This document shows positions 1-64,000 of a stretch of DNA of 64,000 nt, piece after piece. Position 1 is the first letter of the stretch, and every line of letters begins with the position of its first letter. The notes beneath the pieces are model-generated. The model was not told the origin of the DNA. It searched no databases and worked only from the letters and a program-made list of their open reading frames with translations. A program made the translations under genes and the position numbers. Source of the stretch: TPA_inf: Saccharomyces (Eukaryota); the NCBI GenBank assembly GCA_000146045.2, contig BK006934.2, forward strand, positions 64,001 to 128,000. The letters are read 5' to 3'.

Positions 1-157
1 GGAAATGCTTAATATGAGCCAAAACATCTGCGTTTGAACAGGGAGTTCCGTTGGAGTGACCATTGGAGTTCAAGTGAATGGACCGTCTTTTAGGAGTGAG
101 TGCTTTGACCAATTCCTGCCTTGTTTTATATTTTTTCCGCAATCCCTCCAAAGCCAT
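1..157 (-). CDS. SPO11: SPO11 (YHL022C), N-terminal 52 codons only; the gene continues beyond the left window edge
   Basis: Reverse complement of 1..157 translates MALEGLRKKYKTRQELVKALTPKRRSIHLNSNGHSNGTPCSNADVLAHIKHF, which I recognise as the Spo11 N-terminus; ATG at 155..157 on the minus strand. Confidence 0.85.
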   Translation of the reverse strand, partial: MALEGLRKKYKTRQELVKALTPKRRSIHLNSNGHSNGTPCSNADVLAHIKHF

Positions 158-461
158 GAGAAGGTGAACTTAGTAAATCGTAAAATCTTAAGGGTGAAGA
201 CAAATATGTGAGGTTATTTGAATGATATTTAGTTGGATATAATCACTAAATAAAGTAGATTTTCCTTGGGTAGTAGACTTTCTTTTACGTTATTCCTTTT
301 ATAATTTTAATTTTAGTTATTGATTTCAATGAAACAAAAGGAAACTGACGGCTTCTTAAAATAAATATATTTAACATGAAACATTAAAAAAAAAATTGTC
401 ACTACACAGAGAGAAAATAAATAAATATAAAGAATCACATAACTATGCTGAAAAAATGAAG

Positions 462-1859
462 TTATTTGTCATGAGGAAACTTCTCTTCCAAGAACTTTAA
501 TTTACTCTTGAAAGTATCAGAATCGAAATAGCAACCCTTTAACCATTGCTGGTTTGAGCTTGTTAAAGAGTTAGCATGCAAAATTCTCCTGTTGTTAAAG
601 ATAACACAACAGTTTTCGGGCAACTGCAATCTAAATTGATTGTTGAAGTCATTGATATGACTCTCGAACAAGTTCAACCCCCTAATGAAAGACTTAAACA
701 AAAATCTCTCTGTTAGTTTTGCTGGGGTGGTAATTAAATTCAAGTCCAGATTATTATTTAGATCTGAGGGCTTATCATAAATTCCGAAAGTGAAAGGTGC
801 TTGGTATGGTGGAGAGTAGTTAATGCATTTAATCAAGGCCTCATAATTACCCAGAAGAGTATTGTCCTCGTTAATGTCGTGATGTTCGATTAAAGGTTTG
901 GATTGGTAGTACCTCTTATCGCCGTTTTCATATATATAATTTACAGGAACAATTTGTAAAGCCTCATAAGCCTCAAAATCCGATTCTCTAACATTACGGG
1001 TAGCATAAAATGCGTCCACGAAGTAATTCATGGGTCTAGTATTGGGATCTTCCCCTTCTGTAGCAGGTAGAGATTGTAGAATCTGGAAACCTGGCACATT
1101 TTCTAAAAATGGTAAATCCGTATGTAGCGGCAAGTCTTTATTGGCATAATGGGCATTAACACTTGTCGCTTGGGATGCATTCACGTCAAATGTACCTTCA
1201 CCATGTACAGTCGATCTTATGGGTCCGATCCTTTCACAGATCTTTTGTATGGTAAGGCCTTCAGAGGAGGATGAAGGAGTACCGGAAATGAAAGCGATAC
1301 CAAACTTTTGTAGGTTGACCAGCGTTTGGAAAAGCTTGGAGTCATCCTTAGGATCAATAAACTCGTTGTAGCTCACAGAAAGTAAGTCCTTGACGTTATC
1401 TTTCAGGATGCGCTTATTCCATAACTGGGGTCTATATCTGGATTCTTGTTTTCTTGTTGCTGGCGAAACAAAACTGGAACCTTTATAGTCGATAAAGAAT
1501 TGTAAAGGGAACTGGTGATGACCGCCATCTTTCCATTTCACCACTAGAGATTTTCCGTCCTCAGAAATTTGAATGTCCTGAGGAGCGGTCAATTTCTCGT
1601 TATGATACAGTTCTCCCGTGGTCACCAGCTTGGCACTATGGGAGGCATCTCTAAGAAAAACGTTGTTAAAGCAAACGGAAACCGGCTTGCTGGACTCCTC
1701 CATGGAGAACGTAATTGTCGTAGAATCTCTATTGAAGTATGTTTTGATGATATGTCCCCGATTCGCAGCCGCAGCTGTCGCCGCAGATGTGTATGTCCTT
1801 GGTGTAGTGGTCAGTCTTGCAAGGATTCGAGATCCTCTGCATAAATTTGATCTTAGCAT
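462..1859 (-). CDS. AIM17: AIM17 (YHL021C), mitochondrial gamma-butyrobetaine/TauD-like dioxygenase family protein, 465 aa
   Basis: Full ORF in the six-frame track; N-terminal Arg/Ser/Thr-rich presequence (MLRSNLCRGSRILARLTTTPRTYT); length and position match YHL021C. Confidence 0.88.
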   Translation of the reverse strand: MLRSNLCRGSRILARLTTTPRTYTSAATAAAANRGHIIKTYFNRDSTTITFSMEESSKPVSVCFNNVFLRDASHSAKLVTTGELYHNEKLTAPQDIQISEDGKSLVVKWKDGGHHQFPLQFFIDYKGSSFVSPATRKQESRYRPQLWNKRILKDNVKDLLSVSYNEFIDPKDDSKLFQTLVNLQKFGIAFISGTPSSSSEGLTIQKICERIGPIRSTVHGEGTFDVNASQATSVNAHYANKDLPLHTDLPFLENVPGFQILQSLPATEGEDPNTRPMNYFVDAFYATRNVRESDFEAYEALQIVPVNYIYENGDKRYYQSKPLIEHHDINEDNTLLGNYEALIKCINYSPPYQAPFTFGIYDKPSDLNNNLDLNLITTPAKLTERFLFKSFIRGLNLFESHINDFNNQFRLQLPENCCVIFNNRRILHANSLTSSNQQWLKGCYFDSDTFKSKLKFLEEKFPHDK

Positions 1860-2128
1860 CTTGTGTTGGTAATTGGTTTCTAATAATTATTTTTTCTTTT
1901 TAACTTGGAATATGTTCCTGGCCAGTTGTGAAGAGTTACCCCTGATATTTGGATCTAGAAGGGCTTCTCCTTATATAGATAGCACTTTTCCTCGAGGATC
2001 AACCCCGGAAATGTATTCCCGACCCCCTTACGGCTGCGCAAAGGTCCTTACTGAGCCATTCAAAGGTAAAGAGGGTCCGATAATAATGGTAGTTCAAAAG
2101 GGGAGAAGCGGGGCTGGTACAATATCAC

Positions 2129-2164
2129 GATTATGATTATGATTATGATTATGATTATGATTAT
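2129..2164. repeat. Hexanucleotide microsatellite (GATTAT)x6 in the AIM17-OPI1 intergenic region
   Basis: Direct read: gattat repeated 6 times with no interruption. Confidence 0.9.
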
Positions 2165-2241
2165 GGATATTATATAAACTATATTATTCCGTATAATATT
2201 ATTACTGGTGGTAATGCATGAAAGACCTCAATCTGTCTCGG

Positions 2242-2572
2242 TTAGTCCTTGCTATCCACGTTGTCCTGAGAGGGCTTTACGTAATTGCCATCCTTCTGCT
2301 GTTGCTGCCTGTACTGTTGCTGCTGTTGCAAGAAACGCTCCCTGATCATTTCTTTTACCTCCTGTTTCTGCTTCACCCATTCTTCAGCCTTGCCCAACGT
2401 GGAGTCGACTACGCCCATGACATTTCTCACCATTTCCAGGGATTCTTTGGCGAGAATGAGTACTTTCCCATTCGCAGTTACGGAGGAGGACGGCGAGGCT
2501 GAGTCGTCGCCATCCTTGTTCCTTTTTTGCTGTTGCTGTTGCAGGAGTTGCTGCTGCAAAAGTTGCTGCTGC

Positions 2573-2603
<31 letters not shown>

Positions 2604-3456
2604 CCACTTTTTGTTCTTCACAGTTGGCATAATGAAACGAAGCATGATGCGGCAGTGATGTACTGTGGACGCTGTCGAACCAATTTGTGGGTAAGTTTAG
2701 AAGACTTTCCCGAACCTGAGATCTTGCGGGCTCCGGCAGCGAATTTGCTGTGAACTTCGATATCAGCGAGTAGACTTTCTTGACTGTGCCGACCACCTCC
2801 ATTTTCACCACAATAGACTGCTCGCTGGCGTTGACCTGCTCTGAGGCATCAAAAAACTCCTCATCGTCGTCGTCTTCGTCTGACGATGTCTCGTCCTCGC
2901 CAGCTCCAGTGGTCGTCCTAGCATTTCCATCTTGCTTGTGCAAAGGATGCACCTGCTCCTTTTCAACAAGGTCCTGTAAACACGAGATTTTATCGGAAAG
3001 CTGCTTATTGGCCAGCTTTAAAAGATGCAAGCACGTTACAAGCCTCTTCTTAGACTCGATGGACATGTTCAGCTTGTACTCTTTCAAGTTGTCCTTCCCC
3101 TTGGCAATCGCCCGCGACAGCTTCTGTCTCTTGTTGGTGAAGAACTCATCGTCGTTGTAGTCGTAATCATCATGCTCGTCATCGTCATCGTCTAGCAGCC
3201 TCCCTATTGATTTCAGTGGCCTCTTGTTGGTGTTTATTTCATCGTAGAATGTCACTACGTTACTGATAATTTTGTTACTTACGCGATCCAAAATGTTTAG
3301 CGGCGTCGTAGACGACTCACTTGCCGGCATTTTGTCAGCTTGTGAGACGTCCTCTGAAGGCTGCGACTTCTGTCTGCATGATTGTTTCAACACCCCAAGT
3401 ACTTCAGCCGCTTCTACCTCTTCCTCTGATAATCCTAAACGTTGATTTTCAGACAT
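2242..3456 (-). CDS. OPI1: OPI1 (YHL020C), transcriptional repressor of phospholipid biosynthesis genes, 404 aa
   Basis: ORF 2242..3459 starts MMSENQRLGLSEEEVEAAEV; I place the start at the second Met to give the 404-aa length I recall for Opi1. Contains the Opi1 glutamine tracts (Q12, LLQQQLLQQQQQ) and a leucine-zipper region. Confidence 0.88.
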
Positions 3457-3640
3457 CAATGACTAGTATCTTCGTTAAAAACACTGTCCTGATACACACG
3501 CTTTAATCAGCACTGTAAACAAAATGCCACGTTCTGGCCTGATATGCTTTCTTGGCTAAGTGCAGATCGCTGTCTTGCTCCAATCCTCTTATTAATCCCT
3601 CTCATTGAGGTGGAAAAAAAAAAAATAAGAACGCCCGATT

Positions 3641-3648
3641 TTACCCGG
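3641..3648. promoter_or_regulatory. Exact Reb1 consensus site TTACCCGG, about 185 bp upstream of the OPI1 ATG
   Basis: Direct read ttacccgg; Reb1 consensus is TTACCCGG; position suits a nucleosome-free promoter element for OPI1. Confidence 0.45.
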
Positions 3649-3730
3649 TTGCATATGAAGATTATAAGGTGCCATCTATATACTAAAACGAACGTACCAT
3701 TTGTCTATCTATGAGATGTCTGCGTAAGCG

Positions 3731-5548
3731 TCAAACAATATATGCGTACTCTTCGTCGCTGACGGTCTTGTATCTGACCCAGGGGAAAGACTGGTACTGC
3801 AATTGTGGCTCTTCGACCTTCAAGTACTCAACTTTCAGGCCACTGCATGTACAGTACGGAATCTCGAAATCAATGTTGACCAACTTATCTCGAGGAGTAA
3901 CGTGGGAAGTTTGTTGGTCGTGCACTTGTCTATATAGTTCTTCCAGCCTGGGTCCCGTGCGCAAGGGCGGCGGATTCATTGAGGTTTTCATTTCTTCTTG
4001 CAGGCGGTCATATTCTTCCTGGTTGAAGAGGGGGAACTCTGCCACCATGGATGCACACGTATTTGGATCATCTTCGTCGCTGTTGTACTGTGAGCTCTTG
4101 TTTGTGCTATGTTCTCGGTGCCCCTTCATGGTTTGTATCTCCCAGAGGAGAAAATCGTCACTCAAGTTAAACACGACCTTGCCGATGTTTGCCTTGAATC
4201 TAATTTGCTTGCTGAGGTCTATTTTATATTCCTGGAAGACTTTTGTCAGGGGAATTCTCACGTTTAGCTTCGACGTTGAGTTGGTGGGTTTAAAATTTGT
4301 TTGAATTTTGGTTACAATTTGGATTTTAAACTTCTTCAGTTTAGGTTTGATTTCAAAATCTTTCAACCTCACCATCGGCGCATCCTTTACATGTCTCTTC
4401 AACTCGTATTGGCAAAGAACAAATTCGCCATCCGGCGGTATAAATTCGATTTCTCTTGCATCTGTGGCGGCCTGCAAACCAGCATCATCGTCACTATTCT
4501 TTTCTTCATCTTTTTCAATAGTGTTTATGGAATCTAGTGAAACACACTGATGAAAGCTGGAATTCGACATGAACTGGGGGTCCCTGTTCAGTATCTTGTT
4601 TATGGATATTTTCAGTTTGGGCATCCCTGATAAATAGCATCTGCACACAATCTCTCCATGTATCAGATTTTTCCTAATCACTCCTTTTTCAAAATCCATC
4701 AAGTACTGAACACGTTCAATAACATCAAGAAAGAACTCGTTTTTGGCGTAATGTATCCCCTTTGTTCTCCATGATATGGGCATTATAATCGTCTTCGCAA
4801 TATCGCCATTGATGTATAAATCATTACCGTCATTGGGGAGCTCGTCATTAGCGGCTTCTTTACCGGTATCATTCTTGTTCCTTAGTGTCTCCTTGACAGT
4901 TTCCACCACGTTTATGCCCCTATTTTCTTTATTGTTTACCATTATACTTTTTAATTTACTTTTGCCCACGCTTTTCCCTTTAGTGCCCTTTTTCTTCTTC
5001 CTTTTCTTCTTCTTATCCTTCCTCTTATTAGTATTGCTGTACTCGCTATCGCTATCGCTACCGCTACTACTACTGCTCTCTTCACCAGGGCTCCACTCCT
5101 CATTGTCTACTGTAACTCTTGGTACGTTGACCTTCACACGAATGTAGTCCTTGATGATACTTGGATCCGTCACTTGTACGATACCAAAGTCTATACATTC
5201 ATCAATCAACTCCAGGACAAGTAAGATGTTGTCCAGTATGACATTCTTAGTTAAGACCTCGATTTCAAAATATTTTTGTAAAAGATGATAAAATTGTTCC
5301 AAAAAGGCTAGTATAGTCATTAAGTCTATATTTGGTTTGTCTGTGGTATGTATCACTGAAACGAAATGCAGAAAGTCTCTCTTCAAATGTATAAAGAACC
5401 AATCGTTTTGGGAGAGAATTGGAGGCGACCCGTCATGATAACATTGTTTGAAACTTGAAAGAACCGACGATAGATTCGGTAGTGCTCTAATATTCTTCGA
5501 TACCAATGGCTCCAGATTTTCATCCAGGATAAAAAGGCTTGACGACAT
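3731..5548 (-). CDS. APM2: APM2 (YHL019C), AP-1-related adaptor mu-subunit homologue, 605 aa
   Basis: Full 605-aa ORF; the N-terminus has mu/sigma longin-like features (MSSSLFILDENLEPLVSKN). A C-terminal mu-homology domain is interrupted by a Ser/Asp then Lys/Arg-rich insertion (SSSSSGSDSDSEYSNTNKRKDKKKKRKKKKGTKGK). Confidence 0.88.
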   Translation of the reverse strand: MSSSLFILDENLEPLVSKNIRALPNLSSVLSSFKQCYHDGSPPILSQNDWFFIHLKRDFLHFVSVIHTTDKPNIDLMTILAFLEQFYHLLQKYFEIEVLTKNVILDNILLVLELIDECIDFGIVQVTDPSIIKDYIRVKVNVPRVTVDNEEWSPGEESSSSSGSDSDSEYSNTNKRKDKKKKRKKKKGTKGKSVGKSKLKSIMVNNKENRGINVVETVKETLRNKNDTGKEAANDELPNDGNDLYINGDIAKTIIMPISWRTKGIHYAKNEFFLDVIERVQYLMDFEKGVIRKNLIHGEIVCRCYLSGMPKLKISINKILNRDPQFMSNSSFHQCVSLDSINTIEKDEEKNSDDDAGLQAATDAREIEFIPPDGEFVLCQYELKRHVKDAPMVRLKDFEIKPKLKKFKIQIVTKIQTNFKPTNSTSKLNVRIPLTKVFQEYKIDLSKQIRFKANIGKVVFNLSDDFLLWEIQTMKGHREHSTNKSSQYNSDEDDPNTCASMVAEFPLFNQEEYDRLQEEMKTSMNPPPLRTGPRLEELYRQVHDQQTSHVTPRDKLVNIDFEIPYCTCSGLKVEYLKVEEPQLQYQSFPWVRYKTVSDEEYAYIV

Positions 5549-5707
5549 GCCTTTCCTTCCTGATTTCCTCTTTACTATTTTTGGGTCCCTTTATTTGCTT
5601 TTTGTCCAAGGCATTCTCAATTTTCCAATCTGGAATTTAAGCCCTTCCAGTTATAAAACAGTAAACACAACCTACCAAAAGCAGAAAGAAACCAAAGTAA
5701 GAATACA

Positions 5708-6070
5708 ATGCACAACAAGATTGTTAGAATCGCGTCCAGTGCACTCACAGGGGGCAAACTACTCGAGAAGCTAAAACCCTTGACCCGTTGGGAAGTTCAA
5801 TGGGACCCTAATAAGACCAAATGTTTGGGAATAACAAGAGAGGTAACATTCAAGGACTACGAAACCACATGGGCCTTTTTGACTCGTGTATCGATGAGAT
5901 CTCATCTATGGGGCCACCATCCCCTGATTCACACAAGTTACACCTGGGTCAAGCTGGAACTTCATACGCATGACATAGACCCGAAAGACGGGGCTCACAG
6001 CCAGCTTAGCGATATAGACGTCCGGATGGCCAAGAGAATAGATTCCTACATCGATGAGATGACAACTTGA
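5708..6070 (+). CDS. YHL018W, pterin-4a-carbinolamine dehydratase (PCD/DCoH)-family protein, 120 aa
   Basis: Contains the PCD signature region ...FKDYETTWAFLTRVSMRSHLWGHHPLIHTSYTWVKLELHTHD (E-x-x-W...HHP...W); the N-terminus looks like a mitochondrial targeting sequence. Confidence 0.8.
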   Translation: MHNKIVRIASSALTGGKLLEKLKPLTRWEVQWDPNKTKCLGITREVTFKDYETTWAFLTRVSMRSHLWGHHPLIHTSYTWVKLELHTHDIDPKDGAHSQLSDIDVRMAKRIDSYIDEMTT

Positions 6071-6275
6071 TAAGGCAGGGCAGGTCTAAAAGGCTATTGC
6101 TCTTTCCATTTTTTTTTTCCTATCGATTTTACTACTAGAAATTTTTGCTACCCATACCCATTCTCGCATTGCAACATGGAAAAACTGAAAATTGAAAAAA
6201 AAGGTATTGAAATTTCAACTGTATTGTGTAAATCATTTTTGGGCAAACTAGACACAATAACTAGCGAACAGAAAA

Positions 6276-7874
6276 ATGGATAGAACGTGGCTATTACTGA
6301 CGTGGCTGTTGCTACTCTGTGGGGTAGTTCAAGGGAACCAAGAAAGCATAAATCAAAAATATCACGATGTCTGTTCAGGGATGTATTCCAAGGAGGATTT
6401 CAATGGAAAAGTTGACCCCTATATATCGTTTACGTTGGAGGAATTGTCACTTGCTGATGAAGACGATGATGGCGAGGGGGTTAGTGTTGCTGTGTTTGAT
6501 TTCCAAGATTATGAGCATATTGGTGTGCGGTTACCAAATGGAGAAATTCAGTATATTTGCGATGACTACGCATTGGATTTGGGCCTCTGTGAGGATTCGT
6601 CGGAGGGGCAATTTATCATTCAAGAGACAGCCATCGATCCGTTCACCAGTAAGGAACATAAGCTAACGAGTCAGATTTTGACTTTCACTCAACAAGAATT
6701 GGGCACTAACGACAAGGTATACTCAATTAACAAAACTGGTTACTATTGTGTGACCACGTCATCTTTCATTTCTTCCAGTTCCAAGTTTAAGGCTACAGTG
6801 AATTTTAGGAACGCTTACGGTCAATTGGACGCTTCAGAGGCGTACAAGATGCCTATTTATGCCTTTTTGGCCGTCGCTTATGCCGTCTGTACATTAGTGT
6901 ACTCTTGGCTATGCTGGAAGCATAGACATGAGTTACTGCCTTTACAAAGGTACATTTTGGTATTTTGTATTTTCCTAACAGCTGATACTATTTTCGTCTG
7001 GATGTACTATATTATTGAGAACCAGAAGGGAAACTCCAGCGTCGCTCTTCATGTCTATATGGTTTTCATATCGATCTTTAGCGCCGGTAAGATGACTTTC
7101 ACGCTTCTCCTCGCCTTGCTGATATCTCTTGGATATGGTATAGTATATCCAAAACTGGACCGTACATTGCTAAGAAGATGTCAAATATTTGCGATATTTA
7201 CGTTTGCAGTGTGCGTTGCATTCCTGGTCCAAAAATATTCCCAGAATTCTGAGTCTTTATCCAATTTGATTTTGATTACTGCTATCCCCTTAGTATTATG
7301 TCTATTCGCTTTCTATTATTTGACACTGTCTTCAATGAACAAAACAATGACTTATTTGAGGGAACAAAACCAAGTGGTGAAATTAAACATGTACAGAAAA
7401 CTGATCATATTGTGTTATATTTCGTTGTTTATACTCTTCTTAGGCTTACTAGTCTCTACTTTTGCATACGTCGGTATGGACACTGTTGACATGATAGAAC
7501 AATATTGGAAAACAGAATTCCTCATCACAGATACTTGGCCTAGTTTCGTTTACTTCTTGGTCTTCGTCATTTTCGCATTCTTCTGGAGACCTACAAGTAC
7601 ATCATATTTACTAGCGTGCTCGCATCAATTACCAACTGACATGGAAAATGTATCAGAATTCGATTTAGATGACATAAATTCCTTGTCTGATGAGGCATTG
7701 CCTAATAGAGAGCCACGTAATGACTACCAGGAACACGATCACAATATGGATATTGATTTAGCATCCGATTTTGAAGAAGTGCCAAGTGTAAATGCAAATA
7801 CGAACGCAAATAATGACGTATTGTTCGACGTAGATTACGACAGAGATGCAAAAAATGATAGAAGTACTACATAA
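6276..7874 (+). CDS. YHL017W, multi-pass membrane protein (Ptm1 paralogue), 532 aa
   Basis: Signal peptide ([20 protein letters not shown]), lumenal domain, then 7 predicted TM helices and an acidic C-terminal tail; length and position match YHL017W. Confidence 0.82.
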
Positions 7875-8036
7875 ACGGACCAAATAACATAAATTTAGAA
7901 ATTTCCTTTTTTTTTTTTTTTTCCCCTTGACTTTCTTTTCTTTTATGTACCTATAATGAAAGACTATTTTATAATTAGAGCTATTTAAAAATTATTAATG
8001 AGGTTGATGAGTGGATAGAATATTATATTTTGAAAG

Positions 8037-10244
8037 CTAAATTATTTCATCAACTTGTCCGAAATGTGATGATTGTCTATGTGCTCTCGCACTAATTTGG
8101 CTTGTTACTACATGCAGATCTTGTGGGTTCGAATTTTGCCATTCCCTTAATTTATAAGTTTGACCAGATAGATCCCAGTAAAGGCCTCGCAAAGTGGTAT
8201 ATATACCATGCCTACCTTCCCAGAGTGGATAAATACAAACGGCAAACGCACTGAAAAAAAGCCAGATGATCATCACAACAACCCAACCGGTAAAGAATTT
8301 TTTACTGAAGATATATTTGGAACCATACATGGGCATGGGCCAAACTACCAAAAATGCCAAAGCGAAAAAAACACATAGGAAGTATGCAATTTTTAAACCA
8401 CGTGCTAGTTCTCTTTGTTCTTCGTCTAATTCATTTTGTAACTGTGTGTCATCTTCTTGAAAAATGGCATTACTTATTACAACACCAAGGTTAGGCTCAA
8501 TCAATTTTTCATTATTTACTCTAACATCGTTTTTTTCACTATCTGAGACCAGAGAATTTGTTTCTTCTTCTTGTTCCTTATCGTTAGCTTCAGCATCGTA
8601 AAGCTGGATATCAGGGTCAGCCTGAACTAACTCTGCAGTTTCGTCAACTCTAGTAATATCTTTCATTTTCTCCCAGTCAAAATTTTGTGGCTTAAACACA
8701 TACGTTAAAATAGGAATAAAAATGGCTGGTGATAGCAAAGCCACCAAGTTACCTGTTAACATTGGATAATCCATGAACGTAGTATCCACGGTCAATTCTT
8801 TATAAAGGGATTTGGTACAGACAAGCCATGACATTATAGCCAGTCCTGTGCCCAAAATAGGCGACACTACAGCGGCCACCAAATTCATGTCTTTGGAACA
8901 TAAGGTCAAAACGACAGGTAATACTGCACTACTAATAATTATACCCATCATTTCATAGATATAACCCATAGAAATACCACCATAGTATAAACCAACCGAA
9001 AATCCACTCATGGCAAGACCAAAAAAGATACAAGCAACGTGTGATGTGTAAATCAATTTCTTACCGCTTGCACGAGGATCAATATATTCTCTATAGATAT
9101 CGTAAGTGAAAACAGATGAAACGGCAATTAGTTCAGCAGACATAGCAGATGTGACGGCCATGAAAATCATTAGCAGCGATGCCACAGCACCCCCCTTACC
9201 CATGATAGCAATTGCAGCTGCCGGCAAGACTAACCCAGAATTTGCCTGGAACGAAGTAAGTGGATCAGGATAGGTGGGGAAGTTCGGAGACGTTTCCACC
9301 GCAAGACATGCTAATCCCATGGTCAATGAAATCAAAGAAGGTACTGCAAACCATGCTAACCCACCGATGGCATATGCTTTCAAACTCGCTGCGGGACTAG
9401 CAGAAATCGCTTTATTCCAATAACCATTATCAAGGAAAACGGTGCCGAAATTTCCAATCAGGTTAATAATTAATAAAATACCAGCGGATTTGGATGTCAT
9501 GGTCATATATTCACCCTGATAGTTACCGTCTACTGGATGCCTCTTGGCGGCTTCACGAACTAAGTCATAAACTTTTCCCGGTGAGCCTAAAACATCACTA
9601 GTCGCATAAACTTTAAAGGCAAATACGAGGACAATGATGATAATGACACATGTGTGCATATAGTCCGTTAAGAAAGTTGCTTTAATCCCACCAAATAGAG
9701 TATAAACAACAACACCCACAGGCAGTAAAAAACATGATGCGATAGTGTTCATCCCGGTTAAATCACTAAAGACAGCAGAACCTGAAGTTAAAAGCATTGA
9801 AGTGACTAAAATATTCGTCGCGATGGCATAAAACAAGTAGCAACCATGGCCGATCTTACCATATCTTGTTCTCACTAATTCTAAATATGTGTGCGCATTG
9901 GGAGCCATTTGCTTGGTTTTAATTGCCAAAATTGCGAATGCAATAATTTGGAAGCATGCGCCAGCAGCGTACGCATAACCGCCAAATATACCGTCTGCAT
10001 ATTCCTTTGTTGACGACGTTAACAATGTAGAACACCAGATCCAACTAGAAACCACGGCTGCAGCCACTAAGCCGGTTTTTACAGATCTACCGGCGGTGGT
10101 GAATTCTTCTGCTGTGATGATTTCCTTTTGATAACGTTTCAGTAAATAAGTGGTCAAAACCATCATTCCTGCAAATACGGCCCCTAGGCCCAATACAATA
10201 GCGTACCCAGCGCCTTGAGGTAGCGGAGGTTTAAATTCTCCCAT
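8037..10244 (-). CDS. DUR3: DUR3 (YHL016C), plasma-membrane urea/polyamine transporter, sodium:solute symporter family, 735 aa
   Basis: 735-aa polytopic ORF with SSS-family character (MGEFKPPLPQGAGYAIVLGLGAVFAGMMV...); position between YHL017W and RPS20. Confidence 0.9.
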   Translation of the reverse strand: MGEFKPPLPQGAGYAIVLGLGAVFAGMMVLTTYLLKRYQKEIITAEEFTTAGRSVKTGLVAAAVVSSWIWCSTLLTSSTKEYADGIFGGYAYAAGACFQIIAFAILAIKTKQMAPNAHTYLELVRTRYGKIGHGCYLFYAIATNILVTSMLLTSGSAVFSDLTGMNTIASCFLLPVGVVVYTLFGGIKATFLTDYMHTCVIIIIVLVFAFKVYATSDVLGSPGKVYDLVREAAKRHPVDGNYQGEYMTMTSKSAGILLIINLIGNFGTVFLDNGYWNKAISASPAASLKAYAIGGLAWFAVPSLISLTMGLACLAVETSPNFPTYPDPLTSFQANSGLVLPAAAIAIMGKGGAVASLLMIFMAVTSAMSAELIAVSSVFTYDIYREYIDPRASGKKLIYTSHVACIFFGLAMSGFSVGLYYGGISMGYIYEMMGIIISSAVLPVVLTLCSKDMNLVAAVVSPILGTGLAIMSWLVCTKSLYKELTVDTTFMDYPMLTGNLVALLSPAIFIPILTYVFKPQNFDWEKMKDITRVDETAELVQADPDIQLYDAEANDKEQEEETNSLVSDSEKNDVRVNNEKLIEPNLGVVISNAIFQEDDTQLQNELDEEQRELARGLKIAYFLCVFFALAFLVVWPMPMYGSKYIFSKKFFTGWVVVMIIWLFFSAFAVCIYPLWEGRHGIYTTLRGLYWDLSGQTYKLREWQNSNPQDLHVVTSQISARAHRQSSHFGQVDEII

Positions 10245-10424
10245 ACTATAACAATGACAAATTTATGTTATTACTTTTTCTTGGATGAACCCAATTTAAG
10301 AATCTAGACAAGGGAAACTGCTAACAATAGTAAAGCTACGGCTATACTACTGCTTCATTTTATATACTTGGCGAACAAGACGTATCTTCATGCAACACCG
10401 ATGAATAGAGCACATCTTGCCTGT

Positions 10425-10438
10425 TATCTAAGGATAAC
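10425..10438. promoter_or_regulatory. Inverted GATA pair (TTATCT..GATAAC) in the DUR3 promoter, about 185 bp upstream
   Basis: Direct read ttatctaaggataac; GATAA cores are the Gln3/Gat1 nitrogen-catabolite-repression UAS; DUR3 is a known NCR-regulated gene. Confidence 0.4.
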
Positions 10439-10573
10439 CGTACCGTAGAAAGCGCAATGATGAGTTACACCTTTCCCATAGGTACGCCTGCTTGTTTCTA
10501 TGCTGCAACTGACTATTGGCCTGTCCACTCTCGAGCATTATTGTCTGTCGCATTTGCTATCATAAAATATCCC

Positions 10574-10584
10574 GATAAGATAAC
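10574..10584. promoter_or_regulatory. Tandem overlapping GATAAGATAAC (two GATAA cores) in the DUR3 promoter, about 330 bp upstream
   Basis: Direct read cccgataagataacacc; GATAAG is the canonical UAS-NTR core. Confidence 0.45.
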
Positions 10585-11411
10585 ACCCAAATGTGCGCCG
10601 CCTCATTTCATCATCGGAAAAAAGGTGCGGCACCAATAGATAAACAGAATTGGAATGCCTAGTTTGAGTCAGCCTTGCTGCATAAAACAAATACCTGTAT
10701 GACTGCTTTTGCATCTTTAAGAGAACCTTTGGTCTTGGCTAATCTCAAAATTAAAGTTCATATCTACCGTATGAAGCGCTGATAAAGAGCGCCAAATCTG
10801 CACCTTGTGCATTTTGTTCACACATTCTTGGCGCTCCTAACTGGAGAAACGTCTATCATTGAGGATAACTCCGGATAGTCGCATTCTGATTGAATAGCCG
10901 TCTAGCTCCCTATTGTGACTAGAATACTATTGACATCGTTTTCTCATCAAAACCTCCCGATAAAGGGAAAAAAAGAATTATCTGACCAGATCATTCGGAA
11001 AAATGCGTATCGTCATTGATATCCTTCTTGTCTTGTCTGCTGCTAACACTATTTACTATGGAAAGAGAGATTTCCCTGAAACTTCTTATTTTTATCTCTA
11101 TAGAAGGGGAAAAGATAAAAGTAAAAATGTAAAAATGTTTACCTGCAAGTTCACACCTGTACATTTTCTACATCCGTAAACATAAGAGAAAAAATGCCAC
11201 AACTATTTTTATGAAGATAAAGTTCGGGTAACGATAATGTTTTAATTTTGAAAAAAAAACTTCGACGCATTCGCGACTAGCCTCAGAGATTGAGTAATAG
11301 ACCGTATTGAATTCAAAATAATAGTAAAGATGGGTTATTTCATTCAAGCTCAGCTTTAGATTGAAACTCCTACAAGAAAGCAAGTAAAATAAACAAAAAG
11401 GTATATACAAA

Positions 11412-11777
11412 ATGTCTGACTTTCAAAAGGAAAAGGTTGAAGAACAAGAACAACAACAACAACAAATCATCAAGATTAGAATCACTTTGACCTCCACCAA
11501 GGTTAAGCAATTGGAAAACGTCTCTTCCAACATTGTCAAGAACGCTGAACAACACAACTTGGTCAAGAAGGGTCCAGTCAGACTACCAACCAAGGTTTTG
11601 AAGATCTCCACCAGAAAGACTCCAAATGGTGAAGGTTCTAAGACTTGGGAAACCTACGAAATGAGAATCCACAAGAGATACATCGACTTGGAAGCTCCTG
11701 TTCAAATCGTTAAGAGAATCACTCAAATCACCATTGAACCTGGTGTGGATGTCGAAGTTGTTGTTGCTTCCAACTAA
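11412..11777 (+). CDS. RPS20: RPS20 (YHL015W), 40S ribosomal protein S20 (uS10), 121 aa, intronless
   Basis: The protein [37 protein letters not shown]...[14 protein letters not shown] is recognisably Rps20; strongly biased, highly-expressed-gene codon usage. Confidence 0.95.
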
Positions 11778-11971
11778 GCTGGTTCTAACTGGAAATAATT
11801 TCCATTAGATTCCTCTTTTTCTCGTCCATTAACCAAAATATATTATTGAATTCAGCGGTTCCTTTTTTCTCATTTTCGCATATAGCTGCACTATTAGAAT
11901 CAGCCCACTCTAGGTAAACACAGTTCCTCGATATACCTCTGTCTTACTATCAGTGGTTAAACCTTATGCAA

Positions 11972-11976
<5 letters not shown>

Positions 11977-12004
<28 letters not shown>
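11977..12004. repeat. (AT)14 dinucleotide microsatellite in the convergent RPS20/YLF2 3' intergenic region
   Basis: Direct read of an uninterrupted atat... run. Confidence 0.9.
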
Positions 12005-12007
<3 letters not shown>

Positions 12008-12096
12008 ATACTTTTGTTGATTCTTGTGTAATTATTGGAAAAGACAAAACAAAGCAAGCGTTTCTATTCATATTTACAAGTATTTTTTATGACAAA

Positions 12097-13314
12097 CTAT
12101 TTCTTAATTTTCCCACCGGCGGCTTTGAATAAGGCAATGTCATTGTCCTGCATAATATATTGTTTGCCTGCACGTTTGATAAGTCCCTTAGATTTTAGTA
12201 AAGACTCATTTAGCGGTGGTTCCATCTTCTTCAGATCGTCATATTTTATTACATCAGCGCTGATAAATGTTTCACGCAAGTCGCTATGGATTACACCCGC
12301 GGCCTCTTGAGCGGTGGTTCCCTCCCTTATATTCCATTGGTGAACTTCTTGTGGGCCGCATGTAAAGAAGCTAATTAAGTTCAACAACTTTCTCATTTCT
12401 AGTATTATTTGCGGTATCGCAGAAACTAACTGTTGATCAGAAACATTGGTATCTTCCTTGATCTTGTCAAAATACTCTGACGCTATGCCTTTACATTCCA
12501 TCAATTGCGATTCAAATTCTGCACTGAAAAGTAGGAATTTATCTCCTGGCGAAAATTCGTTAATCCATTCTATAATATTTCTGACAAATTTATTTTCATT
12601 CCTAACGTAATCTTGAGGTGAAACATTTAGCAATATCAAAGTTGGTTTGGAGGTTAAAAAGTTATGCTTATTCAAAATTTTGACTTCATCCAGGTTCCAA
12701 TGATCTTTGAAATGCCGGATTTTTTTACCGTTAAACAAATGTTCCTCTAATGCATCTAATAATTCTGTCTCTATCTTCATTTCCTGATGTTCTTTAGAAT
12801 TCTTCGAAACCATTCTCATCTTCTTACTAAGTCTTTCCCTAATGTTTTCCAGAAATTCTAAGTCTTTCAAGATGAGTTCATCTTGTACCACGGATAGATC
12901 TCTGACAGGATCAACATTACCTTCTATATGGGTGATGTCTTCCTTTAAGAATCCTCTCACCACTTGAAATATCCCCTCTACGTGTCTGATATCGTTTAAG
13001 AACTTGTTACCCAAACCATGGCCTTGAGATGCGCCTCTGGTGAGCCCAGCAATATCATATATTGTGAGTGTTCCAGGTACGCATTTCGCACTCTGATATA
13101 TTCTCAATAAATTAGAGAGCGGCACGCTAGGTATATTGACTTTGGCACATTCTGCGTCAATGGTAGCGAATGGATAATTTGCAGGATTTCCCAATTTTGA
13201 GTTTGTTATTGCTTGGAAAAAAGTCGATTTACCAACATTAGCAAGCCCTACTATCCCTGAAGTTGGATTATTCGATATCCTCCCAAGTAAAAATTTTCCT
13301 CCACCAATGTTCAT
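12097..13314 (-). CDS. YLF2: YLF2 (YHL014C), Obg/YchF-like P-loop GTPase, 405 aa
   Basis: G1 motif GLANVGKST near the N-terminus and a TGS-like C-terminal region; length and position match YHL014C. Confidence 0.88.
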   Translation of the reverse strand: MNIGGGKFLLGRISNNPTSGIVGLANVGKSTFFQAITNSKLGNPANYPFATIDAECAKVNIPSVPLSNLLRIYQSAKCVPGTLTIYDIAGLTRGASQGHGLGNKFLNDIRHVEGIFQVVRGFLKEDITHIEGNVDPVRDLSVVQDELILKDLEFLENIRERLSKKMRMVSKNSKEHQEMKIETELLDALEEHLFNGKKIRHFKDHWNLDEVKILNKHNFLTSKPTLILLNVSPQDYVRNENKFVRNIIEWINEFSPGDKFLLFSAEFESQLMECKGIASEYFDKIKEDTNVSDQQLVSAIPQIILEMRKLLNLISFFTCGPQEVHQWNIREGTTAQEAAGVIHSDLRETFISADVIKYDDLKKMEPPLNESLLKSKGLIKRAGKQYIMQDNDIALFKAAGGKIKK

Positions 13315-13429
13315 ATCCGATTATTACTTCTCTTTATTCTTTTATATCCATATGCTTCAAACTATACAATTAAATAGATGCATTAAGGTTTACAAATAAG
13401 CATATCTCATTAGATACGGATGGGAAAAA

Positions 13430-14353
13430 TCAAGAATCATGCAATGAATTATAATGCTCACCTAATGCATAGCTGTGTTTATAGTAAACTAGCTTCAATT
13501 CAGGATTTTTCCCACATTCATTGTACACTTGAATAGGTCTTCCACTCATCAGAATGCTAATGGGGCAGTCGAAAACGTGAGAGAGAGCCAAAATCTCAAT
13601 TTCACCACCCCATTGAGCTGTATGCTCCATCTCTTTCGTATACTCATCAATGTCTTTCATCTTCATAGTTTCTTCATCAAACAAATATGGAATGAAATCA
13701 TCCCTGTGCTCCTGTACGTAATTACAACTCAACCATCTCAGCTTCATGACATCCATGTCTTGATCCAGTTTTTTTGGATCATGGCGTAATTTTAACTGAT
13801 CTAATATAGATGCAAAGAGACAGTGGCCATCGGGTTGTATATCGAATTGTTTCAGTTTCTTCAACTCGCATAACTGATCTATAGACTCCTGCTCCATTTT
13901 TTTCAAGTCCGGTTGTTTGGATGCTTCTAAAGCAGCCTCTTCTTTCATTTTAGCAATTGCTGCATCTCTTTTGGCCAATCTTTCCTTTTGTCTATTGCGA
14001 CGCTTCTTTGTCTGGCCTTGTTGCTGTTGTTGAACGGGAACATTCTGTTGTTCTTTCTCATCTCGAGATATGGATAGTTGTTCTAAAAGTTTTTCAGGAG
14101 TCACTTCATCTTCTTGTTCTGCGTCAAACACTTCATTATTTGCAATTTTCCAATCCCTTATTTCATTTTCTTGCTTAGTCTTTAGTTTATCTTGAAGATC
14201 TAGGCATTTCGAATTAACTTCTTTCCTTTTGGATTTAGTAGCCTGCTTTTTCATACCCGTTATCTTATTCTGTAAATCTTTATTTTCCTTGCGATGTCTC
14301 GCCAAAATATCTTCCATGTTTTCCAAATTCTCTCCTGATTCCATGCCGGTCAT
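13430..14353 (-). CDS. OTU2: OTU2 (YHL013C), OTU-domain cysteine protease (deubiquitinase family), 307 aa
   Basis: Catalytic Cys motif DGHCLFASILDQL and downstream His region (LGEHYNSL) typical of OTU proteases; N-terminal charged coiled-coil. Confidence 0.88.
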   Translation of the reverse strand: MTGMESGENLENMEDILARHRKENKDLQNKITGMKKQATKSKRKEVNSKCLDLQDKLKTKQENEIRDWKIANNEVFDAEQEDEVTPEKLLEQLSISRDEKEQQNVPVQQQQQGQTKKRRNRQKERLAKRDAAIAKMKEEAALEASKQPDLKKMEQESIDQLCELKKLKQFDIQPDGHCLFASILDQLKLRHDPKKLDQDMDVMKLRWLSCNYVQEHRDDFIPYLFDEETMKMKDIDEYTKEMEHTAQWGGEIEILALSHVFDCPISILMSGRPIQVYNECGKNPELKLVYYKHSYALGEHYNSLHDS

Positions 14354-14935
14354 GATGAATATCTCTTGTTCTCTCTACTAGATTGAATGCTGTGCTTTAG
14401 TTGGATTTTGTATTAGATGCTTTCGAGATGCCCAAACTAAAAACAAGGCGTGAAGAAAAAGAAATTTCGCGACGCATAATAATACTTTCTTTGACAGGGC
14501 CAGGGCTGCCAACTTTTCAGATTTTAACAATTGAGAAATTTATTGTGGTAAGAAAACCATAAATTTCCACTCTGTTGGAATTAAAATTTCCTGTATTGAA
14601 CGAGAGTAGAAGCACACAATTTTCTTGAAGAAAAAGTAGTTAGTCTTCCATAATGTTCAATGGCCTTATCACACAAAAAAAAAAGAATGAAAGTACTATC
14701 AGCTTATAAGTCCTGATTAATTAAAAAAAGAATGCAGGAATAGCACCTTATAGTAAAAAAAGTAAATTTAAGTAATTAAATATAACTATACTGTAACTTT
14801 TTTGAATTGTATTTTCCCTGGCATTTACAATCTTTTTGTAACCTGGAATTTAACGATAACTGACACAAGTGATTCTTGATAATAAAAAAAAAAAGGAAAA
14901 ATATTTCACTGTTCTACATAGTATATACAAGATCA

Positions 14936-16417
14936 ATGACGGTTTTCTCTGGAGTAAATAAAATAGAGTTTGAAGGTACTTTCGAAGGTATTGGAAAGGA
15001 TGTTGTTATGTCACAAATGATAAGGGCCTTGCAGAAACATTTTCCTTCGATACGTGACAAGAATTATGAGTTTAGCCTATTTTTGCACATTTTTCAAAGA
15101 TATGTCTTAGAAAATACTTCAATCACCCATGATCTAGTTTGTGACAAAATTAGATTACCGATAATTGATGAAGTGGTTGAACTCGATGATATTAAAAATT
15201 ACGGTTTGTTAGAGGGTAAACTATTATCAAAGTTAGCTATTTTAAAATTAACCGGAAAGGCTAATCCAATCATTGGTAAAGAAAGCCCTTTATTCGAAGT
15301 AAAAAATGGGATGTCTTCATTGGATGTAATAGTTCGACAAACGCAAAATTTGAATGTACGATATAATTCAGACGTTCCTCTTATATTTATGACCTCGCTT
15401 GAAACTGAATCTCAAGTATCAAACTTCCTTGAAGAGCATTATTCTTCTAGCAAAGTGAGATGGAAAACCGTAGTTCAGTCAAGCTTTCCACAAATTGATA
15501 AAGATAGATTATTACCTATCGATTTACAAATAAATTCTCATGAAAATGATTTTTGGTATCCTTGCGGGACTGGTAACCTAACTGACACTTTGTATTTTTC
15601 AGGAGAATTGGACAAATTAATTGCTCAAGGAAAAGAGATTTTATTTGTTTCAAATGTTGACAATTTGGGCGCTACAGGAGATTTGAACATTTTAAATTTC
15701 ATCATAAATGAAAAAATCGAGTATCTTGTTGAAGTAGTTGAAAGGACTGCAAATGTTTCAAACACTGGAGTGTTGGCAACATATAAAGGTAAACTACGAT
15801 CGGTTTATTACAACTGCTTATCCAATGAAAGTGCAAGCACGTGTCGAATTGTCAACACTAATAACATTTGGATTGATTTGAAAAAGCTAAAGGTGCTAAT
15901 AGAGTCTAATAGTTTAAATTTGCCAATTCATTCTAGTGAAAGTAAAATAACACACAAAAATGAAGAGATAGAGTGTCTTCAATTTAAGACACAGTTGGTC
16001 GATTGTATTGCCTTCTTTCCGAACAGTCGAGTATTGAAAGTATCAAGAGACAGATTTTTACCCCTAAGAACATGTAAGGACTTGTTTTTGTTGAAATCAA
16101 CATTATATGATCTCGATTCAAATGGAACATTTAACCTCTACCCTCTGAAATTTGGATTATTACCTTCAATCGACTTGGGCGATGAGTTTGCAACTTATGA
16201 GACTTTTAAGATAGGAGTACCAGATATTCCTAATATTCTGGAATTAGAGCATTTAACTGTGATGGGAAATGTGTTTTTTGGTCGTAATATAACTCTGAAA
16301 GGGACGGTCATTATAATATGTGATGAAAATGATGTAATTACTGTTCCCGATGGCTCTATTTTGGAAAATGTAACGATTTGGCATAAATCTCAGCTGGAGG
16401 ATATGAATGGATATTAA
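14936..16417 (+). CDS. YHL012W, UTP-glucose-1-phosphate uridylyltransferase (UGPase)-family paralogue, about 493 aa
   Basis: Homology to Ugp1 throughout (left-handed beta-helix C-terminus, ...FGRNITLKGTVIIICDEND...). The track ORF opens at 14876 through a poly-A tract; I place the start at the Met of MTVFSGV (14936). Start-codon choice is uncertain. Confidence 0.78.
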   Translation: MTVFSGVNKIEFEGTFEGIGKDVVMSQMIRALQKHFPSIRDKNYEFSLFLHIFQRYVLENTSITHDLVCDKIRLPIIDEVVELDDIKNYGLLEGKLLSKLAILKLTGKANPIIGKESPLFEVKNGMSSLDVIVRQTQNLNVRYNSDVPLIFMTSLETESQVSNFLEEHYSSSKVRWKTVVQSSFPQIDKDRLLPIDLQINSHENDFWYPCGTGNLTDTLYFSGELDKLIAQGKEILFVSNVDNLGATGDLNILNFIINEKIEYLVEVVERTANVSNTGVLATYKGKLRSVYYNCLSNESASTCRIVNTNNIWIDLKKLKVLIESNSLNLPIHSSESKITHKNEEIECLQFKTQLVDCIAFFPNSRVLKVSRDRFLPLRTCKDLFLLKSTLYDLDSNGTFNLYPLKFGLLPSIDLGDEFATYETFKIGVPDIPNILELEHLTVMGNVFFGRNITLKGTVIIICDENDVITVPDGSILENVTIWHKSQLEDMNGY

Positions 16418-16653
16418 ACAAGAGAAACTTTTGGGTAAAATGCATGAATAAAGTTTTCTTCTATTCCCACTATGTAAGAGGAATCATGTATCCTCACAGA
16501 AAAAAAAAACTGGAGCACATTGCAATAGTGGCATTACATTGCAATTTGTGGGAAGAGAAGTATACACATCAGATACGTAGGTATTTATCAAATTCTGAAA
16601 ATCACTCATCATTTTTGTAGTATTTTTTTTCTCCCCATTTATTCTTCAGTCAC

Positions 16654-17616
16654 TTATAAGGGATAATTCTTAAATAAATAAGAAATACTTTCACCATTAT
16701 GCAAACGACGAATACTTTCAGCCAGCACACTACTGATGTCAATGACTGCCAGTTTTGGGCACTTCTTGATTTTTTCTTCAAATGGAACAGTATTTGTGCA
16801 AACAACTCTATCCAGTTTAGAATTGTTAATATTTTCAATAGCTCTGCCTGATAAAACACCGTGCGTGACAATAGCAATAACAGATTTAGCTCTATTCTCC
16901 AAAAGAATTTCAGCAGCCTTAGCTAAAGTACCACAAGTATCGGCCATATCATCAACAATGATACAAATCTTATCAGTAACATCCCCAACAAGAACCATAC
17001 GAGAAACCTCATTGGCACGAGCTCTTTCCTTATGGATCAATGCAAAATTTAGATCCAAACGATCAGCCAAAGTGGCAGCACGTTTTGCCCCACCAGCATC
17101 TGGCGAAATTATTATTGAATCCATATAGTTGACATTTTCCTTGATATACCTAACTACGCTTGGTTCTGCATATAAATTATCTACTGGGACGTCGAAGAAC
17201 CCTTGAATTTGGGAAGCATGCAAATCCATAGTAATAACATGATCACACCCGGCTGTTGTTAACATATCGGCCATCAATTTAGCGGTAATAGGAGCACGAG
17301 ACTTATCCTTTCTATCTTGTCTTGCATATGGGAAATTTGGAATAATAGCAGTGATTCTTCTTGCAGACGCAGTCTTCGAAGCATTGATCATGATCAGTAG
17401 TTCTAGAACACGATCGTTCACGACACCAGAGCCAATTTGCGTGATGATAAAGATATCTTGGTCCCTAACAGATTCTCCAATAGAAAAGGAAACCTCACCG
17501 GTTGGATCTCTCTTTAGTTTGCTGCTTGTTAACTGTAGACCTAGCCTTTTGGCAACAAGTTCAGCTAAACCTCGGTGGACATCTGGTGCTAATAATTTGA
17601 TGGAATTTGTTGGCAT
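16654..17616 (-). CDS. PRS3: PRS3 (YHL011C), ribose-phosphate pyrophosphokinase (PRPP synthetase) 3, 320 aa
   Basis: Canonical PRPP-synthetase sequence ([26 protein letters not shown]..., PRPP-binding loop DDMADTCGT); exact 320-aa length. Confidence 0.93.
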
Positions 17617-17856
17617 TTTGTAATCCTAAGTGAATATATGAGGCTCAGTTTGAATGGGTAGGTTCGTTTATCCTGCGCTGGCAAAGTACGTAGAAAAAAG
17701 AGTATGAATCTTTCTTAGATATATTCAAGAAAAAGTAAGTAAATAAGAGGGTACGTGATTATAAACAGATACGAGTTTAGCGAATAATACCGTTCGCAAT
17801 CATAACTTTATAAAACTCATCCTATTACTTACTATTCGACTGGAAAATTTTCGCAG

Positions 17857-17880
17857 GCAAAAAAAAAAAAAAAAAAAAAA
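17857..17880. repeat. Poly(dA:dT) tract of about 22 A plus flanking A-rich run in the PRS3 promoter / ETP1 3' region
   Basis: Direct read gcaaaaaaaaaaaaaaaaaaaaaagaaaagaaaaa. Confidence 0.85.
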
Positions 17881-17963
17881 GAAAAGAAAAATCGATGAGC
17901 CTGCCGTACACAGAGATATAATAAATTTAGAATGCAAGAATGGTATGGCGGTGATGAAGATAA

Positions 17964-19721
17964 TCATTTCCCTGCTTTTTTATTTTTGTTGCGCTTCTTC
18001 TTGCTTTTGGATGCCTGTGCTGCCCCATGTGGTTGCTGTATTAGGATGGTACCTTCTTTTACACTCTCATCAGCGTCTTTGAATTTTTCTTGAGAATCTA
18101 GATAAAACATTAGGTCCTTGACTTGCTCTTCCAAATCTTGTTTAGACTCTTCTAACGCTTTGTTTTCTCGCTCTAACTGCTCTTGTTTTTTTGATAAGTG
18201 ATCTAGGTTCGCTTGTAGTCCTTCGATTACTAACATATCTTCCTCAAGCTTAGATTTCTGGGCCATTTCCCTTTTCTGCCACTCCTTTTGAGTGACCTGA
18301 AATTGGAGTTTCAAATCTTCCATAGACTTCTTCAAACTTTCAACATTCGAAGAATCAGACGCAGTTTGATCTTTTTCTTGTAATTTCAGTTCATAATATT
18401 CTCTTTGAGACTCTAATTGAGATATTAGGACTTGCACATATTCTAGATGATACTCCCTATGCCTTAAAAAATTTGCCGCCAGCTCGCCATCTTTTTTATT
18501 AGAGTTCGATTTCTCACCGTTTTTGCTCCTGTTCCCGTAAACAACATTTTGTAGTTCATCGGAGTTGCCTATATCATTGTTGTCATCGTCACCGGAGCCG
18601 CCGACCTCTACTAACTTCCCATCAACTTCATTTTGAACTAGGCGATGGACATAATTATCACCCGCATAATCCCACACTCTTTGTGTCCGTATATCCATCG
18701 CAAAACAATGTAAAGTTTCTTCATAATGCTTGATTGCGTGTTTGGAATTGTAACGACCGCATCCAACATTACCGCAGATCAAGCAAATCCATAGATTATC
18801 AGTGGAACCACATGTTGCACAATGTGCGGAATCACCTGCCTGTTTCAATAATGATTCCCTGCTTAGCCGCAGACTTGAATGTCGACACACTGGACACCTT
18901 GAATTCTTCCACTTATTTAAGCATTGGCAATGAAAAGTGTGCTGGCACGGGATCGTTACTAATCCAGTAGTTTCTGAATCCATTCTTTCAAGGCAAACGG
19001 GACATGTGGGGAGTTCGACTTTTACCAGTTCCTTTTTTTTCTTAACAGTGAATGGATCAGTAAGCAGATAGGGGAAGTCCTCGTTAGCGGCTGGTCTTTG
19101 GAAGAGCTTTTTTTGAAAAACTATTTCTTTTACAGAGATCACATGGCATGTTTCGGGATCCATCCTGCTGAAACTTTTGCCATTGAACTCTTCCTTGAAA
19201 TTTTTCGCATCAAGTGCATTCCTGAATTTAATTAAGACCGTGAAATTAAAACCCATTCCCTTCTGCTGATTTCGTAATATACGAAAGTTTGAAACTTGCT
19301 TATTAACAATATCATCACCAATATAAAAATGCAATAAATCGTGAACGGTAAAATAAGTTGGAACAAACAGGATACATATCATAGTATCATCTCCCGGGAT
19401 AGTCAAAATCTCCTTCTCATTAAGAGTATTATTGGCATTGCTTAGCTTGAATAGCCTTATTATCCCATGGCCTAAGTATTGTGAAGTAATCAAATCACTT
19501 TCCTCTTCTTTTGATGTTTGATTTTTGAAATCAGTTATCATGTCTATTTCCAAGTCACAGACTCTCCAATCCTGCCAGTCTTGATTATTACTTTTAATAC
19601 TTTCTTCCCCGATACTTTTTGCCTTCAACTTTTTCGGAATACTCTTGAAAATTTGATAAGCGGATTCAACCTGATTTTGGTTTCCAAATTCTAAAGTAAT
19701 GATATACTCAAATTGATCCAT
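17964..19721 (-). CDS. ETP1: ETP1 (YHL010C), BRAP2-like protein: RING-H2 finger, ZnF-UBP domain and C-terminal coiled coil, about 585 aa
   Basis: RING (CPVCLERMD...[22 protein letters not shown]) followed by a UBP-type zinc finger ([24 protein letters not shown]...H) and a long coiled coil. I take the start at the second Met (MDQFEYI). Confidence 0.82.
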
Positions 19722-20067
19722 AGATGTGAGGGCCAACCAGAAAGTAATACATTCAATGCTACTATTCCGTTATTGCCTCTATGTGTTTTCCTTTGAACTT
19801 TTACTTAATCCGCGGGTGAAATTTCATTTTTATATTTTCCATTTTATAACAGGCCGTCCCCTAAAAACACCGCGTAAGAACATAGTTTATACACTTATAT
19901 AAGTAAAAGGTGTAGTAGGTTGGAATGGTAAAGGGCGTATTGTGTGTCAATTATGCGATGAAAATGTATACTTCGAAGTCAATAAAAAAAGAACCTGGTT
20001 TGCCTCATGAAGATGTTGCCTGCCCTTTCTTATTTAGTGTTTGTAAGTTATTTTTGTCAAAGTCTAT

Positions 20068-21060
20068 TCATTCATTCAAAGTAGCTTCCTCCACTAGAAA
20101 ATCGATTAAACTTCTTGGATACGCAGGTCCATGGGTATGACAACATTCTTGTCCTTGCAATTTGCTCATAACGTATGTCACATCAAAGTCCCTCTCTTCT
20201 GAAAGTTTGTAAAGATACTCCCAGGTGGCGGGGACTGTTAGTACATGTCTTCCTGCTTCGTCAGTATACTGGGTATTTCGCTTCATAATTTCATTATCCT
20301 TTAGCGAATACTTGCCTTTGTGATTCAGTTTGCTTTCCAGGACCATAGAGGTAAAAAATTCATCTTTCGTTGGGAAAGAATATTTGTAGTTGGTATCATC
20401 TTCTATGTCCTTTGAAAAATTTTCATTACCACTCCGCAGTAGCAGTCTGTTCTCTGCGTTGATTTCAGTATTTGCCTTTCTTAGTTCCTCAATTTCTTTC
20501 AATAAACTTTGGCGGTTCCTTTCACTTTCTAACAATTTATCTTGTAATTCTTTCATTCTGGCTTCTTTTCTCTCTCTGAAGGCTTTTTGGGCGGCTCTGT
20601 TTTGAGCCTTTTTCTTTGCCTTAGAGTCATCTGGAACATTCTCATTATGAGCAACTGAGGGACTCCTCGAACTTGGAGATATACCATTATTTTTAGAAAA
20701 ATAATTTGTATTACTATAACTATCATTATCATTATTATTGTTATCTGCCATAACATAGGTAGAGTAGTCGCCTGAAATAGGGGTTAGTTGAATTGCTTGA
20801 AGATCACTACCCTTAGGGAAAGATATGTTGTTCTGTAATAGCAAATCATTATTTGATCTGTCAAGGTTCAAAGCAGGACACTGGTCTTCCAAAATTGGGA
20901 AGGGTGCTGTTTGCTCGCTCAATAGGTCTGGTTGTTGTTTTATACATTTGCTATCTTCTTGGAATAGACTATTTCTGATACAACAATCCTCCTCTTGGCA
21001 TTGAGGGTTAATAAATTTCATGAATCCGCTGGTATTATCATCCATATTAGAAGGCGTCAT
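20068..21060 (-). CDS. YAP3: YAP3 (YHL009C), bZIP transcription factor of the Yap family, 330 aa
   Basis: Yap-type basic region KAQNRAAQKAFRERKEARMKELQDKL. The track ORF (347 aa) begins 17 codons upstream; I place the start at MTPSNMDD to give 330 aa. Confidence 0.82.
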   Translation of the reverse strand: MTPSNMDDNTSGFMKFINPQCQEEDCCIRNSLFQEDSKCIKQQPDLLSEQTAPFPILEDQCPALNLDRSNNDLLLQNNISFPKGSDLQAIQLTPISGDYSTYVMADNNNNDNDSYSNTNYFSKNNGISPSSRSPSVAHNENVPDDSKAKKKAQNRAAQKAFRERKEARMKELQDKLLESERNRQSLLKEIEELRKANTEINAENRLLLRSGNENFSKDIEDDTNYKYSFPTKDEFFTSMVLESKLNHKGKYSLKDNEIMKRNTQYTDEAGRHVLTVPATWEYLYKLSEERDFDVTYVMSKLQGQECCHTHGPAYPRSLIDFLVEEATLNE

Positions 21061-21297
21061 AACAATTGCTTCAGCCTTATTCTTCGTTAGTTTATACTGG
21101 AAGTAAAGCAAACACCTACTGCCCCTTTTATCGAAATGATAAACAAATAAGAAAGCTCAGAGGGCCTCCGGTAATATTCAAATCGATCTGTTTTATAATG
21201 CTTATTGAATAATAATGCCGTTGCTGTACTCTTAACATAAAGCTACGAAAATCCACTATACATTTTTCTAAAGAAAAAAAAAAAATTCAAAAAAAAT

Positions 21298-21371
21298 TGA
21301 TTTCGCCCAGGATCGAACTGGGGACGTTCTGCGTGTTAAGCAGATGCCATAACCGACTAGACCACGAAACC
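21298..21371 (-). tRNA. tV(AAC): tRNA-Val (anticodon AAC), 74 nt, intronless
   Basis: Minus-strand read GGTTTCGTGGTCTAGTCGGTTATGGCATCTGCTTAACACGCAGAACGTCCCCAGTTCGATCCTGGGCGAAATCA folds as a cloverleaf (D-loop AGTCGGTTA, anticodon loop TTAACAC, T-arm GTTCGATCC); internal A/B boxes present. Confidence 0.9.
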
Positions 21372-21387
21372 AAATTCTTATTGATTA

Positions 21388-21451
21388 TGTTGTATTACGG
21401 GCTCGAGTAATACCGGAGTGTCTTGACAATCCTAATACAAACAGTCTTAGG
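21388..21451. mobile_element. Possible internally deleted sigma (Ty3 LTR)-like relic beginning 17 bp upstream of the tRNA-Val 5' end
   Basis: Starts TGTTGTAT (the sigma terminal octamer) exactly 16 nt from the tRNA 5' end, which is the Ty3 integration window. A roughly 64-bp stretch ends in an imperfect inverted copy, AATACAAACA. The internal sequence does not match my memory of sigma, so this is tentative. Confidence 0.3.
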
Positions 21452-21538
21452 GAAGTAACCAGTTGTCAAAACAGTTTATCAGATTAATTCACGGAATGTT
21501 ACTTATCTTATATATATTATATAAAATATGAATCATAC

Positions 21539-21909
21539 TGTTGGAACGAGAGTAATTGATAGTGACATGAGTTGCTATGGTAACAATCTAATGCTTACAT
21601 CGTATATTAATGTACAACTCGTATACGTTTAAGTGTGATTGCGCCTATTGCAGAAGGAATGTTAAACGAGAAGCTCAGACAATACTGAAGCGGTGTTAAA
21701 GACCTATTAGTTGAACATGTTATGGTAGGTACATATATGAGGAATATGAGTCGTCACATCAATGTATAGTAACTACCGGAATCACTATTATATTGGTCAT
21801 AATTAATATGACCAATCGGCGTGTGTTTTATATACCTCTCTTATTTAGTATAAGAAGATCAGTACTCACTTCTTCATTAATACTAATTTTTTACCTCTAA
21901 TTATCAACA
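21539..21909 (+). repeat. Ty4 5' LTR (tau), 371 bp
   Basis: TGTTG...CAACA termini; 366/371 identical to the 3' LTR. Confidence 0.92.
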
Positions 21910-23150
21910 TGGCGACCCCAGTGAGGGATGAAACAAGAAATGTTATTGACGACAACATTTCTGCGCGGATTCAATCGAAAGTCAAAACAAATGATACTGT
22001 CAGACAGACGCCATCATCATTAAGAAAAGTTTCTATTAAAGATGAACAGGTGAAACAATATCAAAGAAACTTAAATAGGTTTAAAACCATACTAAATGGT
22101 TTAAAGGCAGAAGAGGAAAAACTTTCTGAGACTGATGATATTCAGATGCTAGCTGAAAAATTATTAAAACTCGGAGAAACCATTGACAAGGTTGAGAATA
22201 GGATTGTGGATCTAGTTGAAAAGATACAATTATTGGAAACAAACGAGAACAATAATATATTACATGAACATATAGATGCTACAGGGACTTACTATTTATT
22301 CGATACGTTAACTTCAACCAACAAAAGATTCTACCCTAAGGATTGTGTTTTTGATTATAGGACTAATAATGTCGAGAACATTCCTATTCTCTTAAACAAT
22401 TTTAAAAAATTCATCAAGAAATATCAATTTGATGATGTCTTTGAAAATGATATCATAGAAATCGATCCTCGTGAAAATGAAATCTTGTGCAAGATAATCA
22501 AAGAAGGACTCGGTGAAAGTTTAGATATCATGAACACAAATACAACTGACATTTTTAGGATAATCGATGGTTTAAAAAACAAATATAGAAGTTTACATGG
22601 TAGAGATGTCAGAATTAGAGCCTGGGAAAAGGTTTTGGTTGATACAACATGTAGAAATTCCGCATTGTTAATGAATAAACTTCAAAAGTTGGTACTAATG
22701 GAAAAATGGATTTTTTCTAAATGCTGCCAAGATTGTCCTAATCTAAAGGATTACCTACAAGAAGCTATCATGGGAACCTTACATGAATCCTTAAGAAATT
22801 CTGTGAAACAACGTTTGTACAACATTCCACATAACGTAGGAATTAATCACGAAGAATTTCTAATCAATACTGTTATTGAAACAGTAATTGATTTGAGCCC
22901 AATTGCAGACGATCAAATAGAAAATAGCTGCATGTATTGCAAATCTGTTTTCCATTGCTCAATTAACTGCAAAAAGAAACCAAATAGGGAACTTAGGCCT
23001 GACTCGACCAATTTCTCAAAAACCTATTATCTACAAGGTGCACAGAGACAACAACAACTTAAGTCCAGTGCAAAACGAACAAAAGTCTTGGAACAAGACA
23101 CAAAAAAAGTCAAACAAAGTGTACAACAGCAAAAAACTGGTAATTATTGA
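21909..23150 (+). CDS. TYA: Ty4 TYA (Gag), 413 aa (YHL009W-A-like)
   Basis: ORF opens with the last A of the LTR (ATGGCGACC...); a C-terminal CCHC-like zinc-knuckle region (CMYCKSVFHCSINC). Confidence 0.88.
   Translation: MATPVRDETRNVIDDNISARIQSKVKTNDTVRQTPSSLRKVSIKDEQVKQYQRNLNRFKTILNGLKAEEEKLSETDDIQMLAEKLLKLGETIDKVENRIVDLVEKIQLLETNENNNILHEHIDATGTYYLFDTLTSTNKRFYPKDCVFDYRTNNVENIPILLNNFKKFIKKYQFDDVFENDIIEIDPRENEILCKIIKEGLGESLDIMNTNTTDIFRIIDGLKNKYRSLHGRDVRIRAWEKVLVDTTCRNSALLMNKLQKLVLMEKWIFSKCCQDCPNLKDYLQEAIMGTLHESLRNSVKQRLYNIPHNVGINHEEFLINTVIETVIDLSPIADDQIENSCMYCKSVFHCSINCKKKPNRELRPDSTNFSKTYYLQGAQRQQQLKSSAKRTKVLEQDTKKVKQSVQQQKTGNY
21910..21927 (+). other. Ty4 minus-strand primer-binding site TGGCGACCCCAGTGAGGG, complementary to the 3' 18 nt of tRNA-Asn(GUU) including CCA; it overlaps the TYA start codon
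   Basis: 18/18 match to the reverse complement of the tRNA-Asn 3' end ...CCCTCACTGGGGTCGCCA as I recall it; immediately 3' of the LTR. Confidence 0.75.
22992..22998 (+). promoter_or_regulatory. Programmed +1 ribosomal frameshift heptamer CTT-AGG-C linking TYA to TYB
   Basis: CTT AGG are in the TYA zero frame (codons L-R of ...NRELRPDS...) and GGC is in the +1 frame, which stays open to 27318. A fusion of 362 + 1440 = 1802 aa matches the Ty4 Gag-Pol size I recall. Same heptamer as Ty1/Ty2. Confidence 0.8.
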
Positions 23151-26100
23151 TACCGGTTCCGGCGTAAACATTACCAATGACAAAACCTTACTGCATAATT
23201 ACGAAGACAGTAATCGCAGTACACGATTTTTTGGTATTGGGAAAAACAGTTCAGTGTCTGTTAAAGGGTATGGCTATATAAAAATCAAGAATGGTCACAA
23301 CAATACTGACAATAAGTGTTTATTGACTTACTATGTACCGGAAGAAGAATCCACTATAATCAGCTGTTATGACTTAGCCAAGAAAACCAAAATGGTTTTA
23401 AGTCGAAAATATACCAGATTGGGAAACAAAATCATAAAAATTAAAACCAAGATAGTTAATGGTGTCATTCACGTAAAAATGAACGAGTTAATTGAACGTC
23501 CTTCCGATGATTCAAAAATAAATGCAATAAAACCTACTTCTTCTCCTGGATTTAAACTAAATAAAAGGTCTATTACCTTGGAAGATGCTCATAAAAGAAT
23601 GGGCCATACAGGAATTCAACAAATTGAAAATTCCATAAAACATAATCATTATGAAGAATCCCTTGACTTAATCAAAGAACCAAATGAATTTTGGTGTCAA
23701 ACCTGTAAAATCTCTAAAGCCACGAAAAGAAATCATTATACCGGGTCTATGAATAATCATAGTACTGATCATGAACCAGGATCATCATGGTGCATGGATA
23801 TATTTGGCCCTGTATCAAGTTCAAACGCGGACACTAAAAGGTACATGCTTATTATGGTGGATAACAACACGAGATATTGCATGACCTCCACACACTTCAA
23901 TAAGAATGCTGAAACTATTTTAGCTCAAATCAGAAAGAATATTCAGTACGTGGAAACACAATTTGACAGGAAAGTCAGAGAAATTAATTCAGACAGAGGT
24001 ACTGAATTCACAAATGATCAGATAGAAGAATATTTTATTTCAAAAGGAATACATCACATACTTACTTCTACACAAGATCATGCTGCTAATGGAAGAGCAG
24101 AAAGATACATCAGAACAATAGTAACTGATGCAACAACACTCCTAAGACAAAGTAACTTAAGAGTAAAATTTTGGGAATACGCAGTAACTTCTGCTACCAA
24201 TATAAGAAATTGCCTGGAACACAAAAGTACAGGTAAACTACCATTGAAGGCAATCTCACGTCAACCTGTTACAGTGAGATTAATGTCATTCTTACCATTT
24301 GGCGAAAAAGGAATAATTTGGAATCATAATCACAAAAAATTGAAACCATCTGGACTTCCTTCTATAATTCTATGCAAAGATCCAAATAGTTATGGATACA
24401 AATTCTTTATACCATCCAAAAATAAAATTGTCACATCTGATAATTATACAATTCCCAACTATACGATGGACGGTAGAGTAAGAAATACTCAGAATATTTA
24501 CAAGAGTCATCAATTCAGTTCACATAATGATAATGAAGAAGATCAAATCGAAACGGTCACAAACTTATGTGAAGCTTTGGAAAACTACGAAGATGATAAT
24601 AAACCAATTACTCGCCTGGAAGATTTGTTCACAGAGGAAGAGTTATCTCAAATAGACTCAAACGCAAAATACCCATCTCCTAGTAATAACCTAGAAGGGG
24701 ACTTGGATTACGTATTTTCTGATGTTGAGGAATCTGGAGATTATGACGTTGAATCTGAACTTTCAACGACAAATACTTCAATCTCAACTGATAAAAACAA
24801 AATTTTGTCAAACAAGGATTTTAATTCAGAACTTGCATCGACTGAAATATCCATCAGTGAAATCGATAAGAAAGGATTAATAAATACAAGTCATATTGAT
24901 GAAGATAAGTATGATGAAAAAGTCCACAGAATTCCATCGATTATACAAGAGAAACTGGTAGGAAGTAAAAATACTATTAAAATCAATGACGAAAACAGAA
25001 TCTCCGACAGAATTCGTAGTAAAAATATTGGGAGTATCTTAAACACTGGACTCAGTAGATGTGTAGATATCACCGATGAATCTATTACTAACAAAGATGA
25101 GTCAATGCACAACGCAAAACCCGAACTAATTCAGGAGCAGTTCAATAAAACAAATCATGAAACTTCGTTTCCTAAAGAAGGGAGCATTGGAACAAATGTA
25201 AAATTCCGAAATACAGACAATGAGATTTCTTTAAAAACAGGCGATACGAGTTTACCAATAAAAACTTTAGAAAGCATTAACAATCACCATAGTAATGATT
25301 ATTCCACAAACAAAGTTGAAAAGTTTGAGAAGGAAAATCATCATCCGCCCCCGATTGAGGACATTGTGGATATGAGTGATCAAACTGATATGGAATCAAA
25401 CTGTCAGGATGGTAATAACTTAAAAGAATTAAAAGTCACCGATAAAAATGTACCAACTGACAATGGAACAAATGTGTCACCAAGGTTGGAACAAAATATT
25501 GAAGCATCTGGATCACCAGTACAAACAGTTAATAAAAGTGCCTTCTTAAACAAAGAATTCAGTTCTTTGAACATGAAAAGAAAACGGAAAAGACACGATA
25601 AAAACAATAGTCTAACAAGCTATGAATTAGAAAGAGATAAGAAGCGTTCAAAAAGGAATCGAGTGAAATTAATTCCAGATAATATGGAAACAGTTTCAGC
25701 ACAAAAAATTAGAGCCATATATTATAATGAAGCTATTTCAAAAAATCCTGACCTCAAAGAAAAACATGAATACAAACAGGCATATCATAAAGAATTACAG
25801 AATTTAAAAGATATGAAGGTATTTGATGTCGATGTGAAGTACAGTAGATCAGAAATCCCTGATAATTTAATAGTACCCACCAACACGATATTCACAAAGA
25901 AAAGAAATGGGATTTATAAGGCTAGGATAGTCTGCAGAGGTGATACTCAGTCACCAGACACTTACAGTGTAATAACTACAGAATCTTTAAATCACAATCA
26001 TATTAAGATATTCTTAATGATTGCAAACAACAGAAATATGTTTATGAAGACCCTGGATATCAATCATGCATTCCTATATGCTAAATTGGAAGAAGAAATA

Positions 26101-27318
26101 TACATCCCACATCCGCATGATAGGAGATGTGTAGTCAAGCTAAATAAGGCGTTATATGGTCTAAAACAGAGTCCTAAAGAATGGAATGATCATCTAAGAC
26201 AATACTTGAATGGAATTGGACTGAAAGATAACTCTTATACTCCGGGATTATACCAAACCGAGGATAAAAATCTAATGATTGCAGTCTATGTTGATGACTG
26301 CGTAATTGCGGCAAGCAATGAACAGAGATTGGATGAATTCATAAACAAATTGAAAAGTAATTTTGAACTGAAAATTACAGGAACATTAATAGATGATGTA
26401 CTCGATACAGATATATTAGGAATGGATCTAGTATACAACAAAAGACTTGGTACTATCGATTTAACATTAAAATCATTCATAAATAGAATGGATAAAAAAT
26501 ACAACGAGGAATTGAAAAAGATTAGAAAAAGTTCAATTCCGCATATGTCAACTTATAAAATAGATCCTAAGAAAGACGTACTGCAAATGTCAGAAGAAGA
26601 GTTTAGACAAGGTGTTCTAAAGCTACAACAATTACTAGGTGAACTAAACTATGTCAGACACAAATGCAGATACGACATTAATTTTGCTGTTAAGAAAGTG
26701 GCTAGACTAGTAAATTACCCACATGAAAGAGTCTTTTATATGATTTACAAAATAATCCAGTACTTGGTTCGGTATAAAGATATTGGAATACACTATGACC
26801 GAGACTGTAATAAAGACAAGAAGGTTATTGCTATAACTGATGCATCAGTTGGATCAGAATATGATGCTCAATCAAGGATTGGAGTTATATTATGGTACGG
26901 TATGAATATTTTTAATGTTTATTCTAACAAGAGCACAAACAGATGTGTATCATCAACAGAAGCAGAGCTTCATGCCATTTATGAAGGCTATGCAGACTCA
27001 GAAACGTTGAAGGTAACATTAAAGGAGCTAGGAGAAGGAGACAATAATGACATTGTCATGATCACTGACTCAAAGCCAGCCATTCAAGGATTAAATCGCA
27101 GCTATCAACAACCAAAAGAGAAATTCACTTGGATAAAAACTGAAATAATAAAAGAAAAAATTAAAGAGAAGAGTATAAAACTGTTAAAAATTACCGGCAA
27201 AGGTAATATTGCTGATTTACTAACAAAACCAGTATCAGCATCTGATTTTAAAAGATTTATACAAGTATTAAAAAATAAAATAACATCACAGGATATTTTG
27301 GCCTCAACAGACTATTGA
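22996..27318 (+). CDS. TYB: Ty4 TYB (Pol), expressed as a TYA-TYB fusion after the +1 frameshift: protease, integrase, reverse transcriptase, RNase H
   Basis: Protease DTGS (VIIDTGSGVNI); integrase HHCC zinc finger and DDE core (HKRMGHTGIQ...CQTCKISKA; DIFGP...D...E); reverse-transcriptase YVDD box (MIAVYVDDCVIAAS); RNase H (ITDASVGS...). The track's 23038 start is a GTG-start artefact; the frame is open from 22996. Confidence 0.88.
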   Translation, partial: GLTRPISQKPIIYKVHRDNNNLSPVQNEQKSWNKTQKKSNKVYNSKKLVIIDTGSGVNITNDKTLLHNYEDSNRSTRFFGIGKNSSVSVKGYGYIKIKNGHNNTDNKCLLTYYVPEEESTIISCYDLAKKTKMVLSRKYTRLGNKIIKIKTKIVNGVIHVKMNELIERPSDDSKINAIKPTSSPGFKLNKRSITLEDAHKRMGHTGIQQIENSIKHNHYEESLDLIKEPNEFWCQTCKISKATKRNHYTGSMNNHSTDHEPGSSWCMDIFGPVSSSNADTKRYMLIMVDNNTRYCMTSTHFNKNAETILAQIRKNIQYVETQFDRKVREINSDRGTEFTNDQIEEYFISKGIHHILTSTQDHAANGRAERYIRTIVTDATTLLRQSNLRVKFWEYAVTSATNIRNCLEHKSTGKLPLKAISRQPVTVRLMSFLPFGEKGIIWNHNHKKLKPSGLPSIILCKDPNSYGYKFFIPSKNKIVTSDNYTIPNYTMDGRVRNTQNIYKSHQFSSHNDNEEDQIETVTNLCEALENYEDDNKPITRLEDLFTEEELSQIDSNAKYPSPSNNLEGDLDYVFSDVEESGDYDVESELSTTNTSISTDKNKILSNKDFNSELASTEISISEIDKKGLINTSHIDEDKYDEKVHRIPSIIQEKLVGSKNTIKINDENRISDRIRSKNIGSILNTGLSRCVDITDESITNKDESMHNAKPELIQEQFNKTNHETSFPKEGSIGTNVKFRNTDNEISLKTGDTSLPIKTLESINNHHSNDYSTNKVEKFEKENHHPPPIEDIVDMSDQTDMESNCQDGNNLKELKVTDKNVPTDNGTNVSPRLEQNIEASGSPVQTVNKSAFLNKEFSSLNMKRKRKRHDKNNSLTSYELERDKKRSKRNRVKLIPDNMETVSAQKIRAIYYNEAISKNPDLKEKHEYKQAYHKELQNLKDMKVFDVDVKYSRSEIPDNLIVPTNTIFTKKRNGIYKARIVCRGDTQSPDTYSVITTESLNHNHIKIFLMIANNRNMFMKTLDINHAFLYAKLEEEIYIPHPHDRRCVVKLNKALYGLKQSPKEWNDHLRQYLNGIGLKDNSYTPGLYQTEDKNLMIAVYVDDCVIAASNEQRLDEFINKLKSNFELKITGTLIDDVLDTDILGMDLVYNKRLGTIDLTLKSFINRMDKKYNEELKKIRKSSIPHMSTYKIDPKKDVLQMSEEEFRQGVLKLQQLLGELNYVRHKCRYDINFAVKKVARLVNYPHERVFYMIYKIIQYLVRYKDIGIHYDRDCNKDKKVIAITDASVGSEYDAQSRIGVILWYGMNIFNVYSNKSTNRCVSSTEAELHAIYEGYADSETLKVTLKELGEGDNNDIVMITDSKPAIQGLNRSYQQPKEKFTWIKTEIIKEKIKEKSIKLLKITGKGNIADLLTKPVSASDFKRFIQVLKNKITSQDILASTDY

Positions 27319-27390
27319 TAATTAATTAATGAAGTTCTAAACACACAATGAATATCTGTTGAAGTACAATAATATATCTTTAAGGGAGCA

Positions 27391-27761
27391 TGTTGGAACG
27401 AGAGTAATTAATAGTGACATGAGTTGCTATGGTAACAATCTAATGCTTACATCGTATATTAATGTACAACTCGTATACGTTTAAGTGTGATTGCGCCTAT
27501 TGCAGAAGGAATGTTAAACGAGAAGCTCAGACAATACTGAAGCTGTGTTAAAGACCTATTAGTTGAACATGATATGGTAGGTACATATATGAGGAATATG
27601 AGTCGTCACATCAATGTATAGTAACTACCGGAACCACTATTATATTGGTCATGATTAATATGACCAATCGGCGTGTGTTTTATATACCTCTCTTATTTAG
27701 TATAAGAAGATCAGTACTCACTTCTTCATTAATACTAATTTTTTACCTCTAATTATCAACA
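27391..27761 (+). repeat. Ty4 3' LTR (tau), 371 bp; a purine-rich tract AAGGGAG lies immediately upstream (polypurine-tract candidate, 27382..27388)
   Basis: Differs from the 5' LTR at 5 positions (about 1.35%). Confidence 0.92.
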
Positions 27762-27766
27762 CATAC

Positions 27767-28099
27767 TGTAGAGTGGGTGAATTTTGAGATAATTGTTGGG
27801 ATTCCATTTTTAGTAAGGCAATAATATTAGGTATGTAGAATATACTAGAAGTTCTCCTCGAGGATTTAGGAATCCATAAAAGGGAATCTGCAATTCTACA
27901 CAATTCTATAAATATTATTATCATCGTTTTATATGTTAATATTCATTGATCCTATTACATTATCAATCCTTGCGTTTCAGCTTCCACTAATTTAGATGAC
28001 TATTTCTCATCATTTGCGTCATCTTCTAACACCGTATATGATAATATACTAGTAACGTAAATACTAGTTAGTAGATGATAGTTGATTTTTATTCCAACA
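27767..28099 (-). mobile_element. Solo delta (Ty1/Ty2 LTR), inverted, directly abutting the Ty4 right-hand target-site duplication
   Basis: Reverse complement reads TGTTGGAATAAAAATCAACTATCATCTACTAACTAGTATTTACGTTACTAGTATATTATCATATACGGTGTTAGAAGATGACGCAAATGATGAGAAATAGTCATCTAAATTAGTGGAAGCTGAAACGCAAGGATTGATAATGTAATAGGATCAATGAATA..., which is a typical delta. No matching 5-bp flanks. Confidence 0.85.
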
Positions 28100-28110
28100 T
28101 ATATGATAGC

Positions 28111-28127
28111 TGATTTTTATTCCAACA
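28111..28127 (-). repeat. Orphan 17-bp duplicate of the delta terminus (TGATTTTTATTCCAACA) 11 bp beyond the solo delta
   Basis: Direct read: ...gttgatttttattccaaca tatatgatagc tgatttttattccaaca... Confidence 0.6.
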
Positions 28128-28626
28128 ATTTATACGCTTGGGTGGATATCTAGGCAAGAAGGGCCTTGTGTTTTCTCAATATTATGGTACATCACAAATA
28201 AAATTGAGCAGCGATATGTTCCGAACACATGCCGTTACCTGATGGAATGAGAAATAGGTCTATTCTATCGATCTTTATCTATATTACTGGTATATTATGA
28301 TGTATGACGTAAAAAGATGTAGCAAAGAATGGCAAAAGCTATCAAAAATTTAATGAAACCTAAAACGCAAGGATTGACAGTGATGTAATAATGAACGAGG
28401 GCATATTGAAGTTTAAGATTTAGTTTAGTGACACTGCTTAGGCAAAATACTATTCTAAAACAGATATGATTTTCGTTCACGATGCAAAAGGTTTATATAA
28501 GTTATTTAATAGTAAATAAAAAAACATGCAGACGCATAAGTCACCATTGACTCATGCTTATTATTATATCCAATGATTTATTTTTTTTTGTTTTCGTTGA
28601 TATCGCGGGCATCTTAACTCTTCTGG

Positions 28627-30510
28627 TCATAACTGGGGGGATGTGTGACGATTATAAAAGTTTTTGGGCTCAGTAATTTTTTGCCGCCTTGTAGTGCTGT
28701 CCAGGTCCTCTTTATTTAGGTTAACAATTCCGGCTACATTATTTGCTGTAATTCTAGCATTGCGGTTTATGCCAACAGCAGCCATTTTTTTGAGTAAGTC
28801 ATCTGGGCTTTCTGCATCCTTGCTTGAGTGAAATTCTTTCGACACCGCCCTAAACAGTCCGCCCAACGTGGTACTGTTTGCTTTACGTAATGAATGAGCA
28901 TCGTCTGTGTATGCTGGAGACGAGGCGGGAGCGTTATGAGGAAAAGTATCCTGTGTCGTTCTAGGTAATATCGGAGGCGTCACTTCCCTAGAAGATACAT
29001 TTTCAGCAAGATGGGTAATTATTTTTTCTAGCCTGGTACCTGGTTTATTTTCCAAAATATTATAACCACCATTTTTTTCGTACTCCTTTTGCTCACGATC
29101 TTCTTCAGTTTTCACTAGCCTTAACAGGTTATCATCCTCCTTTTTTTTATTCTTCACGTACGCGGAGTTATGTGTTTCGGCTCTTCTTAAGAAAAGCTCA
29201 TTTTCCTTAGGGTCGTAAGTTGCATCTTCAATCGTTTTTTCTCTTTCTAGCGGTTCCCCCATTCCCCTTACAGGAAAGACACCAGGCGGCGATCTCAAAC
29301 TGTGGCGCTTGTTAATACGGTGCCTGTTAATAGATTTGATCGAGTGATTGTGAGGCAGATTGTGAGGCAACCCCAGGTGTGGAGATCTTGTCGTAGAGTT
29401 ACTTTTAGGTATGAATTGTACGGGTTCTCCCAAGTCCGATTCCATTGTAACATTGTCGGAAGTTATAACTGATGAAGGTATGGATCGAAGCGAATTTAGA
29501 CTTCTGCCGGTGAAATAGCTCGAGTTATCGTGATTTGTATTATAAATGCTTGCAAAGCCCTTTTCAGTAAGGTTTTCAAGATCTTCACCGGTTTCAGTTG
29601 CATCATCGTCACACTCATTTTTTTGTATTCTTACAACTCTTGAATCCATATTCAGTTCTGGTTGCTCATCTCTTGCTTCGTATTCTGGTAAAGATAATCT
29701 CTTTCTATCACGTTCCACAACCACCAAATGTAAGTAGAAGGGAACGACTGCACTAAAAAAGAGTCCTCCAACGATGTTACCTAAAGAAGCGGGAATTAGT
29801 AGTTTCCATATATATTTACCCACTGAAACATTTGCACCGTTAAGCATTGCAATGAAAGATGCAGACATATCTCCGACTACATGTGTAAATCCGATACCAA
29901 TAAAGTCAATGATAGGGAATGACATTAGAATAAACTTCACATGAATAGGTTTTGCCATTAACTGTAAATATATGGCTAAACAAACAAAAAAATTGCACGC
30001 TATTCCTTTTAAAAAGGTTTGGACGAATGAATATGAAACTTTTTGTTCTATGATTTGCCGTGAGCCTATTATCCAAAGCTTCTGAGAACTAATACCAGAA
30101 AGATGACCAAAAAGATATGAAACAAAAAGTGAGCCAGCAATATTACCTAACCAACTGACAACCCACGAAATCATCAAATCATAGATAGTTACTGCTTTTC
30201 TCAGAACTCCAACGGAGAAAAATAGGATATTAGAGTTGAAGAGGTCAGCACCCATCATTACTACATAGAATAGTCCCATGGCGAAATTAACACCAGTAAT
30301 AAGATTCACAATACCCGGGTTTCGTGCGACTATGTCAGGATCTTCGGAATATACCGCTACCAATAGGAACGAACCACTACTAAACAGAACGCCACCAAGT
30401 ATGGAATTTATTAGCAATGTATCTAGTTGCAGTCTTGCTTTCTTCATTGCAGTGGCCACCACCGCTAATGCAGTTTCATGTGGTGTAAGATAGTTTGAGT
30501 CGTCAACCAT
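28627..30510 (-). CDS. YHL008C, formate/nitrite transporter (FNT)-family membrane protein with a long hydrophilic C-terminal extension, about 627 aa
   Basis: N-terminal roughly 290 aa with 6 TM helices and FNT-like character (…GADLFNSNILFF…, …FIGIGFTHVVGDMS…); C-terminal roughly 340 aa low-complexity and Ser/Pro/Asn-rich. I place the start at MVDDSNYL (the track ORF starts 4 codons earlier). Confidence 0.8.
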   Translation of the reverse strand: MVDDSNYLTPHETALAVVATAMKKARLQLDTLLINSILGGVLFSSGSFLLVAVYSEDPDIVARNPGIVNLITGVNFAMGLFYVVMMGADLFNSNILFFSVGVLRKAVTIYDLMISWVVSWLGNIAGSLFVSYLFGHLSGISSQKLWIIGSRQIIEQKVSYSFVQTFLKGIACNFFVCLAIYLQLMAKPIHVKFILMSFPIIDFIGIGFTHVVGDMSASFIAMLNGANVSVGKYIWKLLIPASLGNIVGGLFFSAVVPFYLHLVVVERDRKRLSLPEYEARDEQPELNMDSRVVRIQKNECDDDATETGEDLENLTEKGFASIYNTNHDNSSYFTGRSLNSLRSIPSSVITSDNVTMESDLGEPVQFIPKSNSTTRSPHLGLPHNLPHNHSIKSINRHRINKRHSLRSPPGVFPVRGMGEPLEREKTIEDATYDPKENELFLRRAETHNSAYVKNKKKEDDNLLRLVKTEEDREQKEYEKNGGYNILENKPGTRLEKIITHLAENVSSREVTPPILPRTTQDTFPHNAPASSPAYTDDAHSLRKANSTTLGGLFRAVSKEFHSSKDAESPDDLLKKMAAVGINRNARITANNVAGIVNLNKEDLDSTTRRQKITEPKNFYNRHTSPQL

Positions 30511-31117
30511 TTTTTCTAACAATGCCTTTAGAAAATCCTTTCCGTCACTGTTCCATGAAATAATCTTGTTAGTTTATGAAAATAAAAAACTTCACTCAAC
30601 TGGAAAATTCTAGAAGACGAGAGAGGATGTTATATCGGTAGGAATTTCTCGTATATGTGGGAAATAAGAAACAAGCGTAATTCTCTCAGCTGAACAAGAA
30701 CTGACTCCCATGGTATTTTTTTTTTTCTACTTCTTTTCTTTTCCCTGAATTTGCGGGATAATATAGTTCGTGCACTAAGGACAATATTACGGATATTTCC
30801 AAAATTGGATAATACCTCTCCTTCGTTACATAGAACGCAGACAGATGTTCGTGTAATGGTACCCGACACTCGATGAGACTTTGTTATTTTTATACGCCTG
30901 AAATTAGGAAGAATTTGAGTTGGTTTCAATATTCCTCAGTTTTAAGCAAAACTGTTGTCGTGATTTATTTAAATTTCGTTAATGAAGTTGTGAATTAGAG
31001 TGGGATGTGTTATAAAATGTCCAAATATACACGATAAGATATATGAAAAGAATTTTTATGCCAGTCACAACTGTGTATATACTTTGTCGATAATAAGGTG
31101 TACCCTGCTTGCTACGT

Positions 31118-33937
31118 TTACTTTTGTTTATCATCTTCAGTTACGTCCAAATTTACGGTTTCTTTGCTATCGTTATTGTCGTCACAATTGTTTGTCTTAT
31201 TAATATGCTCGTTGTCGTTATCGTCGTCATTATCTTCATCAGCATCCATGTTCTCAGCTACTTTCTTCAATCTTGCTAACTTGACTAGCGGGGCCAATGA
31301 GGAATTGGCTTCAGCTATCTCCGTGATATATTCATCATGAAGCAATTCCGTAGCGCTTGCTCTATCTTCGGGCTCCACACATAAACACCAATCAAGGAAT
31401 TTTTTCAAGCTTGACGATAGATTCTCGGGTTCCTTTAACTTGGGTGTACCATTTGTAGCAATTAAATACAGTGCTCTTAGCGGGGTTTCATTTAAATATG
31501 GAGGCTCCCCCTCGATCATTTCAATGATCATGATACCCAACGACCAGATATCTACTTTTGGGCCATATTCTTTCCTAGAAACCACTTCAGGCGCCATCCA
31601 ATAAGGCGTTCCCACCATAGTAGTTCTTTTCAAGTTCAATTCATTGATTTGAGCGCAAAAACCGAAATCCGTTAACTTAATATCCCCTTCCATGGACAAT
31701 AGGATGTTATCGGATTTGATATCTCTGTGAAGAACACCTTTAGAATGTAAAAATTCCAACCCACTCAAAGTTTCTCTACAAACGGCACCAATTTGACCTT
31801 CTGTCAAAATACAATGGGTGACCACATCAGTTAAGGAGCCACCTTCCATGTATTCCATAATGACCCAAAGGTCGCCTTTTAAAACGTAAGAATCAATGAA
31901 ATTAACTATATTAGGGTGTTTGCTACCCTTCATGACCAGAATCTCATTGATGATTAGCTCCTTTTTTGGTTGCTTTTCGAGATTCATTTGCTTAATGGCC
32001 ACTGAGACATTCGTACCTATTTCATAAGCAGTATAAACACCACCTGATGCACCTTGACCAATTTTTACTAAATTGGCATATTTTGTACTTGGGTCACCGT
32101 CTGAGCAAATTTCGTTCAATTTGGCATATAGTTGTTTTTTACGTCTTTCCCTTTCCTCTCTCTTTTTCTCATTTAATTCTTTAGACAAGCTTCTTGCTTG
32201 AGCTGGCTTCGAAGTAGGTGTCGTTACCGTCTCTTGCGCCGGCGCTTTTGGCGATTGAGCAACTTGCTGTGGTGTGTGAGCTGTGGAGATGATTGGAGAC
32301 GTTTTGGATTTGGTTGGAGGTATTGGTGGTAGTGGCTGCTCCTCTTTTTTTAAAGTGGCATTTCTTGATATTGAGGACCTGTTTGGGCTGGTCCTGTTCG
32401 GAGTTGTAGGTGCATGAGTCTGCTTCAAGGGCGAAACATTGGCGGCAGAATTCATGACGGGTGATTTTATAATTGGAGCTGAAGCGGACGCAGAAGATGG
32501 GGGCTTAGGAGCCGGTCTACTTGGTATGAATTTCCCGTTTGCTGAACTAGAATCTGTATTTAAGGTTGGAGACATGACGTGATTGGACATTGGTGTACCT
32601 GTTCTGGAACCGTAATTGTGCGAATCACTTGTCGACGGAGGAAATTTATTGAATGAGTTTGCAGGCGGTGTTGAAACTTGAGGACTTCCCGGCAATCCTG
32701 TGGTTGTGTTGAAAGTCTTGAACATTTTATCTTCACCGTTTGTTTCCGTGACATCCTGATAGAATTTGACAATATCCATGACTGCTTGCATGTTTTGCTG
32801 TTGTTCTCTTTTGGAAATACCACTAGAAGTCAACAATTTTTCCCATTCCTCCGGCAAACCTGTGTACTCACCAGTCTTGGAGTCCACGCCCACATGGTGG
32901 ATATGCTTGGCATTGTATGGCGTAGATATCCTCAAAGCGGTGGTTATAGAAGATGAGGAAGAATTATTGGACGACGATGAGGCCCTTTTATCATCCTGAG
33001 AATTTCTCTTTATATTCTGTACAAAGGACGTAAAGACATCTTTCATTCTTAGTGTACCACTATTTGAACCGCTTTTCCTTTTTTTCGAAGAGGAAGAATA
33101 ATACGATTTTTCTGTTTGCTTTTTAGGTGGAGAGGAGTTTTTTAAAGGATTTTTCGAAGGAAAGCTTTTTTTCACAGAAACCGGTTTACTTTTTGCTTCA
33201 GGCTTGGACGGTTTAACTTTTGGTTTATGTTGCTTATGCTTAGGGTTCGAAAGCGAATGGGAAGCTGAATTGATCTGTCTTGGCGTGGTTGTCATCGATG
33301 GTTTAGAGATAACGGGAGTGGACACTGGTGTAGCCCTTCGTATATCAGTGGAGCTCTTATTCGAGTTTACTGTGGAAGATGCAACTGGCTGCTGGTGCTT
33401 CACTGTCGCGTTATTTTCTATAGTTTCTGTAGAATCTGTTAACGACAGTTTTGATAGTAAAGTGTCATTAAACTGGTGATCTGACTCGGACGCATTTATG
33501 GTAGAAAATGTGTTGTCAGCAGAATGATCCGGGGTTATATTGCTGGTATTTATGTTTGGAGTGACTGCTTCTAGAGATTTGGTTTCATCGATGTTAGAAT
33601 GAGGACTCATGGATGAAGACATTCCACTGATGACAGAGGAGGAAGATACTCGGGTAAATTGAATAGGATCATCTAGTGAAACGACATTATTGTCATCATC
33701 ATTGGTTGTCTCCGCGTTCTTCGCAGGATCCATGGATTTGTATCCACCAGCTTCATGGGCAGCATTAGTGCCTTTTTGTAAGGCATTGACGTTCAAAGTT
33801 CCAGTGGTCCTTGGTAATCGTAATCCATCGCCGCCATCGCCATTGCCGCCCATGGCCCTTTCATTGTCATTGCTGATACCGTTATCAAGACTGTCCTTGT
33901 CTGGTAGTTCCGATACAGCAGATGGATCATTGCTCAT
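31118..33937 (-). CDS. STE20: STE20 (YHL007C), PAK-family Ser/Thr protein kinase (pheromone, filamentation and HOG pathways), 939 aa
   Basis: CRIB/PBD motif ISTPYNAKHIHHVGVD; C-terminal kinase domain (GQGASGGVYTA...VAIKQM...HRDIKSDNILL...DFG...GTPYWMAPE); long S/T/P-rich N-terminus; C-terminal Gbeta-binding tail. Confidence 0.93.
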   Translation of the reverse strand: MSNDPSAVSELPDKDSLDNGISNDNERAMGGNGDGGDGLRLPRTTGTLNVNALQKGTNAAHEAGGYKSMDPAKNAETTNDDDNNVVSLDDPIQFTRVSSSSVISGMSSSMSPHSNIDETKSLEAVTPNINTSNITPDHSADNTFSTINASESDHQFNDTLLSKLSLTDSTETIENNATVKHQQPVASSTVNSNKSSTDIRRATPVSTPVISKPSMTTTPRQINSASHSLSNPKHKQHKPKVKPSKPEAKSKPVSVKKSFPSKNPLKNSSPPKKQTEKSYYSSSSKKRKSGSNSGTLRMKDVFTSFVQNIKRNSQDDKRASSSSNNSSSSSITTALRISTPYNAKHIHHVGVDSKTGEYTGLPEEWEKLLTSSGISKREQQQNMQAVMDIVKFYQDVTETNGEDKMFKTFNTTTGLPGSPQVSTPPANSFNKFPPSTSDSHNYGSRTGTPMSNHVMSPTLNTDSSSANGKFIPSRPAPKPPSSASASAPIIKSPVMNSAANVSPLKQTHAPTTPNRTSPNRSSISRNATLKKEEQPLPPIPPTKSKTSPIISTAHTPQQVAQSPKAPAQETVTTPTSKPAQARSLSKELNEKKREERERRKKQLYAKLNEICSDGDPSTKYANLVKIGQGASGGVYTAYEIGTNVSVAIKQMNLEKQPKKELIINEILVMKGSKHPNIVNFIDSYVLKGDLWVIMEYMEGGSLTDVVTHCILTEGQIGAVCRETLSGLEFLHSKGVLHRDIKSDNILLSMEGDIKLTDFGFCAQINELNLKRTTMVGTPYWMAPEVVSRKEYGPKVDIWSLGIMIIEMIEGEPPYLNETPLRALYLIATNGTPKLKEPENLSSSLKKFLDWCLCVEPEDRASATELLHDEYITEIAEANSSLAPLVKLARLKKVAENMDADEDNDDDNDNEHINKTNNCDDNNDSKETVNLDVTEDDKQK

Positions 33938-34342
33938 TTCTTGTATTAGTCGAGGATCTTGTGGGATATTTAGGATGGGGTGTGAGGCAGTGAAGGGAAG
34001 AAGTTTGGGTTGCTTGCTACCTCGCTCTAATTGTACGTACGGATGTATGTCTTTAAGAAAGTATGTAAGTGTGTGTAGTATGTGAGTATCTATGTAAGCA
34101 TGCGTTGCTAATGCGAATTTACGGATGCCTCTTTTTGGTTTCGTATTTTTCCTCTCTGGCCAGGTGACTTTCTGAATTTTTCAGCTGCCAAAAGCGGTAG
34201 ACTTTCGAATTCCCTCTCTTGGCCGTGTTTCGGGCCACGAGGCGAAAATTTTTTTTTTTTAATCGAAAAAAAAAGGAAAAAAAGATTAACGTTTCTTTTT
34301 CGTTCTATCGTCTTCTACGATATCGCATGTAACACAATGCAG

Positions 34343-34795
34343 CTATCTGATAATATGGTCCCAGAATCGCAATAGCCGGGCAGGCACGCTACTAGAAGGC
34401 GGTTCTGGATAGAATTCAACTTTAGATGGCAGACTGAGGCACTGCCGTAACACAAGGCTAAGTAGCCGCAGCTGTTGCGGTCCATCTTGTGTCGCGGTGA
34501 GATCCCACAATCCATAGACGAGTACATTAGAGTATTGCGGACCATTCGCCTGCGCTTGCATCCGGGTGAGGTACATGTATAAGTACTTTACCCGGCCCAA
34601 AAAAACTACGGATACCCGCTCCCGGCTTGCCACGTGACCTGCCACAGTGTTCGTAGTCACGTGCTCCTTCAGTCCTCCTAACTCTACGTACTTCCTGGCA
34701 GTGTCTCCAAGGACTATCACCAGTACGTTTGGGCTTGACTGATCCAGGCTCCAATCGCTTTCTACTAGCTGTTGCAACCGCTCTTCAAACTGCAT
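34343..34795 (-). CDS. SHU1: SHU1 (YHL006C), Shu-complex subunit (error-free post-replication repair / homologous recombination), 150 aa
   Basis: 150-aa ORF at the expected position between STE20 and MRP4; no diagnostic motif, so the identification rests on synteny and length. Confidence 0.72.
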   Translation of the reverse strand: MQFEERLQQLVESDWSLDQSSPNVLVIVLGDTARKYVELGGLKEHVTTNTVAGHVASRERVSVVFLGRVKYLYMYLTRMQAQANGPQYSNVLVYGLWDLTATQDGPQQLRLLSLVLRQCLSLPSKVEFYPEPPSSSVPARLLRFWDHIIR

Positions 34796-35194
34796 ATTGT
34801 ATCCTGCTGCTGCTGTTGTTGCACCCGTTATTGCACCTGAGCATTAATATATGCGTATATGTATCTATCTATGTATATGTGTATGTGTAATATGTATACG
34901 TTTATGTTAATGCATAAACTGTAATGAAACGAATACTCACCCGCTTGCTCTCTCTCACGTATAACACACGCATACTGCCCTATTTTCCTGTTTATCTCGG
35001 TAAGAAAAGGCCGTGCCGGGTCAGAAAAGAGTGCAAGAAAAAAATCAATTCGGTAAGTGAATCCGAGAGATGAAATTTGTATGTCGTAGGTCACTGCTAT
35101 ATTTGATGGTAAATAATAATCAGTTCTGGCAAGTGTACATACGCTCGAGAGCCTGATTATCGCGGGGCACAAATACAGGTGATTCGAGAAATAA

Positions 35195-36403
<1,209 letters not shown>

Positions 36404-36647
36404 ACACTTTTATTTTCTTTTGGCTTGTTAACCTAAACTTGTACATATGCCCATATATCCTTAAATATATATATATAGCCAACCCGAAGACGCTAAATAA
36501 ACGCATTTTTTTTTTTTTTTACAGAATTATTACTTTCGTACTTGGGTTTATGCTTCTTATAACAACAACTATGAGCTATACCATGTTAACTTGGCCTTCA
36601 TACAGGGGGGAAATCATATGATGATACGTATTCTCCTTAAGATACGT

Positions 36648-37883
36648 TTATTCACACTTTTCCTTAGATTCTTCATTTTCAGCGCTCTCATCAGAATCAC
36701 TGTCACTTCTTTCGTCCTTTTGGATACCTTGCCATATCAATCTGTACAAGATTCTAAGAATTAAAAACAGCCAATACAGGTTAACTAATTGTAACGCAGC
36801 AATTAGTACAAATACAATTGGCAACGAAATCCAACATTTGTATTGTTGTGTGGCAAAATTCAACACATAATTACCTTCATGACGGAATTCTGTTAAGACT
36901 GACCATAATATTCTGATATTCACGACATGGCGCAGATAGATCCAAAAGAACACGAACAAGCCGAACACAAAGGGAGTAAATACAGAATTCAGATAGTTTA
37001 ATGTCTTAGACAAAGAAAGGAAAAAATCTGACACATCCATAGTAATATAGATAGCCAATCCCATTTTGGTAAAATGGAAAACATATGATGACCAAATTAA
37101 TAATAATGTCACAATGTGATGAAAAACCAATTCCTTGTAATCCTTTCTTGGCTTTTCTAATTGTAGAACAAGAACACAAGCCTGTTGCGCCCAAAATGCC
37201 GCTTGACCCAAGTAAAATATCTTAAACAAGAACGGATTGGTTATAACAGGATATGTTCTGTACATTGGTTTTGTCTTGAACAACCACAAATCACTATGGT
37301 ACATAATATAAAGACCAAAGGGCCCTGAAACTCCGCAATAAAATATGGCATACATTTGTTCTAGCATACGCTTTTGACGATGCTCGGAAGTAACATTTAG
37401 GTATACCGTGAATGGTCGAATTACAACATCCATCAAAAACTCACGTAAAAATGTGAAGAAAATCATGTAGAAAAACACAAAACTCAAATCTTTGATACCT
37501 TTTGCATATGAGTCTGTGCCATCAACTTGATATGATATGGCTACGAACATGTGCAGCGGGTTTGATTCTGTTCTATTCCCAGATAAAAAGTACGCGCTAT
37601 ACACGCATACAAGTATGAAGAATGGTGTCAACCAACTATGACGGTAATTCATTTCTCTATATGAAAACCAAACCTTCCACAGTAGGTCACTATCCTTTTT
37701 AGAGTCACCAGTCAAGGCTTTCATCCTTTTTTTGGCCTCATTTTTAGAGGCAGCACTTTCAGGCATGGCTGCAAAGCCAGGAACTGTATCACCTAAATCA
37801 ATTTTACCCACGGAAGAGTTTCGTCTTCTTGTTTTTGCATTAACAACTAACCTATCGATAGATTTGTCCGTAGCTGATGTCAT
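36648..37883 (-). CDS. LAG1: LAG1 (YHL003C), ceramide synthase component (TLC/Lag1 domain), 411 aa
   Basis: Polytopic TLC domain with the Lag1 motif region (…[35 protein letters not shown]…); acidic C-terminal tail with di-lysine-like ending. Confidence 0.9.
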
Positions 37884-38611
37884 GTTGTCGTTATTTCTTC
37901 AGTTTCTCTGTATCTTGGAGTTCACTCTCAACACTGTCTAATATACCTTGCCACTTTAGATAGACAAGCAGTCAGATCAATTGAGACAACCTTACGAAAT
38001 CGTTTGGCAAATATCTTGACCTTCTTAGTACAGGGCTGCAGTTTTCCTTGCCTTGTTTGTCAAGTGATAGCGCGTAAAATGTTGATGCTGCAATTTGCTT
38101 TTCCCGCTAAAAAAATGGAATTTTTTCATCGTTTTTCACTACCCCTGGGCTGCCCTCGGTCAAGAAGGATTTCAAATGGAAGATGACGCATTAGGTAAGT
38201 TTAAAGCGTTAAATTCTCTATAAAAGGGATCTCTATTTACCTGTAATATACTATCGATATTAGTCTTGACGGACTGGGGTGTCCCTGGTCATAATACCCT
38301 AAAGGAAAAACGACTACGACCTTTGTCGGTCTAGCCGAAAGGTGTTTATATTTATGGAATCAGCAAGTGCAGGAAGATAGCAGGCTCTAAGATTGATTCA
38401 AAAGCTAAACCCTACATTACTGCCGCAGAACTTCGGTAGCCTTTGTACGTAATTATATACATTATTCTAATGGTTAACCTCATTTACCGTTATTAGTGAT
38501 TAGTTAAGAAATTCGAATTACATAAATGAAACGCAATGGATTCTAACTGTTAAATATAGGGGCCATGCCAGAGGCAATGCGTAAATCTATCTAAGGAAAC
38601 CGTTGACAAAA

Positions 38612-39970
38612 ATGTCATCATCTGCGATTAAAATAAGGAATGCACTGTTGAAGGCAACAGATCCCAAGTTGAGAAGTGATAACTGGCAATACATTTTAGA
38701 TGTTTGCGATTTGGTGAAGGAAGATCCCGAAGATAATGGACAAGAGGTTATGTCTCTTATAGAGAAGAGGCTAGAACAACAGGATGCTAACGTGATCTTA
38801 AGAACCCTCTCTTTGACGGTATCTTTGGCAGAAAATTGTGGTTCCCGCTTAAGACAGGAAATTAGTTCAAAAAATTTTACCTCTTTGTTATATGCGCTCA
38901 TCGAGAGCCATTCTGTACACATTACTCTAAAAAAAGCGGTGACTGATGTTGTCAAGCAACTGTCTGATTCATTCAAGGATGACCCATCATTACGCGCCAT
39001 GGGAGATCTATATGACAAAATTAAAAGAAAGGCTCCATATTTGGTACAGCCTAATGTACCAGAGAAGCATAACATGAGTACCCAGGCAGACAACTCAGAT
39101 GATGAGGAATTACAAAAAGCACTAAAAATGTCTTTGTTTGAGTACGAAAAGCAAAAAAAGCTACAAGAACAGGAAAAAGAAAGTGCCGAAGTCCTTCCGC
39201 AGCAACAGCAGCAGCATCAGCAGCAGAATCAAGCTCCTGCTCACAAAATACCGGCACAAACCGTTGTGAGAAGAGTTCGGGCTCTATATGACTTAACCAC
39301 AAACGAACCGGATGAATTGTCCTTTAGGAAGGGCGATGTTATTACAGTGCTGGAACAAGTATATAGAGATTGGTGGAAGGGAGCTCTTCGAGGAAATATG
39401 GGTATATTTCCATTAAATTATGTAACACCGATTGTTGAGCCATCGAAAGAAGAAATTGAGAAGGAAAAAAATAAGGAAGCCATAGTATTCTCTCAAAAAA
39501 CTACCATAGATCAACTTCATAATTCGCTTAATGCAGCTTCTAAAACGGGAAATTCAAATGAAGTTTTGCAAGATCCTCATATTGGAGATATGTACGGATC
39601 TGTAACGCCTTTGAGACCTCAAGTTACGAGAATGTTAGGTAAATATGCTAAAGAAAAAGAAGACATGTTATCCCTGCGTCAAGTCTTAGCAAATGCAGAA
39701 CGCTCATATAATCAACTAATGGATCGTGCAGCTAACGCACATATCTCACCACCAGTTCCAGGCCCTGCACTCTACGCAGGAATGACTCATGCTAATAATA
39801 CTCCAGTAATGCCACCTCAGAGGCAGAGTTACCAAAGCAATGAGTACTCACCTTACCCTTCTAATTTGCCAATCCAACATCCTACGAATAGCGCAAATAA
39901 TACCCCACAATACGGTTATGATCTTGGATATTCAGTTGTTAGCCAACCACCACCTGGTTATGAACAATAG
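38612..39970 (+). CDS. HSE1: HSE1 (YHL002W), ESCRT-0 subunit (VHS domain, UIM, SH3), about 452 aa
   Basis: N-terminal VHS domain, a UIM ([17 protein letters not shown]), an SH3 domain ([50 protein letters not shown]) and a Q/P-rich tail. Start placed at MSSSAIKI. Confidence 0.86.
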
Positions 39971-40225
39971 CCCTTCAACTTATATAGCACCTTTACATAT
40001 CTTTAATTTTTACGAAGAGCATTTTATTCAACTTTTGTACCTTTAAAGACGGTTTTCAGCCCACACATTTTTTGTTATTTTACACCACACAGTAAAACTT
40101 TCTTGCTTTTTTTTCTTGAGACTCCCCGACCATTGTTCGATATTCCAATTTTCGCAATCTTCAGAAAAGGGTATCCTAACATTCTAAATTAATAATAAAG
40201 AAGAGAGGCTACAAGCATTTATTAG

Positions 40226-41091
<866 letters not shown>

Positions 41092-41585
41092 AAAAAGAAG
41101 AATAATTCTAAAATCCATAGGTAAGTACTGAAAGCAATTTTGCGTTCCGTCAATGCATATTATATATATTAATCTTAACCATTTATGTAAACAACATATC
41201 ATTTCATTTTGTTCTGGCCACATTCCCTGTTCCTCTCAATATAGTGATGTTTTATAAGGGATATTCTTTGCGGCTCCATTATAAATACACTTTACCATGA
41301 GAGTTTCCTCACCAGCTATATTACTCGCGCCAACTACCATTCGACGCAAGGAACAAAAAAGCATCTAGATAATAGTAGAGAGGTGGTGATACACCCTCAG
41401 GTTGCTATGACGATATATTCTCCGTAAATTCTTTCTTACGATTATTCCTTTAGATCGGCAAGAGATTTGGGCTTGAGGAAGCGATAAAATTCTTTGTTGA
41501 CAAAACTCTCCCTTAGTGCTTGTGAAATAAACATCAATAATCATTTTTTTATTTTTCGCGTTTTTAAGATAATGTCTTAACCAAT

Positions 41586-41703
41586 TTTCTAAGTTCGGAA
41601 CACAAAACCCAATGTTTAATCATTTTTAATAAACAATTTAGTATATATATTATTTTAATTTTATTAAATTAATTAAAATTAAAAGAATTATTAGTCATGT
41701 GAT
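41586..41703 (-). other. CEN8: Point centromere (CEN8-like): CDEIII 41586..41610, CDEII 41611..41695, CDEI 41696..41703; CDEI-to-CDEIII runs on the minus strand
   Basis: CDEI: plus-strand catgtgat is ATCACATG on the minus strand, matching RTCACRTG. CDEII: 85 bp with 6 G/C, about 93% AT. CDEIII (minus-strand read): GTTTTGTGTTCCGAACTTAGAAAA with the essential central CCG and flanking TG/AAAA. It lies exactly at the YHL/YHR boundary between RPL14B and OSH7. Confidence 0.85.
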
Positions 41704-42054
41704 TACCATCCTACTTATTATACTAAATCGTTTTGTGGATGTGTAATTGTTGGAGTTCTTCTTATCTACTTTTTAACTTGTGTGTAATTAGAGCTGTACA
41801 TTCAAGGTAAGGAATGTAATGCACCAATGATTACCTAAATCAAATTCGAAATATGTATCAGTATATTATAGGAATGTTAATTCGCTCGTGCGTACTAATT
41901 TTTCCGAGGTCACTCGCAAATCCAGAATTCTAAAGGATGAAAGTATATTTTCTGAAATCGTCAACAAAGAAGGGATGTGATATATTCAAAATGGAAAGAT
42001 TCCTCCTTCTTTCATTTAGAAATAGGAAACTAACCAGTAAATTAGAAACAAAGA

Positions 42055-43368
42055 ATGGCTCTCAATAAACTAAAGAATATACCTTCTTTAACAAACAGTT
42101 CTCATAGCTCAATTAACGGCATTGCATCCAATGCTGCAAATTCCAAACCAAGCGGAGCAGACACGGATGATATCGATGAGAATGATGAATCTGGGCAAAG
42201 TATTCTATTAAATATTATTTCCCAGCTGAAGCCAGGTTGTGATTTATCTAGAATCACACTTCCGACATTTATTCTGGAAAAAAAATCGATGTTGGAGAGA
42301 ATCACTAATCAATTACAATTCCCAGATGTTCTTTTAGAAGCACACTCCAATAAAGACGGGCTGCAAAGGTTCGTTAAAGTGGTAGCATGGTACCTAGCAG
42401 GTTGGCACATTGGGCCCAGGGCTGTGAAGAAGCCCCTAAATCCCATTCTTGGAGAACACTTTACAGCTTATTGGGATTTGCCTAACAAGCAACAAGCCTT
42501 TTACATTGCAGAACAAACGAGTCACCATCCTCCTGAATCTGCGTATTTTTACATGATTCCAGAATCGAATATTAGAGTTGATGGAGTTGTTGTGCCAAAA
42601 TCGAAATTTTTAGGAAACTCAAGTGCTGCAATGATGGAGGGGTTAACTGTATTGCAATTCCTTGATATCAAGGATGCAAATGGTAAACCAGAGAAATATA
42701 CTCTATCGCAACCAAATGTTTACGCAAGGGGAATTCTGTTTGGCAAGATGAGGATTGAATTGGGAGATCACATGGTCATTATGGGTCCTAAGTATCAAGT
42801 GGATATTGAGTTCAAAACAAAGGGCTTTATTTCTGGTACCTATGATGCAATTGAAGGTACAATTAAGGATTACGATGGTAAGGAATACTACCAAATTAGT
42901 GGTAAGTGGAATGATATTATGTATATCAAAGATTTGAGGGAAAAAAGCTCTAAAAAGACTGTTCTCTTCGATACTCATCAGCATTTTCCTCTAGCTCCTA
43001 AAGTCCGCCCATTGGAGGAACAGGGAGAATACGAATCGAGAAGGCTTTGGAAGAAGGTTACGGATGCGCTGGCTGTACGTGACCATGAAGTAGCTACAGA
43101 AGAAAAGTTTCAGATAGAAAACCGCCAAAGAGAGCTGGCCAAAAAGAGGGCCGAAGACGGCGTTGAATTTCATTCAAAACTATTTAGAAGGGCAGAGCCA
43201 GGTGAGGATTTAGATTATTATATTTACAAGCACATCCCTGAAGGGACCGACAAGCATGAAGAACAGATCAGGAGCATTTTGGAAACTGCCCCGATTTTAC
43301 CAGGACAGACATTCACTGAAAAATTTTCTATTCCGGCTTATAAAAAGCATGGAATCCAAAAGAATTAG
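42055..43368 (+). CDS. OSH7: OSH7 (YHR001W), oxysterol-binding-protein homologue (ORD-only, PS/PI4P transfer), 437 aa
   Basis: OSBP fingerprint EQTSHHPP and downstream ORD conservation; lacks PH/FFAT regions, consistent with the short Osh6/7 class. Confidence 0.9.
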   Translation: MALNKLKNIPSLTNSSHSSINGIASNAANSKPSGADTDDIDENDESGQSILLNIISQLKPGCDLSRITLPTFILEKKSMLERITNQLQFPDVLLEAHSNKDGLQRFVKVVAWYLAGWHIGPRAVKKPLNPILGEHFTAYWDLPNKQQAFYIAEQTSHHPPESAYFYMIPESNIRVDGVVVPKSKFLGNSSAAMMEGLTVLQFLDIKDANGKPEKYTLSQPNVYARGILFGKMRIELGDHMVIMGPKYQVDIEFKTKGFISGTYDAIEGTIKDYDGKEYYQISGKWNDIMYIKDLREKSSKKTVLFDTHQHFPLAPKVRPLEEQGEYESRRLWKKVTDALAVRDHEVATEEKFQIENRQRELAKKRAEDGVEFHSKLFRRAEPGEDLDYYIYKHIPEGTDKHEEQIRSILETAPILPGQTFTEKFSIPAYKKHGIQKN

Positions 43369-43825
43369 GCTTCTCATTCTATTTTAATTATACTAGTACG
43401 ATTTCTCACTCTGTAATTTAATATCAGTGTAATATGCACCTAGTTATGGGTAGTTTTTGCTAACGTTACGAGCCGCGAAACTGTCCTCAATCTTCACCAC
43501 TACCTCTAATGACTGAAGAATGCTATGCGATATAACGCTGTCGCACTTTGAATATATACTTATATTTACATAGTTTTCAAGTGCGTATTACTATTGCAAA
43601 GTAGTATTTTGTCACGTGATTTTGATCCAATTAAAACTAAATATGGTTCAACCCGTTGTTTCCGCATCAAAAAACCATACCATTTATCAAGGGGACGGGA
43701 TATATCACATAACAGTTTGAATGCATAATTTGTTATAGATATCTTCTGGAATAATCTTCACAGCAAAAGCGCAAGTCGAATAATATATCGATAAATACAA
43801 TCCATAAGACTTAAAACTAACCTCA

Positions 43826-43831
43826 ATGGCG
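43826..43831 (+). CDS. QCR10: QCR10 (YHR001W-A) exon 1: ATG GCG only (2 codons)
   Basis: ATGGCG immediately followed by GTAAGT; joins in frame to exon 2 to give MAYTSHLSS... Confidence 0.8.
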
Positions 43832-43894
43832 GTAAGTATCCTATCATATTATGTGAGCTAGAACCGAATTAGTATACTAACATTTATAATACAG
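43832..43894 (+). other. QCR10 intron, 63 nt (5' GTAAGT, branch point TACTAAC at about 43874, 3' ACAG)
   Basis: Splice signals read directly; the spliced product is a recognisable Qcr10. Confidence 0.8.
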
Positions 43895-44122
43895 TACACT
43901 TCTCATCTGTCTTCAAAAACTGGTCTACATTTCGGTAGACTTTCTTTAAGAAGTTTAACAGCTTATGCTCCGAATTTAATGTTATGGGGTGGTGCTAGCA
44001 TGCTTGGGCTATTTGTATTCACAGAAGGATGGCCTAAGTTTCAAGATACGCTATACAAAAAGATTCCGTTGTTAGGACCTACATTGGAAGATCATACTCC
44101 ACCAGAAGATAAACCTAATTGA
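43895..44122 (+). CDS. QCR10: QCR10 exon 2; total 77 aa subunit 10 of the cytochrome bc1 complex
   Basis: Spliced translation [77 protein letters not shown], with a single TM helix. Confidence 0.82.
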
Positions 44123-44811
44123 AGCCAAAACATCCAACCGGCTGAGTGATTTTATTTATTTGTTTTACGTTCTTTTCTATCATTTTGGAAGAGGAATTAA
44201 TGCAAAACACATTTGTATTTTTTTTTATTTTTGCATATTCTCGATTATCTATACATATTTTTAAACTGGATCATAAAAGGTATAAAAAGTAATTGATCCA
44301 TACAACATTTTTAAATATTTACCCCTCTATTTTCAGAATATTTACTAAAACATCAGTTATCAAAGAGTAGGGAAAAGTTAACTACAGGTTTGTTTTTCCT
44401 CTTTTTATGTATCTTTTGAGCTTTGTAATTGGGCAGCACATCTCTATGTTTTCAGGGAAACCTATTTCATTCGCCATTTTGATGATTTAGGCATACGCCA
44501 ATGCTAACGCCGTTTCTTGTAATTTCTATTTTTTCAAATGGAGTACTTTACCTTCCTCCCGCAGCTGGAACTTTCAACCCGCCGGAAGAAAAGACCAAAT
44601 AATATTATAATTAATATTTAAAACCCTTGAAAGATCATCTCTTAAAATAACCTCAAATAGTGTAAATCCAAGCACTTGAAAACTTTGCCGTTTTAGAACT
44701 CGTTAAATCCTTTAAGAAGGACATAACAGCCAGAGTAACAAAATAGTTTGCTCGTGAAAGCACCAGTGAAATTTCTCGAGGTAACTGCTAAAATAAACAC
44801 AGTTCTTAAGT

Positions 44812-45885
44812 ATGACGCGAGATAGCCCAGATTCTAACGACAGCTATAAGCATATAAACAAGAATACTACACAAAAAACCTCGTTTGATAGAAATTCATT
44901 CGATTATATTGTACGATCGGGATTAGCTGGAGGTATATCAGGTTCATGTGCGAAAACACTAATCGCACCCTTAGATAGAATAAAAATTTTATTTCAAACA
45001 TCAAATCCGCACTACACAAAGTACACAGGCTCACTAATAGGATTAGTAGAGGCAGCCAAGCATATATGGATCAATGATGGGGTAAGGGGGTTTTTTCAAG
45101 GCCATTCAGCAACCCTTTTAAGGATTTTTCCATATGCTGCTGTCAAATTTGTTGCTTATGAACAGATTAGGAATACCTTGATTCCCTCAAAAGAATTTGA
45201 GTCACATTGGAGAAGGTTGGTGAGTGGTTCACTGGCAGGATTATGCAGTGTTTTCATAACATATCCGTTAGATCTCGTGAGGGTTAGGTTAGCATATGAA
45301 ACAGAACATAAGAGAGTAAAGCTAGGAAGAATAATCAAGAAAATATATAAGGAACCAGCTTCAGCCACGCTAATCAAAAATGATTATATTCCTAACTGGT
45401 TTTGTCATTGGTGTAATTTTTATAGGGGTTATGTTCCAACTGTACTTGGCATGATACCATATGCAGGTGTTTCCTTTTTTGCTCACGATTTACTTCATGA
45501 TGTGCTGAAGAGTCCTTTCTTTGCCCCTTATTCAGTATTAGAACTTTCAGAAGATGATGAATTGGAAAGAGTACAGAAAAAGCAGAGAAGGCCTTTGCGT
45601 ACGTGGGCTGAATTGATCTCTGGTGGTCTAGCTGGTATGGCCTCCCAAACGGCAGCATATCCATTTGAAATTATTAGGAGAAGGCTCCAAGTAAGTGCAC
45701 TGTCACCAAAAACTATGTATGATCATAAATTTCAATCGATATCTGAAATTGCTCACATAATATTTAAAGAACGTGGAGTACGTGGATTTTTTGTTGGTCT
45801 AAGCATAGGTTATATTAAAGTAACACCTATGGTTGCATGTAGTTTTTTCGTCTATGAAAGAATGAAATGGAATTTTGGCATTTAA
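44812..45885 (+). CDS. LEU5: LEU5 (YHR002W), mitochondrial carrier-family protein (CoA import), 357 aa
   Basis: Three mitochondrial-carrier repeats with P-x-D/E-x-x-K/R signatures (PLDRIKILFQ, PLDLVRVRLA, PFEIIRRRLQ). Confidence 0.9.
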   Translation: MTRDSPDSNDSYKHINKNTTQKTSFDRNSFDYIVRSGLAGGISGSCAKTLIAPLDRIKILFQTSNPHYTKYTGSLIGLVEAAKHIWINDGVRGFFQGHSATLLRIFPYAAVKFVAYEQIRNTLIPSKEFESHWRRLVSGSLAGLCSVFITYPLDLVRVRLAYETEHKRVKLGRIIKKIYKEPASATLIKNDYIPNWFCHWCNFYRGYVPTVLGMIPYAGVSFFAHDLLHDVLKSPFFAPYSVLELSEDDELERVQKKQRRPLRTWAELISGGLAGMASQTAAYPFEIIRRRLQVSALSPKTMYDHKFQSISEIAHIIFKERGVRGFFVGLSIGYIKVTPMVACSFFVYERMKWNFGI

Positions 45886-46027
45886 TTATGCATCGCATTT
45901 TGTTTTATTTGCATATCGCAATGAAACCGTCTATTCGGGTTCTATAGGAAGTACACTGCATTACACTATGATGTAAATAGTATTAATAAATCTATATTCA
46001 ATATGTTGTATTTTTGATCTCCCATTG

Positions 46028-47317
46028 CTAAGAATAGTACTCCTCCTCTTTAAAAAGCCTCTCAATAAAATCGAGAACTTCTTCAGAGTATACAGCTGTC
46101 AGTTTCTCACCATCCAGCAAAATCCTTTTTTCGTGAATTTCTTGCTCTTCTTTCGTCATCAGAACAACATTGGTTAAGGAGATTTCTTTGTTAGCTTCCC
46201 ATTTTGTTAGAGCTAGTTTCGTAGAGTATCCGCTAATAGGAGACTTGCCTCTAAACATTTCTTCAACTATATAACCGACCTCTTCTAATCCAAGCAATGA
46301 CGATCGCTCCTTATTTTCATTCAACCGCGCCATCTGCTTTTGGAAAGTCTCTAGGATGCTGTCATAAAACTTTAACCTATTTTTGACCTCATTTTCTTTC
46401 ATTGGATAGCCTGACACTTTGGTTAAAATCCATGTCGCAATACTCAAACCAAAAATACCAGGCATGGTCCCTAATTCCGGTAAATGTCTGAGAGCCTCAT
46501 CTCTGACAGCATTGATTGCACGATGTTCGCAATCTATAGGAGAGAGTATGTCGTCTCGGCGTGGATCGAGCATTTCATTACTAAAAACAACGGAAATCCC
46601 CGTGGCGATACCCCTCTTCCTCAATTTTCTTCTTACACAACGAGATATAGGGTCAAATTCTGTCATGGATATGTCATTTATACTCACACGGGTAGGATCT
46701 GATTTCGTGGCAACACCCATGGAAGAAATAACATCTATTTTATTGTGATGGGCGTACTCTAATAGGTCTACCTTAGATTCTAGATTATCTAGACAATCCA
46801 CGATAAAAGTTGGGGACTCACCGTCTGCAAAAATTAAATCGTGTGAGTTTTCTTTAGTCCAGGCCTTGGCCCTTGCTTTTATTTCAGACCAAGGAGCAAT
46901 TTTAGACAAGTGTTCTTTCAAGCATTGAACTTTGGGCTTTCCAATATCTGATAAAACTGCGCAACAGTGGGTATTCAAAGAGTCGATAGATATGTTTTCT
47001 GGATCTATAATCATAATTTTCTGACAGCCTGAACGAATTAACATTGTGCATACCCACGATCCCACTTCTCCAGCTCCGACTATAACTATATACTGTTCTT
47101 TGATCTTCCTCATACCTTCTTCGCCAAGAAATGCATAGTTACGAGCCAATTGTTCCCTAAATAAGTGGTCATCATATTGACGAGGTCGCGATACGGTTTT
47201 ATTCTTATTAGCCGCACATGAAAGTTTGTATTCTTTCCATACACTTTTGGCAAGTTGGGTTGAAAACACCGATATAAGAGCTGTAGTAGCAATTAACTTC
47301 CACGTATTATTTGCCAT
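46028..47317 (-). CDS. TCD1: TCD1 (YHR003C), ThiF/MoeB-type E1-like enzyme (tRNA threonylcarbamoyladenosine dehydratase), 429 aa
   Basis: Rossmann nucleotide-binding motif IVGAGEVGSWV and the ThiF-family core; N-terminal TM anchor (outer-membrane type). Confidence 0.86.
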   Translation of the reverse strand: MANNTWKLIATTALISVFSTQLAKSVWKEYKLSCAANKNKTVSRPRQYDDHLFREQLARNYAFLGEEGMRKIKEQYIVIVGAGEVGSWVCTMLIRSGCQKIMIIDPENISIDSLNTHCCAVLSDIGKPKVQCLKEHLSKIAPWSEIKARAKAWTKENSHDLIFADGESPTFIVDCLDNLESKVDLLEYAHHNKIDVISSMGVATKSDPTRVSINDISMTEFDPISRCVRRKLRKRGIATGISVVFSNEMLDPRRDDILSPIDCEHRAINAVRDEALRHLPELGTMPGIFGLSIATWILTKVSGYPMKENEVKNRLKFYDSILETFQKQMARLNENKERSSLLGLEEVGYIVEEMFRGKSPISGYSTKLALTKWEANKEISLTNVVLMTKEEQEIHEKRILLDGEKLTAVYSEEVLDFIERLFKEEEYYS

Positions 47318-47530
47318 TTGTTCGTTCTGCTATCCTAACTAATTGCAGTATTAATACTTTACTAACGCTAGAAAATTTTTTCATAGTCTTGTCTCTTTTC
47401 GCTACTGCATAAAATATGAAAAAGAAATCAAAAAACCTGACAGCAAAATGTAAAGTAAGATACGGGCATTTAGCGTGTCACTGCTGAAGATAACGTAAGA
47501 CTAAAAAAATTTCAAGATTAATTCCCAACC

Positions 47531-47556
47531 TATATATATATATATATATATATATA
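47531..47556. repeat. (TA)13 dinucleotide microsatellite in the TCD1 promoter / NEM1 3' region
   Basis: Direct read tatatata... Confidence 0.9.
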
Positions 47557-47753
47557 CTGTTTAGATCAAGTATATCTTCCTGCTAAATAATTAATATGCT
47601 CGTATGTAGAAAACAAAAAAGAGGTCTTTTCTCTTTTTTCTCCCGTTACTTTTTTCCCTGAATGCAATAACCTTTCCATTAAATGAGCAGCAATGGATAG
47701 GCGATTTATCACCTAAAATTCTCATCTTTTTTGGAAGGACACAATAACAATTG

Positions 47754-49094
47754 TCAGTTTATGTTGAATGCCTTCTCTCCATGTTTCAATGCCAGTATAT
47801 TCCTGACATCTGTTGAATACCTCATAGCCTCCAAGAAAGGTAACAGGTTCAGTAAGTCCGTATCAGTTGGATCACTTATCCATCCTTCTACTTGAATAGC
47901 GTTATCTACATTCATTGCGTAACTTACCGGGCTGTTATCTATAATAATGACATCATCCAAAGAAGAGGAGCTGCCTTTCCCGTTTTCTTCGGAGTCCTTG
48001 ACAATGCTCAAATCTTTAATGTATCCAACACCATCCCTTAGAACGCAATCAGAACGGTAATATCTTTTTGAAAAACTGGATGGGAAGGAGCTTTCTAACC
48101 AATCTATCACAGGATCAGCGTATTCTTTCATGGATGCTGTAAAAATGATAAGGTCGTACCATTTGCTAACTTTTGTCAAAAATAAATCACAGTAAGGCCT
48201 CTTGTGAATAAAGTATAGTGTACGAATTCCGCTCAATCCAAACTTCACTTCCACCAAGTGACCCTGAGAAGAATTACTATGCGTTGTACTTCGAGAAGCC
48301 GAGTGAATTAAGGTCTCATCGAGATCTATAACCAGTTTCTTTTTCTTTTGTGTGTTAAGCACGGATTTAGGTATCAGCTTCTTTGGAAATAAGAACCTTC
48401 CCATTCGTTTTGTACCAAATACGGTATTAGAACTTGAATGATTAGAAAGTGATAGTTCTGATTTGGAATAACTTCTTGGCCTTGATTTGACAGATTGAGC
48501 TCTAAGTAATGAGCCTTTAACATTATCCCTTTGTAGAATTATCTCATCACTGGCATTTAAGTCATCCTCAACTGCCTCGGGAATCGTATTTAGATTGCAA
48601 TTTTTAGGATTTGTTTTCTCGCTAGAATCGTTAATATTGCTTGAACTGACAGGCAGCTCATTCTCACTAGCATTTGAACCCCTGTTTCTCTTATCGGTGT
48701 GTTTTACACGACGCTCGATGACACTTAGTGGGAAGGTAAAAACAAACCATAAAGACATCAAGGGCTTGATTATCAGATAATACGGAAGAAAAAGTAGTAG
48801 TGCCCACAAAATTGACGCTATTTTCTCTATTAGGATGGAACGTAAAGCTTTTGGTTTTTTAGGAACAGAATTTTTGCGCTCTTGATTTTGATCAGATTCT
48901 TTTAAGTGGCTTGAGGAGTGGTCGTACTGTTGGTCCACCTCACTAACGCAATCATTTTCGCTGTGGCTAGTATATTTGTTCGAAACTTCCTTTGAAGGGC
49001 CTAGTAGATCTTGATTCTTTGTCACCTCAACATTGATTTTTTTTTGTTTCTTTGTAGTTATTAAATGATTTGAGAAATATTTTAGGGCATTCAT
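47754..49094 (-). CDS. NEM1: NEM1 (YHR004C), catalytic subunit of the Nem1-Spo7 phosphatase (FCP1/NIF-type HAD phosphatase), 446 aa
   Basis: HAD/FCP catalytic motif LVIDLDETLIHS; two N-terminal TM segments; C-terminal NIF domain. Confidence 0.9.
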   Translation of the reverse strand: MNALKYFSNHLITTKKQKKINVEVTKNQDLLGPSKEVSNKYTSHSENDCVSEVDQQYDHSSSHLKESDQNQERKNSVPKKPKALRSILIEKIASILWALLLFLPYYLIIKPLMSLWFVFTFPLSVIERRVKHTDKRNRGSNASENELPVSSSNINDSSEKTNPKNCNLNTIPEAVEDDLNASDEIILQRDNVKGSLLRAQSVKSRPRSYSKSELSLSNHSSSNTVFGTKRMGRFLFPKKLIPKSVLNTQKKKKLVIDLDETLIHSASRSTTHSNSSQGHLVEVKFGLSGIRTLYFIHKRPYCDLFLTKVSKWYDLIIFTASMKEYADPVIDWLESSFPSSFSKRYYRSDCVLRDGVGYIKDLSIVKDSEENGKGSSSSLDDVIIIDNSPVSYAMNVDNAIQVEGWISDPTDTDLLNLLPFLEAMRYSTDVRNILALKHGEKAFNIN

Positions 49095-49498
49095 TCAATT
49101 AATGAAACAATGTCCAGAAATTAACAACAATAAAGAAAAGTGAGAATAGGATGCAAAATAGGTTCTATATATCCCGAGTATTTACCAGGGAGAAGAATTC
49201 GAGATAATACCCTGTCCTTACGTAGAAGAATCAATTGTTTTCAAGAGTTTTTCTTCTAAAAAAGTGTCTGGACCTTTTTTTTCTCATGCGATTTTATTAC
49301 CCTTGTTTTTCAATTGAAAACCCGGAACGATTTAACGAGATCAAGAACTGTTGAACAAAATGGCTTTTTCATTTGGCATTCCATCATAGACTCTAATGGA
49401 GAAGAAAAATAGTAATTTTTTCTGGTGCTGCTGCTCCTTCTTGCATCTTCGGAAACAGAATTTACGTATCTAAACACTACTTTAATTATACAGTTCCT

Positions 49499-50917
49499 TC
49501 ATATAATACCAATTTTTTTAAGGTTTTGCTGGATGATTAGATCGGTGACTGCACTCAATACGAACTTCATAGTTTGGGTATCGGTAGCGCAGGTTCGTTT
49601 CACGTAGATTGGTTTGTTTGTCTTATTCAAGCTCAAAAATATCTTCTCAAAATATTTTAGACCCGCTTCTGCATCGCCGACACGTCCCTGGTAATCAGGA
49701 AAGTACTTTCTTATGGGCATGCTTTTTACCTTTTCCTCGAACAAATCAATTTTATTTAAAAACAAAATAAACGGTGTATCTTTGAACCACTTAGAGTTCA
49801 ATAACGTGTCAAATAGCATTATTGATTCATGCATTCTGTTCACTCTTTCATCCTCAAACAACATCTGGTCGTATTCACTCATTGCTAAAACAAATAAAAC
49901 TGCTGTAATTCCTTCGAAACAATGAATCCACTTCTTACGTTCAGAACGCTGCCCACCAGCGTCGAGAACCTTGAATTTGGACGAGCCGATGTTAAATTCG
50001 GTTTCTGTAATGCCTGTAGTCTTTATACGGCCCTTCAAAATGTCTTCATCCGTACAGACATAATTCGGACTAGCAAATTTCTCAATGTTATCAAAGTAGT
50101 ATGCAGCTGAGCCCTCCAATTGAAACTCATTAGAACGTGCAAAACACTGCTTTATACCTTTGTCGTTATTCCAAAGTTGCTTTATTGCCTTAGCAATGTC
50201 TTCGTGAATAAGATTTCGTCTATTTTGTCCTTGAATTTCCCTTGATGTTTTTCTAACAAACATCTGGTCATCGCCTTCTTGGTTCAAGTCCTTGCAAATA
50301 TCCTGTAGGTTAATTCTACTACTGTTGTTTCTATCAGCATCCTCATTTTGCGTCACCGTTTCAGCATCTCTGTCAGTGTCACTTTTGACATTAGAAATAT
50401 TTCCGTCTTCATCGAAAGCAGCTTTTGCTCGTCCGGTACTCTGAACACGCCTCCTAGTTTCATACCTTTCTGAGTACTTCAGTACATAATCATTTAGAAA
50501 ATCAGAACCACCGGCAACACTGGCGTTGATATAATCTAAAGCTTTAGCCTTTAGCAGTATTCTCTTGCATGCAAACAAATCTTTATTGTTGATCGGATCA
50601 TCACAGTCAAGTTGAATACCTAGTTTTCTGGCCTGAATAATCAAAATTTTCATTGATTGTATGGCATCTGCCCATATCACTTGAGCATACTGTAACCTTT
50701 CTTGATGGGAGAAACCGCCTTGATGTAATAATTTTAATTGTTTTAAAACCGTTGATTTACCTGACTCACCGGCACCTAATAGTAACAGTTTTATTTCATT
50801 CTTGTCACGTTGTTTCTCCAGCTGCAACGATTGCTCGATGACATCATTGGCTCTTTTGTTCTGTAGAAAAGGATCACTTTCGTCTCCTATTGTTTGCGTA
50901 CTCACTGTACACCCCAT
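49499..50917 (-). CDS. GPA1: GPA1 (YHR005C), pheromone-pathway G-protein alpha subunit, 472 aa
   Basis: MGCTVS (myristoylation/palmitoylation site), P-loop GAGESGKST, DxxGQ (DAGGQRSERKKW), NKxD (NKID), and the yeast-specific roughly 110-aa insert. Confidence 0.94.
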   Translation of the reverse strand: MGCTVSTQTIGDESDPFLQNKRANDVIEQSLQLEKQRDKNEIKLLLLGAGESGKSTVLKQLKLLHQGGFSHQERLQYAQVIWADAIQSMKILIIQARKLGIQLDCDDPINNKDLFACKRILLKAKALDYINASVAGGSDFLNDYVLKYSERYETRRRVQSTGRAKAAFDEDGNISNVKSDTDRDAETVTQNEDADRNNSSRINLQDICKDLNQEGDDQMFVRKTSREIQGQNRRNLIHEDIAKAIKQLWNNDKGIKQCFARSNEFQLEGSAAYYFDNIEKFASPNYVCTDEDILKGRIKTTGITETEFNIGSSKFKVLDAGGQRSERKKWIHCFEGITAVLFVLAMSEYDQMLFEDERVNRMHESIMLFDTLLNSKWFKDTPFILFLNKIDLFEEKVKSMPIRKYFPDYQGRVGDAEAGLKYFEKIFLSLNKTNKPIYVKRTCATDTQTMKFVLSAVTDLIIQQNLKKIGII

Positions 50918-51313
50918 TATTTCCTACCTTAATATATCAATTTATACACCTCTGGATTATTGATGTGATGCTAAAATACCAATTTACAGTATGAATAGCT
51001 TCTACTCAGTTTGGTCTTAGAAATGGTCAAAAATGTTAGAAACGGAGTGACAAGAAAAAATGAATAACAGATCAAAAGATTACGAATAATATAAAACGTA
51101 AAGAAATTGGTGGAATTCTACTATCCTCTTCATTTTAGACTATTTTTTAATATTTCCCTTTAAGGAAAACAATATGTAACAAAAAAATTTCTGCTCTCCA
51201 TTTAATTGCATTTCTACAAGGAAGAATACGCAGAAGGACGCGCAGAGCCCTAAATTGATGTGCTTTTTAACATGCTGAGCCGAGTGCGTTTCGGTGAAAT
51301 AACACGAAGATGC

Positions 51314-51328
51314 GTTTCAAATTGAAAC
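51314..51328. promoter_or_regulatory. Inverted pair of pheromone-response-element-like half sites (cGTTTCA aat TGAAACt), about 400 bp upstream of GPA1
   Basis: Direct read tgcgtttcaaattgaaacta; the PRE consensus is TGAAACA (Ste12), each half has one mismatch; GPA1 is pheromone-inducible. Confidence 0.35.
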
Positions 51329-51619
51329 TAGTCAGTGTTATCTGCATGAAAAGGGAATATCGTTATGCATTCAGTTTTCCAATAGAGACATTTTTTTTTT
51401 TTTAGATTCGGCTTGCTTTATCCACCTATGATCTTGTTTTCAAACAACATGTGCCATGTAAGATAAAAAGGTAAAGATGAAGTACAGAAAAGAGTATAAT
51501 GTTACTTGTATATACAGGATATGAATCAATAATACTAATTATAACGTTGAGTCGAGTAAAACAGCTTATGGATTTCTTTTCTTATTTTCGTCTTATCATT
51601 ACTGCTTTAATGCACATTT

Positions 51620-51901
51620 CTAAAACTTACCGGCTGCGTTAAATGATTGGCCCATTTTCTGCATGTTTTCACCGACTTGAACATTGGTCTCAAAATATTT
51701 GGCCACACATCTGTCTAGGCACGAAGATTCATTCTTATTCAGCTCACCCTCGGAATAAGAAGTATTGATACATTTTTTATAACAGTTATTAACCAATTTA
51801 TTGAACATGTCTGTGACCAAATCTAGTTCAGCTTCCGCAGCTTGAATCTTTTGTTGAGATGATAATTGAGGCTGACCACCACCGAAACCTAAGAAAGACA
51901 T
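51620..51901 (-). CDS. TIM10: TIM10 (YHR005C-A), small Tim intermembrane-space chaperone, 93 aa
   Basis: Twin CX3C motif (CYKKC ... CLDRC) in [70 protein letters not shown]... Confidence 0.93.
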
Positions 51902-52106
51902 GTTTTTCTAAGTATGATAGTTCCTTCTTTTGCTTGTTTATCTGTTAAAAGACATGAGAGGGGAACGAGGAGAGTAATAGTTCTTTAGAGAGCTTGCTCT
52001 TGTACGTTCACTGCCAGCTCTCTCGCTGAAAAAATTAAAGAAAAAAAATGTCCGATAGCTTCAGAGGGTGATCATCAGCTACGAATTGGGAAATCAATGC
52101 AAAAAA

Positions 52107-52179
52107 TGCTTCCAATCGGATTTGAACCGATGATCTCCACATTACTAGTGTGGCGCCTTACCAACTTGGCCATAGAAGC
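52107..52179 (-). tRNA. tT(AGU): tRNA-Thr (anticodon AGU), 73 nt, intronless
   Basis: Minus-strand read GCTTCTATGGCCAAGTTGGTAAGGCGCCACACTAGTAATGTGGAGATCATCGGTTCAAATCCGATTGGAAGCA; anticodon loop CTAGTAA; T-arm GGTTCAAATCC. Confidence 0.88.
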
Positions 52180-52420
52180 TCTAATAGTGATAGGACCCAG
52201 ATTATATTTAGTGACTTGTTGATAAATGTTTTAAAATATTACCTTCGTGTCGTTATCGTTACTGAGGAAAGATTTGCAAAAAATAATTACATACTTGGGC
52301 TCTTCTGAACGAACAAGTTAACCAAAAAGGTGTATATTACTTCCTCTTGTTTTGTTTCCGGGCTAATGCTTACCTTTCCTTTGTTTCCAATGTTCTTCTT
52401 TAACACCAAAACATACTATT

Positions 52421-52752
52421 TGAGAAATGGGTGAATGTTGAGATAATTGTTGGGATTCCATTTTTGATAAAGGCTATAATATTAGGTATACAGAATATAC
52501 TAGAAGTTCTCCTCGAGGATATAGGAATCCTCAAAATGGAATCTATATTTCTATTTACTAATATCACGATTATTCCTCATTCCGTTTTATATGTTTCATT
52601 ATCCTATTACATTATCAATCCTTGCACTTCAGCTTCCTCTAACATCGATGACAGCTTCTCATAACTTATGTCATCATCTTAACACCGTATATGATAATAT
52701 ATTGATAATATAACTATTAGTTGATAGACGATAGTGGATTTTTATTCCAACA
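52421..52752 (-). mobile_element. Solo delta (Ty1/Ty2 LTR), 332 bp, flanked by a perfect 5-bp target-site duplication CTATT (52416..52420 and 52753..52757); about 240 bp upstream of tRNA-Thr
   Basis: Plus strand starts TGAGAAATGGGTGAATGTTGAGATAATTGTTGGGATTCC and ends ...GTGGATTTTTATTCCAACA, which are the canonical delta termini reversed. Identical CTATT flanks read directly. Confidence 0.88.
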
Positions 52753-52757
52753 CTATT

Positions 52758-53068
52758 TGAGGTTTGGCAACTGTTGAAATTATTGTTAGGACATTGTTAA
52801 AAAAGGTTCTTTTATTAGGTCTACAAAAACAAAAAAAGTTTTTTCACGAGGACAGCGTGAATCACAAAGGTGAGGTCAATAGTTTTACATAATAATAAAT
52901 AACGTTTTTTTTTTCTTCCTTTCATGTGTTGCCTTTCTTTATCCAATTACATTGTCAGCCCTTACATTTCAGTGCCTATTGAATTTGTTGACCACTTCCC
53001 ATCAGCAATACCATCCTCTTACGCAATATATGATAATATACCCGCGACATAAATATTAGGTTAAAAAC
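52758..53068 (-). mobile_element. Degenerate, older delta-like LTR relic immediately adjacent to the intact solo delta
   Basis: Starts TGAGGTTTGGCAACTGTTGAAATTATTGTTAGGACATTG (compare the delta TGAGAAATGGGTGAATGTTGAGATAATTGTTGGGATTCC). It contains ...TTACATTGTCAGCCCTTACATTTCAG... and ...ATATGATAATATAC..., which are delta-like but heavily diverged and truncated. Confidence 0.5.
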
Positions 53069-53813
53069 AGACGGCAAAATGTGCCTTGGGCGGCAAAATC
53101 ATGAGAAGCGCACATGTCGTGATATCAATAGCACGGAATTCCAGAAGAGAGAAAATACCAGCACTTATAACAAATGATCACAGTAAGCGTGAAAAAGAAG
53201 AGCCTGTTGCTACAAAGAACATTGAAATGATAAAATAGTGAAAGAATTCCAATGAATGGGAATATGGATGGCATTTTGGCAAGAAATTGGGCGGTAAATT
53301 TTCGTAAAGCTGATTGATGGTCAGCAAAACTCTCTTCAGAAGAACCAGAGAAATGGGCCAATTCTCACGAAGAAAATTCTTATAGTGTGTAAGCATAGGT
53401 AACGATCACGATACCATTAATTACCTGCAGTCAAGAACGAGATTTATTAACTGAAGAAAAAAAACAGACCATTTCCCACAAAAATTGTCGACGTTTAACT
53501 TGTGACTGATAGAAAGTTATAAAGTAAGCTATTAATGGAGGTTCTGAACGCATGACATGCTCCTCTAAGGGCTAGAATAGAGATTATAATGTTATTTGAA
53601 GATTGAAAGTCTGTTACCCTTCTTAGAGTCATCCATTCGAACGAAGAGTATCTTTTTTTAGAATTCTTATCATTTTTTTTTTCTCTTCACATTCCAATAC
53701 GGGCAAAAAGCGAGAAAAACGATGATTAATAAATGAAAAACAGTGATTAATCATCCGACAAACAGACAAATGCAAGAGAGCAAAAAGTTGGGGAAGTAAG
53801 GAAATCCATTATC

Positions 53814-55439
53814 ATGCCTATCTTATCACTATCTTCAACACGGAACAGCGTGTTAACAAGGATATATGACTACCTTAAAGCATTAGTGCAGCAAGTGATT
53901 GTGCCCAATGTGGAAGACGACAAATCTTCGAAAAGTACTCCTTTCGAAAAGTTAGAACCTGCGAAACAGAACCATCCACAGAAAGACTGCTGTGCTACCG
54001 AAAAGGACGATCTGGTTGACGTGAGCGAATTATTTCCCAAACAGAACAACAAACAATTGAGTCTAACATCAAAATCTTCAGTTGTACCCTGTGCTTTAAA
54101 TTTGGATAACCTAGAAACACCTTTCTCAATTAAAATTGATAATAATGGTGCAGTCACTACACAGTTGAACTTGGACGAACCGATTTTACGGGGCCCTAGC
54201 CGCGGCGAGCCAGCAAAGTTACAGAATGACTTGATAAGTTCTCCCCCGCTAGAGGAATCCTATATCAATAATGACCAGTACAAAGCTCTTTTCCCCTCTA
54301 ATTTCCTTCCAATCACGCCCGTAAGTAGCGTAATCACTCCTGCATCGAAGAAAAGTATTGATGAATCTCCCCTATCCGATGAGGTTCAAGGAATTGCTGA
54401 TGAGTCATCCGAAACTTTACCATATATATGTCACTATTGCGATGCTAGGTTCCGAATCAGAGGTTACTTAACACGACACATAAAAAAGCATGCGAAAAGG
54501 AAGGCCTATCACTGTCCATTTTTTGATAATAGCATTTCGCAAGAATTGCGATGCCATACTTCTGGGGGGTTTAGCAGAAGAGATACCTACAAAACACATT
54601 TGAAATCTAGACATTTCACTTACCCAGAAGGTGTTAAGCCTCAGGACCGTAATAAATCACCTGGAGTGTGCACTCAATGTGGGGAACACTTTAGCACTAG
54701 TGAGAGCTGGGTGGAAAACCACATTGAGGCTGGGAGTTGCAAAGGTTTACCAGAAGGCTATTCAGAGGGAATACGAGAGAAGAAAAAGACGTCTAAAATG
54801 AAAATGATAAAGACTTCGGATGGCCAAACAAGGTTCATCTCATCCGACGAAAGTGTTTCCGAACCAGCTTTACAAAATAAGAATTGTATAGAAGCGACAG
54901 TAATGCAGTCCAAGGAACGCCCTAATGACAAGATCATACCAACCAAAACCGAAAAAAACGATTTTGGAATAGGCACTCAATGGTTTGAACGCAAACAAAT
55001 ATCAAGACCTACACAAACTACACAATCAAGAGGACCTACAGAAGTCCAAAATCTCAAAGAGTGGTCAATAATATCTCCCCCAATTTTGTCACCCCAAAAT
55101 GCATCTTCTGTACCACAAGAGTATCAATCATCAAGATACACATTGCATATGGATTCTCCAGCATTATCCTCTGCCTCCTCAGCGCTATCTCCACTTTCAG
55201 GCGATCCAATAACAACTACAGAAACAAATAAGTCATACCCATTGGATTCAGAGCAATCGTTGTTGGAGCCAGACAAAACCGAGGAGGACGCAATCAATCA
55301 GTCAAAGGAAAGCAATATGATTTCCATTAATGAGATGTTACAGAAGCAAATGGACTTTGAACTTCTGGGTGAGAATCATTTGAAGGAGACTCAAGATTAT
55401 CTGGCCCTTTACAAAAAAGCTTATGGGATAGAATTTTAA
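53814..55439 (+). CDS. STP2: STP2 (YHR006W), SPS-sensor-regulated C2H2 zinc-finger transcription factor, 541 aa
   Basis: Three C2H2-type fingers (YICHYCDARFRIRGYLTRHIKKH; HCPFF...HTSGGFSRRDTYKTHLKSRH; CTQCGEHFSTSESWVENH) and the N-terminal Ssy5-processing region. Confidence 0.88.
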   Translation: MPILSLSSTRNSVLTRIYDYLKALVQQVIVPNVEDDKSSKSTPFEKLEPAKQNHPQKDCCATEKDDLVDVSELFPKQNNKQLSLTSKSSVVPCALNLDNLETPFSIKIDNNGAVTTQLNLDEPILRGPSRGEPAKLQNDLISSPPLEESYINNDQYKALFPSNFLPITPVSSVITPASKKSIDESPLSDEVQGIADESSETLPYICHYCDARFRIRGYLTRHIKKHAKRKAYHCPFFDNSISQELRCHTSGGFSRRDTYKTHLKSRHFTYPEGVKPQDRNKSPGVCTQCGEHFSTSESWVENHIEAGSCKGLPEGYSEGIREKKKTSKMKMIKTSDGQTRFISSDESVSEPALQNKNCIEATVMQSKERPNDKIIPTKTEKNDFGIGTQWFERKQISRPTQTTQSRGPTEVQNLKEWSIISPPILSPQNASSVPQEYQSSRYTLHMDSPALSSASSALSPLSGDPITTTETNKSYPLDSEQSLLEPDKTEEDAINQSKESNMISINEMLQKQMDFELLGENHLKETQDYLALYKKAYGIEF

Positions 55440-56090
55440 GGTTAATTCAGGTATTATTTTTATGGCGGTTTCAGGTATTTTACGTAATATTATTATTATA
55501 TCATTTTTGTAGCAATATATTATTTTTAGCGGTGCTTTATAAAACAATGGATACTAAGGATGGTTCAATTCACTCATCATTTGGATTTATCACTATAAAA
55601 AGCAGTAATGAATCTTATATACATTTATTTCAGTGAATCCATATTTAAGAGAGCTTCCTCAGTGACCCCTCCCCAAAACTCCTCTCCTCCTGGGCCCTCT
55701 CTTGATTAATTTAAATTGCAAAAAGATTTACAAGTTTGCGAAAAGACTGCTTTATTTCCGCTTGGCCTGTGAGCTGTGTGTTCTCTCTTCTAATCCAGTA
55801 GGCATGTTGCATAAATAAACCTTATATTTGATGTTGTTTTAGAAATGTAATCTATATATAATTTCGTAGTATAAATATTTATAAATAAAGAAGTGAAACC
55901 ATACCACTCATAAATAATGCGGGATGGTTGTCCAAGTTTGAAAGTAACTAAAGAACATAACTCGATGTCATATCAAACGTACTGGCAAATAAAATAAATC
56001 ATTGGAGATGGATGAGTGTGGCGATAAGGCCCACGTGAATGTACAACTTCTCTCTTTTTCTGTTTTTTTTTTTTTTCTCAGTTACAAACC

Positions 56091-57713
<1,623 letters not shown>

Positions 57714-58445
57714 TCAAGCCTGCTGCAATTGTGAAGGAAAAAAAATTTTTTCTGGAAACTATTAATTAATATAATGAAAAATTATTACTTCCTATCGAAA
57801 ATACACACGCTGAACGATACTGCTTATCAATCTTTTTATAAATAATTTACCAATAACGAAAAGGGAAAAAGGAAAAGGGAAAAAAAAAAAGACATTGAAA
57901 GAGAGAATTAAGAGGGAATAAGAAAACTAAGGGAAAATACGCTATCTTATATAATGAATACACATGGAGGGCAATTTTTAGAGGCTTTTCGAATACATGC
58001 GAGTACGTAAACGTCGTTAACTCGTGGAGATGCACAATAGGATGTGCTCATACCAAGAAAAAAAAAAAATTCAGGCATAAAATCGATGTCTCCTGCAAGA
58101 TACCTACCACACTTATTGTGTTCTGCAAGAGACTATTGTCATCTGAAAAGCGATTATCTTGAAATCTTAGTTTCGTTTCGTTTCGTTTAGGGCCAGCGCT
58201 TCGTTTGTCTCGTTTTTCGTGGATTATCGGCCTTTAAGATTGTCCAACCCGGCAAATCTTGCACGCACATTGTATGTGCGCTGCTCGTATAGTATCCACT
58301 TCGTGTGACATTACTATAATCGTACGGCTTAGTCGGGAATAAAGGCTGGCCTCATTTTCGTACAGAGACATTTTGCCGGAAATTTCGTATTTTGCTGTGC
58401 CCCCGGTAATTCCCGGGCGCGGCACAAAACCTCTCTAAACAACCG

Positions 58446-58465
58446 CCCATTGTTGCAATTGTTCG
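58446..58465. promoter_or_regulatory. Two ATTGTT cores (CCCATTGTTGCAATTGTTCG) resembling Rox1 hypoxic-repressor sites, about 770 bp upstream of ERG11
   Basis: Rox1 consensus is YYYATTGTTCTC; the first site matches 9/12, the second has the ATTGTTC core; ERG11 is a known oxygen/heme-regulated gene. Located in an unusually GC-rich stretch with several CGG triplets (58380..58520). Confidence 0.35.
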
Positions 58466-58888
58466 TCTGTACGGGACAGGCGGCGATCATAACGTCGCAC
58501 GGTGCACAGCAATTGCCGTTTTCGGAGATCTCCCTGAGTAAGCAGTCGTTTACGACCTTAATGGCTTTACAATTATCGGTTGGAACAATAACAAGAACAA
58601 TTGGTTCTCTGCCTGGTGGTGAGTTAATCTGGTGGGAATGTAGTGCACAGGCGCGAGTAACGTAGGAAGCGAGAGAGAACAAGGAAAAAGAAAAAGTGGA
58701 GGAAGGTTGGTTGTATTGTCTTTTTCGGTTCTTTTCTTTTCTTTTTTTCTTTTTTTACGATGCATGTATATGTATTTTAATAGTAAAATATATTATTAAA
58801 TAGGGGAGTGTGGTTGTGTGATTTAGTAGAGTAGTTAGAATAAAAACGACACAGTGGAAAAAAAAAGGTATTTTCTTTCTTTCTTTCT

Positions 58889-59590
58889 TCAGATCTTGCC
58901 AGCATCGAATCTTCTGGATGCTTCTTTCCAGTTGACCACATTCCAAATGGCTTTGAAGTAGTCGGCTTTCTTGTTTTGGTACTGCAAGTAGTAGGCGTGT
59001 TCCCAGGCGTCAATGGCAACTAGAGGAACTAGTGGGCCTGTGACGGTATCCTGGTTGTAGGTTTGAACAACGTCCAGCTTGCCTCCATTAGAGAGGTTTT
59101 TCACAATGAAGGCCCATCCGGAGCCCTGCACGCCTGCTAGCTTTGTGTTGGTCAACTTAATCAGCTCGTCCAGACTGCCAAACTGCTCGTCGATTGCCTT
59201 TGCCAAAGCGCCGGTGGGTGGTTCACCACCGCCCTGCGACTCTGGAGCCAGGTTTTCCCAGAATAGACAGTGGTTTGTGAAACCACCGCCATGGAACTTG
59301 ATGTTTTGTTGGATAGCAATCATTTTTCTTGCGTTTGCGGGAGAGGGCTCCTTGGCCAGAAGATCTGAGAGTTCTTGGAATTGGTCAACAGCAGTGTTGA
59401 ATCCGTTCACATAAGTTTGATGGTGCTTGGTGTAATGCAATTCGTTGATTTGACCGGAGATATAAGGTTCCAATGCACCGAAGTCCCACTTCAAGTCTGG
59501 CAAGGTGACTTTGGTTCTCCTTGCTGTGGTGGAGAGCAATGACAAACCACCCTTCTTGGTTAAATTAGCAGCTGCTGTTTTCGCGAACAT
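58889..59590 (-). CDS. SOD2: SOD2 (YHR008C), mitochondrial manganese superoxide dismutase, 233 aa
   Basis: Mn/Fe-SOD signature DAWEHAYY and metal ligands (H...H...D...H); N-terminal mitochondrial presequence. Confidence 0.95.
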   Translation of the reverse strand: MFAKTAAANLTKKGGLSLLSTTARRTKVTLPDLKWDFGALEPYISGQINELHYTKHHQTYVNGFNTAVDQFQELSDLLAKEPSPANARKMIAIQQNIKFHGGGFTNHCLFWENLAPESQGGGEPPTGALAKAIDEQFGSLDELIKLTNTKLAGVQGSGWAFIVKNLSNGGKLDVVQTYNQDTVTGPLVPLVAIDAWEHAYYLQYQNKKADYFKAIWNVVNWKEASRRFDAGKI

Positions 59591-59928
59591 CCTGGTACGT
59601 TTTTAGGAGGTATAGTTATCAATTGGGGTTTCGTTCCTGTAGCAGCAAGTGAAAAGCAATCGCTGTAGCTAGCTTGTATATTTTGGGGATGCAACGCTCT
59701 TATATACAAGTTATAGCTTCTTCATCAGGGGTGTCTGCTACGGTCGCGGAAATTTTTCGGCACATCCCTACTTTTTTTTTTGCGAAGCTAGTGGTTCGGC
59801 CTGTGTTATTGGTCCAGGTTTAAGGTCGCGCCAACAATGATAATAGCAATTAGTAATCAGCTCAACCTCAAGTAGAATACTACACGTGCAATCGGTAGCA
59901 TGCGCAAGGGCAAACAGGATAGACGCCA

Positions 59929-59975
59929 AGAGAGAAAGAGAAAGAGAGAGAGAGAGAGAAAAAAAAAAAAGAAAT
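59929..59975. repeat. Purine-tract microsatellite (AGAGAAAG)/(GA)n followed by A12, between the SOD2 promoter and the TDA3 3' end
   Basis: Direct read agagagaaagagaaagagagagagagagagaaaaaaaaaaaag. Confidence 0.85.
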
Positions 59976-60108
59976 ATATAGATTTAGGTATTCGTTAAAT
60001 ATATACACATTAAATGGCCTCAGAAATTTTAAATATATAAATAAATAAGCTCTTATATGTACAAATTTGTGCATATACTTTTCTTGACCTTTTTACTCCT
60101 CGGCTTGA

Positions 60109-61680
60109 TTAAGAAAGGATGGTGGCGTCGAAATATAACTTTGGATCCAAACTTGAGATTTCCGCAGAGGTTGCTTCGCCATCAAGGAGAATCTCAGCCA
60201 TTAATTTACCTGTTGCTGGCGCATTGTTAATACCCCAACAAGAATGTCCACTTGCAATATAAAGATCCTTGACATTTGTCTCACCAATTAAGGGACCAGA
60301 ACTTGTAGGAACGTTTAAAACTGGCAAAAAACAGGCTTGTTTCCGCAAGAGATGGCCCTTTGATAGAGTTGGCGATAATTTGGATACGTAATGGTACAAT
60401 TCATCACACTTCTCCGAAACTACCTCCACATCGTCCGAACTTTCAGGTATATTGACTAAAGTGTCGCCTTCGCCGCACACATAAACTTCATCTTTTCTAG
60501 CATACATTTCAGGGGAGAAAAATTCACGGTCGTTAACTTTTAGTTCAGCAAGAATAGCGTAAGGTGAAACTGTCTTTTCACTAGGCTTAATGGTGACAGA
60601 GTGGGCTCTCAATCCAGAAATTGGACAATCTTTTAGAATCTTGGAAGTCCAGGGTCCCATACTCAAAACAATCTGCTGGATGTCATTGATTTCAATGGGC
60701 TTCGCGTTCTCATCGTTGAAGATTGTACCCAGCTTAATGTCTGGATTTTCTGCATGCCCTCTGCTATTTCTGCGATTCTTGACGACAGATGGAAGGTACT
60801 TAAGAGAATGAACACAATCCATCTCGTCACACTTTAGCCCAACTACCTTACCTAGGAGAAGATCGACAGCACCTGTTTCCATTGCCTTCGATAAGATGAA
60901 ATGGGTGAATTTATAGGGATGAAGCTGCGCTGTGGTATCAGTACCACCTAGTGATGACCAATCATTAACCAATTCTCTTCTTATCCAATCTAAATCAGCA
61001 GGCAAAGGATTATGGATATTAGTCTCTCTCAGTTGCTCCACGGGACTTACAGAGTCAAGATCAGATGCGCTATTTGTGTGGCTTCTCATGCGCTCATTTG
61101 TTAGAGAGTGTAAACTGGGTACTGAGCTAGAAACATGAATGTCTGATCCTTCTTCCTCGTTACTAGCGGAGTCGTTTTTCAAAGAAGAGCCCGAAGAACT
61201 CAAAGATGAATTAGAGTCCCCGATGTTAAACTTGTTGGATATGTAGCCCGGTCTCTTCTTTGGAGGAGGGACATTCAGATTATATGCCTTCTTGCTCAGT
61301 CTTTCGTAGTTTTCAATGACTTCTTCGCGAACATCTGCTTCTAAGGACACAGTCGTCAATCTTCTGTAGTCCCAGTTGTTTTCTCCATCATATTCATCAC
61401 TCAACTCCTGATGTAGCTGGAAACTTAAAGGTACGATTTGGTGAGGGAAAGCCCAAGATGCAAGCAAGCCACCTGCTTTACCAGAAGCCCCTCCAGCAAT
61501 GCGCCTCGATTCAATGATGGTAATATGATGCGTCGAAGGGCTGAAACTTGGATGCTGGGTCAAGTAGTAAGCAGTACAGCAACCGATGATACCGCCACCT
61601 ACAATGACAATATGTTTTTTCCCTTCGCTGTTCTTTGAAGGGTACGTTTGAAACGGTGGGTGCATAAAATCTTCACCCAT
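60109..61680 (-). CDS. TDA3: TDA3 (YHR009C), FAD-dependent oxidoreductase (DAO family), 523 aa
   Basis: N-terminal dinucleotide-binding motif IVIVGGGIIGCCTAYYL and the DAO fold; Ser-rich low-complexity insert. Confidence 0.85.
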   Translation of the reverse strand: MGEDFMHPPFQTYPSKNSEGKKHIVIVGGGIIGCCTAYYLTQHPSFSPSTHHITIIESRRIAGGASGKAGGLLASWAFPHQIVPLSFQLHQELSDEYDGENNWDYRRLTTVSLEADVREEVIENYERLSKKAYNLNVPPPKKRPGYISNKFNIGDSNSSLSSSGSSLKNDSASNEEEGSDIHVSSSVPSLHSLTNERMRSHTNSASDLDSVSPVEQLRETNIHNPLPADLDWIRRELVNDWSSLGGTDTTAQLHPYKFTHFILSKAMETGAVDLLLGKVVGLKCDEMDCVHSLKYLPSVVKNRRNSRGHAENPDIKLGTIFNDENAKPIEINDIQQIVLSMGPWTSKILKDCPISGLRAHSVTIKPSEKTVSPYAILAELKVNDREFFSPEMYARKDEVYVCGEGDTLVNIPESSDDVEVVSEKCDELYHYVSKLSPTLSKGHLLRKQACFLPVLNVPTSSGPLIGETNVKDLYIASGHSCWGINNAPATGKLMAEILLDGEATSAEISSLDPKLYFDATILS

Positions 61681-61835
61681 TTATAAACACTATTCCTTCT
61701 GTTGCTTGGTTAAAATGCTATTGATACTTAGATGGTGTATTGGAGAGCACGAAAATCTTTTGCTGAGTGACTTGAACTATCAAACAGAATTACTTGTTGG
61801 CTGATTTTTTTTAAGTCTTGATTTAACAATAGAAA

Positions 61836-61857
61836 AAAAAAAAAAAAAAAAAGGAAC
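61836..61857. repeat. Poly(dA:dT) tract (about 21 A) in the TDA3 promoter
   Basis: Direct read. Confidence 0.85.
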
Positions 61858-62520
61858 AATATAACTTTTGTAGTACGTGTGCCAGGTTACAGATATGGTT
61901 TCACTTCTATGTCGTGCTTTTTTCATTCATACGTAATCTTATGCATGTAGGGGATAGACGCACAAAAGCACCAAGGCTGCATGTATTGATAAATTGGCTT
62001 ACACGATTCCAGCTAAGGGGACTCGGACGGAACCGTCTCATATTATACGTTCAGTGAATATTTTTCACGGAAGAATGGAAAGGGCCTCGAAAGACGTTAA
62101 TGCATCCGTACACCTACATCTTTACATTTTTTGCTGTTGCACCTACACTGTTTTTTTTTTTTTCACCTTATGAGTCCTGTATTTCTTGAAAGAGCCGATA
62201 ACAATATTCCAGGTGGAGTCCCGAGGCAGAATCAAGGCTGCGGAGAGAAGTTCCTCTCAAACTAATGGGAGTGATCCGCTCAGTTCTCCCATCACGACAG
62301 AACTGTCTGAGACAAAGTCTTTCCAGCAGAGCTCCGCCTACGCTCTTGCTGCAGAGATTCGCCCGAAGGCAGGTTTCCTGAAATTCTTTTCACTAGTAAA
62401 GTGTTCGTTCATGTAAAACATACTGCCGTAGTTTTGAGCTAAAATTAAAGATATATTAGATTTTTAGAATTTCTTAGATAGTCTCAACGTGTTAAAACAA
62501 AAGCATAACCAAAGAAAAAA

Positions 62521-62551
62521 ATGGCTAAGTTCTTGAAAGCTGGTAAAGTTG
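62521..62551 (+). CDS. RPL27A: RPL27A (YHR010W) exon 1 (31 nt: MAKFLKAGKV plus the first base of an Ala codon)
   Basis: ATGGCTAAGTTCTTGAAAGCTGGTAAAGTTG followed by GTACGT. Confidence 0.88.
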
Positions 62552-63112
62552 GTACGTATCATTTTCAGTTTTTGGACATCAACAAAAAACCGTGCAACTG
62601 TGGTATTAGAAATCCAAGTTATTAGCAGTTGATGTTGTATAATTTGAGTTTGAATTCGAGTATTGTATCTTCATATGGGAGTAGGGAGGAAAAAGCGTGG
62701 AGATGTTAGATCTGGGAAAAAACCTTTAAATTTGAATGATAGCTTATTAATAGAAATATTGGACAAAAAGATGAATGATTTAGGAGCGAAACTAACGATT
62801 ATTCATATTCATTGAGCTATACGAGGCAGTGGAAGGGTTATCAAAAAGTTGTAATTTAAAAGAAAAAAGCATCAATAGCCACCAAATAAGATGGTGAAAG
62901 TTCCGCGATATATTTGCTAAGACCATAGGCACATGTACGCAGGCGACCAGGGCCTTTTATTTACTGTAGTTCTTTCCATGCCCTATTAAAAATTCGTGGG
63001 CCTATGATAATTTTTCTCTCCCTAGTATTGAAGAACAAAATTGAGAATTCGCCAAACTTTAAGAAGGGTTCACATTTACTAACTATTTCTTTTCCTTCCT
63101 TTTTTTACACAG
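62552..63112 (+). other. RPL27A intron, 561 nt (5' GTACGT, branch point TACTAAC at about 63076, 3' CACAG)
   Basis: Splicing restores [23 protein letters not shown]...; a long intron is typical of ribosomal protein genes. Confidence 0.88.
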
Positions 63113-63492
63113 CTGTCGTTGTCCGTGGTCGTTACGCCGGTAAGAAGGTTGTTATCGTTAAACCACATGATGAAGGTTCCAAGTCTCACCCATTTGGTCA
63201 CGCTTTGGTTGCCGGTATTGAAAGATACCCATTGAAGGTCACCAAGAAGCACGGTGCCAAGAAGGTTGCTAAGAGAACCAAGATCAAGCCTTTCATCAAG
63301 GTCGTCAACTACAACCATTTATTGCCAACCAGATACACTTTAGATGTTGAAGCTTTCAAATCCGTTGTTTCTACTGAAACTTTCGAACAACCTTCCCAAC
63401 GTGAAGAAGCTAAGAAAGTCGTCAAGAAGGCTTTCGAAGAAAGACACCAAGCTGGTAAGAACCAATGGTTCTTCTCTAAGTTGAGATTTTAA
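63113..63492 (+). CDS. RPL27A: RPL27A exon 2; total 136 aa 60S ribosomal protein L27 (eL27)
   Basis: ...[126 protein letters not shown]. Confidence 0.9.
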
Positions 63493-63779
63493 GAGAATTG
63501 CATTATGGTCAACCAAAAATCAAAAAATTATTAGTAATATCAACATATGTATATTTAATGTATGTAAACAATGATTAAATATTAATAAAATATATCTACA
63601 TATAAGTATACGCAAATGGGGTTTTTCTTCAAAAAAATTGTTTGCTGGTGTTTTCAACCTTAACGACAAAACGAATCATAACGCGGTAAAGGGGAACGAT
63701 AATATATAATGGAAGCATTAAGCAAACAGCTTTGTAATACGTTTTACAGACACTGAACAAGACAAGATTTTAAACAGCA

Positions 63780-64000
63780 ATGATTATAAGGCGCTTATTT
63801 TCAATTTCAAATCGCTCATTCTTCTTGAAGAAACCTCAATTTGATGTAAAAAAAATAATAGAGATGATTCCTCAGTACCAAACTTCTATCCAGAATAGAG
63901 AGCTGATAGAGGCGGATAGTATTATACGAAGCTTACAACTGTTGGGTGAACGGTATCAAAATATAAAAGAGATTGATAAAGTTATTGCGGATATTCAAAT
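63780..64000 (+). CDS. DIA4: DIA4 (YHR011W), mitochondrial seryl-tRNA synthetase; 5' end only (74 codons), continues beyond the right window edge
   Basis: ATG at 63780; MIIRRLFSISNRSFFLKKPQFDVKKIIEMIPQYQTSIQNRELIEADSIIRSLQLLGERYQNIKEIDKVIADIQ; position after RPL27A matches YHR011W. The identification leans on synteny. Confidence 0.72.
   Translation, partial: MIIRRLFSISNRSFFLKKPQFDVKKIIEMIPQYQTSIQNRELIEADSIIRSLQLLGERYQNIKEIDKVIADIQ

Follow-up and report, generated by a model that had tools for sequence, protein, structure and literature searches.

The region upstream of the tRNA-Val(AAC) gene tV(AAC)H on chromosome VIII is very probably a Pol III-directed retrotransposon landing pad, present here as the S288C-type allele, with a layered history of insertion and sequence loss. 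Going upstream from the tRNA gene, the window (the whole stretch of 64,000 nucleotides analysed) contains a 16-nt spacer, a piece of sigma, a Ty4 element, an inverted delta, a delta stub, and two old relics (Table 1). The initial annotation had described a landing pad with Ty3-, Ty4-, and Ty1/Ty2-derived sequence, and matching to authentic elements bore out all these families. The elements that it listed were all found at, or a few bases off, the positions claimed. However, the hotspot does not stop at 28127, since a sigma-like remnant and an old delta lie beyond. Within the ~1 kb upstream of tV(AAC)H, several independent LTR insertions were found, as is characteristic of a Pol III-directed integration hotspot.

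The tRNA-Val Ty cluster is already known, ordinary, and well documented. The SGD/S288C features tV(AAC)H, YHLCsigma1, YHLWTy4-1 (with YHLWtau1/tau2 and YHL009W-A/B), YHLCdelta1, and YHLWdelta2 correspond to the identical locus, and the Carr 2012 coordinates equal the window coordinates plus 63,996 for every piece. The 28-bp stub, the last 10 nt of YHLCdelta1 (27767-27776), and the remnant at 28128-28239 are absent from the published annotation files examined.

Table 1. Features of the tV(AAC)H locus, in window coordinates.
Feature	Position	Strand	Basis or remark
Run of 8 T	21289-21296	minus	one base past tRNA 3' end; read from sequence
tRNA-Val(AAC) gene tV(AAC)H	21298-21371	minus	ARAGORN 21297-21372 (-); Rfam RF00005 53.1 bits, full model
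16-nt spacer	21372-21387		between tRNA 5' end and sigma; ends in GATTA
YHLCsigma1, 3' (U5-side) 151 nt of Ty3 LTR	21388-21538	minus	alignment to authentic Ty3 LTR
Left CATAC target-site duplication	21534-21538		final 5 nt of sigma piece
Ty4 5' LTR (tau, YHLWtau1), TGTTGG...ATCAACA	21539-21909	plus	371 bp; LTR-LTR alignment
TYA4 (gag) ORF, YHL009W-A	21909-23150	plus	413 aa; ORF list
Putative primer-binding site TGGCGACCCCAGTGAGGG	21910-21927	plus	immediately 3' of 5' LTR; read from sequence
TYB4 (pol) frame	22921-27318	plus	1,465 codons open, +1 relative to gag
CTTAGGC heptamer, TYA frame	22992-22998	plus	within 230-nt gag/pol overlap
Purine-rich tract AAGGGAGCA, putative polypurine tract	27382-27390	plus	adjoins 3' LTR
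Ty4 3' LTR (YHLWtau2)	27391-27761	plus	371 bp; LTR-LTR alignment
Right CATAC target-site duplication	27762-27766		directly 3' of Ty4 3' LTR
YHLCdelta1, full-length inverted solo delta	27767-28099	minus	333 bp, TG...CA ends
Delta stub, copy of first 28 nt of a delta	28100-28127	minus	head to tail with YHLCdelta1
Ancient inverted sigma-like LTR remnant (U3 side)	28128-28239	minus	alignment to empty allele
YHLWdelta2, old diverged 5' half of delta	28240-28390	plus	alignment to Ty1 LTR

The tRNA-Val gene and the elements upstream of it

The gene tV(AAC)H is intact and conserved, and is followed by the T8 run. The Rfam score was obtained in E-value mode on 171 nt; a scan of 21000-28700 at gathering thresholds gave no hit, a filter miss that does not speak against the tRNA. 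Among the fetched assemblies aligned at the gene, all 74/74 positions are identical, with the exception of assembly L017, which has one mismatch. The T8 run would act as the expected Pol III terminator, as judged from what is known of Pol III termination, and tV(AAC)H appears to be the Pol III gene drawing the insertions. The proteins predicted for the Ty4 gag and for the flanking genes YAP3 and YHL008C match the identically named S288C proteins exactly.

The sigma piece was compared with the LTR of an authentic S. cerevisiae Ty3, which was found by a gag query and lies between a tRNA and a Ty3_capsid gag (L011:291-631). It is 98% identical to positions 192-341 of this LTR in reverse complement over 152 aligned positions (E = 4e-56), with one mismatch and one 2-bp indel as the only differences. 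The 190 nt of the U3 side (sigma nt 1-190) are absent, and a complete ~340-bp LTR with a 5-bp duplication on both sides was not found for YHLCsigma1, as its distal flank is lost. YHLCsigma1 is thus a truncated member and not an intact solo LTR. It begins 16 nt from the tRNA 5' end, in agreement with the Ty3 position of ~16-19 nt upstream of the mature tRNA, and the GATTA at the spacer end is the Ty3 target site. The initial annotation had called it a sigma-like relic; the Ty3 LTR origin is correct, but a degenerate relic it is not, since the piece is truncated yet not diverged and is therefore young. The same 151 bp are annotated as TY3, YHLCsigma1 in Carr 2012 (File S2/S3), and are present in 1/22 strains (Carr 2012). 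The LTR of a Ty3-like element of S. kudriavzevii type (L010) is 70% identical to the sigma piece.

The Ty4 element (YHLWTy4-1) is complete, with 6,223 bp and 371-bp LTRs that have TG...CA ends. Elements of the Ty4 family have two tau LTRs of about 371 bp and ~5.5 kb of internal sequence. Between the tRNA 5' end and the start of the 5' LTR are 167 nt, close to the ~170 bp estimated before. The TYA4 protein exactly matches the entry NP_058134.1, 'Transposon Ty4-H Gag polyprotein', which places the gag in the Ty4 family. In the TYB4 frame no internal stop codon was detected with a script, and the Pfam domains follow in the order Pol_BBD, rve (residues 245-346, 5e-17), SH3_retrovirus, and RVT_2 (residues 945-1156, 4e-33). 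The order is thus protease-like, integrase, and reverse transcriptase, with the integrase before the reverse transcriptase as in copia elements. The heptamer CTTAGGC occurs once in the whole element (script) and is likely the +1 frameshift site, by analogy with Ty1. The putative primer-binding site would be complementary to the tRNA-Asn 3' end; the fetched loci contain no tRNA-Asn sequence, and none of the papers searched ties the Ty4 primer-binding site to this tRNA. The purine-rich tract next to the 3' LTR may act as the polypurine tract. Since LTRs, gag, and pol are intact and CTTAGGC is present, the element looks potentially functional.

[quoted passage not shown] The name YHLWtau1 is in use, and re-sequencing has verified a G/A difference that sets tau1 apart from tau2 (Thierry 2015). 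YHLWTy4-1 is present in 3/24 strains, and de novo transposition of Ty4 has not been observed (Carr 2012). A difference of 1.35% is high for so rare an allele. Several of these variants recur in further Ty4 copies aligned by Carr 2012, which suggests gene conversion, and the LTR divergence is therefore no clean clock here.

Aligned end to end, YHLCdelta1 shows 96% identity with each of the two LTRs in L016, an authentic Ty1 that carries a TYA gag (E about 1e-122) and that served as the delta reference; the 'Ty1-OR' gag contigs are short metagenome pieces and gave no Ty1 LTR reference. As described before, this solo delta abuts the right CATAC of the Ty4 with no spacer, starting at 27767 directly after 27766. 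No 5-bp target-site duplication was found for YHLCdelta1, as its flanks are CATAC and TATAT (or AATTT past the stub). Carr 2012 classes it as a Ty2-type delta of the active clade, a subtype told from Ty1 by a diagnostic 1-bp deletion and by tree position, and found it only in S288c, 1/22 strains scored.

The stub next to it had been reported as a 17-bp orphan copy of the delta terminus. The copy is real and ends at 28127, but it is 28 bp long, with 26/28 positions identical to YHLCdelta1 and only the last 17 bp exact. A 28-nt delta-terminus pattern gave 3 matches in the window and 0 in 100 shuffles. The exact stub 28-mer is confined to the five assemblies that share the S288C-type allele.

The two older relics beyond 28127 are missing from the initial annotation. 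The remnant at 28128-28239 shows 97-98% identity with the corresponding stretch of the empty allele described below, in which an ancient sigma-like LTR begins directly after the 16-nt spacer. The whole relic of the empty allele is 73% identical to reverse-complemented sigma (z = 22.8 against shuffles); it gave no signal in the other orientation, nor against tau or delta. Within the window, 28128-28169 aligns to positions 197-240 of reverse-complemented sigma (z = 5.7). This ancient remnant is not annotated in the Carr 2012 GFF. YHLWdelta2 is 72% identical to Ty1 LTR positions 2-148 (E = 2e-17). It was found in all natural assemblies examined and in 26/26 strains by Carr 2012, and is fixed in the species.

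Other alleles of the locus and other tRNA genes

An empty allele, consisting of the tRNA gene, 16 nt, the ancient sigma-like relic, and YHLWdelta2, was found in 17 fetched assemblies. The S288C-type arrangement is present also in the independent assemblies L002 and L005. The S288C-type allele lost 172 bp of ancestral DNA, which are present in the empty allele and absent from the whole 64-kb window, and 190 nt of sigma, a loss of 362 bp. Since YHLCdelta1 lacks a target duplication, and 172 bp and sigma nt 1-190 were lost, a deletion or recombination event took place at the locus. The traces of recombination noticed earlier are therefore genuine.

Three further assemblies possess other insertions. 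In L018 a different delta is located 124 nt upstream, with the target duplication CTTCT, and in L024 a full Ty1 lies within YHLWdelta2, with the duplication CAAAG. In L026, a complete sigma of opposite orientation occupies the nucleotide at which YHLCsigma1 sits, with GATTA on both sides, and a full Ty1 is nested in that sigma with the duplication GAAAC. Ty3 has thus hit the GATTA site two times at one and the same nucleotide, once in each orientation. Together, these three assemblies contribute four distinct, independent Ty insertions to this ~400-bp stretch. Across strains at least nine separate events hit one 400-bp stretch: the old relics account for two, the S288C-type allele for three or four, and L018, L024, and L026 for four.

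A few assemblies require separate mention. L004 has a single tau, of 5'-LTR type at position 20 and of 3'-LTR type at the other four diagnostic positions; it could be a recombinant solo LTR or a short-read assembly collapse, as the variant pattern fits both. L001 and L006, which contain runs of 100 N, were left out of structural inference, and the sequence past the tau in L006 may be a chimeric join through a repeat. In L003 the tRNA gene and the cluster are missing. A natural deletion was considered and rejected: a loxPsym site forms the 34-bp filler, and the assembly is synVIII (CP134974), which makes the deletion an engineered one.

Similar to the tRNA-Val locus, the chromosome X locus (YJLWTy4-1, tRNA-Ala, YJLWsigma1, YJLCdelta3) has a sigma fragment next to the tRNA gene and a Ty4 that lies upstream, about 160 nt from the tRNA 5' end. 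Within 9 nt of the 3' side of this Ty4 there is an inverted solo delta of Ty2-type, comparable to YHLCdelta1. Unlike the tRNA-Val locus, it shows separate duplications, TATCA and ATTAT, the sigma is in the other orientation, and the Ty4 and inverted delta are nested in an older plus-strand delta. The window holds another landing pad, at tRNA-Thr(AGU), a gene that is likewise on the minus strand. Its solo deltas, YHRCdelta3 and an older one, lie 240-880 nt upstream of the gene; one is young and has the clean duplication CTATT, the other is degenerate. In contrast to tRNA-Val, all LTRs at this pad are of Ty1/Ty2 type, and sigma and full-length elements are absent.

Proposed history of the S288C-type allele

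Ty3 integrase is led to the Pol III start site by TFIIIB, and Ty1, Ty2, and Ty4 insert into the phased nucleosomes that span the ~1 kb upstream of such a gene (PMC5911963). Following these rules, a sigma-like LTR would have inserted long ago at the start site and a delta further upstream, both now degenerate. In the S288C-type lineage, a new Ty3 would then have integrated at the same GATTA site in minus orientation. Subsequently, one or more Ty1/Ty2-type elements may have landed inside that sigma and just past it, and an LTR-mediated deletion would have taken sigma nt 1-190 together with 172 bp of the old relic, leaving a solo delta without matching flanks and a 28-bp stub of another delta. 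Last, the Ty4 would have entered exactly at the sigma/delta junction, duplicating CATAC.

We infer the order of the steps from the new Ty3 onwards and the exact route to the delta-plus-stub arrangement. No intermediate allele, i.e. sigma and delta without Ty4, or a complete minus-strand sigma, was found in the fetched assemblies, and no delta without tau was found among those carrying the S288C-type YAP3 protein; the order of events was therefore not directly observed.

The delta, the stub, and the 362-bp loss could also derive from one aberrant event without nested insertions followed by LTR-LTR recombination, for instance Ty1/Ty2 cDNA captured in double-strand break repair, or two cDNA ends joined into separate targets. 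Such an event requires fewer insertions, and would account for a delta that retains its terminal nucleotides at either end and yet lacks a target duplication, and for a sequence loss bounded exactly by the delta. Nevertheless, the stub differs from YHLCdelta1 at 2/28 positions, which is easier to explain by a distinct and older delta copy than by a by-product of the same cDNA. Moreover, nested insertions with clean duplications occur at this locus in other strains, so that multi-step histories are common here. We consider a single event rather unlikely, and nested insertion followed by LTR-mediated deletion remains our preferred reading.

The likeness to chromosome X raises the question of whether the Ty4 and the adjoining inverted delta were copied together from that locus by ectopic recombination or segmental duplication. 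The layout there is parallel (L037: tRNA-Ala, sigma fragment, delta, Ty4, inverted delta), and its inverted delta is 97.9% identical to YHLCdelta1 and of Ty2-type (Carr 2012). However, the Ty4 target duplications differ, CATAC here and TATCA on chromosome X, where the delta has its own duplication, ATTAT, and lies 9 nt past the right TATCA instead of abutting it, and the flanking sequences are unrelated. The junction sequences contradict a common origin of the pair, which we regard as very improbable; judging from them, the two arrangements are independent events. It is even harder to credit that only the Ty4 is real and that the flanking sigma and delta are chance similarity or an assembly artefact. 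The lack of any sigma or delta similarity upstream of the tRNA gene would reduce the hotspot to the Ty4. We found no support for this among the data: sigma (98%) and delta (96%) match, at the E-values given above, LTRs on either side of the coding regions of authentic Ty3 and Ty1 elements, the arrangement is repeated in the independent assemblies L002 and L005, and part of it was re-sequenced by Thierry 2015. These three observations refute the artefact.

In the multi-step history, the parent of YHLCdelta1 and the Ty4 used the same 5-bp target, 167 nt from the tRNA gene, a coincidence unless sharp nucleosomal hotspots explain it. On chromosome X, 159 nt separate the Ty4 target from the tRNA gene, and 9 nt separate it from the corresponding end of a nearly identical delta of Ty2-type. 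Tentatively, Ty4 may share base-pair-sharp nucleosomal hotspots with Ty1/Ty2, or be attracted to existing LTR ends, although we hold this to be doubtful.

Neighbouring genes and significance of the locus

The initial annotation had suggested that the layered cluster could perturb the expression of YAP3 and YHL008C. Neither the gene layout nor RNA-seq of synVIII supports this. The YAP3 promoter is separated from the cluster by the tRNA gene, and it is the 3' end of YHL008C that faces the cluster. In synthetic chromosome VIII the whole block was deliberately deleted and replaced by loxPsym, and neither YAP3 nor YHL008C is named among the few genes reported as differentially expressed.

This study makes small additions to the locus, namely an unannotated sigma-like remnant, a 28-bp stub, and a 362-bp loss, which refine its history and leave the picture unchanged. 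The locus behaves as expected from the rules established for Pol III-directed Ty integration, and as a discovery it is minor. The locus is a clean teaching example, in a named and population-genotyped part of the yeast reference genome. The inverted sigma-tau junction was described before, YHLCdelta1 and YHLWtau2 were used as rearrangement junctions (Thierry 2015), and a chromosome-rearrangement junction was located at YHLCdelta1 (Chan and Kolodner 2011). The repeats at this locus have been junctions of experimentally observed chromosome rearrangements.

Elements beside the tRNA-Val(AAC) gene

The window belongs to S. cerevisiae chromosome VIII of the S288C type. The tRNA-Val(AAC) gene, detected with two tools (the Rfam score comes from E-value mode on 171 nt) and followed 3' by an eight-T run, sits between the Ty cluster and the YAP3 promoter. 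With gathering thresholds, Rfam did not list this tRNA in a scan of 21000-28700. The 3' end of YHL008C faces the cluster.

Coordinates of features in the window
Feature	Position	Strand	Description
(TA)n tract	11958-12001		microsatellite
Yap3p ORF	20068-21060	-	exact match to S288C Yap3p
tRNA-Val(AAC)	21297-21372 (ARAGORN); 21298-21371 (Rfam tRNA model)	-	53.1 bits (Rfam)
YHLCsigma1	21388-21538	-	sigma (Ty3 LTR) piece
Ty4 5' LTR (tau1)	21539-21909		371 bp
tau1/tau2 differences	21558, 21692, 21720, 21782, 21801		and corresponding 3' LTR positions
Ty4 gag	21909-23147		413 aa; exact match to NP_058134.1, 'Transposon Ty4-H Gag polyprotein'
Ty4 pol	22921-27318		+1 frame; open throughout, without internal stop
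Ty4 3' LTR (tau2)	27391-27761		371 bp
YHLCdelta1	27767-28099	-	solo delta (Ty1/Ty2 LTR)
Delta stub	28100-28127	-	piece of a second delta
Sigma-like relic	28128-28239	-	outer part of an ancient inverted LTR
YHLWdelta2	28240-28390	+	5' half of an old delta
YHL008C ORF	28630-30510	-	exact match to 'uncharacterized transporter YHL008C'
Point-centromere pattern	41594-41702	-	TCACATG, ~88-nt AT-rich stretch, TTCCGAA
(TA)n tract	47531-47574		microsatellite
tRNA-Thr(AGU)	52107-52179	-
YHRCdelta3	52421-52752		inverted solo delta; duplication CTATT; 83% to a Ty1 LTR
Older degenerate delta	52772-53059		66%

The Ty4 element comprises 6,223 bp with CATAC on either side. Its gag starts at the final base of the 5' LTR and overlaps pol by 230 nt; CTTAGGC occurs once in the whole element, in the gag frame within this overlap. 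The Pfam domains predicted in pol follow the copia arrangement (Pol_BBD, rve, SH3_retrovirus, RVT_2). The 18-nt sequence TGGCGACCCCAGTGAGGG directly behind the 5' LTR looks like a primer-binding site, putatively complementary to tRNA-Asn. The LTRs, located by direct-repeat search, differ at five positions in pairwise alignment. Several of these differences are also present in other Ty4 copies (Carr 2012 alignments), which hints that copies exchanged sequence by gene conversion instead of acquiring point mutations once inserted. Re-sequencing confirmed that tau1 and tau2 differ by a G/A substitution (Thierry et al. 2015, PMC4317496). Another study used the SGD sequence of YHLWTy4-1 as its Ty4 BLAST query.

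The sigma reference was the end of an authentic S. cerevisiae Ty3 (L011, strain VL3), in which 16 nt separate a tRNA from the 341-bp LTR, followed by a TGGTAGCG-type primer site and a Ty3_capsid-domain gag. YHLCsigma1 matches LTR positions 192-341 in reverse complement (98%, E = 4e-56), with one mismatch and one 2-bp indel, and starts 16 nt from the tRNA-Val 5' end, the signature position of Ty3. Because of this match and position, the piece is a young, truncated sigma. The initial annotation, which saw a sigma-like relic here, was correct on the sigma but not on its degeneracy. A more distant Ty3-like element (L010, VIN7 hybrid) is 70% identical to the piece; its gag is 86% identical to an S. 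cerevisiae Gag3 query, as is an S. kudriavzevii protein. The Ty4 has been described as inserted beside an inverted solo sigma (Thierry et al. 2015, PMC4317496).

The delta reference was an authentic Ty1 (L016:6707-12624) with TYA-domain gag, rve-domain pol and 335-bp LTRs that are 99.4% alike. YHLCdelta1 is 96% identical to both LTRs over its full length and retains TG...CA ends. As initially proposed, it directly follows the right-hand CATAC of Ty4. It lacks a duplication of its own, being flanked by CATAC and TATAT. The stub, arranged head to tail with it, repeats the initial 28 nt of a delta, with 26 of 28 positions identical. A 17-bp orphan delta terminus had been reported; the copy is real but 28 bp long, and its exact final 17 nt explain the shorter figure. 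Junctions of amplification and deletion events lie in YHLWtau2 and YHLCdelta1 (Thierry et al. 2015, PMC4317496), and YHLCdelta1 is also the site of a chromosome-rearrangement junction (Chan and Kolodner 2011, PMC3102749).

Two older relics were absent from the initial list of elements, namely the sigma-like remnant, recognised only through other strains, and YHLWdelta2 (72% to Ty1 LTR positions 2-148, E = 2e-17). Detailed descriptions of the locus already exist. Carr, Bensasson and Bergman 2012 (PMC3511429, Files S2 and S3; coordinates equal window plus 63,996) found YHLCsigma1 (151 bp) in one of 22 scored strains, YHLWTy4-1 in three of 24, the Ty2-type YHLCdelta1 in one of 22 and YHLWdelta2 in all 26, as fixed.

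The window also contains a second Pol III landing pad (52107-53059), where YHRCdelta3 is polymorphic (13/26 strains; Carr 2012, PMC3511429). The single point-centromere pattern match (mean of 0.04 expected in shuffles) is consistent with CEN8. The (TA)n tracts, 35.5 kb from each other, were picked up as an inverted repeat; their pairing is probably simple-sequence similarity only.

Insertions in other strains and at chromosome X

Loci were obtained by looking up exact matches to three variants of Yap3p, and the comparison covered the interval from YHL008C to YAP3. Among the loci with S288C-type Yap3p, two match the window (L002, L005), L004 has only one tau, and L001 and L006 contain N gaps; the exact 28-mer stub is present in all five. 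Of the fetched loci with the other two variants, 17 possess an 'empty' allele, consisting of the tRNA, an identical 16-nt spacer, ~280 bp aligning to reverse-complemented sigma (73% of paired positions, z = 22.8 against shuffles) and delta2. In the shuffle test, this sigma-like stretch gave no signal in the opposite orientation, nor against tau or delta.

Further insertions were found in three strains, and every one of them is flanked by a separate 5-bp duplication. L018 carries a delta on the plus strand, 124 nt upstream (CTTCT), and L024 a complete Ty1 within delta2 (CAAAG). L026 (GCA_030036015.1; reverse complement of 2737-10000) carries a complete sigma at the same GATTA site, in the orientation opposite to that of the window's sigma; a full-length Ty1 interrupts it at sigma position 73 (GAAAC). 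Ty3 has independently struck this nucleotide in a second strain. Alignment to LTRs of authentic elements bore out the proposed Ty hotspot upstream of tRNA-Val, and the sequences compared show at least nine independent insertions in a ~400-bp stretch, including the two old relics.

A similar layout in Carr's GFF led us to fetch the chromosome X Ty4 locus (L037:7399-14478). Similar to the window, it has a tRNA-Ala, a sigma fragment, a delta, Ty4 and an inverted Ty2-type delta, which is 97.9% identical to YHLCdelta1, and the Ty4 target lies ~160-167 nt from the tRNA at both loci. However, the chromosome X Ty4 duplication is TATCA, and the inverted delta lies 9 nt further on with its own duplication, ATTAT. 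Copying of Ty4 and delta as one segment was rejected, since the different duplications and flanks indicate independent insertions.

The synthetic chromosome and neighbouring genes

In L003 (9493-10000), whose Yap3p is likewise of the S288C type, a 34-bp loxPsym site takes the place of the equivalent of 21298-28390, with the right-hand boundary at the end of YHLWdelta2. That the tRNA and the entire Ty cluster had been lost naturally was rejected, as the record (CP134974) is the synthetic chromosome VIII of the Sc2.0 design, from which all tRNA genes and associated LTRs were taken out. The synVIII authors reported few expression changes, naming FLO5, PFS1, the CUP1 region and YHR073W-A; YAP3 and YHL008C are unnamed. 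This indirect evidence argues against a strong effect of the cluster on either gene in rich medium, contrary to the suggestion that the layered architecture could perturb their expression.

History of the S288C-type allele

Compared with the empty allele, the S288C-type allele has an ancient relic shortened by 172 bp, and these bases are found nowhere in the window; sigma positions 1-190 are missing as well. YHLCdelta1 and the stub occupy exactly the gap left by the lost sequence. In our preferred reading, a Ty1/Ty2-type element would have inserted into the young sigma, and a second one would have lain in or adjoining an older delta at CGGGT|ATTTA in the relic; LTR-LTR recombination between both elements would then have deleted the intervening DNA. 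The same structure could also have arisen through a one-step aberrant event in which cDNA was captured at a break or integrated at two sites.

Ty4 is most simply the last arrival, with a perfect duplication that connects the sigma piece, through its final 5 nt, with the first base of YHLCdelta1. Under either history, Ty4 and the parent of YHLCdelta1 shared one 5-bp target. Upstream of tRNA genes, Ty1 has two sharply defined integration sites per phased nucleosome, and Ty2 and Ty4 have the same nucleosomal preference (Cheung et al. 2018, review, PMC5911963). Such sharp nucleosomal sites could explain the shared target.

Follow-up and report, generated by a model that had tools for sequence, protein, structure and literature searches.

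The Ty4 element of Saccharomyces cerevisiae chromosome VIII: complete coding capacity and a probable chimeric LTR history

A Ty4 retrotransposon with uninterrupted reading frames occupies positions 21539 to 27761 of the stretch of Saccharomyces cerevisiae S288C chromosome VIII analysed here (the window, 64,000 nucleotides; all coordinates below refer to it), and yet its two long terminal repeats (LTRs) differ from each other. How can the ORFs of an element be intact while its LTRs have diverged? The original prediction had taken the divergence to mean that the insertion is not very recent and had named modest age, purifying selection, and gene conversion between copies as possible causes. As a whole, we are close to certain of an account in which the element is YHLWTy4-1, with complete coding capacity and cis signals, a putative life cycle like that of Ty1, and a history as a probable LTR chimera.

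A known Ty4 in an LTR cluster

Ty4 PBS, frameshift, and domain layout were already in the literature of the early 1990s, and YHLWTy4-1 (genes YHL009W-A/YHL009W-B) has belonged to the reference annotation ever since completion of the genome. The TYA product of the element studied here matches NP_058134.1 (YHL009W-A) exactly, the frameshifted 1802-aa Gag-Pol is likewise an exact match to NP_058133.1 (UniProt P0C2J7), and the surrounding ORFs are identical to STE20, YHL008C, YAP3, PRS3, and LAG1 of strain S288C. Carr et al. 2012 (PMC3511429) list YHLWTy4-1 at chrVIII 85535-91757, where the sacCer2 conversion is window position = chrVIII position minus 63,996, and both 371-bp repeats are identical to the chrVIII_u17 TY4 LTR sequences in their File S6. 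No difference from the reference entry was seen in Gag, Gag-Pol, neighbor genes, or coordinates. The element is an already annotated reference Ty4, not a new one, and as a discovery it adds nothing.

Ty4 is a Ty1/copia-type (Pseudoviridae) LTR retrotransposon, and its description as a low-copy family holds: the S288C reference contains three full-length copies (Carr et al. 2012, PMC3511429), among which the chrX copy, YJLWTy4-1, has a Gag annotated at only 226 aa and appears truncated. The YHLWTy4-1 insertion itself is found at low frequency (3/24 scorable SGRP strains) and was absent from the diverse long-read assemblies searched. In the other strains searched, no true empty site turned up in which one CATAC alone joins sigma to delta.

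The element lies in an LTR cluster near a tRNA-Val(AAC) gene (21298..21371, minus strand), 167 bp upstream of the 5' end of the tRNA, which is the context of Pol III-gene targeting. To its left is YHLCsigma1 (21388..21538, minus strand), a truncated Ty3 solo LTR that lies about 17 bp upstream of tRNA-Val and whose last 5 bp are the Ty4 target site; to its right is the delta solo LTR YHLCdelta1 (27777..28099, minus strand). Both are assigned by their sequence and are annotated as such in File S2/S3 of Carr et al. The predicted 5-bp target-site duplication is present as CATAC within the sigma sequence (21534..21538, plus strand) and again at 27762..27766 (plus strand), a match with a chance probability of about 1/1024. 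Ty4 targets the region within about 1 kb upstream of Pol III-transcribed genes (PMC5911963), and the CATAC copies on both sides and the 167-bp distance from tRNA-Val(AAC) agree with this pattern.

Coding capacity and cis signals

All parts of the element are on the plus strand. Direct-repeat comparison delimits a 5' LTR (tau, 371 bp, TGTTGG...TCAACA) at 21539..21909 and a 3' LTR (tau, 371 bp, TG...CA) at 27391..27761. The primer-binding site (PBS) TGGCGACCCCAGTGAGGG directly follows the 5' LTR at 21910..21927 and falls inside Gag codons 1-7. Pairing with the actual tRNA-Asn sequence had been named beforehand as a check on this site, and it is complete (18/18): its reverse complement is identical to the final 15 nt, with CCA added, of four tRNA-Asn(GUU) genes, taken from S. 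cerevisiae contigs that encode proteins identical to RPC34, ATO2, and MEP3. Pairing ends at 18 nt, the next position being an A:A mismatch. At the other end, the polypurine stretch predicted before the 3' LTR is there, with a length of only 9 nt (AAGGGAGCA, 27382..27390), consisting of seven purines followed by CA and adjoining the LTR.

The TYA (gag) ORF runs from an ATG on the last LTR base to 23150 (21909..23150, 413 aa plus stop) and contains a zinc knuckle motif, CX2CX4HX4C (CMYCKSVFHCSINC, 22929..22970). No Pfam family matched Gag at any significant score, so Gag function lacks an independent check. The TYB (pol) frame is open from 22921 and is read after the shift at 22996..27318. Within the 230-nt TYA/TYB overlap, the heptamer CTT-AGG-C stands in TYA frame 0 at 22992..22998, an in-frame match with a chance probability there of about 0.005. 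Pol lies in the +1 frame, and a predicted +1 shift at CUU-AGG-C would join it to Gag. Re-translation of the joined frame (21909-22994 + 22996-27318) gave 1802 aa with no internal stop, so that the claims of uninterrupted TYA and TYB and of an 1802-aa product from this heptamer both stand, the latter with a product equal to the RefSeq fusion protein.

The catalytic motifs named in the original prediction could be confirmed at residue level. The protease region (Pfam Pol_BBD, aa 412-492; 23143..23385) has its active-site DTGS (aa 414) at 23149-23160. Integrase (23590..24102) comprises an HHCC zinc motif at 23590-23706 (aa 561-599) and a Pfam rve domain at 23770-24075 (aa 621-722), with catalytic residues D630, D695, and E731 in D-35-E spacing. 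Reverse transcriptase (Pfam RVT_2, aa 1321-1532; 25870..26505) carries YVDD (aa 1460) at 26287-26298. Pol_BBD, rve, SH3_retrovirus, and RVT_2 all scored above their Pfam thresholds. The putative RNase H region (26818..27228) is recognized only by its motifs TDAS, TEAE, TDSK, and ADLLTK (aa 1643-1773) and by a Pfam RNase_H match below threshold (21.3 bits vs 25.8, E = 3.4e-4). The domain order is PR-IN-RT-RNase H, with integrase before RT as in Ty1/copia (Pseudoviridae), and the catalytic residues of that group (PR, IN HHCC + D,D35E, RT YxDD, RNase H DEDD) are represented.

This architecture is shared with Ty1 and Ty2, which have the same copia-type domain order, a 5-bp target-site duplication, and insertion upstream of Pol III genes. 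The Ty1 heptamer is CUU-AGG-C, as in Ty4. The primer differs, Ty1 using initiator tRNA-Met with a 10-nt PBS and Ty4 tRNA-Asn with an 18-nt PBS, and the Ty4 LTR is tau (371 bp), in contrast to the delta of Ty1/Ty2. Frameshifting of the +1 type has been described for Ty1-Ty4 (PMC2790909, PMC7175516). The Tsu4 subfamily of S. uvarum and S. eubayanus also has this architecture, with a PBS identical at 18/18 positions, the heptamer in frame, and a nearly identical purine-tract block (AAGGGGGCA vs AAGGGAGCA in Ty4), whereas protein identity in Pol is only 66% and the LTR sequence is different.

On the model of Ty1, the element would be transcribed by Pol II from the 5' LTR. The start probably lies beyond LTR position 300, since the only consensus TATA of the LTR (TATATA) is at position 291. 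The main translation product would be Gag; now and then, a ribosome stalled at the rare AGG codon would slip by +1 on CUU and go on to make Gag-Pol. Minus-strand synthesis would be primed by tRNA-Asn and plus-strand synthesis by the purine tract, and integrase would then insert the cDNA near Pol III genes with a 5-bp duplication.

Two LTRs of probably different origin

Direct comparison agreed with the predicted LTR length of 371 bp and with the predicted 5/371 differences (about 1.35%), which fall exactly at LTR positions 20, 154, 182, 244, and 263. Under a naive clock (K = 0.0136), they would correspond to about 2-4 x 10^7 generations since a single insertion of modest age, with LTRs identical at integration and five later point mutations. 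Two of the five, G20 and G154, occur in the 5' LTR alone and do resemble ordinary mutations.

The comparison with other Ty4 copies, which the original prediction had proposed as a check, makes that history improbable. YPLCTy4-1 on chrXVI belongs to the same length class and lies upstream of tRNA-Cys with its own target-site duplication, TTGAT. Within S288C itself, the chrVIII 3' LTR and both LTRs of this copy have one and the same sequence; the chrVIII 5' LTR differs from them at five sites. For the internal sequence, the chrXVI copy of another strain's assembly (GCA_002571405.2) was used, and over 5,481 bp it shows no substitution relative to chrVIII; the two differ by an indel of 1 nt in an A run at window 25193, which may reflect an error in the assembly. 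Of the five substitutions between the two copies, every one lies in the 5' LTR, against zero in the remaining 5,852 bp (Fisher P = 7e-7), where point mutation at the 5' LTR rate predicts about 79. The internal region of S288C's own chrXVI copy, which has the same LTRs, is probably not strictly identical to that of chrVIII, because the RepeatMasker internal scores differ slightly (47365 vs 47431).

The claim that five LTR differences imply an insertion that is not very recent therefore fails against the zero of about 79 substitutions seen elsewhere. Under modest age, sites that already vary within the family would also have had to mutate in parallel or revert, and the presence of the insertion in 3/24 strains only argues against it, as does its absence from the long-read assemblies. 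Purifying selection was considered as the cause of intact ORFs with diverged LTRs and rejected, as it cannot explain zero synonymous differences. Among the three causes first named, gene conversion between copies is the one that fits best.

Which lineages were involved is indicated by the variable sites. The 3' LTR has the chrXVI-type state at five of five sites, including C244, which is confined to that type; the chrXVI copy carries G263. At three of the five sites, the 5' LTR has the states T182, T244, and A263 of the chrX-type group, and the derived A263 is limited to this group and the chrVIII 5' LTR. The two LTRs of the chrX copy have the same sequence, which three solo LTRs also have, and its group carries A20, T154, and A354, unlike the chrVIII 5' LTR.

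Since the 3' LTR is of the chrXVI type with no change over 5,852 bp and the 5' LTR carries chrX-type states, the most likely origin of YHLWTy4-1 is an inter-element exchange that joined two tau lineages into a chimera. The 5' LTR would be chrX-type with two private changes, and everything after it would derive from the chrXVI-type lineage. In the version we lean towards, an older tau or Ty4 already resident at the site was overwritten, either by cDNA or by an ectopic copy from the chrXVI-type lineage; an older chrX-type insertion at the tRNA-Val site would then have been replaced from inside the 5' LTR to the 3' end. The chrXVI-type lineage has identical LTRs and has therefore been mobile recently.

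Chen et al. 2025 (PMC11739139) report that Ty4-family copies of one strain undergo gene conversion and evolve in concert. Counting against a chimera, the Hudson-Kaplan RM analysis of Carr et al. 2012 (PMC3511429) gave no recombination signal among Ty4 LTRs; for the same reason, this particular case may not have been spelled out before, although gene conversion in the family has (PMC11739139).

The same data can be read in the other direction, with YPLCTy4-1 as the daughter of a transpositionally active chrVIII copy, one of whose LTRs was separately converted. A daughter takes U3 from the 3' LTR of its parent and R-U5 from the 5' end of the parental RNA, and the five variable sites are all upstream of the only TATA (position 291) and so probably in U3. 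Such descent would account for the identity of the two chrXVI LTRs with the chrVIII 3' LTR and for the matching internal regions; the chrXVI copy's own TTGAT duplication and lack of internal substitutions are in keeping with it, as are the intact ORFs and cis signals on chrVIII. We nevertheless rate it a minority possibility, with perhaps one chance in four, as the parent's two LTRs come from different tau sublineages and an extra conversion event is still required, the chrXVI-type lineage as donor gives the same pattern, and Ty4 transposition has not been observed experimentally according to the literature (PMC3511429). On balance, we favor a chimera formed by overwriting or else direct parentage of YPLCTy4-1, with very recent mobilization or conversion in the S288C/CEN.PK lineage either way.

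Transposition competence and implications for Ty4

Is the copy able to transpose? Judged from its sequence, competence is plausible, because the same internal sequence gave a fresh insertion on chrXVI. It is also conceivable, though we rate it below an even chance, that the copy is structurally intact yet functionally inert and persists through youth or recent homogenization and not through mobility. In that case, it would make no replication-competent RNA, being weakly transcribed and forming 3' ends upstream of the 3' LTR. Carr et al. 2012 (PMC3511429), citing Hug & Feldmann 1996, describe Ty4 transposition as not observed, and according to the title of the latter paper most of the rare Ty4 transcripts are without the 3' U3-R required for reverse transcription; the lack of a Pfam match for Gag points the same way. 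Several observations speak against inertness. The chrXVI copy, with the same internal sequence, identical LTRs, and a clean target-site duplication, bears the signature of a recent integrase-mediated insertion. Across the Ty4 contigs of eight further samples, TYB has a pN/pS of 0.40 (P = 0.006), and pol has therefore been under purifying selection. Carr et al. 2012 (PMC3511429) inferred recent activity for a Ty4 clade that comprises 16 insertions and has a negative Tajima's D, and strain-specific Ty4 insertions have been reported (PMC4022208).

The internal sequence common to the chrVIII and chrXVI copies has intact ORFs and is thus a sensible template for a marked Ty4 transposition test. The LTR differences of YHLWTy4-1 carry no age signal, given that the copy most likely combines two tau lineages in a chimera. 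Exchange between copies has uncoupled one LTR from the other, so that their divergence is unfit for dating this element and, by extension, other Ty4 copies; if either overwriting or parentage of YPLCTy4-1 is the true history, LTR-LTR dating would fail for the Ty4 family.

Structure and identity of YHLWTy4-1

The Ty4 element at 21539-27761 is YHLWTy4-1 (YHL009W-A/B), an already known and annotated reference copy, as both the annotated coordinates and the protein identities map to the window. Carr et al. 2012 (PMC3511429, Files S2/S3) list it at chrVIII 85535-91757 (+) as a full-length member of the "active" clade, carried by 3 of 24 scorable SGRP strains and flanked by YHLCsigma1 (85384-85534) and YHLCdelta1 (91773-92095); subtracting 63,996 from these coordinates gives window positions. 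Six large ORFs were checked around the element, with exact protein matches to STE20, YHL008C, YAP3, PRS3, and LAG1 of S288C. TYA encodes exactly the protein NP_058134.1 ("Transposon Ty4-H Gag"), and 21909-22994 joined to 22996-27318 encodes 1802 aa identical to NP_058133.1/UniProt P0C2J7 ("Transposon Ty4-H Gag-Pol polyprotein").

The structural features named in the original prediction were borne out. Two 371-bp LTRs form direct repeats (21539-21909 and 27391-27761) that differ at LTR positions 20, 154, 182, 244, and 263, and the target-site duplication (TSD) CATAC flanks both element ends. TYA (21909-23150, 413 aa) has its ATG starting on the final LTR base, and the TYB frame, open from 22921, overlaps TYA by 230 nt. 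Within this overlap, the +1 frameshift heptamer CTTAGGC lies at 22992-22998 in TYA frame 0, and re-translation across this site gives the 1802-aa fusion (NP_058133.1) with no internal stop. The chance of an in-frame CTTAGGC within 76 codons is ~0.005. In the window as a whole the heptamer occurs at chance level (5 seen, ~8 expected), the remaining sites being 7439, 28437, and minus-strand 19470 and 44032.

Pfam domains above threshold in Gag-Pol were Pol_BBD (aa 412-492), rve (aa 621-722), SH3_retrovirus (aa 793-847), and RVT_2 (aa 1321-1532). All predicted catalytic motifs were found, namely DTGS (414), HHCC (561-599), the integrase triad D630, D695, and E731 with D-35-E spacing, YVDD (1460), and the RNase H motifs TDAS/TEAE/TDSK/ADLLTK (1643-1773), together with a Gag knuckle CX2CX4HX4C (341-354). 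The putative RNase H assignment rests on motifs and place in the polyprotein, because its Pfam score was under threshold (21.3 versus 25.8 bits; E = 3.4e-4) and a PDB sequence search with the RT-RNase H region gave no match. Among Ty4 copies of other strains, non-synonymous variants concentrate in the long, low-complexity integrase-RT linker (element 3300-4200, window ~24840-25740), and the catalytic domains vary mostly synonymously.

The predicted tRNA-Asn primer-binding site (PBS) was compared with real tRNA genes, as had been proposed. The window contains genes for tRNA-Val(AAC) and tRNA-Thr(AGT) only and none for tRNA-Asn. The 15-mer CCCTCACTGGGGTCG was searched in metagenome contigs, and ARAGORN was run on the matching contigs. 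In four of them, the match coincided exactly with the end of a tRNA-Asn(GTT) gene (GACTCCATGG...GTTCAACCCTCACTGGGGTCG), and the neighboring ORFs encode proteins identical to S. cerevisiae RPC34, ATO2, and MEP3. Positions 21910-21927 are the exact reverse complement of the final 18 nt of tRNA-Asn(GTT) plus CCA, so the claim holds at its full 18 nt; pairing would end there, position 19 being an A:A mismatch. The PBS falls wholly inside the first seven Gag codons (21909-21929, ATG GCG ACC CCA GTG AGG GAT, MATPVRD), the Gag ATG straddling the LTR boundary, so that the Gag N-terminus would be fixed by tRNA complementarity. The polypurine stretch before the 3' LTR is also real, though short (7 purines, then CA).

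The sole non-trivial relative in the protein search was a 66%-identical cluster with named members from S. eubayanus, which is the divergent Tsu4 subfamily. Three Tsu4-type elements carry an 18-nt PBS identical to that of Ty4, preceded by ...TTATCAACA, and likewise keep the PBS-in-Gag arrangement and CTTAGGC in gag frame 0. The final ~45 nt ahead of the 3' LTR are nearly identical between the two, ending AAGGGGGCA in Tsu4-type elements and AAGGGAGCA in YHLWTy4-1. Conservation of these short non-coding signals (PBS, heptamer, and purine block) at 66% identity argues that they are functional.

The tRNA-Val insertion site

YHLWTy4-1 is inserted upstream of tRNA-Val(AAC) (21298-21371, minus strand), 167 bp from the 5' end of the gene, a position that fits the preference of Ty1/2/4 for the ~1 kb upstream of Pol III-transcribed genes (PMC5911963). 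A 151-bp remnant of sigma, the Ty3 LTR (21388-21538), begins ~17 bp from tRNA-Val and its end forms the left TSD copy, while an inverted delta, the Ty1/Ty2-type LTR, follows the right copy; Ty4 would thus have entered a pre-existing sigma/delta junction. The CATAC target is the last 5 bp of the truncated sigma, which is missing its other ~190 bp. The delta is followed by a 28-bp fragment of a delta end (28100-28127; region 27767-28127). Together, the truncated sigma and the delta-end fragment suggest that Ty1/Ty2 insertion and deletion had already taken place at the hotspot when Ty4 inserted.

Ten further assemblies of other S. cerevisiae strains, found via the exact PRS3 protein, had no tau (the Ty4 LTR), sigma, or delta at the site, and none provided an empty-site allele on the S288C haplotype. 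Nearby, 3 of the 10 carry delta-flanked Ty1/Ty2-type insertions, which shows that the tRNA-Val hotspot has been reused independently by such elements. In these three long-read assemblies (L141, L142, and L145) the element is ~5.9 kb, is not Ty4, and occupies the region equivalent to window ~28100-28230 near the same tRNA-Val. All ten (L140-L149) have ~168 bp of unrelated sequence in place of the S288C sigma-Ty4-delta, and a YHL008C of 632 aa versus 627 aa in S288C. The unique intergenic DNA flanking the repeat cluster is ~3% diverged between them and S288C, with 6/331 mismatches at 21061-21391 and ~14/502 at 28128-28626. The S288C haplotype at the cluster looks unusually divergent.

Among assemblies with the S288C YAP3 allele, Ty4 is present in two (L012 and L015), and three (L011, L014, and L016) are ambiguous, possibly collapsed versions. 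L014 has a "solo" tau with a 5'/3' recombinant haplotype, L011 contains N gaps, and L016 contains N gaps and a mosaic haplotype that resembles an assembly collapse of several LTR copies; as evidence for a resident LTR, all three were rejected as not decisive. L013 (GCA_032144715.1, CP134974.1) has neither tRNA-Val nor any LTR between YAP3 and YHL008C, the equivalent of 21298-28390 being cleanly deleted; it looks like a designed synthetic chromosome VIII and was set aside.

A second Pol III hotspot is found at tRNA-Thr(AGT) (52107-52179), where a delta-like fragment ~280 bp away (52462-52574) has 81% identity to 27807-27919 of the delta beside Ty4. A whole-window Rfam gathering scan reported tRNA-Thr only. 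The missed tRNA-Val(AAC) scored 53 bits in a local scan against a 29-bit threshold, and its absence is probably a speed-filter loss rather than biology.

LTR divergence and element history

In an alignment with the chrXVI copy YPLCTy4-1 from another strain (L002, GCA_002571405.2; TSD TTGAT), all 5 substitutions fell within the 5' LTR (Fisher's exact P = 7e-7). The other 5,852 bp had 0 substitutions and one 1-nt A-run indel at 25193. In other samples, Ty4 contigs typically show 1-22 substitutions relative to YHLWTy4-1 across the corresponding 5.5 kb. The original prediction took the 5/371 LTR differences to mean that the insertion was not very recent. Point mutation since insertion, at the 5' LTR rate, predicts ~79 substitutions outside the 5' LTR, against the 0 observed; this reading fails and ranks last.

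Within S288C, LTRs were compared using the alignments of Carr et al. Both chrXVI LTRs are identical to the chrVIII 3' LTR, and the two LTRs of the chrX copy (YJLWTy4-1) have one and the same sequence, which three solo LTRs also carry. In the 5' LTR of YHLWTy4-1, positions 182, 244, and 263 are of chrX type, G20 and G154 are private, and T354 is shared with the chrXVI type. A263 is derived and occurs in no LTRs other than this one and those of the chrX group, and C244 is restricted to the chrXVI type. The 5' and 3' LTRs of YHLWTy4-1 thus appear to belong to different tau sublineages.

As reverse transcription copies both LTRs from one template, two sublineages in one element would require exchange after integration. 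Such exchange could have come about by gene conversion, by recombination of cDNA with an LTR or element already resident at the site, or by conversion of one LTR. We rank first the possibility that an older resident LTR was overwritten by a chrXVI-type lineage. Gene-conversion-type exchange has been described in the Ty4 family (Chen et al. 2025, PMC11739139). Ranked second is that YHLWTy4-1 was the parent of the chrXVI copy. The five variable sites are all upstream of the sole TATA (position 291) and so probably in U3, the tau U3/R/U5 boundaries being placed from that single TATA box. A daughter element takes its U3 from the 3' LTR of its parent, which fits the chrXVI LTRs, but conversion would still be required for the parent's own mismatched LTRs.

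Of the original interpretation, structural intactness stands, with ORFs and signals complete, and LTR divergence as a measure of age does not, given LTRs of two lineages. On sequence grounds, retrotransposition competence of YHLWTy4-1 is plausible. Against it, no Ty4 transposition has been observed according to Carr et al., citing Hug and Feldmann 1996 (PMC3511429), and the title of the latter refers to rare transcripts, most without U3-R. In its favor are the complete ORFs and cis signals, a second locus that has the same internal sequence between identical LTRs and is bounded by a clean TSD, a TYB pN/pS of 0.40 (P = 0.006) across eight other Ty4 contigs, and the recently active Ty4 clade inferred by Carr et al. 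(PMC3511429). What this analysis adds to a known element is solely the evidence that the reference copy is probably a two-lineage chimera sharing its internal sequence with YPLCTy4-1.

Follow-up and report, generated by a model that had tools for sequence, protein, structure and literature searches.

[quoted passage not shown] The A+T content of CDEII is above 90% in S. cerevisiae (PMC3983907) and spans 76-98% across species (PMC3141009). As to the proteins involved, Cbf1 has been placed on CDEI, CBF3 on CDEIII, and a single Cse4 nucleosome on CDEII (PMC3983907, PMC6442628).

The closest described system for the locus analyzed here is CEN8, the centromere of chromosome VIII. Gordon et al. (2011) list Scer_CEN8 as a 119-nt sequence at Chr8 complement(105581..105699) (Table S2, PMC3141009), and Table 1 of the same study derives two S. 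cerevisiae centromeres, CEN8 and CEN11, from the ancestral CEN2 and lists both in antisense orientation. CEN8 has served to build minichromosomes, and each of the 16 centromeres has been turned into CEN8 (PMC6442628). Mutation of CDEI at the endogenous CEN8, with Cbf1 serving as a transcriptional roadblock, triples the loss of chromosome VIII (PMC9371891). Furthermore, when the native CEN8 was replaced by URA3 on a physically dicentric chromosome VIII, in which the transplanted copy was inactive, no colonies were obtained (PMC10667555). In that work Lauer et al. (2023) defined a 'minimal 118-bp CEN8', in which the right arm adjoins CDEI and the left arm adjoins CDEIII. A minichromosome with these 118 bp was poorly retained, as judged from a red colony area of 9% compared to 70% for a 5-kb construct. 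Addition of the CDEIII-proximal flank, either 500 bp or 1.5 kb, largely rescued the 118-bp CEN8, whereas 1.5 kb of the CDEI-proximal flank did not (PMC10667555).

Anatomy and identity of the element

The element was located in a 64-kb stretch of DNA, hereafter referred to as the window, which corresponds to chromosome VIII of S. cerevisiae S288C, as its predicted products of 437 and 357 amino acids match S288C OSH7 and LEU5 exactly. A direct read of the minus strand from 41703 to 41586 revealed 118 contiguous base pairs in a collinear arrangement of 8, 85 and 25 bp. CDEI (41696..41703, minus strand) is the 8-bp sequence ATCACATG, a predicted Cbf1-binding site that fits both RTCACRTG and the cross-species invariants NNCAVBTG. 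It is followed by CDEII (41611..41695, minus strand), an 85-bp spacer with only six G or C residues (79/85 A+T, 92.9%), which would be wrapped by a single Cse4 nucleosome. Nine runs of at least three A or T bases cover 39% of CDEII. CDEIII (41586..41610, minus strand), the putative CBF3-binding site, has the 25-bp sequence GGGTTTTGTGTTCCGAACTTAGAAA and reaches 41585 when the 26-bp definition is applied. Its central CCG (41596..41598, minus strand; CGG on the plus strand) would provide the essential Cep3 contact and is kept in every orthologous locus. Compared to the textbook 25-mer consensus, 20 of the 25 positions of CDEIII match. The five mismatches are GGG for TGT at positions 1-3, which accounts for two of them, together with G10, C18 and G22, and all positions reported as invariant are intact, namely CCGAA at positions 13-17, G2 and G8.

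We compared these features with the consensus ranges from PMC3983907 and PMC3141009, where CDEII of S. cerevisiae point centromeres measures 78-86 bp. The element displays the CDEI consensus, the length and A+T content of CDEII, the CDEIII invariants and the collinear contiguity of a point centromere. The preliminary description of this DNA had reported CDEI-CDEII-CDEIII on the minus strand with an 85-bp CDEII of 93% A+T, and our recount reproduced the coordinates, length and composition to the base. It had also named a mutated central CCG and a CDEII length outside 78-86 bp as observations that speak against a functional centromere; the CCG proved to be intact and the 85 bp lie inside this range.

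From 41703 to 41585, the 118 bases of the element and the A that follows them reproduce the 119-nt Scer_CEN8 entry without a single difference. The published coordinates stem from an older release of the reference, so that the numbering differs while the sequence does not. The orientation in the window likewise agrees with that of the minimal CEN8 of Lauer et al. (PMC10667555): CDEI is on the side of the right arm and the OSH7 promoter, and CDEIII on that of the left arm and the RPL14B 3′ end. The central reading of the preliminary description, a point centromere between RPL14B and OSH7, was borne out: the element is identical to the published CEN8 and agrees with it in strand and length, and the gene names proved to be right. 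We consider it virtually certain that the element is CEN8, the point centromere of S. cerevisiae chromosome VIII.

Uniqueness of the element and alternative readings

Conceivably, an E-box-like octamer, an AT tract and a CCGAA could have come together by chance in ordinary AT-rich intergenic DNA that has no centromere function. On their own the motifs are indeed common in the window, where RTCACRTG occurs 7 times, TTCCGAA 12 times and CCGAA 68 times when both strands are counted. Their combination, however, is not. The compound pattern TCACRTG-N(84-104)-TTCCGAA matched once, against 0.02 matches expected per window from dinucleotide-preserving shuffles. The distance from TCACRTG to TTCCGAA is 95, as positions 1-10 of CDEIII precede TTCCGAA, and the same pattern with a shorter spacer (N(76-90)) had no match in the window. 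A relaxed compound scan of both strands of the 64 kb, which allowed at most one CDEI mismatch, a spacer of 70-99 bp with at least 80% AT, and CCG in register, returned this site alone. The count of one such element applies to the 64-kb window; a point centromere should occur exactly once per chromosome. Moreover, the most AT-rich 85-bp segment of all 63,916 is exactly 41611..41695, that is CDEII itself, with 79 A+T as opposed to 74 in the runner-up. Chance also fails to account for the identity to the published CEN8, or for the preservation of the architecture at the syntenic position of two further species despite a randomized CDEII sequence. This conservation pattern and the published functional assays already refute a chance co-occurrence, which we regard as the least probable of all readings, to the point of being negligible.

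Yeast origins of replication are AT-rich and centromeres replicate early, and the AT tract might therefore be primarily a replication origin (ARS) instead of a centromere. Against this, the 11-bp ACS WTTTAYRTTTW is absent from both strands of 40900..42200, while four matches are present elsewhere in the window, and an origin would leave the fixed spacing of 84-86 bp between CDEI and CDEIII unexplained. With the ACS lacking in this interval, we rejected an origin as extremely improbable. A regulatory role for OSH7 was weighed as well, in which a Cbf1-bound promoter element next to a nucleosome-depleted AT tract, instead of a kinetochore site, would account for the sequence. In favor of such a role, CDEI has the form of a Cbf1-type E-box and precedes the OSH7 start codon by 352 bp, transcription of OSH7 leads away from CDEI, and Cbf1 acts as a roadblock to transcription at CEN8 (PMC9371891). 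Yet the octamer holds CACATG and not the palindromic promoter form CACGTG, and the conserved block upstream of OSH7 lies elsewhere, at 41852..41971. A promoter would explain neither CDEIII nor a CDEII of constrained length. In addition, the roadblock is part of centromere biology and no alternative to it, and the chromosome-loss phenotype of the CDEI mutation has already been reported (PMC9371891). A promoter function in place of a kinetochore site is thus about as implausible as the origin, and the reading of the element as CEN8 stands.

Orthologous loci and strain variation

Syntenic loci were collected via the OSH7 orthologs from S. kudriavzevii (L001), S. uvarum (L003) and ten S. cerevisiae-type assemblies. 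Each locus with sequence across the RPL14B-OSH7 gap contained one CDE element in that gap, on the same strand. One assembly, GCA_000568055.1 (L009, about 2000..3000), has 901 N across the RPL14B-CEN8 region, and its centromere is an assembly gap. The comparison was made by segments anchored on the CDE parse. In a whole-gap MAFFT alignment, a length difference of ∼350 bp on the CDEI side led to misplacement of the S. kudriavzevii centromere. CDEI lies 698 bp from the OSH7 ATG in S. kudriavzevii (L001 2303..3000), the distances in S. cerevisiae and S. uvarum being 351 and 349 bp, respectively. The extra ∼350 bp in S. kudriavzevii may be an insertion, perhaps the remnant of an LTR.

In both S. 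kudriavzevii and S. uvarum, CDEI reads GTCACATG (7/8 identical to the window) and the core of CDEIII reads TTCCGAAC. The S. kudriavzevii CDEII measures 84 bp with 89% AT and is followed by a CDEIII starting with TGGGTTTGATTTCCGAAC; in S. uvarum CDEII measures 86 bp with 88% AT, and CDEIII starts with TGTGTTTGTGTTCCGAAC. CDEIII of these two species is 68-80% identical to the window, as opposed to 46-48% in the shuffled control. For CDEII the identity of 61% does not exceed the 61-62% of the shuffled control, while the length is held at 84-86 bp. What is constrained in CDEII is length and composition, and not primary sequence. We also noted that the S. uvarum CEN8 (L003 2533..2651) and the published Sbay_CEN8 (Table S2, PMC3141009) have CDEI in common and are nearly identical in CDEIII. 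Between their CDEII sequences no relationship is apparent, even though both nominally come from one species or from sister species.

Among the S. cerevisiae strains, which were retrieved through an identical OSH7 protein and are hence not a random population sample, CDEII contains 11 segregating sites in 85 bp (pi = 0.061) and has a constant length of 85 bp. The corresponding pi values are 0.001-0.007 for the flanks and 0.0005 for the OSH7 coding sequence. CDEII is therefore ∼10-60 times more polymorphic than the flanks, and no variation was detected in CDEI and CDEIII in 10 S. cerevisiae sequences. Three or more CDEII haplotypes could be distinguished in the S. cerevisiae-type assemblies (L004-L013; window 41612..41685). 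The main alternative haplotype differs from S288C at 9 sites, 7 of which are clustered in the CDEIII-proximal third (41612..41634). All of these differences are substitutions, so that the 85 bp are kept, and they bring the A+T content from 92.9% to 96.5%. Taken together, the locus displays retained synteny, conserved CDEI and CDEIII elements, and a highly polymorphic CDEII that is conserved in length and composition only. This signature is the published pattern of point-centromere evolution (PMC3155921).

The sister centromere CEN11 and the ancestral CEN2

At the locus of the OSH6 paralog, in the same assembly as L004 (proteins labelled S. pastorianus), a CDE element of the form TTCACATG-87 bp (84% AT)-TGTGTTTGATATCCGAAC was found between MET14-like and VPS1-like genes, as on chromosome XI, and with the strand orientation that CEN8 has relative to OSH7. 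This agrees with the proposed descent of CEN8(-) and CEN11(-) from the ancestral CEN2 (PMC3141009). CEN11, the sister of CEN8 from the whole-genome duplication, resembles CEN8 in its tripartite plan and in its strand relative to the OSH6/OSH7 paralog. In both centromeres CDEI contains CACATG and not CACGTG, and CDEIII contains CCGAAC and not CCGAAA. In contrast, the CDEII sequences are unrelated. Furthermore, CEN11 is located between MET14 and VPS1, whereas CEN8 is positioned directly between RPL14B and OSH7, the intervening genes having been lost on chromosome VIII.

In a Zygotorulaspora-like pre-duplication locus (L016), the MET14-VPS1 gap contains a plausible GTCACATG-137 bp-TTCCGAAC element. 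No convincing combination of CDEI, AT-rich spacer and CDEIII was detected under the criteria used in the MET14-VPS1 gap of Torulaspora globosa (L015 4417..5257). A CDEI with CACATG and a CDEIII with CCGAAC were observed in all descendants of the ancestral CEN2 that were examined (window 41586..41703, L001, L003, L014 and L016). The presence of CACATG and CCGAAC in the CEN2 lineage may represent inherited centromere-specific variation, or it may be a coincidence.

Flanking genes and the intergenic gap

On the CDEIII side the element is flanked by RPL14B (YHL001W; 40278..41091, plus strand), which consists of exon 1 (40278..40406), an intron (40407..40803) with the signals GTATGT, TACTAAC and TAG, and exon 2 (40804..41091). 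The open reading frame at 40807..41091 (plus strand) matches the Pfam family Ribosomal_L14e (E = 5e-34), and in the orthologous loci RPL14B is represented by a gene call of 138 aa. OSH7 (YHR001W; 42055..43368, plus strand), an exact match to S288C, belongs to the Pfam family Oxysterol_BP (E = 2e-78). RPL14B is transcribed toward CDEIII, and OSH7 away from CDEI. The two genes had previously been called convergent, but both are on the plus strand and accordingly in tandem, as was in fact implied by the wording "3' end ... 5' end" of the same account. The gap between them, first given as 960 bp, amounts to 963 bp on recount (41092..42054).

The segments 41100..41560 and 41700..42050, which had been put forward as highly AT-rich, have AT contents of 65.1% and 68.4%, respectively, compared to a mean of 62.3% for the window, which is mostly coding. 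For the full flanks we obtained 66.2% (41092..41585) and 68.5% (41704..42054), and 20% and 9%, respectively, of the windows of the same size are at least as AT-rich. An AT content of 65-68% therefore represents ordinary intergenic composition. The related idea that AT-rich flanks on both sides contribute to pericentric chromatin does not predict the published flank effect, which is one-sided (PMC10667555).

Two blocks within the gap are conserved when the invariant columns of S. cerevisiae, S. kudriavzevii and S. uvarum are considered. One of them, 41092..41211 (plus strand), covers the RPL14B 3′ UTR and terminator; 75-85% of its columns are invariant in the three species, and it includes an efficiency-type element, TATATATA, at 41161..41168. 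The other block, 41852..41971 (plus strand), is situated 85-200 bp upstream of the OSH7 ATG with 50-65% of the columns invariant and, judging from its conservation and position, is probably the OSH7 promoter. The suggestion that the gap lacks promoter motifs hence holds only in part: TATAWAWR does not occur between CDEI and the OSH7 ATG, but this conserved promoter-like block does. Scans of 39500..43000 for Reb1, Abf1 and Rap1 yielded no sites.

Further afield in the window, two GTCACGTG Cbf1-type sites are arranged in inverted orientation at 34631..34663, with octamers at 34631..34638 (minus strand) and 34656..34663 (plus strand). The starts of their CACGTG cores are separated by 27 bp, and the pair resembles a promoter under Cbf1 control. 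At 43611..43620, between the OSH7 stop codon and the position of a QCR10-like small gene that is called at the equivalent position in related loci, there is a palindromic Cbf1-type E-box, GTCACGTGAT. At the centromere and in its vicinity, an Rfam gathering search gave no hit to a structured RNA family. ARAGORN predicted two tRNAs on the minus strand, tRNA-Val(AAC) at 21297..21372 and tRNA-Thr(AGT) at 52107..52179, of which the Rfam search recovered only the tRNA-Thr.

Discussion

Since the element is identical to the one used in published experiments, protein binding can be predicted from that identity. The bHLH protein Cbf1 would bind CDEI, and the CBF3 complex, composed of Ndc10, Cep3, Ctf13 and Skp1, would bind CDEIII, where the zinc cluster of Cep3 would read the CCG. 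Acting together, Cbf1 and CBF3 would position a single Cse4 (CENP-A) nucleosome on the AT-rich 85 bp of CDEII, and this nucleosome would then nucleate the kinetochore, leading to the capture of a single microtubule.

A plasmid stability assay with the short element had been proposed as a check, and its outcome is already in the literature. The 118-bp CEN8 has partial function, while full function needs ∼500 bp of flank on the CDEIII side (PMC10667555). Measured from the final base of CDEIII, this 500-bp flank, which CEN8 requires to be fully functional on minichromosomes and at ectopic sites (PMC10667555), extends over 41086..41585. The authors left the rescuing sequence in the CDEIII-proximal flank undefined (PMC10667555). 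The sole block in these 500 bp that is conserved across species is the 120-bp RPL14B 3′-end region, and RPL14B, in tandem with the centromere, is transcribed straight at the CDEIII border. According to Hedouin et al. (PMC9371891), this border is the one more permissive to transcription, and CEN8 is an exception in that its cenRNAs in G1 do not mostly enter through CDEIII. On the basis of these four observations, namely the direction of RPL14B, the lone conserved block in the flank, the permissive CDEIII border and the exceptional behavior of the CEN8 cenRNAs, it is plausible that the RPL14B 3′-end/terminator block (41092..41211) serves as a transcriptional insulator. It would then shield the CDEIII side, matching the role of the Cbf1 roadblock at CDEI. 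We offer this only tentatively as the cause of the ∼500-bp requirement of CEN8 and consider it possible but rather unlikely.

The feature itself is already known and not new, as CEN8 has been annotated for decades and studied experimentally. For a workhorse of centromere experiments such as CEN8, its detection has no weight as a discovery. The value of the present check is that the motif reading proved to be exact to the base, and that the orientation of the genes, the composition of the flanks and the notion of an 'empty' gap were corrected. The tandem ribosomal-protein gene directed at CDEIII, with its conserved terminator block, would offer a concrete candidate for the CDEIII-proximal requirement that emerged from work on synthetic chromosome VIII.
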